Made by a program: the position numbers and the translations under genes
The notes under the pieces: generated by a model
Seen by the model: only the letters and a program-made list of their open reading frames with translations
The model's database searches: none
Told to the model about the DNA's origin: nothing
Shown here: positions 1 to 64,000 of the stretch, piece by piece
Layout of the letters: every line of letters begins with the position of its first letter
How positions within the stretch are numbered: the first letter of the stretch is position 1
Assembly: GCA_002269645.1 (NCBI GenBank)
Contig: NIVC01000064.1
Span: 434,001-498,000, forward strand
DNA length: 64,000 bases
Reading direction: 5' to 3'
Source: Macrostomum lignano
Lineage: Eukaryota

Positions 1-243
1 TATCGGCGATTATCGTCTTTTGCGTTGTTATTATTCGCTATAATCGACAGCAATGAAAACTGAGTTGGTGCTTCACAATGTTTTTGGTAACTAATACTAC
101 TTATTTAACTTTGACAGTAGTATGTAAGATTATGCTTGTTATGGTTGCTTTTGTATAGAGCGCAGGCTTTTCATATGCCAATTGTATCATGTTAATTGCT
201 TACGTCATGCTCATCCGAAATTTGTGACTGCGCCTGGTTTTTA

Positions 244-700
244 TGAATCAACTGGAATTCCCTATGAGATCAACTGGAATTCCCCTATGAAATCAACTGG
301 AATTCCCCTATGAGATCAACTGGAATTCCCCTATGAGATCAACTGGAATTCCCCTATGAGATCAACTGGAATTCCCCTATGAAATCAACTGGAATTCCCT
401 ATGAAATCAACTGGAATTCCCCTACAAAATCTACTGGAAATCCCCTATGAAATCAACTGGAATTCCCCTATAATATCTACTGGAATTCCCTTATGAAATC
501 TGCTGGGATTTCCTATGAAATCTACTGGAATCGCACTATGAAGTTAACTAAAATTCCTCTATGAAGTATGCCGGAATTCCCAAATGAAAAATCCAACTGG
601 AATTCACCTATAAAATCTACTGGAATTCCCCATCAAATCTAACTGGAATTCTCCTAAAAAGTCAACTGGAATTCCCCTATGAATCTTCATATCTAATCAA
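244..700. repeat. Minisatellite, 22-23 bp unit (atcaactggaattcccctatgaa), degenerating to the right
   Basis: Tandem copies read directly; boundaries approximate. Confidence 0.9.
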
Positions 701-2339
701 CCTATTAGTCGCTGAAATTCATCATTAGTGTATACTGTTAGCACTCTTTCTACAAAAATCGGTAATATTACTAAACTGTGGCTTTTCAATAACAACTAAT
801 ATGCGCATGTATGGCTCTAACAGTTGTGGTATCTGGTGTGTGGCTGCAATAAGCTGTCATCTGCACTCTAGTGTCAAGGTTTGCAGCCTAACTCAAACAA
901 TAACTGCATATACTAAGCCTAGTCTGTTTATCTAGCATGGACCAAAGCACTACTATAAGTAGAGAGCGAGTTTATGGAAGCTAGTCAAGAATCTATTTTT
1001 TCTGCTTGTTCGCCTGTTATGATTAAGTCTTACTACAAACATTTTATATTTTGATTGCGAATGTGCAATACAATTGGTGCACAATCATACTTACTGTTAC
1101 ATAGTGTAAACATCATATTTTTCTTGTTTTTATTTTGTTAAAAAAACTAAGTTGTTTTTTTTAAAAAATAATTTACGCTTAGCCAAACTAATTAAAGCTT
1201 AGCAGTAATAATCACCTGTTTTCTCACTCAATTCTTGCTAGTATAACAAAGGAAACTAGTGTTTTTTGTTCATTCTTCCGTTTTCATACTACTTATACTA
1301 CTAATACTTATCCAGCAGTAGCATATTGCGGCATTGTTTGTGGCGTATTTTGTATCCTGTCTCGGTATTTTTATGTTGAGCGTGCTTTTAAATACGAGTG
1401 CAACTTATCGCTGCAATAGTTATTTTTCATTTGATAGATCTTGACTGACCCATCTCGTGTCACAATTGAAGCTTGAGGAGTTAATAATTCCTGTTTGCAC
1501 AGCATGTATTTTTGTATCGGCTATATCTATTTTTGGAATTAGATTTTGGGAATCTATATCTCTGTGTGAGATGGGCTTTGATTATAATCTGACTATATCT
1601 ATCTCTGGGTTAAGATTTTAGAATGTATAATCTACATCTTAGGTGAGAATTTTGAATATACTATTGACTGTTAGAGATTAATACAATCTGAGTAGTATTT
1701 ATAGCCCAGCAGTTTTAAAGCCGAACTTGTCACTGATTGCTTACCTACTAATTATATTCAATATCAATCTGTTATTAGTCTGAGTTGCGTGTATTTGCAA
1801 GGAACTCAACGCACGCATTTTCTTGTATTAATAATCTTGGCCCAGCAGTGTCAAAGAACGTCTAAAAAAAGCTTACATGTAGATTGAATTTGATTCTAAA
1901 TTGATTTTTTTTATGTTTCACCCGTGCTTGTTTGCTGTTTATTGTTGTAGTTTTTTTTGGCTTTCCAAACTTGTCTTAATACAAGAGCTATGATTTTCTA
2001 TACTTATTGTACACTCGAGTATTTCTATGCTGGAGCCTGCACACCCACCACCCCATCTCCATGCGTACTTTTTGCCATAATTAAAGCTTTAAGAACATAT
2101 AAAAACATTGTATTGTTAAGTTTTTTTAACATCGATTAATAAATCCAAGAAGAAAGTGTTAACCGATTTGCCTCTCATTTTGGAAAGCTACTTGTGTTTT
2201 GTCTTTTCTAAGTTAATTGTTACTTTATGGAAAATGACATTTAGTGCTAAAAGGGTAGGGGGTTAACAGTCTATAAGTTTGACTGGTCTCTTAAAGGACT
2301 AAGCGATCTTCTGCTTTTAGTTCATTCTGGTTTCTGGTT

Positions 2340-3032
2340 TAGTTCAACCCTCAAGATTATCGATTTTCTCTGGCCAGTCCCTGAAACCCTCAAGATTATC
2401 GATTTTCTCTGGCCAGTCCCTGACACCCTCAAGATTATCGATTTTCTCTGGCCAGTCCCTGAAACCCTCAAGATTATCGATTTTCTCTGGTCAGTCCCTG
2501 AAACCCTCAAGATTATCGATTTTCTCTGGCCAGTCCCTGAAACCCTCAAGATTATCGATTTTCTCTGGTCAGTCCCTGAAACCCTCAAGATTATCGATTT
2601 TCTCTGGTCAGTCCCTCAAACCCCAGGGTTATCGATTCTTTCTGGTCAGTCCCTGAAACCCTCAAGATTATCGATTTTTTCTGGTCAGTCCCTCAAACCC
2701 CAGGGTTATCGATTTTCTCTGGCCAGTCTCTGAAACCCTCAAGATTATCGATTTTCTCTGGCCAGTCCCTGAAACCCTCAAGATTATCGATTTTCTCTGG
2801 TCAGTCCCTCAAACCCCAGGGTTATCGATTCTTTCTGGTCAGTCCCTTAAACCCCAGGGTTATCGATTCTTTCTGGTCAGTCCCTTAAACCCCAGGGTTA
2901 TCGATTTTTTCTGGTCAGTCCCTCAAACCCCAGGGTTATCGATTTTTTCTGGCCAGTCCCTCAAACCCCCAAGATTATCAATTTTCTGTGGCCATTTTCT
3001 TAAATCCCCAAGGTTATCGATTTTCTCTGGCC
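2340..3032. repeat. Minisatellite, 39 bp unit (aaccctcaagattatcgattttctctggccagtccctga)
   Basis: Tandem copies; the 13-aa periodicity of ORF 2322..2588 matches 39 bp. Confidence 0.92.
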
Positions 3033-3236
3033 TAAGCCGTCACTTTCTAATGTGCATTTAGTTTTAAAACTTTTCAACTGAACTCCAGAAAAATTTATAG
3101 TTTGTTTTTTGTTTTGAAAAAACTCAATATTCAAATACAATAACTTATTATAACCAAAATAGAATTAATATTTATAGAGCCGTCTTCTAACAAGTGAAAT
3201 AACTTTGCGCCGTTTTACAGCTGTTTTGCTTCGCAG

Positions 3237-3298
3237 TGTCTACTCGTATGTACGCAGCTTATCGAACCAGCAACAGTCTGGTGCCCTATTGTCCCGGG
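3237..3298 (+). other. Candidate isolated internal exon (VYSYVRSLSNQQQSGALLSR)
   Basis: Acceptor gttttgcttcgcag| and donor ggg|gtgagt flank 62 nt with one open frame; no partner exon identified. Confidence 0.3.
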
Positions 3299-3529
3299 GT
3301 GAGTGCCCACCTTGTGTTTTTCGTGTATTTTGAACGTCTCCGATTCGATCTGTTCTTTTTTTGCAATCTATAGTTTTGCGCAAATCAAAATTGCTAATTT
3401 GGATTCCTGCTATCAGTGTGATTTTTGTTTGATTACTCTCAGTAGTTTGATGCGATTTTTTAACGAAATAAGATTTTTTAAAAATTAATTAAATTAATTA
3501 ATTAGCAAATCTGAGAAATTATTAGCACA

Positions 3530-3950
3530 CCTGGGATGGTAAATCCCGAAGTGATTACCGTACCTGGGACAGGTACTAAGTATTTAGTAGTCTCTGACCT
3601 GGGATGGGAAATCCCACAGTCACCATCATACCTGGGATGGGAAATCCCACAGTCACTAACATACCTGGAATGGGAAATCCCAGAGTCAAAATTAGTATAC
3701 CTGGGATGGGAAATCGAGAGTCATTAGCATACCTGCGATGGGAAATCCCAGAGTCATTAGCATACCTGCGATGGGAAATCCCGGAGTTGTTAGCATACCT
3801 GAGATGGGAAATCCCACAGTCATTAGCATACCTGGGATGGAAAATCCCAGAGTCATTAGCAAACCTGAGATGGGAAATCCCACAGTCATTAGCATACCTG
3901 CGATGGGAAATCCCGGAGTTGTTAGCATACCTGGCATAGGTACTAAGTAG
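3530..3950. repeat. Minisatellite, ~33 bp unit (tgggatgggaaatcccacagtcattagcatacc)
   Basis: Tandem copies; 11-aa periodicity in the overlapping ORFs. Confidence 0.88.
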
Positions 3951-4786
3951 TCCCTGACTTGGGATAGGAAATCCCAGATTCATTCACCCACCTGATAAAA
4001 TCTTCCTTTGGTAAAAGTCGCGACTATAAGTTAACGAAAAATGTTTTCTAAAATAGCAATGGACTATTTTTGGTTTCAATACCATAACATGGTAATGTTT
4101 ATAATTTTTATTTCTATGGCTTTACTTGAAAGATTCAACATTCAAGACTTTAATATAAAGTTAAACTTATAAAATATTGCACTTGCAGTTTAGTATAGAA
4201 TGTCTGAATTATTTTTGCCATTTGTCAACTCCGGATTTAAAACTCTTAGTTAAGGAGCCGTTCGTGTGTAGCTAATAGTTGTTGGAAGATTGAGTTATTA
4301 TTAAATACATGAGCTATAATGGAGCATCATCATCTTCATCTTAATCGCCAGCGTAGACTAAGTATAAGTACACTTCAACTCGATTCCGCTTCGAATGCTT
4401 CTGTCCAGTCGGCCAGATCAAAATTAAAACGATCACATCGGTCGAATTTCGCTTCGGTACGTCAGCTGTATGCTATTGTGTGATTTCTTGGAAAATAGTT
4501 TCACATTTTATTGGAAAACAGTTGTACCAAAATTGACACTTTTATTGAGTACTCGTACGTATTTGTTAATATTACTTGCTTGTATAATTTGTTAAGAGAG
4601 AGATTTTTTTCATATCGACTTTTCTTATTGTCGGTCAGTCATAAAGTTTCGATGCCATTTTTCTTGTTCTGTTGTTGCTCTTAAAAAGTTACGTCGTTTT
4701 CATTAATTCACGGCAGTAAGTTAGTAACAATATGTAACTAAAGGCTGTTTGACTCTTTGAACGCGATGCGTACTTATTGATTTTGT

Positions 4787-5530
4787 GGCGGTCAGGAACA
4801 ATGTACACTTCCTATTCATTTAATTGGGGCTGGGGCGGTCAGGAGCAATGTACACTTCCTATTCATTTAATTGGGGCTGGGGCGGTCAGGAGCAATGTAC
4901 ACTTCCTATTCATTTAATTGGGGCTGGGGCGGTCAGGAGCAATGTACACTTCCTATTCATTTAATTGGGCAGGTCAGGAGCAATGTACACTTCCTATTCA
5001 TTTAATTGGGCAGGTCAGGAGCAATGTACACTTCCTATTAATTTAATTGGGCAGCTCAGTAGCAATGTACACTTCCTATTCATTTAATTGGGGCTGGGGC
5101 GGTCAGGAGCAATGTACACTTCCTATTAATTTAATTGGGCAGCTCAGTAGCAATGTACACTTCCTATTCATTTAATTGGGCAGGTCAGGAGCAATGTACA
5201 CTTCCTATTAATTTAATTGGGCAGGTCAGGAACAATGTACACTTCCTATTAATTTAATTGGGCAGCTCAGTAGCAATGTACACTTCCTATTAATTTAATT
5301 GGGCAGGTCAGGAGCAATGTACACTTCCTATTAATTTAATTGGGCAGCTCAGTAGCAATGTACACTTCCTATTCATTTAATTGGGCAGGTCAGGAGCAAT
5401 GTACACTTCCTATTAATTTAATTGGGCAGGTCAGGAGCAATGTACACTTCCTATTAATTTAATTGGGCAGGTCAGGAGCAATGTACACTTCCTATTAATT
5501 TAATTGGGCAGGTCAGGAGCAATGTACACC
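4787..5530. repeat. Minisatellite, 41-47 bp unit (ggtcaggagcaatgtacacttcctattaatttaattgggca)
   Basis: Tandem copies read directly. Confidence 0.92.
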
Positions 5531-5688
5531 CTTTCCTAAATAAAGCTGTCTTTAATAATTAACAAGCAAGTGTTGGACAGTATTTAGTGTCTGAATTTTA
5601 GACTTTGGTGATATTCGGATATCATTGACGATTCAAGTCTTTAGTCCTGCTCTACAATGTTAGTGTACTATACAAATACAAGTGCACA

Positions 5689-6019
5689 ATGTTCCAATCC
5701 AGTGCACCTGCTGTTAATCTCCAGGTCAGCCTATTTGCTTGGGGCGAGAATTCCGACGGCCAGTTGGGCATCGGCGGCTCCGACCGCGACACTCTTGCCG
5801 CCGTGCCCACTCGGCTGCCGGAGGACGACGCCAATGTTGCCGCGCTGTGCGGCGGCGACGGCCATTCGCTGCTGCTCCGACAGGACGGCTGCGTGCGCGC
5901 CTGTGGCTCCGACAGCTTTGCCCAGCTGGGTGGCGCCGGGGGCCGCGGAGTCAACGGGAGCAACAACAGCGGCGGCGGAGCTGGCTGCTGCAATCGGTTC
6001 TGTCAGGTGAGCTGTCCTG

Positions 6020-6102
<83 letters not shown>

Positions 6103-8249
6103 GTCTGTCTGTTTGTCTGTCTGTTTGTCTGTCTGTCTGTCTATCTGACTCTACAGTCTGTCTGTCTGTCTGTCTCTGTCTGTCTGTCTGTCTGTCCGTC
6201 TTACTGCAGTCCGTTTTAGTGTTAGTCTTAGTGTCCTAGTCCTGTCTGTGTCTTTTCCCTGTATCAAACTGACTAACAATCGGAATAAAGTGCAGCAAAT
6301 AAAAGTACAAACACCGCCACCCCGGGAGAGCAGGTGACGGCCCTGGAGAACAAGTGCATCGTGTGCATAGCCGCCGGCGGCTCCCACTCCCTAGCCGTTG
6401 ACGAAGACGGCCAGGTGTACTCTTGGGGCCGAAATCATCGCGGCCAAATTGGTCGAGACGAGGCCGCCAATACCGATTCGTCCAGCGGTGCTAGTGTCCG
6501 ACTTGTCCGGCAGCTGTCCGGGCATCGGGTGGCGCAGGTTTCGGCCGGACAGTCGCACAGTTTAGTCCTGACTCAACAGCATCGATTGTTTGCATTTGGC
6601 GACAATAGCCGGGGCCAGTTGGGGCAGGGGAATTTTAAGCAGCCCGGCACGCTTGGAGCCTGTCTACCTGTAGCCTCGCTAAATGGCCTGCCGATTCAAC
6701 TCATTGCCTGCGGCGGATATCACTGTTTAGCTCTGTCGCATAGCGGCGTACTATTTGCCTGGGGTGACAATGGGAAAGGCCAGCTAGGCTGCGGCAATAC
6801 TGAGAATCAGGCCTGGCCTGTGCTGTGCAAAACTCTGCGGGACAACAGGTGAGTTTGTCTGAGGGTGTGTGAGTAGCTGCTGAGGTATCAAAGGATGTGT
6901 GAGTAGCTGCTGAGGTGTGTGAGTAGTTATCGAAGCATTAGGGAGAAGGGGAAGCAGCAGCCCCTGAAGCTTCAGGGAGACGAGGAATCAGCAGCTCCTG
7001 AAGCATCAGGGAGAAGGGGAAGCAGCAGCCCCTGAAGCTTCAGGGAGACGAGGAATCAGCAGCCCCTGAAGCGTCAGAGAGACAAGAAATCAGCAGCTCC
7101 TGAAGCATCAGGGAGACGAGGAATTAGCAGCCCCTGAAGAATCAGGAAGACGAGAAATCAGCAGCTCCTGAAGCATCAGGGAGATGAGGAAGCAGCAGCC
7201 CCTGAAGCTTCAGGAAGACGAGAAATCAGCAGCTCCTGAAGCATCAGAGAGATGAGGAAGCAGCAGCCCCTGAAGCTTCAGGAAGACGAGAAATCAGCAG
7301 CTCCTGAAGCATCAGGGAGATGAGGAAGCAGCAGCCCCTGAAGCTTCAGGGAGACGAGGAATCAGCAGCCCCTGAAGCTTCAGGGAGATGAGCAATCAGC
7401 AGCCCCTGAAGCATCAGGGAGATGAGGAATCAGCAGCCCCTGAAGCTTCAGGGAGACGAGGAATCAGCAGCCCCTGAAGCATCAGGGAGATGAGGAAGCA
7501 GCAGCCCCTGAAGCTTCAGGGAGACGAGGAATCAGCAGCCTCGGAAGCTTCAGAAAGAAGGGAAATCAGCAGCCCCTGAAGCTTCAAGGAAAAGGGAAAT
7601 CAGTAGCCCCTGAAGCTTCAGGGAGACGAGAAATCACCAGCCCCTGAAGCTTCAGGGAGAAGGGGAATCAGCAGCCCCTAAAAATGGAGGCTAACCCTTG
7701 GGTTTCAGATCCGGCACGTGGCCTGCGGCAAGGAGCACAGCGCCGCTCTGACAGCGGGCGGCGGGGTGTTCACATTCGGCTCGGACGAATCCGGCCAGCT
7801 CGGACACGGGGCTCGAGCGGCCGGAAATTCGCAGATCGAAGTTCTGCCCAGACGAGTAGCAGATCTGATGGGCTCGGCGGTCACCCAGCTGGCCTGCGGA
7901 CACCGCCACACCCTGGCCTACGTGGCCTCCACCGGCAGAATCTACGCCTTTGGCCTGGCCTCCCGGGGCCAGCTGGGCATCGGCGAGGACAAGGACGGCT
8001 GTAGCTTGGCCGATCCCAGACGTGCGCCCAGCGCCGTCAAGGGTCCCTGGGTGCCGGTTAGCGGCACCGGCGAGTTCCTCGAGCGTCGCCGGCTCAGCGT
8101 TGAAGGCCTTGACGAAAAGCACACGCCTTTGGTGCTGTTCGCCTGCGGCCATTCCAGCTTTCTTAAGGTGAGCTCTGCGGCTGACTGACAGACACAGACA
8201 GACAGACAGGCAGACAGACACAGACAGACAGACAGACAGACAGGCAGAA

Positions 8250-8284
<35 letters not shown>

Positions 8285-9863
8285 GGCAGGCAGAAAGACA
8301 CTGGCAGACAGGCGATCATAAAAAACTGACAAAAGCTTTTTTCATAAGAGAGCCGTCCTAAAATCGAGACGTGTTATAATTTATAAACTCCCGCTATTCA
8401 GGCCGCTCTAGCGCCGCTCAGGCCCGACGCGCCGCAGTCGCCGGACGATTTCCGCTGCCATCGACCATCCTGGCTTGCTCTGGCGCCAGAGCCGCTTCAG
8501 CTGGACAAATCCTTGAAGTCAGCCGCTGTGAATCACCGCAGACAGCTGGGAGAAAGCGCCCAGTGTCTAGCCAGCTATAATTGCGCTTTTCTACGCCGGC
8601 CATTGGAGTCGGCGCCTAGCCGGGCCGATCACGGCGTCGACATGGACGAAGCGGTGAAACTGTTGGAACAGTTGGGCAAACAGTTGAGCAAAGATGCCGA
8701 GGATGCTGTGAGTTTTTTATGGGAACTTTACTAATTACTGTTTATTAAAGTAGTTCGGGTTTTCTAATTGCCAAGACCGGTCAATATGGGTCGTTAGGTA
8801 GGTCAGTATGTGTCATTAGGTAGGTCAATATGGGTCATTCGGTAGGTCAATATGGGTCATTCGGTAGGTCAATATGGGTCATTCAGTAGGTCAATATGGG
8901 TCATTCGGTAGGTCAATATAGGTCATTCGGTAGGTCAATATGGGTCATTCAGTAGGTCAATATGGGTCATTCAGTAGGTCAATATGGGTCATTCAGTAGG
9001 TCAATATGGGTCATTCAGTAGGTCAATATGGGTCATTCAGGTAGGTCAATATGGGTCATTCAGTAGGTCAATATGGGTCATTCAGGTAGGTCAATATGGG
9101 TCATTCAGGTAGGTCAATATGGGTCATTCAGGTAGGTCAGCAGATGTAGATATGGTTCATTATGTAAGTAGGTAATTCATAGGTAAGTATAATTCATCGC
9201 TAAAATCTGTGAATCAAATTTGTTTATAGGCCAATTTGGGCTATTTGATTAAAAGCTTCATCGTCTTTTAGCAGATCTCGTGTTGGTGCAGGCCTCGGTC
9301 ACAAATAATAAGTTGGCTCCGCTATGCCGGCCGCAACCATTCCAGCTTCTAGCCGGCATCATCACTCTTCTCAACGAGCAGTGCTCGCGCAAGAACTATC
9401 CGGACGTTGAGTGCCTCAGATTCTTTCTCGTTGCCCCGCTGCTACACCTATTCGCCAGGCCCGAACTATTCGAAAATCTGCACTCCGGCTTCGCGTTCTG
9501 CTTGACCCAGCTCGACCCGGTGCCGACCCGCGTGCTGACCGGCTGGCTGGCCAAGCTGCCTACGCGTCACTTTGCTCGCCTGCTGCGCACCTTCAAAGCC
9601 GTGGCGCCGCACGTTCTGGCGCTGCCGGCTCACACCACCAGGGCCGGCGCCTTGGCAAAGGAGCGCGGCCTGACCGGCTGCATGCGGCTCATGCGGCTGC
9701 TGCACTCGGCCAATGCCGACCGGGGCGACTCCGCTCTGGTCAGGAGCAGCTTCTACCTGCCCGACCTCAATAACAGGGTGGATATTGAGAAGTGAGCCGC
9801 CTGTCTGTGTGTGTCTGTCTGTCTGTCTATCTGTCTGTCTGTCTGCCTGCCTGCCTGTCTGCC

Positions 9864-9916
<53 letters not shown>

Positions 9917-9983
9917 TAGTGCCTGTTTGTCTGTCTGTCTGTCTGTCTGTCTTAGTGCCTGTTTGCCTGTCTGTCTGCCTGCC

Positions 9984-10068
<85 letters not shown>

Positions 10069-10079
10069 TAGTGCCTTTT

Positions 10080-10112
<33 letters not shown>

Positions 10113-10139
10113 TAGTGCCTGTTTGCCTGTCTGTCTGCC

Positions 10140-10208
<69 letters not shown>

Positions 10209-10259
10209 TAGTGCCTTTTTGTCTGTTTGTCTGTCTGTCTGTCTGTCTTAGTGCCTTTT

Positions 10260-10292
<33 letters not shown>

Positions 10293-10307
10293 TAGTGCCT
10301 GTTTGCC

Positions 10308-10368
<61 letters not shown>

Positions 10369-10379
10369 TAGTGCCTTTT

Positions 10380-10412
<33 letters not shown>

Positions 10413-10501
10413 TAGTGCCTGTTTGTCTGTCTGTCTGTCTTAGTGCCTGTTTGTCTGTCTGTCTGCCTGCCTGTCTGCCTGTCTCTCTGCGTGTCTGTCT
10501 C

Positions 10502-10548
<47 letters not shown>

Positions 10549-10637
10549 TAGTGCCTGTTTGTCTGTCTGTCTGTCTTAGTGCCTGTTTGTCTGTCTGTCT
10601 GCCTGCCTGTCTGCCTGTCTCTCTGCGTGTCTGTCTC

Positions 10638-10692
<55 letters not shown>

Positions 10693-13600
10693 GGTAGTGT
10701 TTTCTGTCTGTTTGTCTTTGTGTCTGTGTTTTTGTCTGTTTGTTTATGTCTTCTGTGTCTTAGCGTGTGTATGCCTTGGCTTTTACCTGTCTGTCTCTGG
10801 TCTCCCTGCCTGTAATTCTTTCTTTTGCTTTACGTCTAATTGGTTTGTTTAGTCTCGTCGTGTGTCTGCGTGCACTTGTAAATGGGTCAAATAAAGTTGC
10901 AAATCTGTCTGTATTGTCTTCCGAAGTGTTAAATATTAACTGCCACCCCCAATATAAAAATTGCCACCCCCTGCAATCACCATCCGCAGAGACTACATCC
11001 TGTGGGTGCAGCACAAAGGCCAGCCTGATCACTTCTCATTCTGCGACTATCCGTTCGTGTTTGACGGCGAGGCCAAGACTAAACTACTGCGCGCAGATGC
11101 GCAATTGAAAATGCATCAAGCGGTTCAGCAGGCACAGACTCAGAATTTCTTCTCGGCTATGACTATGGCCGGTGGGATGGTCAATCCTGTGCTGCTCTTG
11201 CAGGTTGGTCTTATTGTTGCTTTTTCATCTCATCGCTGCGCGCCCTCGTTTAAATGCATTCGTGCACTCATAGCCATTTATTACTACATCATTGTTGACG
11301 TCTTGATATTATCTGTGATATCTCATCTCTCTATGATATCTCATCACTCCTTTATTATACCTTTATCTCTCTGTTCTATGATATCTCATCACTCCTTTAT
11401 TATACCTTTATCTCTCTGTTCTATGATATCTCATCACTCCTTTATTATACCTGTATCTCTCTGCTCTATGATATCTCATCACTCCTTTATTATACATGTA
11501 TCTCTCTGTTCAATGATATCTCATCACTCCTTTATTATACCTGTATCTCTCTGTTCTATGATATCTCATCACTCCTTTATTATAATGTATCTCTCTGTTC
11601 TATGATATCTCATCACTCCTTTATTATAATGTATCTCTCTGTTCTATGATATCTCATCACTCCTTTATTATAATGTATCTCTCTGTTCAATGATATCTCA
11701 TCACTCCTTTATTATACCTGTATCTCTCTGTTCTATGATATCTCATCACTCCTTTATTATAATGTATCTCTCTGTTCTATGATATCTCATCACTCCTTTA
11801 TTATAATGTATCTCTCTGTTCTATGATATCTCATCACTCCTTTATTATAATGTATCTCTCTGTTCAATGATATCTCATCACTCCTTTATTATAATGTATC
11901 TCTCTGTTCTATGATATCTCATCACTCCTTTATTATAATGTATCTCTCTGTTCTATGATATCTCATCACTCCTTTATTATACCTGTATCTCTCTGTTCTA
12001 TGATATCTCATCACTCCTTTATTATACCTGTATCTCTCTGTTCTATGATATCTCATCACTCCTTTATTATACCTGTATCTCTCTGTTCTATGATATCTCA
12101 TCACTCCTTTATTATAATGTATCTCTCTGTTCTATGATATCTCATCACTCCTTTATTATAATGTATCTCTCTGTTCAATGATATCTCATCACTCCTTTAT
12201 TATACCTGTATCTCTCTGTTCAATGATATCTCATCACTCCTTTATTATACCTGTATCTCTCTGTTCTATGATATCTCATCACTCCTTTATTATAATGTAT
12301 CTCTCTGTTCTATGATATCTCATCACTCCTTTATTATACCTGTATCTCTCTGTTCTATGATATCTCATCACTCCTTTATTATACCTGTATCTCTCTGTTC
12401 AATGATATCTCATCACTCCTTTATTATACCTGTATCTCTCTGTTCAATGATATCTCATCACTCCTTTATTATACCTGTATCTCTCTGTTCTATGATATCT
12501 CATCACTCCTTTATTATAATGTATCTCTCTGTTCTATGATATCTCATCACTCCTTTATTATACCTGTATCTCTCTGTTCAATGATATCTCATCACTCCTT
12601 TATTATACCTGTATCTCTCTGTTCAATGATATCTCATCACTCCTTTATTATAATGTATCTCTCTGTTCAATGATATCTCATCACTCCTTTATTATACCTG
12701 TATCTCTCTGTTCAATGATATCTCATCACTCCTTTATTATACCTGTATCTCTCTGTTCAATGATATCTCATCACTCCTTTATTATACCTGTATCTCTCTG
12801 TTCTATGATATCTCATCACTCCTTTATTATAATGTATCTCTCTGTTCAATGATATCTCATCACTCCTTTATTATACCTGTATCTCTCTGTTCAATGATAT
12901 CTCATCACTCCTTTATTATAATGTATCTCTCTGTTCAATGATATCTCATCACTCCTTTATTATAATGTATCTCTCTGTTCTATGATATCTCATCACTCCT
13001 TTATTATACCTGTATCTCTCTGTTCAATGATATCTCATCACTCCTTTATTATAATGTATCTCTCTGTTCAATGATATCTCATCACTCCTTTATTATACCT
13101 GTATCTCTCTGTTCTATGATATCTCATCACTCCTTTATTATAATGTATCTCTCTGTTCTATGATATCTCATCACTCCTTTATTATAATGTATCTCTCTGC
13201 TCTATGATATCTCATTTCCTCTATGATATCTCTACTCTATGATATCTAATCTCTCTATGATATGTTTTTGCTCTATGATATCTCATCTCTGCTCTATGAT
13301 ATCTCATGTCTATGATCTCTAACCTTATCTATAATACTCCATGTCTCCATTGTGTATCATCTCACTTTCCTATTCTCTATGGCATCTTATAGTATTTCCC
13401 TCATCTCTCCTCGCTATCCTCCCCCTCAGTTCTCCCATCTCCCCTCTCCTTCGCCCAGGTCCGCCGGGACAACCTGGTCGGGGACGCCATCAGCCACCTC
13501 AGCAAGTTCCCGCCCGAAGAGCTGCGCAAACCGTTGCGCGTGAAATTCGTTGGCGAAGAGGCTCAGGACGAGGGCGGCGTGTCCAAGGAGTTTTTCCAGA

Positions 13601-14496
13601 TGATTTTCCGAGAAATACTCGACCCCCTGTACGGCATGTTCCGCAGCTTCGATTCCAATTTGATTTGGTTCAATTTCGTGTCGCTAGAAGATGCCAGCCT
13701 GTTCCATCTGATTGGCATCCTGTGCGGCCTGGCCATCTACAATAACTTCCTAGCCGGGGTGGCCTTCCCCCTGGCCATGTACAAGAAACTGCTGGGTCTC
13801 AAGCCCACTCTAGAGGATCTGAAAGAGCTCGATCCTACAATTGGTCGCAATCTGCAGCATCTGCTAGAAGCAGAGTCTGCCGAGGATGTCGAGTCGCTAA
13901 TGCTGACCTTTGAAATCGAGTTCGACTATTACGGCGAGCTTCGCCGCCAGCCGTTGAGCGATCGGCCCGACGAGCCCGTTGTCATGGGCAACCGGCAACG
14001 CTACGTGGACGCCTACGTTGATTACATGTTCAATACCGGCTGCAAAGAGTCCTACGCTGCGTTTCACGACGGTTTTCACAAAGTGTGTGGCGGTCACGTG
14101 CTGGCCCTGTTCGAACCGGCCGAGCTGAGGGCCATGCTAATTGGCGAAGAAGACCATTTTGACTGGGCCCAGCTGCAGAAGAATGCCGAATATCTCGGCG
14201 TGTACTATGCCAAGCACGAGGTGATTGTCAATTTCTGGTCCGTGTTTCATCACGATTTCACAGAGGCGCAGAAGAGGAGATTTTTGCACTTTCTCACCGG
14301 CTGCGACCGGGTCCCCATGCAGGGCATGTCGGCCGTGAAAATCCGCATCCAGCCTGTGCACGGCGGCGCCGCCTACCTGCCTGTGGCGCACACCTGCTAT
14401 AATCTGCTAGACCTGCCCGTCTATCCTGATAAAGACTCGCTCAGGCGGAAACTGACTCAGGCTATTGAGCAGACTGAAGGATTTGCGCTGGTTTGA
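5689..14496 (+). CDS. HERC4: HERC3/HERC4-like E3 ubiquitin ligase (RCC1-like domain + C-terminal HECT), ~1120 aa
   Basis: Exons 5689-6006, 6334-6848, 7690 or 7709-8167, 8402-8707, 9292-9791, 10990-11203, 13459-14496, with GT-AG introns. RCC1 repeats ([43 protein letters not shown]), small-HERC linker motifs ([28 protein letters not shown]) and HECT ([25 protein letters not shown], catalytic [14 protein letters not shown], terminal EGFALV). The start codon and the exon 3 acceptor are uncertain; orthology to HERC4 versus HERC3 is not resolved. Confidence 0.92.
6024..6200. repeat. (TCTG)n microsatellite in HERC intron 1
   Basis: Direct reading. Confidence 0.95.
6940..7680. repeat. Minisatellite, ~34 bp unit (gaagcatcagggagatgaggaatcagcagcccct), HERC intron 2
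   Basis: Tandem copies ending about 25 nt before the acceptor. Confidence 0.92.
8186..8310. repeat. (GACA)n microsatellite in HERC intron 3
   Basis: Direct reading; reverse orientation of the TCTG tracts. Confidence 0.92.
8780..9140. repeat. Minisatellite, 22 bp unit (tatgggtcattcagtaggtcaa), HERC intron 4
   Basis: Tandem copies. Confidence 0.92.
9800..10770. repeat. Compound (TCTG)n array with periodic ttagtgcc interruptions, HERC intron 5
   Basis: Direct reading. Confidence 0.95.
11310..13310. repeat. Minisatellite, 43/45 bp units (atgatatctcatcactcctttattatacctgtatctctctgttct), HERC intron 6
   Basis: About 2 kb of tandem copies in two length variants; degenerate at the right end. Confidence 0.95.
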
Positions 14497-14559
14497 GGAA
14501 TTATCTGCTTTTTTATCTGATCCCAGTTTGGTTGCTTAGCTGGAGACTGCCTGTATTGA

Positions 14560-14990
14560 TTGTCCCAGATCCTCACTTGCTGTTCCAGCCTCCCAAATCC
14601 TCAGTTGCTTTGCCAGCCTCCTAGATCCTCAGTTGCTTTGCCAGCCTCCCAAATCCTCAGTTGCTGGGCCAGCCTCCCAGATCCTCAGTTGCTGGGCCAG
14701 CCTCCCAGATCCTCAGTTGCTGGGCCAGCCTCCCAAATCCTCAGTTGCTTTGCCAGCCTCCTAGATCCTCAGTTGCTTTGCCAGCCTCCTAGATCCTCAG
14801 TTGCTTTGCCAGCCTCCCAGATCCTCAGTTGCTGGGCCAGCCTCCCAGAGTGTCAGTTGCTGGGCCAGCCTCCCAGATCCTCAGTTGCTGGGCCAGCCTC
14901 CCAGATCCTCACTTGCTGGGCCAGCCTCCCAAATCCTCGGTTGCTTTGCCAGCCTCCCAGATCCCCAGTTGCTGGGCCACCGCCGCCACT
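14560..14990. repeat. Minisatellite, 28 bp unit (cctcccagatcctcagttgctgggccag), just downstream of the HERC stop codon
   Basis: Tandem copies; same family as 22198-22590 and 24569-24592. Confidence 0.92.
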
Positions 14991-15649
14991 TTCCCAGCCC
15001 TTATAGCCAGCGCAAAAGGTGAAGGTTGGTTGGAAGGTTGGAAAAGGCCGGGTTGGAAAAAGTGAAGATATTAACAAACATGTTTGCATAGGATATGATA
15101 CACTACTCAAAGTAGTTGACAACAAACGAGTTATTTTTGCCATGGCCATAAACTCTATTTCTAAATATATTTTAAATAAAAACAATCTGGTGCTGCTTGT
15201 TATTTTGATATTCTCAAGCTTATGAATTTATTCTGTTGTAAGCGATAAATTTAGCGAATTGGCTTAACAAACGCGCCTTGTGTTCTCTGAAGTAGTACAA
15301 GGGGTGTGTACTTTTATTTTCTATTTCTAAGTATAAAGTTTGTTAATTTAACTTTTTTATCTATCGCCTTGTGATGCCTGACTTAATGTGTGCGCATCTT
15401 GAATTTTATTCAAAAATAAATTTGATGTATCTGAGCTGACAGTGTGGCCGAATAAATGTCCCGACTATTTGACCTGGTTTTCGTCTTTCTCTTAACCCAA
15501 TTTCGTTATTCAGATATAGTTCAAGTTGTGACGGCGTAAGCAATTTAATGATATTATTGAAACCATATCATTGCTAAAATTATGAAATTGTCTTTTAGCT
15601 CAATATGTTGCCTATCTGCCTTTAATTGTCAGTTTGTCTACCGATATTA

Positions 15650-16555
15650 CCCTCTAGTGTCAGTTTGGCTACCAATTTTACCCTCTAGTGTCAGTTTGGC
15701 TACCAATTTTAGCCTCTAGTGTCAGTTTGGCTACCAATTTTACCCTCTAGTGTCAGTTTGGCTACCAATTTTAGCCTCTAGTGTCAGTTTGGCTACCAAT
15801 TTTACCCTCTAGTGTCAGTTTGGCTACCAATTTTAGCCTCTAGTGTCAGTTTGGCTACCAATTTTAGCCTCTAGTGTCAGTTTGGCTACCAATTTTAGCC
15901 TCTAGTGTCAGTTTGGCTACCAATTTTACCCTCTAGTGTCAGTTTGGCTACCAATTTTAGCCTCTAGTGTCAGTTTGGCTACCAATTTTACCCTCCAGTG
16001 TCAGTTTGGCTACCAATTTTAGCCTCTAGTGTCAGTTTGGCTACCAATTTTACCCTCCAGTGTCAGTTTGGCTACCAATTTTACCCTCCAGTGTCAGTTT
16101 GGCTACCAATTTTAGCCTCTAGTGTCAGTTTGGCTACCAATTTTACCCTCCAGTGTCAGTTTGGCTACCAATTTTAGCCTCTAGTGTCAGTTTGGCTACC
16201 AATTTTACCCTCCAGTGTCAGTTTGGCTACCAATTTTAGCCTCTAGTGTCAGTTTGGCTACCAATTTTAGCCTCTAGTGTCAGTTTGGCTACCAATTTTA
16301 CCCTCCAGTGTCAGTTTGGCTACCAATTTTAGCCTCTAGTGTCAGTTTGGCTACCAATTTTACCCTCCAGTGTCAGTTTGGCTACTAATTTTAGCCTCTA
16401 GTGTCAGTTTGGCTACCAATTTTACCCTCCAGTGTCAGTTTGGCTACTAATTTTAGCCTCTAGTGTCAGTTTGGCTACCAATTTTAGCCTCTAGTGTCAG
16501 TTTGGCTACCAATTTTAGCCTCCAGTGTCAGTTTGGCTTCCAATTTTACCCTGCA
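15650..16555. repeat. Minisatellite, 31 bp unit (ctctagtgtcagtttggctaccaattttacc)
   Basis: Highly homogeneous tandem copies. Confidence 0.95.
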
Positions 16556-18612
16556 GCCCTCTAATACCAGTTTTGGCTTACATTTTCTCAGAAAAATGAC
16601 AATTCAAAATCACTTCATCCGTATACCTGAGTAATGATGACAGTCAAAGCTATTTATTAACAAAACCTGTTCAATTTTGATCACAGCACCCACACTGCCT
16701 TGCGCTAACTATGTTGTTTAGATTTATGTGCTGAACCTGCCGGGTACATGCAGAGTTTGCCTTTCCACACCAACATATTAAAGAGCATTATTTTATTTAA
16801 AGGCCCTGTTTATGATTTTTGTTATGATAAATAAATGAAAATTGCTGCCAGAACTCGCCCACCGCTGAAAGCATGCTGTTTTCTTTTGAGTAGGCTGTCT
16901 ACACGATATACGATAAAAAGGGTACAAATGTTTGATTTGCATTTTCAATTTATAATTTTTCCAATAACGGTTTCTAGGATGCTTTCTGGGCTACTTTACG
17001 AGTTCAGATGTTTTCTCAGGATTGATGCATTTCTAGTCAGCCATCTTGTCAGCAGGAATTGGTGTGCAATGCATTTCTTGTCAGCAGGAATTGGTGTGCA
17101 ATGCATTTCTTGTCAGCAGGAATTGGTGTGCAATGCATTCCTTGTCAGCAGGAATTGGTGTGCAATGCATTTCTTGTCAACAGGAATTGGTGTGCAATGC
17201 ATTCCTTGTCAGCCATCTTGTCAGCAGGAATTGGTGTGCAATGCATTTCTTGTCAGCAGGAATTGGTGTGCAATGCATTTCTTGTCAGCAGGAATTGGTG
17301 TGCAATGCATTCCTTGTCAGCAGGAATTGGTGTGCAATGCATTTCTTGTCAGCAGGAATTGGTGTGCAATGCATTCCTTGTCGGCAGGAATTAGTGTGCA
17401 ATGCATTCCTTGTCATCAGGAATTGGTGTGCAATGCATTCCTTGTCAGCCATCTTGTCAGCAGGAATTGGTGTGCAATGCATTCCTTGTCAGCAGGAATT
17501 GGTGTGCAATGTATTTCTTGTCAGCAGAAATTGGTGTGCAATGCATTTCTTGTCAGCAGGATTTGGTGTGCAATGCATTCCTTGTCAGCAGGAATTGGTA
17601 TGCAATGCATTCCTTGTCAGCAGGAATTGGTGTGCAATGCATTCCTTGTCAGCAGGAATTGGTGTGCAATGCATTTCTTGTCAACAGGAATTGGTGTGCA
17701 ATGCATTCCTTGTCAGCCATCTTGTCAGCAGGAATTGGTGTGCAATGCATTTCTTGTCAGCAGGAATTGGTGTGCAATGCATTTCTTGTCAGCAGGAATT
17801 GGTGTGCAATGCATTCATTGTCAGCCATCTTGTCAGCAGGAATTGGTGTACAATGCATTTCTTGTCATCAGGAATTGGTGTGAAATGCATTCCTTGTCAG
17901 CCATCTTGTCAGCAGGAATTGGTGTGCAATGCATTTCTTGTCAGCAGGAATTGGTGTGCAATGCATTTCTTGTCAGCAGGAATTGGTGTGCGATGCATTC
18001 CTTGTCAGCAGGAATTGGTGTGCAATGCATTTCTTGTCAGCAGGAATTGGTGTACAATGCATTTCTTGTCAGCAGGAATTGGTGTGCAATGCATTTCTTG
18101 TCATCAGGAATTGGTGTGCAATGCATTTCTTGTCAGCAGGAATTGGTGTGCAATGCATTCCTTGTCAGCAGGAATTGGGGTGCAATGCATTCCTTGTCAG
18201 CAGGAATTGGTGTACAATGCATTTCTTGTCAGCAGGAATTGGTGTGCAATGCATTCCTTGTCAGCAGGAATTGGTGTACAATGCATTTCTTGTCAGCAGG
18301 AATTGGTGTGCAATGCATTCCTTGTCAGTAGGAATTAGTGTGCAATGCATTTCTTGTCAGCAGGAATTGGGGTGCAATGCATTTCTTGTCAGCAGGAATT
18401 GGTGTGCAATGCATTTCTTGTCAGCAGGAATTGGTGTGCAATGCATTTCTTGTCAGCAGGAATTGGTGTGCAATGCATTCCTTGTCAGCAGGAATTGGTA
18501 TGCAATGCATTCCTTGTCAGCAGGAATTGGTGTACAATGCATTTCTTGTCAGCAGGAATTGGTGTGCAATGCATTCCTTGTCAGCCATCTTGTCAGCAGG
18601 AATTGGTGTACA

Positions 18613-20831
18613 TGATGTAACCGCCCTTGTCGCCTGTCCGCTCCGTAGAGAGACGAACGCATGACTAGAGGGGGCAATGACCGTAGGCTGCCTATGACCG
18701 GGCAATGACCTGACGGACCTCCAGCACCAGACTGTCCCGCCCACATGATTAGTAGCTTTGGTAGCGCTTCGTGACCAGAGGGCCAAGGACCCACATGGAC
18801 CCCACCTGTAGCCAAGGTGCAATAGTTGGTCACTCGGTCATAGTATGACCGAGTGGCTGCCACCACTCTATGTGACCTGGCGCACCTGGATCTTTCTACC
18901 AGACCTCTCGAGGCTAGAGCCCCGCCTGGATTGGTTACCAGGGGATCTAGGCTAACAGGGGAGACGCATGCAGCCGAGTACAGGGACTCTGCTTGGGGCA
19001 TGATCGGGAACTCTGGGCTCAATCCTGGAGGATTTCTCAGCAGGGGATCCTTTGTGGCTGTGAGCGAGGCTGACTTGCGACTTTGATTACTAAGAGTAGT
19101 ATGAGGCGAACATGTACTGTCTACAGTTTAGATTGCTCAGGGCGAAGGGACGCGTTAGCATGGGGTTGCAACCTTCCTACTGCCATTCTGTGCCAAGACT
19201 CGCTAATCCCTCTACTGCACGCACACGCGACCCCGCAGCACGCACTCACAGGCAGGCTTTGCACGGGGAGAGGCCATTAGCTTACCCAAACTTCCTTATG
19301 CTTTGCCACCCCGGGAGAAAGGCTTAGCAAGCCATGAGTGAAATGATGGTGAAAGATTGAATAATGATGAAGTTAGTTAATAGTTAATAATTAGGCCCTT
19401 AGGCAAATAAGCAGGCAATTAGGCAGCTTCACTATTGAGTAAAATACAGCAAAAGATACGGTATCACAATTGGCTCAGCTCTCTAATCAGACAATGGAAA
19501 ATAGGCAAACCCCGGATAAGCAAAGGCAATTAGAGCACAAATTAGTAGCAGGAACTTACCGGCAGCTGCACAGAGAGAGAGAGAGGCGGAGTGACCGAGG
19601 GCGGCTGTAGGCTGCAGTCAGGCAGACGGTGAGGCGGCGATGCGCTGGAGCGACGAGGCGCTGATGTAGATCAGGCGATGCTGATGATGCTGGGCGGTAT
19701 CAGACCGCTGGCCGATAGGCGAGCTCACTTGGGGAGCTAAGGATAACTTGGCGGTAACAGACCGCGGACCGGCAGGGATTCGTCTTATAGACGAATGGGT
19801 CAGAACTCAATCTGACAGCAAGTCCAAAGAAGGACGAGGAGAGGAACAGAGATAAACTCAGTTGAGTATTCTCATGCCGAAATCGCTTCCTTTTATAGAC
19901 CTCACAGCCGCCTCCTCAAGGTCGTTACCATGGCTCCCTCTCTCTGATTGGCTGCCGGCAGAATGACGTCAGAATGAGTCATGATGAGAAGCATGAGACC
20001 GGCATAGCAACATGAGAAATCGGGAAATTGCGCAATCCGGAGGTGGGGTGGGGGGATAATTGGCGCAGCGGGTGGTCGCGAAAGTGTTGCGCAAGCAAAC
20101 ATTGAGAACAATAGGGCTGGGGTCGAGAACAAAGGAATTGGAAATCGGGGATAATTGGGGAAAACTGAGAACAATGGAAAAGTAAACATTGGAGAAAAGG
20201 TGATAATTAGGTGCGAAAACGAGAACAAAAGAAAGAGAAAATCGGAGAAAATGTGATAATTGGTGGGGGTCGAGAGAACAAAAGAAGCAAAAACGAGAAC
20301 AATAGAAGCGGAGGTGGGGTGGGTGTCACATGAGAAATTTGGGAAGGAGAACAATAGCGTGAGAAAAGGTTGCGCAAGAGAGGGGGATGAGTCATCGATG
20401 AGTCACCGAGGGGGAGAAGGGGTCACACGACTTGCGTCACCGTTTGGGAGTTTGAGAGGGGATGGGGAGACGGTGAGCACACAAAGTACTGTAAGTAGAC
20501 ACAGGGAAAGAGGGGACAGCGCAGGAAAAGAGTGCAGAGGGAGACAAAAAAAAGGGAGGAGGTAGAGAAAGTACAGGAAGAATAGGGCGGGAACAGAAGA
20601 GATAGGGTAGAGGGGGAGGTACAGAAAGGGGTAGGGGCTCCGGAAAGGCAGGTGTGGCGGCAGGAGAGACGGGACCAAGGCAGCAGGAGAGGTGCAGCAG
20701 AGCGGGAGTCTCCAGGCCCGGTCGGAGACCTGGCCGAGTCTCGACAGCTCTGTGCAGAGGGTGCACGGGATAGGAGGCACTTTCGAAAAAGTTCCCATGC
20801 CCTATCCCGCGACCAGAGCGTGGTTACATCA
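18613..20831 (-). mobile_element. 2219-bp solo-LTR-like or non-autonomous element with TG...CA ends
   Basis: Perfect 10-bp terminal inverted repeat TGATGTAACC...GGTTACATCA; 4-bp target-site duplication TACA (18609-18612 and 20832-20835); no internal direct repeat and no recognisable ORF. Confidence 0.85.
19890..19981 (-). promoter_or_regulatory. Compact Pol II promoter inside the 2.2-kb element: TATA + CCAAT + CRE + AP-1
   Basis: Minus-strand TATAAAAG 19897-19890, CCAAT 19951-19947, palindromic TGACGTCA 19964-19971, TGAGTCA 19975-19981, in normal upstream order. Confidence 0.65.
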
Positions 20832-21613
20832 TACAATGCATTTCTTGTCAGCAGGAATTGGTGTGCAATGCATTCCTTGTCAGTAGGAATTGGTGTGCAA
20901 TGCATTTCTTGTCAGCAGGAATTGGGGTGCAATGCATTTCTTGTCAGCAGGAATTGGTGTGCAATGCATTCCTTGTCAGCCATCTTGTCAGCAGGAATTG
21001 GTGTGCAATGCATTCCTTGTCAGCCATCTTGTCAGCAGGAATTGGTGTGCAATGCATTTCTTGTCAGCAGGAATTGGTGTGCAATGCATTTCTTGTCAGC
21101 AGGAATTGGTGTGCAATGCATTCCTTGTCAGCCATCTTGTCAGCAGGAATTGGTGTGCAATGCATTCCTTGTCAGCCATCTTGTCAGCAGGAATTGGTGT
21201 GCAATGCATTCCTTGTCAGCAGGAATTGGTGTACAATGCATTTCTTGTCAGCAGGAATTGGTGTGCAATGCATTCCTTGTCAGCCATCTTGTCAGCAGGA
21301 ATTGGTGTACAATGCATTTCTTGTCAGCAGGAATTGGTGTGCAATGCATTCCTTGTCAGTAGGAATTGGTGTACATGTGCATTCAGACACACGTACATTT
21401 TCTACATTGTAGAACATTCCAACATGTGCGGTATTGCTTGGGATACTGTCAAAAAACATTAAGCATTGAGTCCATTTTCGTATTAATAAATATGTATATA
21501 TTTGATTAGCTACTCAATAATAAATCGCTCCATAATCTCTTATTTAGATAATAGTAATAGTTCCGTGATCAAACTGCGCGCAATCAATTCGATTCAAGTA
21601 GAGAAAGTGTGCA

Positions 21614-22121
21614 TTAATTAAAGTTCTCATAAATCGACGGCGGCAGCAGCTCCAGCAGGCAAATACCTGTCACATTCTCGATGGTTAATGTGTTGGTCCG
21701 ATGATGAGTCACCAGTCGTTCCAGGCTCTGGTGCCAGATGCCATTCTTGGGATCTACCGAGTACTGCTGGCTGCCAGTGGAACCCGATACCCGCTGCTGG
21801 ATGATCACGTGATAGGCCTCGGCTCGCTGCCATCGGATGGACAGCACGAGCTTTTCGCCGCTCTGCCTGATTAGGAAGGCACCCGGCTGACTCCGGCGGA
21901 GTAGCCGCTCCGCTGACCATCGGTCCAGGTGATCGTGCACCAGTTGCTGGCAGCGGGAGGCCACGGAGTCTGCCGGGCCGCCCAACGGGTAGGAGACCGG
22001 CCGGTGTCGTAGAAAGGCGGTCAGGCAGGTGCGGTCCAGCTGCTGATTGCAGTGGTCGCAGTGGTAGCCCTGCGCATTGGTGGTGGCAGTTGGGTTGGTT
22101 TGGGATTGACGCCATTCAGAG
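21614..22121 (-). CDS. Terminal exon encoding a Vav-like half C1 finger plus SH2 domain
   Basis: QGYHCDHC...RTCL resembles the second half of the Vav C1 finger. SH2 motifs: LDRWSAERLL, PGAFLIRQS (conserved Arg), LVLSIRW, YHVII, SLERLVTHH. Acceptor cccgcag| at 22122; stop at 21614. Confidence 0.8.
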
Positions 22122-22197
22122 CTGCGGGCTGTCGTGTGCTTCTTAACTGGTGCTGATCGGGTGAGGCAATTCCAAGGTCTCAACTTAGTAGGTCCCC

Positions 22198-22590
22198 TCC
22201 CAGATCCCCAGCTGCTGGGCCAGCCTCCCAAATCCTCAGTTGCTTTGCCAGACTCCTAGATCCCCAGTTGCTGGGCTAGCCTCCCAGATCCCCAGTTGCT
22301 GGGCCAGCCTCCCAGATCCTCAGTTGCTGGGCCAGCCTCCCAGATCCCCAGTTGCTGGACCAGCCTCCCAGATCCTTAGTTGCTGGGCCAGCCTCCCAGA
22401 TCCTCAGTTGCTGGATCAGCCTCCCAGATCCTCAGTTGCTGGGCCAGCCTCCCAGATCCTTAGTTGCTGGGCCAGCCTCCCAGATCCTCAGTTGCTGGAT
22501 CAGCCTCCCAGATCCTCAGTTGCTGGACCAGCCTCCCAGACCCTCAGTTGCTGGGCCACTAGCCTCCCAGATCCTCAGTTGCTGGGCCAC
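22198..22590. repeat. 28 bp minisatellite, same family as 14560-14990
   Basis: Same unit consensus. Confidence 0.92.
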
Positions 22591-23081
22591 TTAAACCTCC
22601 TTCTTGGATGCACTACATGTGCTCTATTGAGTACCCAGGATGTCAGTTCAGTGAGAAGTAAAAATTGTCTGATTCCTTTTGCTGTGAATTCATAAGCGTG
22701 CAGTTCTCCTCCAAGAAATTTCCCACCGATTAAAGGTTCGATAAACCAAAGGGACAAAATTTCTGATTCATAAATTGTGCCAACTTTACACAGTAATTAT
22801 TTCGCTTTGATGTGATGTGTTTTTTCTCTTCCGTCTTTGATAAATCGGAAAAAGGCATTCAAAAGATTCAAAAGAAAAAATAATCACCTGCGCCCTTGCC
22901 CATCAATTGAAAAATTTTTGTCCCAGCAATTTCGCATAGAAAACTGCTGTGAGTGGTCTCAAATCTCTCCAAGCATGTCGAAATTGCTTCTTTCCTAAAA
23001 CGGAACTTCTTTGGAAAGATAATTGTCGAAAAACAGGCAAAGAGCGGCAACTTTCTGAAGGCGGATTCGAATAGAAAAGTC

Positions 23082-23088
23082 TATAAAA
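23082..23088 (+). promoter_or_regulatory. TATA box of the neuropeptide-like gene
   Basis: TATAAAA about 90 nt upstream of ATG 23179. Confidence 0.55.
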
Positions 23089-23178
23089 TGGACTCGGGTC
23101 AGAAGCAATTTTTCCGCACCAAGATCTCCAAAAAGTTCTTGCAAAGCAGCCATCATTCTCCCGTAGCGGAAGAAAGCC

Positions 23179-24262
23179 ATGAACTTCAGGAAACTGCAGG
23201 CTGCGATGCTGCTGGTCTGCCTGACTGCGGCTGCTCAGCAGCGGGCTGCCGCCCTGCCAGCTGGCGGATCATCGAGTGCCCCGGTAAGCTGCCTTTGAGG
23301 CTGCAGTTTAGTTGCTGGGGACTACTGGCTCTTGTTGGTTTTTGCAAAGGGAACTGCTGGCGCCCCTTGGTGCTGGCGCCCCCTGGTGCTGGCGCCCCTT
23401 GGTCCTGGCGCCCCCTGGTGCTGGCGCCCCTTGGTCCTGGCGCCCCCTGGTGCTGGAGCCCCCTGGTGCTGGCGCCCCCTGGTGCTGGCGCCCCCTGTTG
23501 CTGGAGCCCCCTGGTGCTGGCGCCCCCTGGTGCTGGTGCCCCCTGGTACTGGCGCCCCCTGGTGCTGGCGCCCCCTGGTGCTGGCGCCCCCTGGTGCTGG
23601 CGCCCCCTGGTGCTGGCGCCCCCTGGTGCTGGCGCCCCCTGGTGCTGGCGCCCCCTGGTGCTGGCGCCCCCTGGTACTGGCGCCCCCTGGTGCTGGCGCC
23701 CCCTGGTGCTGGCGCCCCCTGGTGCTTGCGCCCCTGGTGCTAAAACCCCTGGTGCTAAAACCCCTGGTGCTAAAGCCCCTGGTGCTAAAGCCCCTGGTGC
23801 TAAAACCCCTAGTGCTAAAACCCCTGGTGCTAAAACCCCTGGTGCTAAAACCCCTAGTGCTAAAACCCCTAGTGCTAAAACCCCTGGTGCTAAAGCCCCT
23901 GGTGCTAAAACCCCTGGTGCTAAAACCCCTGGTGCTAAAACCCCTGGTGCTAAAGCCCCTGGTGCTAAAACCCCTGGTGCTAAAACCCCTGGTGCTAAAA
24001 CCCCTAGTGCTAAAACCCCTAGTGCTAAAGCCCCTGGTGCTAAAACCCCTGGTGCTAAAACCCCTGGTTCAATAAAAATCTTCACTTCATTTCTCCTCAA
24101 ACATTTCAGCAGCCCAGCTCGGCCAGTCCCGCGGCCACGCAGATGCCGCAGCCGGAGCAGCCGCGCCTGGACGATCAGCTCAGGGCCACGCGATTCCAGC
24201 TGTACAAGAGGTGCACCAGCGTCTTCCACCCAATGGCCTGCTTCGGAATTTGGCGGCTGTGA
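23179..24262 (+). CDS. Two-exon neuropeptide-like precursor, 85 aa, with a C-terminal cyclic C-X8-C peptide
   Basis: join(23179..23283,24110..24262), donor ccg|gtaagc, acceptor catttcag|, both phase 0. Product MNFRKLQAAMLLVCLTAAAQQRAAALPAGGSSSAP-QPSSASPAATQMPQPEQPRLDDQLRATRFQLYKR-CTSVFHPMACFGIWRL. Shows a signal-peptide-like N-terminus, a spacer and a dibasic KR site. Confidence 0.8.
23346..24067. repeat. 15-16 bp minisatellite in two blocks (ggtgctggcgcccct then ggtgctaaaacccct) filling the intron
   Basis: Direct reading; lies between the GT and AG signals. Confidence 0.95.
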
Positions 24263-24447
24263 CTTCGCTGCGTCACAGCCGCTCTGCATCCGAATTTGAT
24301 GAGCAGCCGAATTGGACTGCATCAAGCGTGATGACGATTGAAAGCATCGCAAATAGTGTGGTTGTTTTTTAGACCTTTAAACGCTTTTCAGTCTCTTACT
24401 ACGAGTTATTTAGACCCGTGACAGTTTTAATAGAAAGGAATTTTGCA

Positions 24448-24453
24448 AATAAA
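24448..24453 (+). terminator. Candidate polyadenylation signal of the neuropeptide-like gene
   Basis: AATAAA about 185 nt after the stop codon. Confidence 0.5.
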
Positions 24454-24681
24454 CGATTATCCATACAGTTTGGTCGGGTTTATGGCAGCAAATCATTTCA
24501 TAATTGGATATTAGTTTGTGTAACGCCAGATCAGTGCTACACTATCGTAGCTGCTGTCTCAGTAAGTAACTGGGCCAGCCTCCCAGATCCTCTTAGACTT
24601 AGCTGCAGGGCTGTCCCGGAGGGGACACAGCGGGAAGGCGCGGGCGCCCATTCCGCTAGTCCCTGAACGGCCGACGCGTCG

Positions 24682-27207
24682 CTATGGACGGAGGGTTGGC
24701 GCCGCCCAGGGAGGTCCCCCAGTGTCGCCAGCAGCTATGGTGCTCTCTGGAAAGGAGAGTTCAGCCCTGCGGGTGGCCCGAAGGTAGCGCATGAGCTGAT
24801 TAAAGTTTTCGGGTTTGCACGCTTCAGTAATAGATGTGTGTGGCCCGAGGTAAGTGAGTCTGGCCCGCGTGAAGGCGGGACAGATGCTGACGAAATGCTC
24901 AGCGGTTTCGTCACCCGAGTTGCAGAAACTACAGGTGGCGTTGGTGGCGTTGCCCTGCAGGTACTGGTGCCTGGAGAAGCAGCCGTGACCAGAGAGGGTC
25001 ATGGTGGCAGCCCGGATGTCTCTGCGCGAGAGGCGCAAGAGGAGCTTCCGGAGCTGGTGAGAGGGCTGAGGGACAGCGCCTCTGGATTGCCTGCAGTTCG
25101 TGCGGTTCGCCCAAGTCGAGCGGTGCTGAGTCCTGATCCACGCTTTGATGCGCGAGTCGATGACACAGCCAGGAATCGGGACAAGAGGTTCGGGGCCGAG
25201 AGAGGAGCCGGAGGCACCAACTTTTGCAAGGGTGTCAGCCAACTCATTTCCTCGGATCCCCACATGCCCCGGAACCCACTTAAGGGTAATTTTGTTGGCG
25301 GAACCCAACACATTGAGGAGTTTGATACAGTCAAGGACTGTAGCAGAGTTGGTGCTGCAGCCACTGATGGCGTGCAAGGCAGCTTGGCTGTCCGAATGGA
25401 AAATGATGTTCTTACCAGTAACGCCAGTGGCGAGAAGCTCTGCAGTGCAGGAGCTGATGGCCAGAACTTCATTTTGGAAAACACTGGAGTTGACCCCAGT
25501 GTATTGAGCGTGGGTAGCGATGACCCTCCCGTTCAGAAAGATTCCAACACCAAAGCCGGTGTTGGCTGACTGCTTAGAACCGTCGGTGTAGCAATGAAGC
25601 TCACCAGGGTTCCAATGGTCATTGATGTTATCGCGCGAGTCGATAGCTACGGAGTAGCGCTGTCTCAGGTTGAGCGTTGAGGCAATGCCATCGGTGAAGA
25701 CGCGATTGGCCTGACACTCGTTGAGAAAGTTGAGGCACAGATCGCTATGCGGGACAAGGTTCCGCTTAGCAGGTGCTCTCATGTAAATGAATTTGACGCC
25801 GGCATCAATTAGACGCCGCGTCGTTCTAGCCGCCTCACCCCTGATGAAGAGGTCAAGAGGCGGAAGATTAAGAAAGGCCCCCATGCCAGCAAAGGGCGTG
25901 GACCTGGTGGCGTTGCAGATGAGCCTACACGCTCTGCCTTGGATCGTGTTGAGCAGGTCTGCATGGCTTTTGACCTGGGTAGCGCTAACCCAGACAACAG
26001 AGGCGTACGTAATGGCAGGTCTAACTACGGAAGTATAGATCCACCAAAGCCGCTTTGGGGATAGACCCCAAGAAGTGCCAAGTGCTCGTCGGAGCTGGGC
26101 CAGGATGGCTGAGGCACGCTTAGCTTTTGCTTTCACGTGGAAGGACCAGTTGAGCCGGTGGTCAAGTGTGACCCCGAGACATCTGGTCTGGTGCGCGAAG
26201 GCAATATCTCTGCCGTAGAGCTGCAGAGGACGTATGTTCCAGCGTAGTCTGCTGGTAAACATAATGGCAACGGTTTTGGGCTCAGAGAGTTCCAAACCAT
26301 TGTCATTGGCCCAGGATTCTGCTTTGCGGATAAAGCTCTGCATCAGATCCCTGAGCGTGCTGGGAGACGGTCCTGCCACAATGGCCGTGACGTCATCAGC
26401 ATACCCGACTTTGAAGACGGGGTCAGGTCGGGAGTCACTCAGAAGAGCGTCCATGACCAGGTTCCAGAGCGTCGGGGTGAGGACTCCGCCTTGGGGTCCA
26501 CCCTTACAGACTCTGGTGGAGGCAGTTTGCCCAAGAAGTTGGGCAGTGACCGTACGGTTGGAGATCATGTACATGATCCACCGTATGAGGGTAGCATGAG
26601 CTTTGCGATTTTGAAGGGCCCTCTGAAACGCTTCAAAGATAACGTTGTCGAAGGCGCCAACAATGTCAAGAAAGAGAGCCAGGGCGTAACCGTCACCCAG
26701 TACCGCCCGTTCAATCTTTTCGACAATCGCATGCAGGGCGCTGTCAGTCGACCTCCCGGTACGGAAGGCGTGCTGATTATTGCTGAGGGGCATCGCTGTC
26801 AGCTCGCAGGAGAGCAGCCGCCAGAGAATAAGCCTCTCAGTGAGCTTAAGCATTGCTGACGTTAAGCTAATTGGCCGGAAGGCCTTGACGCTTTGGTAGT
26901 CACCCTTCCCAGGTTTGGGAATAAAGACTACTCGAGCTTCAGTCCAGCTTTTGGGAACGTATCCCAGCTGGATAGAGGCCCGCATAAGATTGCGGGTGAG
27001 TCTCAGGAACGAGGGTATCTTGGCTGCTTCACGAAGGAGAACAGGGTAGATACCATCAGGTCCAGGAGATTTGAAGGGTTTGAAGGTTCTGACCGCACGA
27101 GCGATTAGGTCTTCAGTGACAATGCCCGCCGCTAGGGTGGCTCCATCCATCGAATGGTTGGGCTCCGGTCTAGCAGTAGGTACCCTCGGGAAGAATGTGC
27201 TAAGCAT
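24682..27207 (-). CDS. LINE ORF2, C-terminal part: reverse transcriptase, RNase H, Cys/His knuckle
   Basis: KSPGPDGI, FRPISLTS, FLDIVGAFD, GGPQGGVLTP, YADD; RNase H YTDGSK, SDSQAAL, WVPGHVGIRGNELAD; CSFC...ETAEHFVSIC. Confidence 0.95.
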   Translation of the reverse strand: MLSTFFPRVPTARPEPNHSMDGATLAAGIVTEDLIARAVRTFKPFKSPGPDGIYPVLLREAAKIPSFLRLTRNLMRASIQLGYVPKSWTEARVVFIPKPGKGDYQSVKAFRPISLTSAMLKLTERLILWRLLSCELTAMPLSNNQHAFRTGRSTDSALHAIVEKIERAVLGDGYALALFLDIVGAFDNVIFEAFQRALQNRKAHATLIRWIMYMISNRTVTAQLLGQTASTRVCKGGPQGGVLTPTLWNLVMDALLSDSRPDPVFKVGYADDVTAIVAGPSPSTLRDLMQSFIRKAESWANDNGLELSEPKTVAIMFTSRLRWNIRPLQLYGRDIAFAHQTRCLGVTLDHRLNWSFHVKAKAKRASAILAQLRRALGTSWGLSPKRLWWIYTSVVRPAITYASVVWVSATQVKSHADLLNTIQGRACRLICNATRSTPFAGMGAFLNLPPLDLFIRGEAARTTRRLIDAGVKFIYMRAPAKRNLVPHSDLCLNFLNECQANRVFTDGIASTLNLRQRYSVAIDSRDNINDHWNPGELHCYTDGSKQSANTGFGVGIFLNGRVIATHAQYTGVNSSVFQNEVLAISSCTAELLATGVTGKNIIFHSDSQAALHAISGCSTNSATVLDCIKLLNVLGSANKITLKWVPGHVGIRGNELADTLAKVGASGSSLGPEPLVPIPGCVIDSRIKAWIRTQHRSTWANRTNCRQSRGAVPQPSHQLRKLLLRLSRRDIRAATMTLSGHGCFSRHQYLQGNATNATCSFCNSGDETAEHFVSICPAFTRARLTYLGPHTSITEACKPENFNQLMRYLRATRRAELSFPESTIAAGDTGGPPWAAPTLRP

Positions 27208-28421
27208 ATGCTGAAGTACTTCTTCAGGGTCTTTAGTAAGAGAGCCATCATCTTTTTTATCATGGCTAATTTGGACATTTTGTCCATTGTAAGGGCCTTG
27301 ACAAGCCTAGAAGTAGGTCTGTCTTGATCCAATTCATTGCAGAATTGGCGCCACTTACATTCCTTGGCCTTGCGCACTTCAGATTTGAAATTGCGGGAGG
27401 CTTGCCGGAAAAGCTCCATGTCCTCCGGGTTTCCGGTCTTCATGGCACGGCGATGAAGGCTTTTGGCCTTCCGCCTGAGTTTCCCCAGCTCCGGGTTCCA
27501 CCACGGCGCCGAGGTCTTGCCTCTGTAGGCGCGAGCAGGACAAGCCGCTTCGTAGGCTGCAATAATGCAACCTGTCAGCGTCTCAGCCATATGATCCACA
27601 TCCTCGCAGGTCTCAATCGGACGTAAGTCCGTGAGTTCCTGCAGGTGCAGATCAAGGGCAGCCTTGTAGGCCGCCCAATCAGTGTTGCGGATATTGCGTC
27701 TCCAAGTGATCGGAGACTGGGTTTTAGTGTCCGCGATATTAAAGGCGATAAAGCAGTGGTCAGACAGGGAGGGCTCCTCAGACCAGACTCTCCACTCCTT
27801 GACTCTGTCAAAGAGTCTTGGGGTAACGAGTGTGGCGTCGAGGACCTCGGTCCATCTGCCATTATTAAAGGTAGGAGTGCTGCCGCGGTTGCAGAGCATG
27901 AGGTTTGTGTTAGAGATGAGGGCCAGAAGCTCCTCTCCTCTAGTGTTGGTATCTTTGCTGCCCCAGTGCTTGTGGTGCGCGTTGAGGTCGCCCCCTAAGC
28001 ACAGCTCAGCGTTCTGGGACTCGCAGTACTGCGCAAGGCGCAGTAAACTCTCGGGAGCAGGGTCTCTGTCGCCTGGGATATAAACCGAGGCAACAAGACA
28101 CGTACGCGGAGAGAAATGATTAGATTGGATGACGCAAAGGTCTCCATCAGAGAGATCAGTCCTCAGCCAAGCCTGGAGATGGCTAGCAGCGAGGATAGCC
28201 GCTCTAGGGCGGCTGTTCCCCGGGCCACACACATAAAAATCAGAGTAGCCAGAGGGAATGTTGGGCAACTTACCGTTGCGCATCCAGGGTTCCTGGATCA
28301 GGATGAGGCCTGGCCTGTACAGCTCAGCAATCTTCATCAGATTTACTGACGCAGATACGCAATGCTGTAAATTTATTTGCAGACAGAATGTCGCTCCTTT
28401 GGCAGCGTGGAGCTTAGTCAT
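27132..28421 (-). CDS. LINE ORF2, N-terminal part: apurinic-like endonuclease, frameshifted near 27253-27258
   Basis: LQINLQH, LIQEPW, GGDLNAHH..WGS, PTF, LDATL, SDH motifs. Confidence 0.92.
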   Translation of the reverse strand: MTKLHAAKGATFCLQINLQHCVSASVNLMKIAELYRPGLILIQEPWMRNGKLPNIPSGYSDFYVCGPGNSRPRAAILAASHLQAWLRTDLSDGDLCVIQSNHFSPRTCLVASVYIPGDRDPAPESLLRLAQYCESQNAELCLGGDLNAHHKHWGSKDTNTRGEELLALISNTNLMLCNRGSTPTFNNGRWTEVLDATLVTPRLFDRVKEWRVWSEEPSLSDHCFIAFNIADTKTQSPITWRRNIRNTDWAAYKAALDLHLQELTDLRPIETCEDVDHMAETLTGCIIAAYEAACPARAYRGKTSAPWWNPELGKLRRKAKSLHRRAMKTGNPEDMELFRQASRNFKSEVRKAKECKWRQFCNELDQDRPTSRLVKALTMDKMSKLAMIKKMMALLLKTLKKYFSICLAHSSRGYLLLDRSPTIRWMEPP

Positions 28422-28460
28422 ACTGTATTAAATGCAATATCTGGCTAGAGCCCAGGGCCA

Positions 28461-30023
28461 TCAAGGAGACTTGGACAACAGATCGTCCTCGTCCCAGGCC
28501 GCTGGGGCTTGACTGGGAGATGGGAGTTGGTCGACGTCCATGGCCTCCTCACCCCCACCGGCCCCCCCAGCAGAGTCCTCAGGCTCCGATGACAGGATGG
28601 AGGAAGCTTCCTCACCTGCATCTTTACCTTCAGACCCCACCAAGGTGGCCGAGGAGAGCTCGGATTCCGAAGACCCGGCCTCGTCCTCAACTCCTTCTCC
28701 GACTGGCAGGTTTGGTTCCCGGGGCTCGGCCGGAGCCGTTACCGCGGTCGCCGAACTGCTGCTAGCAGAGGGGCGAGATGCAGCTTTGGCTTTGGGATCG
28801 GCTTGCGCCTTTCCTTGGGCCTTAGACTGCGCCCCGCTCTTGCCGGAGATGCCGGGGTTGGCAGTAGCCTTCCCTTTGGCAGACTTTCCTCGGCGCAACT
28901 TGAGCTTGAGGGCACCCAGCTGGAAAGAGGATCCATTAGGGTACCGACTCGCCCAAGTGCTGGAAAGGCCGAGGACAATTGAGTTGCCCGTCTCCCCCCT
29001 GCGGACTTTGCGGTGATACACCAGTCCACTAGCAGGGAGGTCGGGGTTCAGACGCAGTAGGACCCGGCGAATAACGTCTGGTCCAGCTGCGGTGCTCTTA
29101 GCAGGGACGAAAACCACATAGGGTATCGTCTTTGGACGCTGGCCCTCGCGAAGAAAAAGAGCTCCACCAAGGTCAGCATCCAAGGAGACCGTCGGTAGCC
29201 GCTGGAGCAGCCGCCGAGCGTCCTCCTCGCTGCTAGGAGCAATAAGAACGAATGTGCTTCGCAGCACCATCCGCTCAACGCCGATGGAGATTCCCTCCTC
29301 GACAGTCAGCTCAATCAGATAGGAGTCAACAGCACTCCACACTTTTTGAAGCTGATCAGTGGTCCAGTCCTGGTCGCGACCTTGGATGATCACTCCCGGG
29401 ATTTTGGCCTTGGCCTTCGCCGCAAAGGTAGCTCCCGAAGGAACCTCCTTGTTGGCAGTGGCCATTAGTTGCGCCGTGGTTTCGGCCTCAGCAGCCGCGG
29501 CAGCAGCTCCAGGGAGCGCCGCCGCTGAACTACTGGAGCTTCCACCGGCCGGCCCGCCTGGTTGCCTTGGGACTCCAGTCGCTTCAGCATCCATGGTGGA
29601 CGCCGCCGCTTTGGCCCCCGCAGCTCCCTTCTTGGCCTGCCTTTTGGCGCGTTGTTTAGCGCGTTTGCGCTCAAGCCGAGCCCGCTGAGCTTCATCGGAT
29701 CTGCCAGATTTGGCCGGTCCTTTAGGCTCAGAGCTCGCGGTTCCCTTAGATCCACCAGCGGAGCTGGCAGGTCTTAGGGTATTTTGAGTTTGGTAGCTCT
29801 GGTCGGATCTGCCAGCAGAGCCAGCCGGTCCTTCCTTTGCCACAGTTGAATCAGTCGGTTGGGATCTGCCAGCAGGGCCGGCCGGTCCTTCGGACTGAGG
29901 TTGGGGTTTAGAAGGGTCCCCGTCCCTAGAAATAGCTTGTTTATCCATAGTCGGCTCGAAGGCCATGATAAAAGGTTGGTGGGCTACCCTCAAAGGGGCG
30001 CGGTACCCACCCGGCCGCTCCAC
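28461..30023 (-). CDS. LINE ORF1 (basic patches, possible DUF4780-like domain, acidic tail)
   Basis: Open 520-codon frame directly upstream of ORF2; the domain resemblance is from memory. Confidence 0.8.
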   Translation of the reverse strand: MERPGGYRAPLRVAHQPFIMAFEPTMDKQAISRDGDPSKPQPQSEGPAGPAGRSQPTDSTVAKEGPAGSAGRSDQSYQTQNTLRPASSAGGSKGTASSEPKGPAKSGRSDEAQRARLERKRAKQRAKRQAKKGAAGAKAAASTMDAEATGVPRQPGGPAGGSSSSSAAALPGAAAAAAEAETTAQLMATANKEVPSGATFAAKAKAKIPGVIIQGRDQDWTTDQLQKVWSAVDSYLIELTVEEGISIGVERMVLRSTFVLIAPSSEEDARRLLQRLPTVSLDADLGGALFLREGQRPKTIPYVVFVPAKSTAAGPDVIRRVLLRLNPDLPASGLVYHRKVRRGETGNSIVLGLSSTWASRYPNGSSFQLGALKLKLRRGKSAKGKATANPGISGKSGAQSKAQGKAQADPKAKAASRPSASSSSATAVTAPAEPREPNLPVGEGVEDEAGSSESELSSATLVGSEGKDAGEEASSILSSEPEDSAGGAGGGEEAMDVDQLPSPSQAPAAWDEDDLLSKSP

Positions 30024-30491
30024 CTGACCGGGCAGTAGGCCAATAGCACCCTCAAGGCTGGCCCGACACCAGGAGGGGGACCGCTTGCGACCGGACTACT
30101 CCCCGGCCTTCCAGCCCATCGGCACGGTCAACACCTTAGGCATTAGAGAGTACGTTGAGCAGTACCACGGCCTGCAGGTTGGCGAGCCAGACCCGCATAC
30201 CCAAATTCGGCCGAAGCCACTGGATAGGGTCGCCAGCGCCGGAGCCCAGTCTGTCCAGCAGCCCTAGGGACTGCCTTGAACACACGCGGGGACGAGTACC
30301 CTGGGTCGACTTGCGAGACAGCGTGGGGGGGGGGGGGTCTGCGGCTGCCAGAGGCAAATAGAGGGTGCAGACCTCCCACCAGCCTTGACCTGCTGAAGAT
30401 AGGGGCAGGCGTGAAGCATCGCAGACCTTAGCCCATGGGCCTAGTCTGTCTTATACTTCACTGGCATGCTGAATACGCCTTCGCGTGCGAC

Positions 30492-31560
30492 ACTGGGTAG
30501 ATAAGGAATAGACTTAGGTTAGATGGGGAATAGACACTAGGGTAGATGGGGAATAGACACTGGGTAGATAAGGAATAGACTTAGGTTAGATGGGGAATAG
30601 ACACTAGGGTAGATGGGGAATAGACACTGGGGTAGATGGGGAATAGACACTGGGGTAGATGGGGAATAGACACAGGGGTATATGGGGAATAGACACAGGG
30701 GTAGATGGGGAATAGACACAGGGGTAGATGGGGAATAGACACAGGGGAAAATGGGGAATAGACACAGGGGTAGATGGGGAATAGACACAGAGGTATATGG
30801 GGAATAGACACAGAGTAGATGGGGAATAGACACAGGGGTAGATGGGGAATAGACACAGGGGAAAATGGGGAATAGACACAGGGGTAGATGGGGAATAGAC
30901 ACAGAGGTATATGGGGAATAGACACAGAGTAGATGGGGAATAGACACAGTGGTATATGGGGAATAGACACAGAGTAGATGGGGAATAGACACAGGGGTAG
31001 ATGGGGAATAGACACAGGGGTAGATGGGGAATAGACACAGAGTAGATGGGGAATAGACACAGAGTAGATGGGGAATCGACACAGAGGTACATGTGGAATA
31101 GACACAGGGGTATATGGGGAATAGACACAGGGGTATATGGGGAATAGACACAGGGGTATATGGGGAATAGACACTGGGGTATATGGGGAATAGACACAGG
31201 GGTAGATGGGGAATAGACACTAGGGTAGATGGGGAATAGACACTGGGGTATATGGGGAATAGACACAGGGGTAGATGGGGAATAGACACAGGGGTATATG
31301 GGGAATAGACACAAGGGGTATATGGGGAATAGACACAGAGTAGATGGGGAATAGACACAGGGGTAGATGGGGAATAGACACAAGGGGTATATGGGGAATA
31401 GACACAGAGTAGATGGGGATAGACACAGGGGTAGATGGGGAATAGACACAGGGGTAGATGGGGAATAGACACAGAGTAGATGGGGAATAGACACAGGGGT
31501 AGGCAGGGAATAGACGCAGGATAGGCAGGGAATAGACGCAGGGTAGAAGGGGAGTAGACA
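30492..31560. repeat. Minisatellite, ~23 bp unit (ggggtagatggggaatagacaca)
   Basis: Tandem copies starting just past the donor of the CH exon. Confidence 0.93.
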
Positions 31561-31588
31561 GGGTAGATGAGAGTCCCCGCAGCCTCAC

Positions 31589-31957
31589 CAGTCCCTGCAG
31601 CGACAGCAGCCTCCGCAGGCCAGTGAGCACCCTGTCGGGCCTCCGCAGCAGCAGCAGGTCCTCCGCCTCAAACAGGTCCTCCCGCTTCATCTGGAACTCA
31701 TGGACGCATTTGGACAGAAAAAATTTCACATTCCTCCGACCAAACATCTCGGAATTCATCGAATAGAACGACACCGTTCCGTCTCCTTCCGGCGATATCC
31801 GGCCGTTGCTAAGGACGCTAAGAAGACAGCAGAGATCCTCGCCGTCAGCCAGCAGCCGACAGAGATCCTCGGACGTGCTGCATTGCTGCCCGAAATCGGC
31901 GTCTTTGTTCAACAACTGTCGAATTTGTTGCAGAAACTCTCCCACTGAAGCAGACAT
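31589..31957 (-). CDS. First coding exon encoding a Vav-type calponin homology domain
   Basis: LCRLLADGEDLCCLL and NVKFFLSKCVHEFQMKREDLFEAEDL match Vav CH (LAQALRDGVLLCQLL; NIRTFLSTCCEKFGLKRSELFEAFDL, recalled). ATG at 31957; phase-0 donor ctg|gtgagg at 31588. Confidence 0.85.
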
Positions 31958-32629
31958 GTTTTCAGCGAAAGAAAGTTGCGCGGTGAGTCAGTGCCAGGTT
32001 AGAAGCTCAGACTGACTTATATGGTCCTTATCAGCCGTTGGGTCTTGTTGGGCTCCGGCTCTTCTAGAAAAAGATTAACCACTGGAAAGGGGCCGCAGTC
32101 CGAGCTTCTGGTAAACTGTACGTGTCAGAAATATCCGGGGTTAACTTTAGCCATTTCGTCAATTAGCAGATCCATCGAACGAATTTTTATTTTATTTTAA
32201 CTCGAATAAAAAAACTGTTTGATTTATTTTCCTAGTTGAACTCTACTAATAGTAGAGTAATTTGATTCACTAACTCTAGTAAGTACAATGTTAAAACTGA
32301 AATATACTTTTTATAATAATTTGAATTGCAAATCTGAAATCGATTTAGTAATTATTATTTGGTTCTGTGTTTACGAACGGATTGCCTTCTTCTAGGAGAA
32401 GCAGATTTTTCGACGATATTTGGAAAAAATCTCTTTGCATTTTTCTGTGCCTTCTTATCTCTGAGTCAGGCAAGCCGTGCGCTTCTGCAGTTGTTTGTGC
32501 TGTTTTGTAGAAATTCCGAGTCCACAATCTCAGCTGGTTTGGCTACCTGTCCGTGGCGCTCAAATAATCGACTGATAGTTTGTGTCTGCTCAGTTTTGCT
32601 TGAGTTGCTTATAATATTATATTGAGATT

Positions 32630-33360
32630 TGGCGCTCACTGACTCAGATTTGGCGCTCCCAGTCTCAGATTTGGTACCCCTCTGTCTCAGATTTGGTACC
32701 CCTCTGACTCAGATTTGGTACCCCTCTGTCTCAGATTTGGTACCCCTCTGTCTCAGATTTGGTACCCCTCTGTCTCAGATTTGATACCCCTCTGACTCAG
32801 ATTTGGTACCCCTCTATCTCAGATTTGGCGCCCCTCTGACTCAGATTTGGTACCCCTCTGTCTCAGATTTGGTACCCCTCTGTCTCAGATTTGGTACCCC
32901 TCTGTCTCAGATTTGATACCCCTCTGACTCAGATTTGGTACCCCTCTGTCTCAGATTTGGTACCCCTCTGTCTCAGATTTGATACCCCTCTGACTCAGAT
33001 TTGGTACCCCTCTATCTCAGATTTGGTACCCCTCTGTCTCAGATTTGATACCCCTCTGACTCAGATTTGGTACCCCTCTATCTCAGATTTGGCGCCCCTC
33101 TGACTCAGATTTGGTACCCCTCTGTCTCAGATTTGGTACCCCTCTATCTCAGATTTGGCGCCCCTCTGACTCAGATTTGGCGCCCCTCTGTCTCAGATTT
33201 GGCGCTCCTCTATCTCAGATTTGGCGCCCCTCTGACTCAGATTTGGCGCCCCTCTGTCTCAGATTGGCGCTCCTCTGACTCAGATTTGGCGCCCCTCTGT
33301 CTCAGATTTGGCGCCCCTCTGTCTCAGATTGGCGCTCCTCTGACTCAGATTTGGCGCCCC
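32630..33360. repeat. Minisatellite, 22 bp unit (ctcagatttggtacccctctgt, with ggcgcc variants)
   Basis: Tandem copies. Confidence 0.93.
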
Positions 33361-33889
33361 CATTAGCTAAACGCGGTACAAAAAAACAGATTTCTCGATT
33401 TTCTCTCGATTTTTTTCTCTTTTAAAGCATGGCTACTAATAGCTTGAGCATAGTCGAGCACAGAGAGCTCAGCTGCGTGATGCCGACTTGGCTAGAGAGA
33501 AGGACAGCGAGGGAAAAGCAGAGGAACACAGGCAGCTGAGAGAGAGGGAGAGAGAGAGAGAGTGAGTGAATTTGTGGCGGTCCCGCGCGGCCCATTTCGT
33601 GCGACGGGGCCCGAGCGCATTTAAATTATTAATTCCCCCTTTTTCTCTGTCCCGCCGTGTCGCCGACTAAATAGAGAAGCCCCTAGAAAGCTTTCGTAGA
33701 AATTACCGAAAATACTCCTGTGCCGCAGTCCCTGCTCTATCCTTTCCTCTGTCGCTCTCTGCAGGCTTTATCCATTTTCCCGCTTTTATGTCTTCGTCCG
33801 AATCTCTGGGATAAAAATTGTTCATTACAAAATTACCGAATCGCAGAAGGCGCTGTTTTTCTGTTTTTTTTGTCTGAAGGCGTCATTTT

Positions 33890-34215
33890 TGGATGTTAGT
33901 CGGTGTCATTTATGGGTGTCAGGAGTGCCATTTGTGGGTGTCAGGAGTGCCATTTGTGGGTGTCAGGGTGAATCATTTATGGGTGTCAGGAGTGCCATTT
34001 ATGGGTGTCAGGGGAATCATTTATGGGTGTCAGGAGTGCCATTTATGGGTGTCAGGGTGAATCATTTATGGGTGTCAGGGGGAATCATTTATGAGTGTCA
34101 GGGGGAATCATTTATGGGTGTCAGGGGAATCATTTATGGGTGTCAGGGGGAATCATTTATGGATGTCAGGGGGAATCATTTATGGGTGTCAGGGGTGAAT
34201 TTAAATGTGTGTCAG
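33890..34215. repeat. Minisatellite, ~22 bp unit (catttatgggtgtcaggagtgc / ggggaat)
   Basis: Tandem copies. Confidence 0.88.
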
Positions 34216-34737
34216 GAACGCTAAAAGTTAAACATTGATGGCAAGTAGCAATATAGTCTGAGTCAACTCCACACTCAGAACTGTGCTGACCCACTCGTCC
34301 ACAATGTGCCAGCGGGTGACAGGCATTTAGCGTGAGCAGAATTTGCACATAATTCTAGAATCCCATACTGAATTTTGCTACTACAACAAGCCAAACACTT
34401 CCGGCAATTTCAATGCCAGCAATTGCTAAAAGCAATTCTTCATTTCCTGGAAATTTTTACATAGCAAATTTGAGTCAGTCTATTTGGCTGCAGTTTAATT
34501 GTGCATAGGGAGAGGGTCCGTCTCTCTTCTCTTCCTCAGCATCATCACTTGAGCTGTCACTCTCTCCTCCATGAAACCAAGGTTGACTTAAGTAGTATGA
34601 GAACGTGACGTTTCGATTCTCAGAAAAAATTGATTTTGAAGGCTGGCTAAGAACTTCTAAACTTTGTTCAACGCAAATAATGAGATTAGTTATGAGCGTA
34701 CATTAATATTTTAATGTTGCTTTTGTATCTGACTCTG

Positions 34738-35456
<719 letters not shown>

Positions 35457-36779
35457 AAAAGACCTATCGCTACTTTTGTGCTGACAAAACTGAAACTCGG
35501 TAGTGCATTTTAAAATGAGTTTCGTCATCCTAAACCGATGCAGGAATTTACGTAGGGGATTTCAGAGGAAAGATTCAGATTCAAGCAGATAAAGAATATT
35601 AAATCCCGACCCATTGCTCAACCGCGCATGAACGGCAAAACAAAAGCCACTGTTGAGTCAGCCACAGCATGCACGGGGGAAGGAGTCGAGATTAAGGCAT
35701 GCGAGCATAGCCTAAGCTTGTCTCTGCATCCTGTTCCCCTCTTCCCTACATGCTAGCCTAAGCCCCTCAACATCCCCTCTTGTCTTCCCCCGGTAACTCT
35801 ATATCCGTTATCTCCTCCCCATTTCCCTCTGCCCCGACCGGGGGCCGTCCTCGCCTTAAATGAAAATAAAAATAAGATTCCACCCAACCAACCCACCCCA
35901 AACCCCCGAAGATGTCGAGGATGATGAGGCTGAGCTGAGCATGTTGACTAAAGGAGGCTTCTACCCAATGCTTTGTGTTGGCTCACGGGGAATGGGGATG
36001 GCATATTAGGGGACTGGCAAAGCGGAGGCGGACAGAGAGGGGAGAGGAGAAGAGAGGGGCAAATGAGGATTTTAATATAGGCCCGGCGCGTGTCCCCCTT
36101 TCTCCCCCCTTTCCTCTCATCGTTCCTTCCTCCTCCTCGCCCCCCCCCCGACTCGTGAGCAGGGTGAGCAGGCCTTGCATTTCTACAATCACAAATCCCA
36201 TGGGAAGTTCAGAGTTCCGTCAGCTCTCTATTGTTTTTGGCTACAGCAGCTACAGGAGGGCATGCAGTTGCGTACGCCCGGCTCTGTAGGGGCGAGGCTA
36301 TGCGGAGAGAGAGGAAGGAGCTGCCTCTGGGTTAGGGTTGGAGTTAAAGCCCGCAGATCTCAGCCATTCTCTCTTACTATTACTACTCCCCTTCCCTCTG
36401 TCTCTCACTCTGTATCCGCTATTGGGTGTGGGAGGTGCAGAGGGGATCAGAGCGCCCGTCAACCTCCCTCCTACAGTTGCAAAACTATTAGGCTTCCGCT
36501 CCTGCATGCCCTGTCTGCGCTATTCCCCAATTCTCTCTACTGTTGTGTGCGTCTCTAGTTTTTAAACTGAGTTACATTTTTGAATAATATAAGCCACAGC
36601 TATACTGAACACAGTTGGATTAGCCTGTCTAACTTTGTTATTTGTTGTAACTTTCTAATTTGTTGTAACTTGTAATTTTAACTTTTTTAAGGTAAGACTT
36701 TTTAAAATGCTTGTCTAGCTTAGAAAAGATAAGATTAAGAGGGTTAATAATAAGAAAATAGTTGAGATGTTGGAAAGGG

Positions 36780-37110
36780 CAGAGGGGAGAGAGGAGAGGA
36801 GAGGAGAGGAGAAAAAAGAAAGGAGAGATAAGAGAGTAGAAATGAGAGAGGGGAGAGAGAAGAGAGAGGAGAGAGGAGAAAGGAGACAGGAGAAAGGAAA
36901 TATATGAGACAGGGGACGAGAGAGGAGAGAGGAGAGATGGGAGACTAGAGAGGAGAGAGGAGAGAGGAGAGAGGGGAGAGAGGAGAAAGGAGAGAGGAGA
37001 GAGGAAAGATAGGAGACAGGAGACGAGAGAGGAGAGAGGAGAGATGGGAGACTAGAGAGGAGAAAGAGAAGGGAGAGGAGTGGGGGAGGAGAGGGGAGAA
37101 GGGAGAGGAG
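36780..37110. repeat. GA-rich low-complexity polypurine tract
   Basis: Direct reading. Confidence 0.85.
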
Positions 37111-37549
37111 GCATGAAGCCACCAGGTATATCCACTAATTATCAGCAAGGCAGCCATGCAGCCATCGATGCATTAGTTAATCCCTGTTGCTCCGTAAAAT
37201 ATCAATCGATCAATGATCTGGATAAGATATGCCTTGACTTTGGAGAATGGTATAACCGCACGAGTTAAAAAGCCTTGTATGCAGTGAGGCTTTGACTGAG
37301 CATTTGCAGCTAGGTCAATACTCAAGCGATCGATGAGATGAGCTGAGCTCGAGTTCGGCAAACACTAATTTATAGTGCTCGCCGATTCCTGCTAACAGCT
37401 GGATCTGGATGGCAGATCAACAGTGCGCTTGCCGGCCAGGGTCAGCCTCAAGTCAGCATTGAGGAGGCGTGCGAGAGCGAGAGAAAAGCAAATATAAGCA
37501 GTGTAGCTCGAATTTGCGGCTGCGTTCTGGTTATTGCTGAAGGCTGGAG

Positions 37550-38184
37550 GAAGAGAGAGGAAGGGAGAGAGGAAGGGAGAGAGGAAGGGAGAGAGGAAGG
37601 GGGAGAGAGGAAGGGAGAGAGGAAGGGAGAGAGGAAGGGAGAGAGAGGAAGGGAGAGAGGAAGGGGGAGAGAGGAAGGGAGAGAGGAAGGGAGAGAGGAA
37701 GGGAGAGAGAGGAAGGGAGAGAGGAAGGGAGAGAGGAAGGGAGAGAGGAAGGGAGAGAGGAAGGGAGAGAGGAAGGGAGAGAGGAAGGGGGAGAGAGGAA
37801 GGGAGAGAGGAAGGGAGAGAGGAAGGGAGAGAGAGGAAGGGAGAGAGGAAGGGAGAGAGGAAGGGAGAGAGGAAGGGAGAGAGGAAGGGAGAGAGGAAGG
37901 GGAGAGGAAGGGGGAGAGAGGAAGGGAGAGAGGAAGGGAGAGAGGAAGGGAGAGAGAGGAAGGGAGAGAGGAAGGGAGAGAGGAAGGGAGAGAGGAAGGG
38001 AGAGAGGAAGGGAGAGAGAGGAAGGGAGAGAGGAAGGGAGAGAGGAAGGGAGAGAGAGGAAGGGAGAGAGGAAGGGAGAGACGAATGGAGAGAGAGAGAA
38101 AGGGATAAAGAGAGGAAGAGAGAGACGAAGGGAGAGACGAAGGGAGAGAGAGAAAGGGATAAAGAGAGGAAGAGAGAGACGAAG

Positions 38185-38220
<36 letters not shown>

Positions 38221-38430
38221 GATAAAGGGAGGAAGGGAGAGACGAAGGGAGAGAGAGAAAGGGATAAAGGGAGGAAGGGAGAGACGAAGGGAGAGAGAGA
38301 AAGGGATAAAGGGAGGAAGGGAGAGACGAAGGGAGAGAGAGAAAGGGATAAAGAGAGGAAGGGAGAGACGAAGGGAGAGAAAGAAAGGGATAAAGAGAGG
38401 AAGGGAGAGACGAAGAGAGAGAGAGAGAGC
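37550..38430. repeat. Polypurine tandem repeat, ~12 bp unit (gagagaggaagg)
   Basis: Direct reading. Confidence 0.92.
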
Positions 38431-39129
38431 AGAGAAGGTGCCAATAGAGGTCGAATGGAGGTGGACTGGTAGTTGTAGCTGACGGCACTGGTGACTCAAG
38501 TGTTATGCAACCAACAAACTAGACAATGACCTCCCAGCCTCACGCAGGGCAAAATCTCTTCAATCACTGGGAAACAATGCTTAATAGTATACCAATTCCC
38601 ACAGTGAGTGTATCCATCTACACTAGAAAATCCAGTTGATACTCAAAGCCCTCAAGTGAGCCGAATTCTATCGAAGCCGAACCAATGCGATCCGGCCTAT
38701 CGGACCAGATGCTCGAGAGGCATAAGCCTTAGCTTAATCCCTGGCCACTGGCTTTAGGGATTTCCATTAAAAGCTTTAGCAACATATTGCACTGCACTGG
38801 CGGGGGGAGGGTAGCCCAACTAATCCTTAATGCCGAGTAGCAGCTAGAAAGCATTTATTATTTATTATAAATATATATCCATAAATAAGGCTTCAACTTC
38901 TGCTTCTGTTTTAAATCCCCAATTTCTGGACGAAGAGAGATAAGCTCAAAGAGGTAAGGTTTAGCTGGCAAGTGGCTTAGTACGGGTAATAAAAAACTCA
39001 ACTCTAAATTTGATTAAGGCCCTGTTTTACTCTGCGAAGTGATTATTATTCCCAACTCTATTCTAGCTACTTCTTAGTAGGCAGTTGAGTAGATTTTTTA
39101 CCGGGATACAGATTCGATTGTGTGATAAT

Positions 39130-39830
39130 TCACCCTAGAGGATAACTGGGATCAGGAGTATAGATTCAAGTGTGGGATTAATCTCCCATTGGGATAATTG
39201 AGATCAGGGATACAGATTCAAGTGTGGGATGATTCTGCCATTGGGATAATTGAGATCAGGGATACAGATTCAAGTGTGGGGTGATTCTGCCATTGGGATA
39301 ATTGAGATCAGGGATACAGATTCAAGTGTGGGATGATTCTGCTATTGGGATAATTGAGATCAGGGATACAGATTCAAGTGTGGGATGATTCTGCCATTGG
39401 GATAATTGAGATCAGGGATACAGATTCAAGTGTGGGATGATTCTGCCATTGGATAATTGAGATCAGGGATACAGATTCAAGTGTGGGGTGATTCTGCCAT
39501 TGGGATAATTGAGATCAGGGATACAGATTCAAGTGTGGGATGATTCTGCCATTGGGATAATTGAGATCAGGGATACAGATTCAAGTGTGGGATGATTCTG
39601 CCATTGGGATAATTGAGATCAGGGATACAGATTCAAGTGTGGGGTGATTCTGCCATTGGGATAATTGAGATCAGGGATACAGATTCAAGTGTGGGATGAT
39701 TCTGCTATTGGGATAATTGAGATCAGGGGTACAGATTCCGGTGTGGGATGATTCTCCCAATGAGATAACTGGGATCAGGGGTACAGATTCAGATGTGGGA
39801 TGATTCTCTCATTGGGATAATTGGGATCAG
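39130..39830. repeat. Minisatellite, 52 bp unit (gggataattgagatcagggatacagattcaagtgtgggatgattctgccatt)
   Basis: Tandem copies. Confidence 0.93.
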
Positions 39831-39927
39831 GGCTACATGTCTATAAATTTCCATAGAAAAAATACCTTTCCTTCCATTTCGAAAAAAAATTTATTTGTTT
39901 CTAGGGACGCATTCAGACACGACCTCC

Positions 39928-41492
39928 ATGACTGCACAGCCCAACTCGGACAGTGGAGAATATTTGACCATAGCAACTGCAGCAAGAGCAGAGGCACCGG
40001 CACCAGCCGCTGCGGCCTCGTGTGCGGGCAGCCATTGGCGAGAATATCAGCAGGTGCTGTCAAATAATGCCAGCCATTCCATGCCCAGCTCGGTCTGGGC
40101 TGAGGCTCTGACGGAAATGGTAAGTTTAATGATTTTTTGTCTGGGTATCTCTGGTGCTGGCGCCCCTGGTGCTGGCGCCCCTGGTGCTGGCGCCCCTGGT
40201 GCTGGCGCCCCTGGTGCTGGCGCCCCTGGTGCTGGCGCCCCTGGTGCTGGCGCCCCTGGTGCTGGCGCCCCTGGTGCTGGCGCCCCTGGTGCTGGCGCCC
40301 CTGGTGCTGGCGCCCCTGGTGCTGGCGCCCCTGGTGCTGGCGCCCCTGGTGCTGGCGCCCCTGGTGCTGGCGCCCCTAGTGCTCAAGCCCCTAGTGCTCA
40401 AGCCCCTAGTGCTCAAGCCCCTGGTGCTAAAGCCCCTGGTGCTAAGGCCCCTGGTGCTAAAGCCCCTTGGTGCTAAAGCCCCTGGTGCTAAAGCCCCTTG
40501 GTGCTGGCACCCCTGGTGCTGGCGCCCCTGGTGCTGGCGCCCCTAGTGCTCAAGCCCCTAGTGCTCAAGCCCCTAGTGCTCAAGCCCCTAGTGCTCAAGC
40601 CCCTGGTGCTAAAGCCCCTGGTGCTAAGGCCCCTGGTGCTAAAGCCCCTTGGTGCTAAAGCCCCTGGTGCTAAAGCCCCTTGGTGCTGGCGCCCCTGGTG
40701 CTAAAGCCCCTTGGTGCTGGCGCCCCTGGTGCTAAAGCCCCTTGGTGCTGGCACCCCTGGTGCTGGCGCCCCTGGTGCTGGCGCCCCTAGTGCTCAAGCC
40801 CCTAGTGCTCAAGCCCCTAGTGCTCAAGCCCCTAGTGCTCAAGCCCCTAGTGCTCAAGCCCCTAGTGCTCAAGCCCCTAGTGCTCAAGCCCCTAGTGCTC
40901 AAGCCCCTAGTGCTCAAGCCCCTAGTGCTCAAGCCCCTGGTGCTAAAGCCCCTGGTGCTAAGGCCCCTGGTGCTAAAGCCCCTGGTGCTAAAGTTCCTGG
41001 TGCTAAAGCCCCTGGCGCTAAAGCCCCTGGTGGTAAAGCCGCCCGGGTACTGAAGCCGTAAAAGCCCAGTCGAAAAAATGGCGCCGATTCAAATTCAAAA
41101 GACTCGAAGTTACCCCAAGTTACCAAGCCCCAATTTACACGTAAAGCCCAGACTACACATCCCAGCTTTATTAGGCAGCAAATTCTCATCCGCAGGAACT
41201 CACGGGAGGCGTGCAAGCCAGCCAGCTGCTGCCGCTGTACCGCACCGCGCTGTCCAGCTGCCCCTACTCTGTGCAGCTCTGGTGCCAGCTGATCGACTGT
41301 CAGGTGCGCTCGGGGGCGACTTGGCCGCAAGTGAGAGACACCTGCGAAGCGGCGCTGAACTCTGGCCTGCACCGCGAGGATGACATCGACGCGCTGAGGA
41401 CAAAAATGAGCAACTGCGCAGCCGCCTACGGAGTCTCCTGTCCAGAGGAATCTGGAGATGATGACGTCATCGCTTCTTCTAATCTGTCATAG
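39928..41492 (+). CDS. Short HAT-repeat protein resembling part of SART3/Prp24, ~162 aa if it starts at ATG 39928
   Basis: join(39928..40119,41196..41492), donor atg|gtaagt, acceptor catccgcag|, both phase 0. LYRTALSSCPYSVQLW...VRDTCEAALNSG resembles SART3 HAT repeats (RALRNCPWTVALW...FEKALNAG, recalled). An upstream acceptor at 39904 leaves the true N-terminus uncertain. Confidence 0.62.
40152..41035. repeat. 15-16 bp two-block minisatellite, same family as 23346-24067, intronic
   Basis: ggtgctggcgcccct block followed by gtgctcaagcccct/ggtgctaaagcccct block. Confidence 0.95.
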
Positions 41493-41871
41493 TAATTCAT
41501 ATTGGCTCAGACTGGCGATGGACGGTGCCAACAGGATTTCATAAGATCGAATTGCAGGAGCTTTGACTCTTTACTTTGCCAGTGGTCCTTGGTAGTAGAG
41601 CCAATCAATGCCTATGGTGGAATCAATTAGAAATACATGTATCAGTCTAGATTTTATAAATAAGCATTCCAATGGATAATGTTACAAGCATTGTATATTC
41701 ACAGGTTTCAAATAGTTTGCGTGCTTTTCAATTACTACGAGTATATGTCTGTGTTTGCTTAAAAATAACAATATTGTAGACGATATTGAATACAACAAAT
41801 ATAATCATATTGTCCAAGGTCTGATTCTCACACAACTGATACATAATCAATGCGTAGACTGGCATTTAATC

Positions 41872-42241
41872 GTCTATGGCCAAAAGGGGGATCTATGGAG
41901 CAGCTAGTTTGTGAATTTTTGGTGCAAAATTGATCCATTAATTCCCACACAGAATATTCACAAAACGCGCAATAATGGTTTCTACTACGAAAAGAATTAA
42001 AAGTCGCACAGCCTACTGATGTTTTGAACAGTCTCAGTAGTAGGAGATTAATTGATGCAAACTTTCAATTCTGTTCTGCATCTCATGAAGCTCCGGTAGC
42101 TTCATGACAGACACAGACAACGTCTGTGGTAAAAACAGGTTTTACCACAGACAAACTCTCTAACTATACAAGAGAATAGTACACTTAAAATATAGAAGCT
42201 CATTGGGTTTTTGCCTCGGCTCCTCACTTTTGGCCATAGAC
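41872..42241. mobile_element. 370-bp MITE-like element
   Basis: Perfect 15-bp TIR GTCTATGGCCAAAAG / CTTTTGGCCATAGAC, flanked by AATC on both sides. Confidence 0.65.
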
Positions 42242-42662
42242 AATCGACCTCGTGAAACGAGGAGCGGTCCGTAGCAAAAAAAACGTGTGGAAACGAGTTT
42301 TACCTCATGGGGCCACGCAAATTGTTAAGATAAGGAGCCAGCACTGAATGTCTATGGCTCTGTCTGACTCTGTCTATGCTAGTCTGGCATCATGAGGTAA
42401 AGGTGAAAAACTCGTTCCCACTCCAGGTTGCTAATTATAGAACTCATTGCACAAGCCTTCGAACATGTTTCTGATTTTGTTCGAATGAGATTCATTGAAG
42501 CAAAAGTAAAATTCTTAGAAAAAGTTCAAGCTATTTGCCTGCTCCCATCCAGCATCTTTGCTGTATTTGCACGAATGCGCACTGTCTCGAAATATATTTG
42601 AATTCAAATCTTCAAATATGGTATTGATTTAACATAATCAACGCAATCATTCATATTCCAGA

Positions 42663-43740
42663 TTAGGCCGGCATGGATATGACGATCTCCTTGAACATCT
42701 TGAAGGCCTCGTGCTGCAGCATGGTGACCATGCCGTTGATCTCGCTGGCGTAATAGCCCCTCAGCACGTTGAAATAAACAGTTTTGCACTTCTTCCAGAA
42801 CAGGATCTTCTTGCACTCTCGCCTGCTCATGGTGACGTACTTTGGCACCAGGGCAGCCACAATGTCCGTATCCAGGATGGCAACGTCGACGATGTTGTTG
42901 ACTTTTCGGGCAGCTCCGATGTAGGCGGTCTTGACGGCGTAGGAGTTTTGGACTTGGACGCTAGGATTTGGTGTGGGCGTATTAGGATAGTTTAAAGACA
43001 AGTTTCAAAGTCTCTAAGAGGCATGTTAAAATTTTGAAAATACGTCGTCAGTGAACAGTCAACCCAGTCCTGACAGATTGCTCCTATAATAAATAAAAAA
43101 TCTTCCTTCATTCTCTGAGCAACACAACTCAGTAATCGTTCGTACTAGTAAATTAAGGCAATCAATGTAGTTACTTGAAGTTCTCAAAGCTGGTGGTGGC
43201 AGCGAACGCCAGAGCCCTCAGCTTGTCCTGCACCACTTTCGGGTAGGGCTGGATAGCAGAGTTCAGGTTGTTGATGTGGAACGTAATCAGCCTATTGGAC
43301 TTGTTCCGGCGACTCCAGGCCCTGATGAGGCAGTTGCTGCAGAACACATTAGCGGGGGCTGAGATCTGGCGCGCGTTGACATAGTTCAACAGCTGGTTGC
43401 GGACGGTCGCGGCGGTAGAGAAGGGCATGGCCATCACTGTTGGGAAGATTCATGATAGTTTCTAATTGATTCCATTCCTTAGAACAGGTAGGCTAGCTCT
43501 ATTAAATTGATAAACCCCTAAGTTAGACTTTAATTCCATCGATTAACCAGCAGGATGCGTCTGCAAAATCGACAGTGCCCTGTTACATCGGAAATTAGCA
43601 CCCAAGTTAACCTTTTCTCTGCTCAAAGCCAAGCCTGAAAAGTGCTCACCGCCATCCTCAGAGCCCATGTCGCAGACGGCGGCGGAGATGCCTACGGCCA
43701 GAACTGCCAAGAAGAACAGCTGCTTGCAATTGCTTGCCAT
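42663..43740 (-). CDS. Uncharacterised secreted protein, copy A, 216 aa, 3 exons
   Basis: complement(join(42663..42960,43175..43436,43650..43740)); intron phases 1 and 2 are consistent; signal-peptide-like MASNCKQLFFLAVLAVGISAAVC; basic motif RRECKKILFWKKCK. Confidence 0.8.
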
Positions 43741-43818
43741 AATGACTGTTTCGAGGGTGCTATTAGCCGAATCTTCAGAAAGTCTGGTGCGTTGTCTCAG
43801 CTTGCAGTGAAGTTGGCA

Positions 43819-43826
43819 TTTATATA
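43819..43826 (-). promoter_or_regulatory. TATA box of copy A
   Basis: TATATAAA about 80 nt upstream of the ATG, conserved in copy B. Confidence 0.65.
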
Positions 43827-44638
43827 TAGTCGATAAGCGGCCGCAGTTCGGTTGCAGGAACAAAGGGCCCAGCGGAATCGAATGCCTATTCGGCCAACAG
43901 TTGTCTGACAAAGCGACAGCCAGGCTGCCGACTCCGCTATCTCCCAGTCGGCTGCAGGTGGCAAATTTACACGATTTCTGCGTGGGAATCGAGCCAACGG
44001 AGCTGTCAAGTGAGTAAGAAAACTTTTTTCGAGCGTTTGTAAATTAGCAGCTAATTATTGTAATTAGAATTTGAATCGCGTAACACGTTGAACTGGCATG
44101 ATATGGCTACCACAAGTGGTATTTGATTCTGTCAGAGTTTAACTAGCTCAACTTGGGGGGGGGTTCATCTATAAGACAACCATGGTGTTTAGTCGACTGT
44201 AGACGAGTTGAAAGTTCGCAGGCAGCTTGCATGACAGAAAGCAACCATGAAGTTTCAGTGCTATGCACTATCTTCACTACATTTCGCCTAATCGTGCCTT
44301 ACCAAACTAATTTGCCTCAAAGTACAGAGTAAGGTAGATCTGCTTCAATGAAATTGAGCATGCAGTAATTTTACTGTTAAAAATTCTTCTATCAATCGAA
44401 AACGATTTCCGTAATGGACAGAACATTATGGACAGAACATCGTATTCATTTGGTGATCATATTCATAATTCTATTTAATATATATGTACGTAATATGGTC
44501 GGTAAATCTCGTTGATTCGGAGGCGACGGTTAAGAATTGTTTAAATAATAGTTAGTCCGTTAGCAATATATAGTTGTCAATTCATATGCTGTAAATAGAA
44601 ACTTGGTAGGAATAAATCGAGCTACTTTACTTACTTGC

Positions 44639-46054
44639 TACTGATAAGTAGTAGAACGCTAGCATAAATTCGGAACGCACATAAAAACATAAGCCAAAAG
44701 ACAAAATACACTGAACCAAAAAACGGCATGCTGTAAAGTCCAACACCGTGAGTAACTGTTGTGACACGCTACATGTAGTTCAGGGAACGGACTTATGCGA
44801 GTGCGAGCTAGATCGTGTATTTTCGACGCTTTTTGGAGCAGACAAGAATAAAAAGAGAGTGTAATTATGCAGCGGCTGACAGCTTAGCATACTACTAGAA
44901 GTATAAAGACCAAACTAGACGCAGCCCCAATTGTAACAAATGGCCTACCAAAGACTCTAACAAACTCTTAACATTTACATTTACATAACTCTTACATTCT
45001 AACAAATGTAACAACCATAGACAAAATCGCAGCTCGTAGTCTGATTACGGCTACAACATGCACCCTTTGTTAGCAAGGCTGTGAATTAAGATATAAGATA
45101 TGCTAAAGGACAACAATAAGAACTAATCAAAGGGAAGGGTTGTGGTATGGCATTGGGGAGAGTGTCGTCTTTAAGTCTTTAAAACACATTCGCACAATGC
45201 TTGAGCGCCTTCAGGAATCAGGCAAGCGAGTGGGGGCTCACTTCTGGCGGTTGCTACGTCGCAGTTGTTGCGCAATCCCAACTGGCTCTGGATCCTGTGG
45301 ATCACCGGCAGCGGTCTCGTTCTCCGGTCCATGATGTGGCTCGACGTCAGCGGCCGGGGCATTTTCAGCATTATCCTCATCATGTAATGGGTATGGGGCA
45401 AGCTGGTTAGTGCTTGCTAGGCGTAGCGATTCACCGTCGAAGCTGATGTAGCGGCCTGGCTTGAAGCTGATGTAGCGGCCTGGCTTGAAGCTGATGTAGC
45501 GGCCTGGCTTGAAGCTGATGTAGCGGCCTGGCTTGAAGCTGATGTAGCGGCCTGGCTTGAAGCTGATGTAGCGGCCTGGCTTGAAGCTGATGTAGCGGCC
45601 TGGCTTAAAGCTGATGTAGCGGCCTGGCTTAAAGCTCATGTAGCGGCCTGGAGGAACAACACGAGCTCCTTCTTGTTCTGCGTTGCAGCAATGCGTGTGA
45701 TCTTTTCTACCAGCTAGGCGTCGGGTCGGATACCCGCAGCGGAGATTTGGAATCCAAGGAAAGATACTTCATAGCACTCATCGACGCATTTGTTCTCATT
45801 GATTGTGACATTCTTTTCGGACAAGTGCTTTTTAAAATGCTCTCCATCACGCGCTGAAAAATAAAGGACGAGTTCTTCATGCCCATTTGTAGGCACTTTA
45901 GCGGAATAGTCCTTTGGATGTAATTACGAGTAATGGTGGATACTGATAGGTAGTAAAACGCTATCATAATTTCGGAATGCACATGAAACTAAAGCCAAAC
46001 GGCAAAAAAGGCTGAACCAAAAAACGACGTGCTTTAAAGCCAACACTGTGAGTA
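44639..46054 (-). mobile_element. Degenerate, internally deleted Gypsy remnant
   Basis: RT fragments GMKNSSFIFQRVMESIL and EVSFLGFQISAAGIRPD (about 45720-45930); pol-tail-like LRRSNRQK*APTRL (about 45210-45270); diverged ~115-bp direct repeats at 44639-44754 and 45941-46054. Confidence 0.55.
45440..45650. repeat. 24 bp tandem repeat (aagctgatgtagcggcctggcttg) within the Gypsy remnant
   Basis: Direct reading; ISFKPGRY periodicity on the minus strand. Confidence 0.92.
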
Positions 46055-46329
46055 CCATAAATAAATTTATAGCATATTTTGTTCAGCAGCAGTTTGTTTC
46101 TCAAGTCGCCCTTTCTCACTTAAGAACATGAAAATTTTCACAATATTTCTGGAACTTCACTTAAATCATGACCAGAAAATGACTCATGAATTTAATTGTG
46201 ACTAATTCTAAGGTCACCTCAAGACAGCTGATAGCTGACTTGAATAAGTGCATGATTGTGCACCTCTCCAGCTGGTTGCTTTAATAATCGTTATAACTGA
46301 ACTCACTGAAAGTGTTTAGTAGGCTCGTA

Positions 46330-46935
46330 GAATAAGTACTGGAGAGCGTATTGGAAGAATAAGTACTGGAGAGATTATTGGTAGAATAAGTACTGGAGAG
46401 ATTATTGGTAGAATAAGTACTGGAGAGATTATTGGTAGAATAAGTACTGGAGAGATTATTGGTAGAATAAGTACTGGATAGAGAGCGTATTGGTAGAATA
46501 AGTACTGGATAGAGAGCGTATTGGTAGAATAAGTACTGGATAGAGAGCGTATTGGTAGAATAAGTACTGGAGAGATTATTGGTAGAATAAGTACTGGATA
46601 GAGAGCGTATTGGTAGAATAAGTACTGGAGAGATTATTGGTAGAATAAGTACTGGAGAGATTATTGGTAGAATAAGTACTGGAGAGATTATTGGTAGAAT
46701 AAGTACTGGAGAGATTATTGGTAGAATAAGTACTGGAGAGATTATTGGTAGAATAAGTACTGGAGAGATTATTGGTAGAATAAGTACTGGAGAGATTATT
46801 GGTAGAATAAGTACTGGAGAGATTATTGGTAGAATAAGTACTGGAGAGATTATTGGTAGAATAAGTACTGGATAGAGAGCGTATTGGTAGAATAAGTACT
46901 GGATAGAGAGCGTATTGGTAGAATAAGTACTGGAG
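46330..46935. repeat. Minisatellite, 27/31 bp units (gaataagtactggagagattattggta)
   Basis: Tandem copies in two variants. Confidence 0.93.
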
Positions 46936-47316
46936 AGTTATACTCGTAAATGCGAGAGTATTAAAATTAATTGTTATAATTCAAATAACCTGTCCCATAT
47001 TCGCGAGCGCATGACTTATTGACAAAAGTATTTGACATGGAAGCAAACCATACAGAAGTTAAAGTTAAGAAAGTTAAAGTCTAAAGTTAGAGTCTAAGTT
47101 AAAGTCTAAAGGTAGAAAGTTAAAAAACTCTTGCAAATTTGCTTAAGTTATTGCAGTTTGCCTTCTTGGTTCACTATTCGAACTCGACGATACACGAACC
47201 GCAGTATCTCAACTGCCGTGCATTTATATTTGAATGTAAGACTTGGCACAGTAAAAATGTCCAACACAACATCCCATTATCTCTGTAGATTTCTCATATG
47301 GAGTCCTTATAGCTTA

Positions 47317-48560
47317 TTAGCCCGACATGGACATGACGATCTCCTTGAACATCTTGAAGGCCTCGTGCTGCAGCATGGTGACCATGCCGTTGATCTCGTT
47401 AGCGTGATAGCCCCTCGGCTCGTTCCAGTAAACAGTCTTGCACTTCTTCCAGAACAGGGTCTTCTTGCACTCTCGCCTGCTCAATGTGATGTACTTCTGC
47501 ACCAGGCTAGCCGCAATGTCCACGTCCAGGATGGCAACGTCGACGATGCTGTTGACTTTTCGGGCAGCTCCGATGTAGGCCGTCTTGACAGCGTAGGAGT
47601 TCTGGATCTCGACGCTAAAATTAACCCAAAGAAATAGTACAAACAGTACTTTTGAGTAACTTTCATTGGGTACGAGCTATAATTTCTATCTTGTAAACGC
47701 TTGGACCAGGTAACCAGGAGTGGAAGTCAACGGTACAACAGCCACTGGAACTGCACAGACTTTGCTTAATTCACCACAGAGACAGTGAAAACTTGCTGTT
47801 TTAAGGAACAAGCAAAAACCTATTCAACCAAGTACTAACCAGGGCCAAATTTGCTTAACCTTCAGCGATTGGCCTTTCTTTGCATATCCAATATCGGTAA
47901 TATTTATAATACGAGTAAAAATGATCGAAGAATGTTAGTTACTTGAAGTTCTCAAAGCTGGTGGTGGCAGCGAACGCCAGAGCCCTCAGCTTGTCCTGCA
48001 CCACTTTCGGGTAGGGCTGGATAGCGGAGTTCAGGTTGTTGATGTGGAACGTAATCATCCTGTTGGACTTGTTCCGGCGACTCCAGGCTCTGATGAGGCA
48101 GTTGCTGCAGAACACATTAGCGGGGGCTGAGATCTGGCGCGCGTTCACATAGGTCAACAGCTGGTTGCGAACGGTCGCAACCGTAGAGAAGGGCATGGCC
48201 ATCACTGTTGGGAAGGTGCAGGAGAATGGGCAATTGTTAACGCCGTCGAACTTCCACATTGCTAAATGGGGAAGCTTGAAGATTAGGTACAAATCTAGAA
48301 GTAGCTAAGCTAATACTAATATTGACCAACAAAGCCTTGGTCACCAATAACCAATACATGTAGTTACAGAGCAAAGGATGTCTGTGTAACAATTGTCCTC
48401 AGACTTTTAAACGACGCCGATGCGAACTACATGTAATTCTGCTCAAAGCCTAGCCTCAATAGTGCTCACCGCCATCCTCAGAGCCCATGTCGCAGACGGC
48501 GGCGGAGATGCCTACGGCCAGAACTGCCAAGAAGAACAGCTGCTTGCAATTGCTTGCCAT
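47317..48560 (-). CDS. Uncharacterised secreted protein, copy B, 235 aa, 3 exons
   Basis: complement(join(47317..47614,47943..48261,48470..48560)); same intron phases as copy A and near-identical exon 1; motif RRECKKTLFWKKCK. Confidence 0.8.
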
Positions 48561-48648
48561 AAGGACTGTTTTGAGGGTGCTATGTAGTCGAAAAACCGAA
48601 TTTTTAGAAATGTATGGTGCGTTGGCTCAGTTTGCAATGAAGTTGGCA

Positions 48649-48656
48649 TTTATATA
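48649..48656 (-). promoter_or_regulatory. TATA box of copy B
   Basis: TATATAAA in a promoter block shared with copy A. Confidence 0.65.
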
Positions 48657-49596
48657 GTAGATAAGCGGCCGCAGTTCGGTTGCAGGAACAAAGGCCCAAA
48701 TGCATAATCCACAAGCGTAGAATGAAAAAGTTTCCTCTAGAAGCCAACAGTTGCCTGACGGAATGACAGCTAGGCAATCTCCCAGTCTAACAGCAGGTGG
48801 CAATAGTTACACGACTATTTTAGCGTGGGAATCGAGCTGTCAAGAATATTTTAGTGCGTAATTTGTAATCAACTGCCCGATACTTGTAAAATTCAATGTT
48901 CGGCTCGAGTATCACTTTGGAGGTAGCATGGAGCGACTGGTTACTGCAGTTGTGAGAAGGTTTATCGAAGAAACGAACAGTGCGCCTGATTTTGACATGC
49001 CGACAGTTCGAATTTCCTTTGTATCTTTACTCGTATGAGTGCGTCGTCTATTAGGTCCGTCTCAGCTGCCATTTACATAGAATTACTGATTTAAAGTCAA
49101 TTTAAACTTCGTGTATACCCTGTGTTAAAAATATACATTTTTAGGAGGGTTGTGACGCGTCCTTACAATCAGCAGTGAGGCAATTCTGCCCATTCAGCTA
49201 ACTTCTGAGCACATACCCTAGAAAAAATATGGTCCTAAACTTTGTAAGTCACCCTAAGTAACTTGACAACGACATCATATACTTTGTAAGTCACCCTAAG
49301 TAACTTGACAACGACATCATAAACTTTGTAAGTCACCCTAAGTAACTTGACAACGACATTATGGGTATTTTGTTGTACTTTTTATTTGCAACTCAGTTTG
49401 TCATAAATTACCATAGACTAATTTCCTTTTACAGTTCTTTCTCGCAGTTAAGTTTCGCCCCAAGCCCTCTCGTCGTTAACTCATAAAATATATTGCAATT
49501 CAAATCTAAGTTAAGTTGTAGTTTCACTACAAATTGGTCCGGTGAGGCGGATAAAGATATTACTCGCATACTCAATACTCACAGAAGACAAATCCA

Positions 49597-50502
49597 ATGA
49601 CGGACAGTGCAAGCAACAATTCCGCTCCTACACCACCTACAACCACGCAAGCCGCACCAAGTTCGGCCGCACCAGTGGTTACACATGCAGTAGGAAACGC
49701 CGCCGACACCGCTTCAGTCTCCCTGGCTCACCTGAAGCTGCCAATCTTCTATCGCAACAACCCGGAAGCATGGTTCCTCACGCTGGAGGCCCAGTTTATG
49801 CTCAACAGGGTGACCAACGAGACCGCCAAATTTTACCACCTAGTCTCTCATCTACCGGAGGATATCGCGGCTCTGCACTTGTCCGCCCAGACTCCAAAAC
49901 AGTATGAACAACTGAAAACAGCGATTACATCGACTCTGCAAAAGTCCAAGCAGGAGAAGGTTTCGGAAGTATTGCAAGTCTCGGACCTCGGAGGAGACAA
50001 GCCATCAATCTTCATGCGCAAACTCCGGAGCAAGATGGAGCAGTGCCAGATACAGCCCGACGAGGAACTCCTCAAGGCCACTCTGATGCGCTGTCTTCCA
50101 CAGGACCTTCGTATCGCACTGTCGGGATTCCAACAGCAGTCATCCCAGCAAATTTCCGAGATTGCTGACTCGATGTTGGTCGTCAGAGGCCTTAGCTCTC
50201 CATCGCCAGCGACAGTTTGCCCAATTCAGCAGGCCGGTGCAGATCGGACACCCCAACAGCGCTTTGAGCAAGCTCCACACCGACAAGCACCTGGTAAGCC
50301 CACTGGAACAGACCCATTTAAGCCTGGCCAACGCCCCGTCGTTTGCCGCTCACACCTCTACTATGGCCGCCGTGCTCGGTCGTGTCGCCCCTGGTGCCAG
50401 TTTCCCAAGGACAGCTCGCGTCCGATCCGAGTGCTGCATCCCAATGAAAAAACGCCATCTCAGTCGCGTTCATCATCACCTTCTCGACAGCCGGAAAACT
50501 AA
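49597..50502 (+). CDS. gag: Gypsy gag
   Basis: PEAWFLTLEAQF...TAKFYHLV and LGGDKPSIFMRKL motifs typical of CsRn1-type gag; C-H-C pattern CRSHLYYGRRARSCRPWC. Confidence 0.9.
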   Translation: MTDSASNNSAPTPPTTTQAAPSSAAPVVTHAVGNAADTASVSLAHLKLPIFYRNNPEAWFLTLEAQFMLNRVTNETAKFYHLVSHLPEDIAALHLSAQTPKQYEQLKTAITSTLQKSKQEKVSEVLQVSDLGGDKPSIFMRKLRSKMEQCQIQPDEELLKATLMRCLPQDLRIALSGFQQQSSQQISEIADSMLVVRGLSSPSPATVCPIQQAGADRTPQQRFEQAPHRQAPGKPTGTDPFKPGQRPVVCRSHLYYGRRARSCRPWCQFPKDSSRPIRVLHPNEKTPSQSRSSSPSRQPEN

Positions 50503-53500
50503 GTCGCACTGCAACCGAGGTCGCGGTGCGCAGTGCCGAGATACCATCGACCACCTGTTTGGAGTTAGATGTTAAAATCAACAATACCTACAGCAAGTTT
50601 CTTGTGGATACCAGAGCCTCGGTTTCCATTGTTCCACCTCACCTCGTTAACGCACTCGTTCAAGATGCAAACGTTCGTTTAATTACTGCTACCGGAGCCG
50701 CCATACCAGTTCGCGGGTCGGTCTTACTGGATGTCTCAATCCGCGGTTTGCGTCGCGCCTTCCAGTGGACCTTCCTCGTGGCGTCAGTGGTGAAACCCAT
50801 AATTGGTTACGATTTCTTGGCTCACCATGGGTTAGTTGTCGATTGTCAGCGCAAACACGTTCGAGACTCAGAAACAGGACTGTCTACTGTTACCTTGTCA
50901 ATTTCAAATGTTCATTGTGGCCCGTTTACTGTGTCGGTAGAACTGCCACCCAACCTGGATTCTCGGACAAGTACGCTGTTGACAAAGTTTGCAGATTGTT
51001 TTTCTTTCGTTGAAGGCGGAGCCCTTCCGCCAGCTTCAGAGGTCAAGCACGACACTGTTTACCTGCTAGACACTGGCAGTGGACAACCGGTTCACTTGCG
51101 ACCCCGGCAACTGCACCCTGCAGAACTACAGGCTGCAAAGCAGGAGTTTCAGCAGCTAATCGATGCTGGCTACCTCAGACCTTCCTCAAGCGCTTGGGCA
51201 TCACCCCTCCACATGGCACCCAAGGGAGCTGGCTGGCGTCCGTGCGGTGACTATCGCGAATTGAACAAACGAACAAAGCCGGACAACTATCCGGTTCCAC
51301 ACATTCAAACCTTCACTCGGTACCTACACGAAGCACTGTGTTTTCAAAGTTAGACCTTGTTCGCGCCTTTCATCAAAATCCAGTCGCCGAAGAGGATATT
51401 TGCAAAACCGCTATCACCACACCGTTTGGATTGTTCGAGTACACACGCATGCCCTTCGGCCTGAGGAATGCAGCACAAACATTTCAACGCTTCATCGACT
51501 CTGTTTTTCACGGACTGTCATTCGTCATCTCTTACATCGATGATGTCCTGATATTCTCAAAGACTCGTGAGGACCACTACTCACATTTGGAACAAGTTTT
51601 GGACCGCCTAAGAACACACGGCCTGCAGGTTCATTTGAAGAAGTGCGAATTCTTTCAGTCCGAGGTAGATTTCCTTGGCCATCGCATGACTCCTGAAGGA
51701 ATAAAACCTCTCCAGAAGAAGATCCAAATAATCACTGACTGGCCGACACCCACGGATTCGAACGCACTTCGGCGCTTCCTCGGTGTCGTCGGTTTCTACC
51801 GTCGATTCGTTCCCAACTTTGCCGACCGCATCTGTCCGCTGCAAGACCTACTCACTGCATCACTACAGTCAGCAGGAAACTTCCAATGGACGGAGCAGCA
51901 TCAGAAATCTTTCGAAAACATCAAACAAGCTCTCTCAGAGAGACTACTGCTGCATCATCCGGACCCCAACTGTACTGCGTACCACCTGTACACTGATGCC
52001 TCAGCCGACTGTGTTGGTGCCGTTCTGCATCAAACCTCTTCAACCGGAACGTCACCTCTTGGCATGTTCAGCAAGAAGTTGTCGTCATCTCAAAGGATGT
52101 ACAGCACGTTCGACCGAGAACTACTCGCGGCGTACCTGGCAGTGTTGCACTTCCGCAGCCTCATTGAAGGACTGAGCGTGACCTTGTTCACCGATCATAA
52201 ACCACTAGCTCAGGCCTTCCACGCCAATCGCACCACTACGTCAGATCGCAATCAGCGCTACTTGACCGTCTTGTCCGAGTACGTGGCAGATTTCCAGTAC
52301 ATTCGCGGTGCAGACAACGTAATAGCTGATGCCCTTTCTCGACTGCCTGACTTCCCAGTGAATGATCACGTGTCCAACATCGCAACAGTCGCTGTAGTCG
52401 CTGCCCCATCAAGCCAATTCCATGTTGATTTGCCCAGTATCGCTGAAGCACAACGACCGGAGTCGTTCTCACCTGCACCAAATATTCGATCGTATTCTCT
52501 GGACAAAGACGTCGTCGTTTGGTGTGAGACGTCAACGCCGTATCCTCGCCCGATCATTCCGCCGTCCCTCCGCGACGCCGTGATTGCCTCCTTCCATCGA
52601 CTTGGTCATTTCGGCTACCGTAAAACAGCAAAACTCATCACAGAACGTTACTTTTGGCCCGGAATGCGCAAGTCCATCAAGACCTACTGCTGGAACTGCC
52701 AGGACTGCCAACGGAGTAAAGTCACTCGCCACACTGTCTCCCCGCAACAGGCCTTCGCACTACCATCAAATCGCTTTGAGGCGGTACACATCGATATTGT
52801 GGGACCACTTCCACCAGCTAATGCTACCACCTTTGGCCACCAGTCTGCCCGCTACCTTCTCACGATGGTCGACCGCTCGACTGGCTGGCTAGAAGCTACA
52901 CCACTGGAATCAATAACCGCGGAAGTAGTCGCCCATGCATTCGTCTCGTCTTGGGTCTCGCGCTACGGAGTGCCACTGTATGTAATCACTGATCGGGGGC
53001 GCCAGTTCGAATCAGAATTCTTTCACTCGGTCTCGTCATCAATTGGTTTTCATCGATTACGCACAACGGCCTACCACCCTCAAACCAATGGCAAGGTCGA
53101 GCGAGCCCATCGCACCCTGAAGACGATGCTATGTGCTCGAGGCAATGACTGGCTGACAGACCTACCTGTGGCTCTCCTCGCGATGCACGTCGCACCTGAC
53201 GACCAAGGAATATCACCGTTCACCAGGGTTACCGGCGAGCTTCCGATGGTTCCGCGCATTCTAACTTCTGAACCACTCGCCCCAACGGACATTCGGACAC
53301 GGCTGCAGGAACTGCTGACAGAGTTACCGAGTCCACACGCGAAGACGCACGAACCACGGAGCTACGTACCCAAGGACCTGGAAATGGCTGAATTCGTCTG
53401 GGTTCGGGTCGATCGCGTGCGGTCGCCGCTCGAGGCGCCGTACTCAGGGCCGTATCGCGTGAAACAGCGAACTGACAAGTTCTTCGTTATTTTCCTACCG

Positions 53501-53704
53501 TCAGGCAACACCGAATCTGTCTCTATCGATCGCCTCAAGCCGGCGCGACTTTCGCTTCCGAAGTCGGCTGTTCAGCCTGCCGCGAACTCGCTGCCGGAAA
53601 AAGCCGCCAAACCAGAGGAACCGGTGGACTCATCACCTCCTAGAGCGACCTCTAGCGGCCGCCGAGTCCAATTCCGACGCCATAATGATTACATTTATTA
53701 TTAA
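50500..53704 (+). pseudogene. pol: Gypsy pol (PR, RT, RNase H, integrase) with a frameshift near 51335-51345 and a DTG-to-DTR protease change
   Basis: FLVDTRASVS; [11 protein letters not shown]; [14 protein letters not shown]; YIDD; LYTDAS; HRLGHFG...CWNCQDCQ; [24 protein letters not shown]; PYSGPYRV. Confidence 0.9.
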
Positions 53705-55111
53705 CCTTGTAATGTATAACGTCTACTAACTGCTGTTCCAATGTTCTCAATATTTCTCAATGTTCAACCCCTCATATAAAATTTAGCTCGTATTTCAACT
53801 GTATAACCGCTTCGTTTCAATAATTTAAGCCATTCCACCATTTTATAATTCAGTTACAGTCTCTTTTCCCCGTGCTCCGCAATTGGAGGGGGGAGTCGTA
53901 TGGGTATTTTGTTGTACTCTTTATTTGCAACTCAGTTTGTCCTAAATTACCATAGACTAATTTCCTTTTACAGTTCTTTCTCGCAGTTTAGTTTCGCCCC
54001 AAGCCTTCTCGTCTTTAACTCATAAAATATATTGCAATTCAAATCTAAGTTAAGTTGTAGTTTCACTACAACATCATATACTTTGTAAGTCACCCTAAGT
54101 AACTTGACAACGACATCATATACTTTGTAAGTCAACCTAAGTAACTTGACAACGACATCATATACTTTGTAAGTCGCCCTAAGCAACTTGACAACGACAT
54201 CATATGCTTTGTAAGTCACCCTAAGTAACTTGACAACGACATCATATACTTTGTAAGTCACCCTAAGTAACTTGACAACGACATCATATGCTTTGTAAGT
54301 CACCCTAAGTAACTTGACAACGACATCATATGCTTTGTAAGTCACCCTAAGTAACTTGACAACGACATCATATGCTTTGTAAGTCACCCTAAGTAACTTG
54401 ACAACGACATCATATACTTTGTAAGTCACCCTAAGTAACTTGACAACGACATCATATACTTTGTAAGTCAACCTAAGTAACTTGACAACGACATCATATA
54501 CTTTGTAAGTCAACCTAAGTAACTTGACAACGACCAAAGTCCTTGGCTGTTCAGTCCAAGGACTGGGGGAGGGGGGGGGTCGCCACACACACCCTCAATT
54601 ACCCCAGCTAATGCTGGCACCCACTTTACAGCTGGGTGAGCTGAAGCAATGCGGAGTTGTGTACCACAGGTACCACAGAAAGAAAAGATACGCTCGTAGG
54701 GTTTAAGCTTTGCTTTGATCTTTTATTTAAAATCTTTATTGTATTATTTGCGTGGGTATGAAAGAGGAGGTCAGATGTTTAATTCTGGAATAATAGCTCT
54801 GCAATTTAAGCAGTCAACTCACTCAAGGACCACTAGCACTATATCAGAACGCTACACTCAAATATCGTATAATTTTTCTAAAAAAAATGTCTTCGTAACA
54901 GGACATTGGTTGGTATAAGAAAGCGTGAAACCCAGCTTTTGCATGTACCGCAGTTCCACCAAAGTTTAAAAATTGGTTCAGAATTTTGTTTGAATAAGTT
55001 AATTGAAAAAAGTTGCGAAGAAGTTTTCTGTCATCTGTCATTCTTTCGCTGTTGTATGGAGTTCTGACGTCTTACTCCAGCCGTGATGCATCTTGCCGGA
55101 TTGTTAAATGA

Positions 55112-55846
55112 TCAATTGAATGGCGACAGGCACTCGCACAGCACCGCGGAAAGCAAATAACTGTTTTCGCTGATGTCGACCAGCTTGTTTTTCCCTGGAT
55201 AGCGAGCCACGACATTTTCGTTTCCGCCGTTGTCAGGCTCTCTGTAGGCCCAGACTATCCAGCCGTCCAGGGTAATGTTGCAGACTTCCCAGTACCAGCC
55301 TCCGGCGGGCTCAACGCTTCCGGCGGGCTGAAATCCTCCGAGGAAGAAGGGCTGCGACGGGCTGCGCACATCGTTAATATAGTCTACGTGGCTCATCTCG
55401 GTGGCGTCCATCACATCGGCCATGATCACCAGACCGCCCTCCGACTCACACTTCTGTTTGCCATGTCTCCATGGTCCAATTCCGAAGTGCACCTTGTACT
55501 TCACTCCGCACAGGTCGTCTTCGTAGTTAGACGGACACAGCGCGCCCAGCTCGAGTCCGGGCTGCTGCTTCAAGAACAGCTGGCCTCTCCTGGAGCAGCC
55601 GCAGTCCCTCACCGACTTGCTGCACTTGTCGAACACGAACAGCTGGCACGGACCGTCAGCCAGGCTGAACGCCTGACAGCGCGGGTCGCGGTTGCACAGA
55701 GCAGCGCAAACAATCTTGGACTTTTGGCCAGGAAAGGTTTTAACGTAGTTACTTTTGATGCACAGAAATCCTTCGATTTGTTTGTAGGAATCATGCGATT
55801 GACAGGTGATCTGCGCGATCAGTACAATTAGGATTGATAGCCTCAT
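55112..55846 (-). CDS. Secreted PAN/apple + C-type lectin domain protein, copy 1, intronless, 244 aa
   Basis: Signal-peptide-like N-terminus; CAALCNRDPRCQAFSL..GPCQLF (PAN); W...KQKCESEGG, FFLGG, WYW, W..REPDNGGNEN, VLCEC (CTLD). Confidence 0.88.
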   Translation of the reverse strand: MRLSILIVLIAQITCQSHDSYKQIEGFLCIKSNYVKTFPGQKSKIVCAALCNRDPRCQAFSLADGPCQLFVFDKCSKSVRDCGCSRRGQLFLKQQPGLELGALCPSNYEDDLCGVKYKVHFGIGPWRHGKQKCESEGGLVIMADVMDATEMSHVDYINDVRSPSQPFFLGGFQPAGSVEPAGGWYWEVCNITLDGWIVWAYREPDNGGNENVVARYPGKNKLVDISENSYLLSAVLCECLSPFN

Positions 55847-58334
55847 GCTGCTTTTTTTATTTCAAGAAGTAGTTCTAGAATCGACTGAAGCTCGTCTTCC
55901 CCTTGTGAAATCGAATTGATAGCGTTGGCGCTTCTTGCTGACGTTTATAGAAGAGTCAAATTTCACTCAAATTCCCTATATTTATGCCCACCCAGCAGGC
56001 TATTGCGGAATTCGATGCAGCCGAAGGAACGATCGCGCATATCGAATCGCTTGAATGCGGACCAAGGATTCGTCTAGAATGGCGTCTAAGGGAAAACTGC
56101 TTGAATAGATAACACGGTTGGCTACGAATGAATCAGCTAGGGGCTTTGCATGGCTCCTGTAGTGCTGAATTTTTTGTCTTTGATTCAATTTCGCCTCTCA
56201 ACCGTTTGTAAATTGCTGAATAATTTTTTCATACGCTATCCTAGAGAATAATTTTTGACGCTTTGGCAGTTAATCACAGCTGCTAAAATATACTGATACG
56301 AAATGCGACTGTAGAAAACCATGTTCAATATATGCTAACAGAATCTATTGAGACAACTGGAAAGAGACGTGAGAGAGATCGATACTTGTGTATTTGTTTA
56401 TACGTATAATGCAAAAGCGTCGATTCAGCTGTAGCCAAGGCAACCACTCAATCGTATTTCGAGTCTCTCGATCATTAACAAAGACAGCTATGTCTAGAAC
56501 TGAAACCGCTGTGTTGAAGATAAAAAATGATTTCAATGCCGTATTTTTTATTTCCAAAATTCCATAGTGATCACCGCGCTTACTGGTGAAAATTGGTCCC
56601 CTATGAAATTCACGAGTCGAACGAATGATGGAATTTTCCTTTCAGAAATCGAATTTTTTCCTACACATCTCAAGGGCTACCCAAGTAGAAGGACGGGAAA
56701 ATTTAATTTCTTTTGATAGTGAGCTGAATGTTCATCTTTTGACATCCACCAAAATATGTTATAATTCTATCGTACTTACTCTCAGTAGTGATCCTCGCTG
56801 AAGTATAATAATAAAAAGGCTTCAATTTTATGGACTTTATGAAAAAGCCTATACAATATTGTTTTATTCATTAAGATCACAGATACTAAAATAACTAGAT
56901 GGGCCACTCAGGCATAGTAAAACTGCTTTCTACTTTCAGTTCAGTAGCAAAGAAGAATACTATAGCTATTTTATAAAAATAAAGGCGGCTGAAACGACTG
57001 ATAAGTTTAGAAGCCCAAAGCTTGCAGGCGTAAACAGCTTGCTAATTGGTTCAGCAATAATGTACATTGGCCAGTCCACTGAAATGTACATGGCAGCTTT
57101 AGGCTGGAATTTCGAGAAAGGCAATAAAAATTTGGGCGGGGCGGGGGGTAGTGTGGAAAGGCGCGGTTGAAGGGTTTAAGCGAGGGGAGTAAGAGCCAAT
57201 AAATGAGCCTTGGCTTTAAAAATGAATTAAAATGCTTCGGTTTAACTTACTACTGAACTGAGAGTAGCTTACATGCAAATTTGCAGAGTGGCCCATCTGG
57301 TTATTCTAGTATCTGTGATTAAGATTCATAAAACGAATGAGTTGAACTTAGCATTTTTACTATTTTTAGGCACAGGAAATGTACGTAGGATATAAAATTG
57401 ATTTTTATAAACAGGAAGCTCTACGAAAGTGCTATAAGAAAGGCAATTGACTTATCAAAAGATGAACATAGGGAAATGACAACTTTTATGCTGAAAAATG
57501 AAAACCTACATTCTCTATAACGTATTTTTTAGTAAGCCTGCCTCCTAAATATTTCCAAGAAACGTACTTTCCCGTCCTACTATAGCTACTTAAGCAGTCC
57601 TTGGGTCAACTACAATTGGAATGCATGCGCAGCCCTAATCAAGAAGCTCCACCCAACAGCAACTAGCAGAGATGACAGACTGAACTTTACAGGCCACTAA
57701 AAAGTTCAGATCTCGTGGCAGATCCATGTAAATCCTTTTTGACGTTCTTGTTAAATCCTTTTTGGCGGCCCTTTGACGTTCTAATCGTCAGGCATGTACA
57801 CTGTCTGTGCCCTGGGGATTGGAGCATATATTCGCCGGCGAGAGATCCGTCGGGGTACGTCCGAATGTTGGACTAGCTGGAACGAATGCAGGTTCGAACG
57901 ACAAACCCACTAGCTTTTGGGTTTGTGATGCCGCGTTGTAGGATGCTTTGAAGAATTTGGAACTGTCTGTCTTTCTACCTCAAACTACAATTATGGAGTC
58001 TACAATATTGCTTGACTAAATGATCTTCAGCTAGGTATTATAGATGCATTTTCTGTATTCATGCACATAGCTTACTAAAAGCCCCAGCTGATTAATGGAT
58101 CGGAGTTAGACATCAAAAGAAAGTTAGAAAGCCGCAAAGCATGCATAAAGCATAGCATTTGGCTTTGTATGTAGAGTAGATTATAGCTGAAACATTAGCT
58201 GTGTATAACCAAGTACCCGCAGCTGCTACTTAATAGCTATGAGTTACGTTGAAAATAAAAGATTCTAATAGCTATTTGAAAATACGTGACTAAATCCCTA
58301 CATGTACATTAGATTATCAAACGGTGTTGTTAGC

Positions 58335-59408
58335 ACTCATTTTGGCGCCGCAGGCAGGCACTTATTTTGGCGCCACAGGCATGCACTCATTTTGGCGCCA
58401 CAGGCAGGCACTCATTTTGGCGCCACAGGCACTCATTTTGGCGCCGCAGGCAGGCACTCATTTTGGCGCCACAGGCACTCATTTTGGCGCCGCAGGCAGG
58501 CACTCATTTTGGCGCCACAGGCAAGCACTCATTTTGGCGCCGCAGACAGGCACTCATTTTGGCGCCACAGGCATGCACTCATTTTGGCGCCACAGGCAGG
58601 CACTCATTTTGGCGCCACAGGCACTCATTTTGGCGCCACAGGCAGGCACTCATTTTGGCGCCACAGGCAGGCACTCATTTTGGCGCCACAGGCACTCATT
58701 TTGGCGCCACAGGCACTCATTTTGGCGCCACAGGCAGGCACTCATTTTGGCGCCACAGGCAGGCACTCATTTTGGCGCCGCAGGCAGGCACTCATTTTGG
58801 CGCCACAGGCATGCACTCATTTTGGCGCCACAGGCAGGCACTCATTTTGGCGCCACAGGCACTCATTTTGGCGCCACAGGCAGGCACTCATTTTGGCGCC
58901 ACAGGCAGGCACTCATTTTGGCGCCACAGGCACTCATTTTGGCGCCACAGGCATGCACTCATTTTGGCGCCACAGGCAGGCACTCATTTTGGTGCCACAG
59001 GCACTCATTTTGGCGCCACAGGCATGCACTCATTTTGGCGCCACAGGCACTCATTTTGGCGCCGCAGGCATGCACTCATTTTGGAGCCACAGGCATGCAC
59101 TCATTTTGGCGCCGCAGGCAGGCACTCATTTTGGCGCCGCAGGCAGGCACTCATTTTGGCGCCACAGGCAGGCACTCATTTTGGCGCCACAGGCATGCAC
59201 TCATTTTGGCGCCACAGGCAGGCACTCATTTTGGCGCCACAGGCAGGCACTCATTTTGGCGCCGCAGGCAGGCACTCATTTTGGCGCCACAGGCATGCAC
59301 TCATTTTGGCGCCACAGGCAGGCACTCATTTTGGCGCCACAGGCAGGCACTCATTTTGGCGCCACAGGCAGGCACTCATTTTGGCGCCGCAGGCAGGCAC
59401 TCATTTTT
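58335..59408. repeat. Minisatellite, 21-25 bp units (cactcattttggcgccacaggcagg)
   Basis: Tandem copies with variable gcag/catg spacers. Confidence 0.95.
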
Positions 59409-59944
59409 TGTGATTTCCACAAAATCTGGATTCGTATCCGCGAAAAAAATCACTCCAACAAATTTACATTTTCAAACTGTTTGCAGTTTTATCAAAGCTT
59501 CTTGAAATCCTAAGAAGATATTTAACAAAATTAACGCTTATAACTTGTAGCTATCATATTTATTTATAATTAACAAGTTTTTTCTATAAATTTCAGAGGT
59601 TTGGTAATTACACATATAATATTCATGCATTCGAATTTGTTTTCATACGAGTAGCTATAGTGTTTTGTTATAATAACAGTATAATTTAAATAATTGTTCA
59701 GAAAAGAAAGGAATAGGACGTTTAAAGCAAATTTTTGCGACATTAAGGAACATTTTAGTATAAGGAAAACGAAAATTGTAAATTATATCGACCATTCGTA
59801 CGAAAAATCTCATAAACAGTTATTTAAGAAAGTACCAACCAGCTGCTGTCTTCCCTATGGACTTATTTTTCGTTTTACGAGCGTAGAATTCTGACGTCTT
59901 AATACTCCGACTTGAAAAGACCGAATTCCCGGATGTTCACGTGG

Positions 59945-60700
59945 TCAGTTGAATGGCGACAAGCACTCGCACAGCACTGCTGGAATGGAAATACTGCCTT
60001 CGTGCAGGTCAGTCAGCTTTTTTATGGGGTGGAAACGACCCAAAACATTTTCTTTGCCATTTGCATTGTCAGGTTGGACAACGCCCCACAGGCTGGCGTC
60101 AACGGAGATGTTGCAGGCGACCCAGTACCAGCCGCTTGCTGGCTCTGCGCTGCCAGCTAGCTGGATACCGCCCAGCCAGAATGATTTGGTCGCGCTATTG
60201 TAGATCGATTCGACGTGGCTCATCTCGGCAGCGTCCACCACATCCGCCATGATCACCAGACCGCCCTCCGACTCGCACAGGCGTCTGCTTGGTCCCCATA
60301 AATCGTTATTAAAGTGCAGCTTGTACTTCACTCCGCACAGGTCGTCTTCGTAGCCAGACGGACACAGCGCGCCCGGCTCGAGTCTCGGCTGCTGCTTCAC
60401 AAACACCCGGCCTCTCCTGGAGCAGCCGCAGTCCCTCACCGACTTGCTGCACTTGTCGAACACGAACAGCTGGCACGGACCGTCAGCCAGGCTGAACGCC
60501 TGACAGCGCGGGTCGCTGCTGCACCAGAAAGCGCAGCCGGTCATCGAGGAAACCCCAGAGAGCCTCCGAACGAACTGGGTGTTGATGCAGAGGCTGCCAT
60601 TGATGCTCGAGTACGAAGCGACGTCAGCTGCCTGAACTACCTTCAGCAAGAAGAGGAAAATGCAGAGTAGCTGATCGTTGCTGAGCTTTGATGGCGACAT
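59945..60700 (-). CDS. Secreted PAN/apple + C-type lectin domain protein, copy 2, intronless, 251 aa
   Basis: Paralogue of 55112-55846; CAFWCSSDPRCQAFSL; FWLGG, WYW, QPDNANGKEN, VLCEC. Confidence 0.88.
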   Translation of the reverse strand: MSPSKLSNDQLLCIFLFLLKVVQAADVASYSSINGSLCINTQFVRRLSGVSSMTGCAFWCSSDPRCQAFSLADGPCQLFVFDKCSKSVRDCGCSRRGRVFVKQQPRLEPGALCPSGYEDDLCGVKYKLHFNNDLWGPSRRLCESEGGLVIMADVVDAAEMSHVESIYNSATKSFWLGGIQLAGSAEPASGWYWVACNISVDASLWGVVQPDNANGKENVLGRFHPIKKLTDLHEGSISIPAVLCECLSPFN

Positions 60701-63148
60701 AGCAGTTGTCTAAATCAAATGGGATTATATAGATAGGAAGCTGTGAATATTATGCATATCATATGGACATGAAATTGGAATGCAACGCGCTGGTACATGT
60801 ACTCACTTATCTTTGGTTTTGATTGTGCAGTTGCGAATTATTCAAACAATTAACAAACGATTGAGAGCAACAACAATCGACTGATCAGGTCTGTTCTCGG
60901 TTTCAGGACAGATTAACGCAAACATATTTTTTTCTGTACAGTTCAATCTGTTTTATACACGCGGCTAAAGAAGTCTGTTAGCCAATAAGGCCTGTCGCAT
61001 CACTGCATCAGTTACACGTACGAGTATAGAGAAGCAGAAATGGTTGTCTAGTTTAAGAATAAAATATTCTTTGTTTGAACATGAAAAGCAAAAAAGAGTG
61101 AGTTAAACTTTTCCCACCTATGCACAGGGAGAGTATTCACAAATCCCGTAAAAGTTTTCGATAGCAACAGACATTACTCATCCAGATTTTCCACTAGGGA
61201 AGCATTGATTACAACTGGTAATCAAGCAGGCAATAAGTCAAACTGTTTTTTTAAGAAATCTAGACGGACCTCTGAAGACAGGTTTTTCCTATTAAATTAA
61301 TTGAAACCCCAATTAACTCTATGATGCTAATCTTTGCTTCTCAATAATTTTTTTCAGTAATAAACTGAATATAGCTCGTATCGAATCGAAAAACTTGTGA
61401 ATCAACCTGCCATGCTGCAATAGAAACTTATACTTATTGACAAAACAAGAACTACACGTAAAACTCTTCTTATCTCGCATATATGCTTTTGCAGATTTTT
61501 TGCAGAAACAGCCATGTAAAATTCACACGATTTGACAGCGTGGCGTAGCATCCTGCTACATATGTAGTTGTCCATTAGTGAGTTTCACTCCCGAATCTTG
61601 CTATAGCGTCATGGATGGAAATGTTAGAAGCGATCGATGCATGTAAGTAAATAGCATGGATAAAAGCAACTGTAGCATAGGTAGAGAATATAGAGTTAAA
61701 ATAGGCTCTGCTCTATTGGAGCATAACTATGCTAGTATTCTAAAATATAAATATAAAAAGTAAAAGTGTCATAGCTATGTAAAATACGAGCTATCTACTA
61801 AGCGTATGGAAGACATGGGGTGGTTTAACTACTTATATAAGCAATCACATTTTAGACGAGATATAAAAAGCATAAGGACGACTCATGGATTTATGATGAG
61901 TCTCCGAGCCATTGGTACAGAGCTATAGTACGTGTACATGTACATATGTATCTGACATGTAATTGCACAATAATGACTTGCTCGAGCAGTTGGACGCTAC
62001 TCTTGGCGCTAGACAATATTTATGCGCCGCAGATAGACTATATGGCGCTAAAAGTGGCACCTCTAATCACAGAATATACCGCCGATATTCTGTGCCTCTA
62101 ATAACAAGGTATGTTATAGATTTTTACATGCCTTTCATCGTTTAAAAATTGTTCACAAGTGACTGTCACTCGCTTAAACAAAAAGAACAACATAAATCAT
62201 AGAATTTTGCTATACTTCATAACCAAAGTGTACGCAAAAAATATAAATTTCATTAATAACTGGCAATATTTTAATAACGAATAGATTTAAAGTTAACCTA
62301 ATAGATATATTCAAACTTTTTTTCATGACCAAGTTTAGCTAGCCCATATTGGGCCTAGTTATAAGTTAAGCCATGGCGAAATAAATTGAGTTAGTCTTTG
62401 CTGATAACCTGCTGCTGCGTTTGAATAAAAAAAGCTAGGAGATGAAGGCCGACATAGTGGAGGATGAGTAACTTGTTCACTGTACTGGCTGTTCTGTGCC
62501 TGTGACTACATTACACTGTAGGCTTAACACTGCCTAGGCCCCTACTAAATCTGATTCGTTTAGGAAAAGTTAGTACTAAAAGTATCATAGTCTGGAGGTC
62601 ATTTGTTCTTATATAATGTATATAATTTTTTAATTTGCCTAAATTTTGTAGTCTATTTGGCATAAAAAAAACTATTATTAGGCCTATAGCCACCTATATT
62701 ATACAACACACACATAAGGCCTATAATAGGCCTAGCATAGAAAACTAAATAAAAAGGGTTTAAAAGAATTATAAAATAGACTAGGCCCTAGTTTTACAAA
62801 TCTATAATATGCTTTTTAGAAATTGAAAATATTTAGGATAGAAAAAACTTTTTAGTAAGCTTTTAGTTATGCTTTATTCCATGCAATCTAGCCTTCTATA
62901 TCAGTATATGACTTCTCATTCTAGCTAGAATCTAGGCAATTTTTGTTGTCTTGATAGTTGAGCTATTAAGGAATTTAGCATACACCCAAAGATCTATCTT
63001 AAAAAGGATTGAAAAGTAAAAATAGGCATAAGAATTTTTTTCTTAAATATTCTAGGCTGCTACATCTTATATAAATTGAGATTAGAAGAGTAGAAGACCT
63101 CAACTAGAAAACTTGAAGACTGGATAGAGTCAATGTCATGCTTGGGTG

Positions 63149-63296
63149 CAACCTAGGGATTCACCTGGCCATTTCTATTGGCAACACACACACATGTAAG
63201 TTGCTATTAGATGGAATAGTAGTCACATGACTACTCTTGGCCAATAGCAATTTATGTGTGTTGCTAATAGAAATGGCTAAGTGAATCCCAAGGTTG
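63149..63296. repeat. 148-bp imperfect palindrome (foldback hairpin)
   Basis: Arms CAACCTAGGGATTCACCTGGCCATTTCTATTGGCAACACAC and GTGTGTTGCTAATAGAAATGGCTAAGTGAATCCCAAGGTTG pair; inner TTGCTATT/AATAGCAA and AGTAGTCA/TGACTACT also pair. Confidence 0.85.
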
Positions 63297-64000
63297 TGCA
63301 TGTATGGTCAATGTAGACTTGAACAAATATATTGCATTAATTTTTTTGGCCTAAAAAGCGTGCAAATTCAAATGCAGACAAATTGCCAACTTATACTTGG
63401 TAGCCATAGTACTAGTACTAGGCCTAGTATATAGGCCTAGCTATTTATTTTGAAAACTGCCTCTATGCCCTATCTCAAAAGTAGCTTGGCCTAATAAGAA
63501 ACAAATAAAGAGTTTAAATAGCAAATAGAAAGTAGCTTTATATTATCTTAAAAATAGAAAGTAATGTTAAAAGTAACAAAATAATAAAATTAACTAATAG
63601 GTCAAGAACTTTGCAATTGCATTTTAAAAAAACTTAAAAAATCAAGGTGCAATTTTAATAAAGTAGCCCAAATTGCCATTTGCAAAGACAAATCTAACAT
63701 AAATGACATGATCTTAGGTATGGCAATGAGGGGTAATGTACCAGATGGCAGAAAGGTATGAGCCATAGTCAGGATCATGTCATAGAATATGCTGGAATAA
63801 AAAGTCCCCTAAAAAAATCTACGCCACTTCATACTGAAATGTATGCCAAGGTCCTAGGAACTTACGCCAGGTTTTCTAGGCTTTGCGACAATAACTGACC
63901 TTATTTGTGTGTTATACATTTTTAACAATAAAAATTTAACAAATGTGTGGTTTTCATTTAAAGTAAATTGGCTTATAGATAATGCCAACAAAAATCAATT

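What the first reader, a model, noticed from the sequence alone, without database searches (positions are those of the whole stretch)
23082..24453. Hidden neuropeptide-like precursor with a C-terminal disulfide-ring peptide
Absent from the ORF track because a satellite-filled intron splits it. Seen: TATA, ATG, hydrophobic leader, phase-matched intron, KR site, peptide CTSVFHPMACFGIWRL, stop and AATAAA. The C-X8-C ring resembles elevenin/L11 (recalled core CTRFVFAPACRG), while FHPMACF and the C-terminal position resemble allatostatin-C/somatostatin precursors (FNPISCF). The mixed character may mark a divergent or undescribed family; novelty is unverified.
Basis: partly seen in the sequence, partly recalled or inferred. 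Interest (0 to 1): 0.75.

Follow-up and report, generated by a model that had tools for sequence, protein, structure and literature searches.

The report
Unannotated cyclic-peptide hormone gene candidate
A small two-exon gene model in a Macrostomum flatworm genome looks like a hormone or neuropeptide precursor that would release a 16-residue disulfide-ring peptide, but no transcript or relative could be found to confirm it.

Summary
These are TATAAAA 23082-88, ATG 23179, a 35-codon leader exon, a GTAAGC donor, and an 826-nt intron that is mostly 15/16-bp satellite. They continue with a pyrimidine tract and CAG|CAG acceptor, exon 2 (24110-24262), KR, CTSVFHPMACFGIWRL, TGA and AATAAA 24448-53. 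The model gives an 85-aa prepropeptide.

My own scans find this arrangement rarely in shuffled copies of the window: 2 of 300 for the tailored scan, and about 0.02 per window for a generic scan that also requires TATA and a poly(A) signal. The coding sequence has GC3 of 0.80, like known exons here, while its flanks are about 40% GC. I think a real gene is likely (about 0.7), though this rests on sequence features alone.

No homologue appeared in 5.8 billion protein clusters, 1.84 billion representatives, Pfam, JGI metagenomes or paper texts. A neighbouring LINE is 79-96% identical to Macrostomum lignano entries, so the host is Macrostomum.

The peptide resembles both allatostatin-C and elevenin at p of about 0.01 each. 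The precursor layout (single C-terminal copy, dibasic site, phase-0 pro-region intron, FxP-xx-C-F) fits allatostatin-C. The 8-residue loop and the GIWRL tail do not. Three of four elevenin-defining features fail. Family membership is unresolved.

The parts
23082..23088 (+). TATA box (TATAAAA), 97 nt upstream of the ATG
   Evidence: Read directly. It is the only + strand TATAAA between 20 and 27 kb. A neighbouring secreted-protein ORF has TATAAA at -103 from its ATG.
23179..23283 (+). Coding exon 1 (35 codons). It holds the signal-peptide-like leader M1-A19 (23179-23235) and the start of the pro-region.
   Evidence: Translation. The n-region has R4 and K5. The h-region L6-A19 has mean Kyte-Doolittle hydropathy 2.04, and there is an A-x-A motif before Q20. 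The proposed frame scores best of the three forward frames in a codon log-likelihood test. The cleavage site is inferred, because SignalP was not available.
23284..24109 (+). Phase-0 intron of 826 nt, GTAAGC...CAG, with satellites at 23355-24068
   Evidence: Exon 1's frame hits a stop four codons into the intron. The 15-bp satellite unit is related to the array at 40151-41057. Splicing is inferred and has not been observed.
24110..24262 (+). Coding exon 2 (50 codons plus TGA), with an alternative acceptor at 24113
   Evidence: GC3 is 0.88, against 0.41 GC in the 3' flank. The proposed frame is best of the forward frames.
24206..24211 (+). Dibasic K68-R69 prohormone-convertase site
   Evidence: Read from the sequence. 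Cleavage is inferred from the general rules of prohormone processing.
24212..24259 (+). Predicted mature peptide CTSVFHPMACFGIWRL, with a C70-C79 ring of 8 residues and a 6-residue tail
   Evidence: The calculated monoisotopic [M+H]+ with the disulfide is 1865.865.
24263..24470 (+). 3' UTR with AATAAA at 24448-24453. The end coordinate is approximate.
   Evidence: The poly(A) site itself has not been observed.

Best explanation
This is a small, unannotated two-exon gene of a Macrostomum flatworm that encodes an 85-residue secreted prepropeptide.

Proposed mechanism, with every step inferred from sequence:
1. The N-terminal leader targets the protein to the ER and is removed, probably after A19.
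2. C70 and C79 form a disulfide.
3. A prohormone convertase cuts after K68-R69.
4. This releases the C-terminal 16-mer cyclo(C1-C10)-CTSVFHPMACFGIWRL. It needs no C-terminal trimming because the stop codon follows directly.
5. The peptide acts as a neuropeptide or hormone on a G-protein-coupled receptor.

In layout the precursor works like an allatostatin-C/somatostatin-type precursor. It has one peptide copy at the extreme C-terminus behind a dibasic site, a phase-0 intron in the pro-region, and an F-x-P-x-x-C-F core. Its loop is enlarged to 8 residues and it carries an extra GIWRL tail.

My layered estimates are:
- real expressed gene: about 0.7
- secreted, KR-processed cyclic peptide: about 0.55
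- true allatostatin-C-type orthologue: about 0.25
For: - All gene signals are present and in phase.
- The tailored composite model occurs in 2 of 300 shuffles. The generic model with TATA and poly(A) occurs 0.02 times per shuffle.
- The other real-window hit of the generic scan is a signal-peptide exon that is duplicated about 4.8 kb away. This suggests the scan picks up real genes.
- Coding GC3 is 0.80, against 0.69-0.73 in the known exons of this window. The flanks are 0.39-0.41 GC. The proposed frame is best of the forward frames in both exons.
- The region is single-copy within the window.
- The TATA position matches that of a neighbouring secreted-protein ORF.
- Published allatostatin-C-type features are a single C-terminal copy, a phase-0 intron in the pro-region, and an FxP motif in the loop (PMC7536072, PMC9048919).
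- The local alignment FHPMACF / FNPISCF scores at p = 0.005 against protostome allatostatin-C peptides.
Against: - There is no transcript evidence.
- No homologue was found anywhere.
- The partial ORFs are not on record in public assemblies.
- The signal peptide was judged by heuristics that are common by chance.
- The scan criteria were set after seeing the candidate.
- Antisense frame 0 of exon 2 scores as well as the sense frame in the codon test.
- Protostome allatostatin-C loops are reported to be always 6 residues and usually contain Asn. Here the loop is 8 residues with His in that place, and 5 residues follow the C-F.
- Similarity p-values of about 0.01 do not survive correction for the roughly 10 families tried.
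Confidence: 0.55

Rival explanations
1. There is no gene. The model is a chance juxtaposition of an ATG ORF with a hydrophobic start, GT/AG dinucleotides and a short ORF ending in a two-cysteine motif. It would sit in satellite-rich intergenic or intronic DNA, possibly inside an intron of a minus-strand gene.
For: - No transcript or homologue was found.
- Signal-peptide-like ATG ORFs are as common in shuffles as in the window.
- A genome of several hundred Mb holds thousands of such windows, so a 0.7% per-window event is expected many times genome-wide.
- Minus-strand exons flank the locus: SH2 at about 21700-21940 and a CH-like exon at 31220-31957.
Against: - TATA at -97 and AATAAA at +186 are independent additions. 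With them included, the expectation is about 0.02 per window even for a generic model.
- There is a sharp GC3 contrast with the flanks, and the proposed frame is preferred in both exons.
- The donor is strong (GTAAG), and a branch-point-like TTCAC and a long pyrimidine tract sit before the acceptor.
Confidence: 0.25
2. The gene is real and the peptide is the flatworm elevenin (L11-type) ligand, with the peptide moved to the C-terminus of the precursor.
For: - The C-X8-C ring has the same size as in all 39 distinct published elevenins I aligned.
- The best single alignment of any family is to Platynereis PDCTRFVFHPSCRGVAA. It shares CT..VFHP..C.G[VI], scores 38, and has p = 0.014.
- The Gly two residues after the second Cys, the residue most sensitive to Ala substitution in Aplysia, is kept.
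Against: - The invariant C-R-G is C-F-G here.
- The near-invariant D/N before the first Cys is absent.
- The F-x-P core is shifted by one position, so the alignment needs two gaps.
- Elevenin lies directly after the signal peptide and is followed by a long tail, whereas here it is at the C-terminus.
- The elevenin HMM aligns only 5 residues, at 3 bits.
- The top-5 mean score has p = 0.051.
Confidence: 0.07
3. The gene is real and the product is secreted, but it is not a neuronal signal. It could be an antimicrobial or defence peptide, a gland or adhesive secretion component, a toxin or a pheromone. Precursors of such peptides also use the layout of signal peptide, pro-piece, KR and C-terminal peptide.
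For: - The layout is shared with many non-neuronal secreted peptides, according to general knowledge of families such as amphibian skin peptides with C-terminal disulfide loops.
- No receptor or expression data exist.
- The peptide is hydrophobic (GRAVY 0.92, pI about 8.1).
- The window holds other lineage-specific secreted-protein ORFs.
Against: - Net charge is only about +1 and the peptide is 16 residues long, which is atypical for cationic antimicrobial peptides.
- The FxP-xx-C-F motif and the phase-0 intron fit an allatostatin-C-type hormone gene.
Confidence: 0.1
4. Only the 39-aa unspliced ORF from M46 (24143-24262) is translated, or none is and the RNA is non-coding. No secreted product is made.
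For: This ORF exists on its own with an ATG.
Against: - It would lack a signal peptide, leaving the two cysteines and the KR site without a role.
- It has no promoter signal of its own. The nearest TATA is upstream of exon 1.
Confidence: 0.03

Closest known systems
Allatostatin-C-type precursors: protostome ASTC, such as Drosophila QVRYRQCYFNPISCF and Lottia SHVMCLVNLISCF, and echinoderm ASTC-type 'SS1', such as KCIGRFQPFSMPC
   Same: - One peptide copy lies at the extreme C-terminus of a short precursor, behind a basic cleavage site, and has two cysteines.
- A phase-0 intron interrupts the pro-region.
- The loop holds an F-x-P motif.
- F-x-P, then two residues, then C and an aromatic residue is spaced as in arthropod and nematode ASTC.
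- C-x3-F-x-P is spaced as in echinoderm ASTC-type peptides.
   Different: - The loop is 8 residues, not the 6 reported as invariant in protostomes (10 in echinoderms).
- His stands where the common Asn would be.
- Five further residues (GIWRL) follow the C-F that normally ends the peptide.
- Mollusc and annelid ASTCs, the nearest phyla with data, are of the C-L-V-N type and lack FxP.
- No receptor data exist.
Elevenin (L11) peptides, such as Aplysia RPRIDCTRFVFAPACRGVSA and Platynereis PDCTRFVFHPSCRGVAA
   Same: The ring is C-X8-C. Thr follows the first Cys, as in several lophotrochozoan elevenins. The four residues VFHP are identical to Platynereis. Gly and then an aliphatic residue sit at +2 and +3 after the second Cys.
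   Different: - The position in the precursor differs: elevenin follows the signal peptide directly.
- The invariant Arg of C-R-G is Phe here.
- The conserved Asp/Asn before the first Cys is missing.
- The F-x-P register is shifted by one residue.
Other C-terminal disulfide-ring hormones: melanin-concentrating hormone, somatostatin-14, urotensin II and the protostome SSRP-like peptides such as Aplysia apUII
   Same: Each has a single cyclic peptide at the C-terminus behind a dibasic site. MCH also has a C-X8-C ring.
   Different: None shows sequence similarity above the shuffles (p = 0.29-0.68). The WK motif that defines the somatostatin/urotensin/SSRP-like peptides is absent.

Membership tests
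Allatostatin-C type | A single peptide copy at the C-terminus of the precursor, preceded by a mono- or dibasic site | tested here: met
   KR at residues 68-69, peptide at 70-85, then the stop codon. The family feature is described.
Allatostatin-C type | [quoted passage not shown] | tested here: met
   Exon 1 is 105 nt, so the intron falls after codon 35 in phase 0. This holds only if the unverified splice model is correct. The family feature is described.
Allatostatin-C type | A cysteine loop of six residues (reported as invariant in protostomes) | tested here: not met
   The loop is TSVFHPMA, 8 residues.
Allatostatin-C type | Asn within the loop (most members) and/or an FxP motif (many members); an aromatic residue right after the second Cys | tested here: inconclusive
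   F-H-P is present and F follows the second Cys. There is no Asn, and a 5-residue tail follows. The local alignment with FNPISCF has p = 0.005-0.011 against shuffles, uncorrected.
Allatostatin-C type | Activates an allatostatin-C/somatostatin-type (rhodopsin gamma) receptor | not testable with these tools
   This needs receptor cloning and a cell assay.
Elevenin | A C-X8-C ring | tested here: met
   compared with the 39 distinct published elevenins from the table (set listed).
Elevenin | An invariant C-R-G after the ring | tested here: not met
   The sequence here is C-F-G. Arg is present in nearly all listed elevenins, and the oyster and scallop peptides have L or I. Replacing R16 with Ala raises the EC50 5- to more than 1000-fold.
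Elevenin | Asp or Asn immediately before the first Cys | tested here: not met
   The residue before the first Cys is the Arg of the KR site (compared).
Elevenin | The peptide lies directly after the signal peptide and is followed by a cleavage site and a long C-terminal remainder | tested here: not met
   The peptide is at the extreme C-terminus, after a 48-residue spacer (compared).
Secreted prohormone (general) | An N-terminal signal peptide | tested here: inconclusive
   The n-region has R4 and K5, the uncharged h-region has 14 residues with mean hydropathy 2.04, and there is an AxA motif. SignalP was not available, and the heuristic alone is not rarer than chance.
Secreted prohormone (general) | Expressed and spliced as modelled | not testable with these tools
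   No transcriptome of this organism can be reached. The precursor and both partial ORFs are absent from the protein collections.

The most novel reading that the evidence does not exclude
The peptide is the so far unreported allatostatin-C-type ligand of flatworms. Its 8-residue loop would bridge the protostome 6-residue form and the echinoderm 10-residue form, showing that loop size is not fixed in protostomes. A bolder version is that it preserves features of a common ancestor of the allatostatin-C and elevenin peptides, two families currently treated as unrelated.
Probability: 0.2. Interest if true: 0.6.

Novelty: new member of a known kind. Interest (0 to 1): 0.4.

Why it matters
Flatworm peptide signalling is less well mapped than that of molluscs, annelids or arthropods. 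A 2018 survey of liver-fluke receptors noted receptors similar to allatostatin receptors and stated that such ligands had not been reported in flatworms. A verified cyclic peptide in Macrostomum, a laboratory model with RNAi and transgenesis, would supply a candidate ligand for receptor deorphanisation. It would also test whether the loop size of allatostatin-C-type peptides is really invariant in protostomes.

The case also shows how short prohormone genes split by repeat-filled introns can escape annotation. The precursor has no match among proteins that include Macrostomum lignano entries. If the model turns out to be wrong, it stands as a caution about hand-built gene models in satellite-rich DNA.

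Tried and rejected
Searches that found nothing:
- The word-indexed search of 5.8 billion protein clusters with the 85-aa precursor gave no hit at E of 10 or below.
- phmmer against 1.84 billion representatives gave one hit (P0091, E = 2.9e-4). It is an Ala/Pro-rich repeat in an unrelated 344-aa protein, it covers residues 28-70 and not the peptide, and I rejected it as low-complexity.
- Pfam gave nothing.
- The JGI metagenome scan with exon 2 returned 600 pattern matches, none confirmed.
- A full-text search for VFHPMAC, CTSVFHP and FHPMACF found 0 papers.
- Motif searches in the planarian prohormone supplements and the cestode npp supplements found 0.
- Exact-sequence look-ups of five window ORFs were not on record, including the two 39-aa partial ORFs. 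The spliced precursor was not accepted for look-up.
- Rfam and tRNA scans of the window were empty.
- No paralogue of the precursor exists in the window.

Methods that did not help:
- hmmsearch with small elevenin and ASTC profiles aligns too little of such short peptides, only 5 residues at 3 bits. I replaced it with BLOSUM62 local alignment tested against shuffles that keep the cysteines fixed.

Ideas set aside:
- MCH, somatostatin-14, urotensin II, Aplysia apUII, CCAP, GGNamide and the luqin C-terminal peptide show no similarity above the shuffles.
- I considered that the CH-like exon (31220-31957) and the SH2 exon (about 21700-21940) on the minus strand form one Vav-like gene with the candidate in its intron. 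The sequence between them is filled by the LINE and satellites, leaving no room for DH, PH and C1 exons. I left this open.
- The Koziol et al. 2016 flatworm neuropeptide paper is not held in the library.

Full report
**1. What is in the sequence.**
Reading 22800-24700 and translating confirms every element of the finding.
- TATAAAA lies at 23082-88 and the ATG at 23179.
- Exon 1 is 105 nt and encodes MNFRKLQAAMLLVCLTAAAQQRAAALPAGGSSSAP. It ends before GTAAGC at 23284. Its frame meets a stop four codons into the intron.
- The intron is 826 nt. TRF places a 16-bp satellite (unit TGCTGGCGCCCCCTGG) and a related 15-bp satellite over 714 nt of it, at 23355-24068.
- The intron ends with a TTCAC branch-point-like element, a long pyrimidine tract and CAG|CAG. 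This gives acceptors at 24110 or 24113.
- Exon 2 (24110-24262) encodes QPSSASPAATQMPQPEQPRLDDQLRATRFQLYKR-CTSVFHPMACFGIWRL followed by TGA.
- AATAAA follows 186 nt later, at 24448-53.
- The mechanical ORF list shows only two 39-aa fragments, so the gene is invisible without splicing.

**2. Is it more than chance?**
I wrote two scans.
- The tailored scan requires a signal-peptide-like ATG ORF, a GTRAG donor, an in-phase pyrimidine-rich AG acceptor within 2.5 kb, and an ORF ending in [KR][KR]-C-X4-12-C-X0-8-stop. It returns exactly one model in the window, the candidate. It returns a model in 2 of 300 order-3 Markov shuffles.
- Those criteria were set after the fact, so I also ran a generic scan. 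It accepts any dibasic site near the C-terminus of a 50-200-aa two-exon model and requires a TATA box 40-150 nt upstream and a poly(A) signal 50-400 nt downstream. It gives 2 models in the real window against 0.02 per shuffle.
- The second real hit is a signal-peptide exon, MASNCKQLFFLAVLAVGISAAVC. It is present twice in a tandem duplication and so is probably a true gene start.
- My signal-peptide criterion alone is not informative: 17 in the window against 15.3 in shuffles.

Independent support comes from composition.
- The known exons in the window are HECT, the CH-like exon, SH2 and two secreted-protein ORFs. They have GC3 of 0.69-0.73. The candidate coding sequence has 0.80, while its 5' and 3' flanks are 0.39-0.41 GC.
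- The proposed frame is the best forward frame in both exons.
- The TATAAA at 23082 is the only one on the + strand between 20 and 27 kb.
- A neighbouring secreted-protein ORF has its TATAAA at -103, an equivalent position.
- The exons and flanks are single-copy within the window.

I put the probability of a real gene at about 0.7.

**3. Organism and surroundings.**
- A HERC4-like gene ends at 14496 on the + strand. Its HECT domain is only 54% identical or less to anything in the database.
- In a neighbour-joining tree this domain is sister to trematodes plus cestodes, with 159 of 200 bootstraps.
- The intact LINE immediately downstream (minus strand, 24682-30023, with endonuclease, RT and RNase H) settles the host. 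Its ORF2 matches UniRef proteins of Macrostomum lignano at 87%, 79% and 58%, and a metaclust entry at 96%, over partial lengths. The window therefore comes from M. lignano or a close congener.
- The protein collections include M. lignano entries, yet none resembles the precursor. The gene is therefore not annotated there.
- The window is very rich in tandem repeats, with more than 20 arrays.
- Minus-strand exons flank the locus: an SH2 exon at about 21700-21940 and a CH-like exon with an ATG at 31220-31957. The candidate may therefore be nested in an intron of an opposite-strand gene. That would not argue against it.

**4. Likely mechanism (inferred).**
- The leader has two basic residues (R4 and K5), a 14-residue uncharged hydrophobic core (mean hydropathy 2.04) and A17-A18-A19 before Q20. 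This is a standard secretory signal with probable cleavage after A19.
- The 48-residue spacer is 62% Pro, Ser, Ala and Gln and has no cysteines.
- K68-R69 is a classical prohormone-convertase site.
- The peptide runs to the stop codon, so no carboxypeptidase or amidation step is needed.
- The only two cysteines outside the leader, C70 and C79, would close an 8-residue ring.
- The product is a hydrophobic, weakly basic 16-mer, with monoisotopic [M+H]+ of 1865.865 in the oxidised form.
- An R60-x-x-R63 site could give additional products.

**5. Comparison with known families.**
Using published sequences, I aligned the peptide to 39 elevenins and 11 allatostatin-C-type peptides. I compared the scores with 3000 shuffles that keep the cysteines in place.
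- Both families score above the shuffles. Elevenin's best score is 38, against Platynereis PDCTRFVFHPSCRGVAA, with p = 0.014. Protostome allatostatin-C's best score is 31, FHPMACF against FNPISCF, with p = 0.005.
- MCH, somatostatin-14, urotensin II, apUII, CCAP, GGNamide and the luqin C-terminal peptide do not score above the shuffles.
- With about ten families tried, neither p-value is decisive.

The defining features separate the two families better.
- Elevenin is a C-X8-C peptide placed directly after the signal peptide. It has a near-invariant D/N before the first Cys and an invariant C-R-G after the second. Only the ring size is met here.
- Allatostatin-C-type precursors carry one peptide at the C-terminus behind a basic site. 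Their genes share a phase-0 intron in the pro-region, and many members have FxP in the loop. All of these are met.
- The spacing C-x3-F-x-P equals that of echinoderm allatostatin-C-type peptides. The spacing F-x-P-x2-C-aromatic equals that of arthropod and nematode ones.
- Against membership, the protostome loop is reported as always six residues and usually contains Asn. Here it is eight with His in that place, and five residues follow the C-F.

I therefore say the precursor works like an allatostatin-C-type precursor. I do not file it as a member, and I estimate orthology at about 0.25.

**6. Novelty and verdict.**
- The general kind is well known: a short prohormone that yields a C-terminal disulfide-ring peptide.
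- The specific peptide has no match in any collection or paper text searched.
- An allatostatin-type ligand had not been reported from flatworms as of a 2018 survey.
- All evidence is ab initio from one sequence.
- Interest is moderate. The candidate is plausible and cheaply testable for neuropeptide biologists working on a tractable flatworm model, but it is not a surprising kind of object.

Noticed in passing
window 24682-30023, minus strand: An apparently intact non-LTR retrotransposon lies directly 3' of the candidate gene. It has a 520-aa ORF1-like protein without a Pfam match, then endonuclease, reverse transcriptase and RNase H ORFs. Its ORF2 is 79-96% identical over partial lengths to Macrostomum lignano database entries. 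This identifies the host genus.
   Followed up: partly
window 43650-43740 and 48470-48560, minus strand; duplicated blocks 42662-43994 and 47316-48837: Two copies of an identical signal-peptide-like first exon (MASNCKQLFFLAVLAVGISAAVCDMGSEDG, followed by a GT donor) sit in a tandem duplication of 80-95% identity. They are probably two paralogous secreted-protein genes whose downstream exons I did not resolve.
   Followed up: partly
window 55112-55846 and 59945-60700, minus strand: Two paralogous single-exon ORFs of 244 and 251 aa have signal-peptide-like starts and many cysteines. Their only Pfam matches are weak PAN-domain hits below threshold. Neither exact sequence is on record in public assemblies.
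   Followed up: partly
window 21614-22231 (SH2 at about 21700-21940) and 31220-31957, minus strand: An SH2-domain exon ending in a stop codon lies upstream of the candidate. An ATG-initiated exon with a weak calponin-homology match, resembling by eye the N-terminus of Vav proteins, lies beyond the LINE. If the two belong to one gene, the candidate and the LINE lie in its intron.
   Followed up: no
window 7766-8056, 10976-11200 and 13456-14496, plus strand: These are exons of a HERC4-like E3 ubiquitin ligase, comprising an RCC1 region and a complete HECT domain. The best database identity is only 54%, although Macrostomum lignano proteins are in the database.
   Followed up: partly
window 49597-53704, plus strand: An LTR-retrotransposon coding region with a gag-like DUF7041, a protease-like segment, RT, RNase H and integrase. 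A weak Pao-peptidase match suggests a BEL/Pao-type element.
   Followed up: no
window 14563-14979 and 22196-22589, with a single unit near 24563-24593; 17044-18585 and 20834-21384; 23355-24068 and 40151-41057: The same satellite families recur at several places. A 28-bp unit flanks the candidate gene on both sides. A 32-bp unit forms two large arrays upstream. The intron's 15-bp unit is related to an array about 16 kb away. The window holds more than 20 tandem arrays in all.
   Followed up: partly
window 23150-23178: A pyrimidine-rich stretch ending in AG (ccatcattctcccgtAG) lies 12 nt before the ATG. It could serve as a spliced-leader trans-splice acceptor. From my own knowledge, Macrostomum uses that mechanism. 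This is untested.
   Followed up: no
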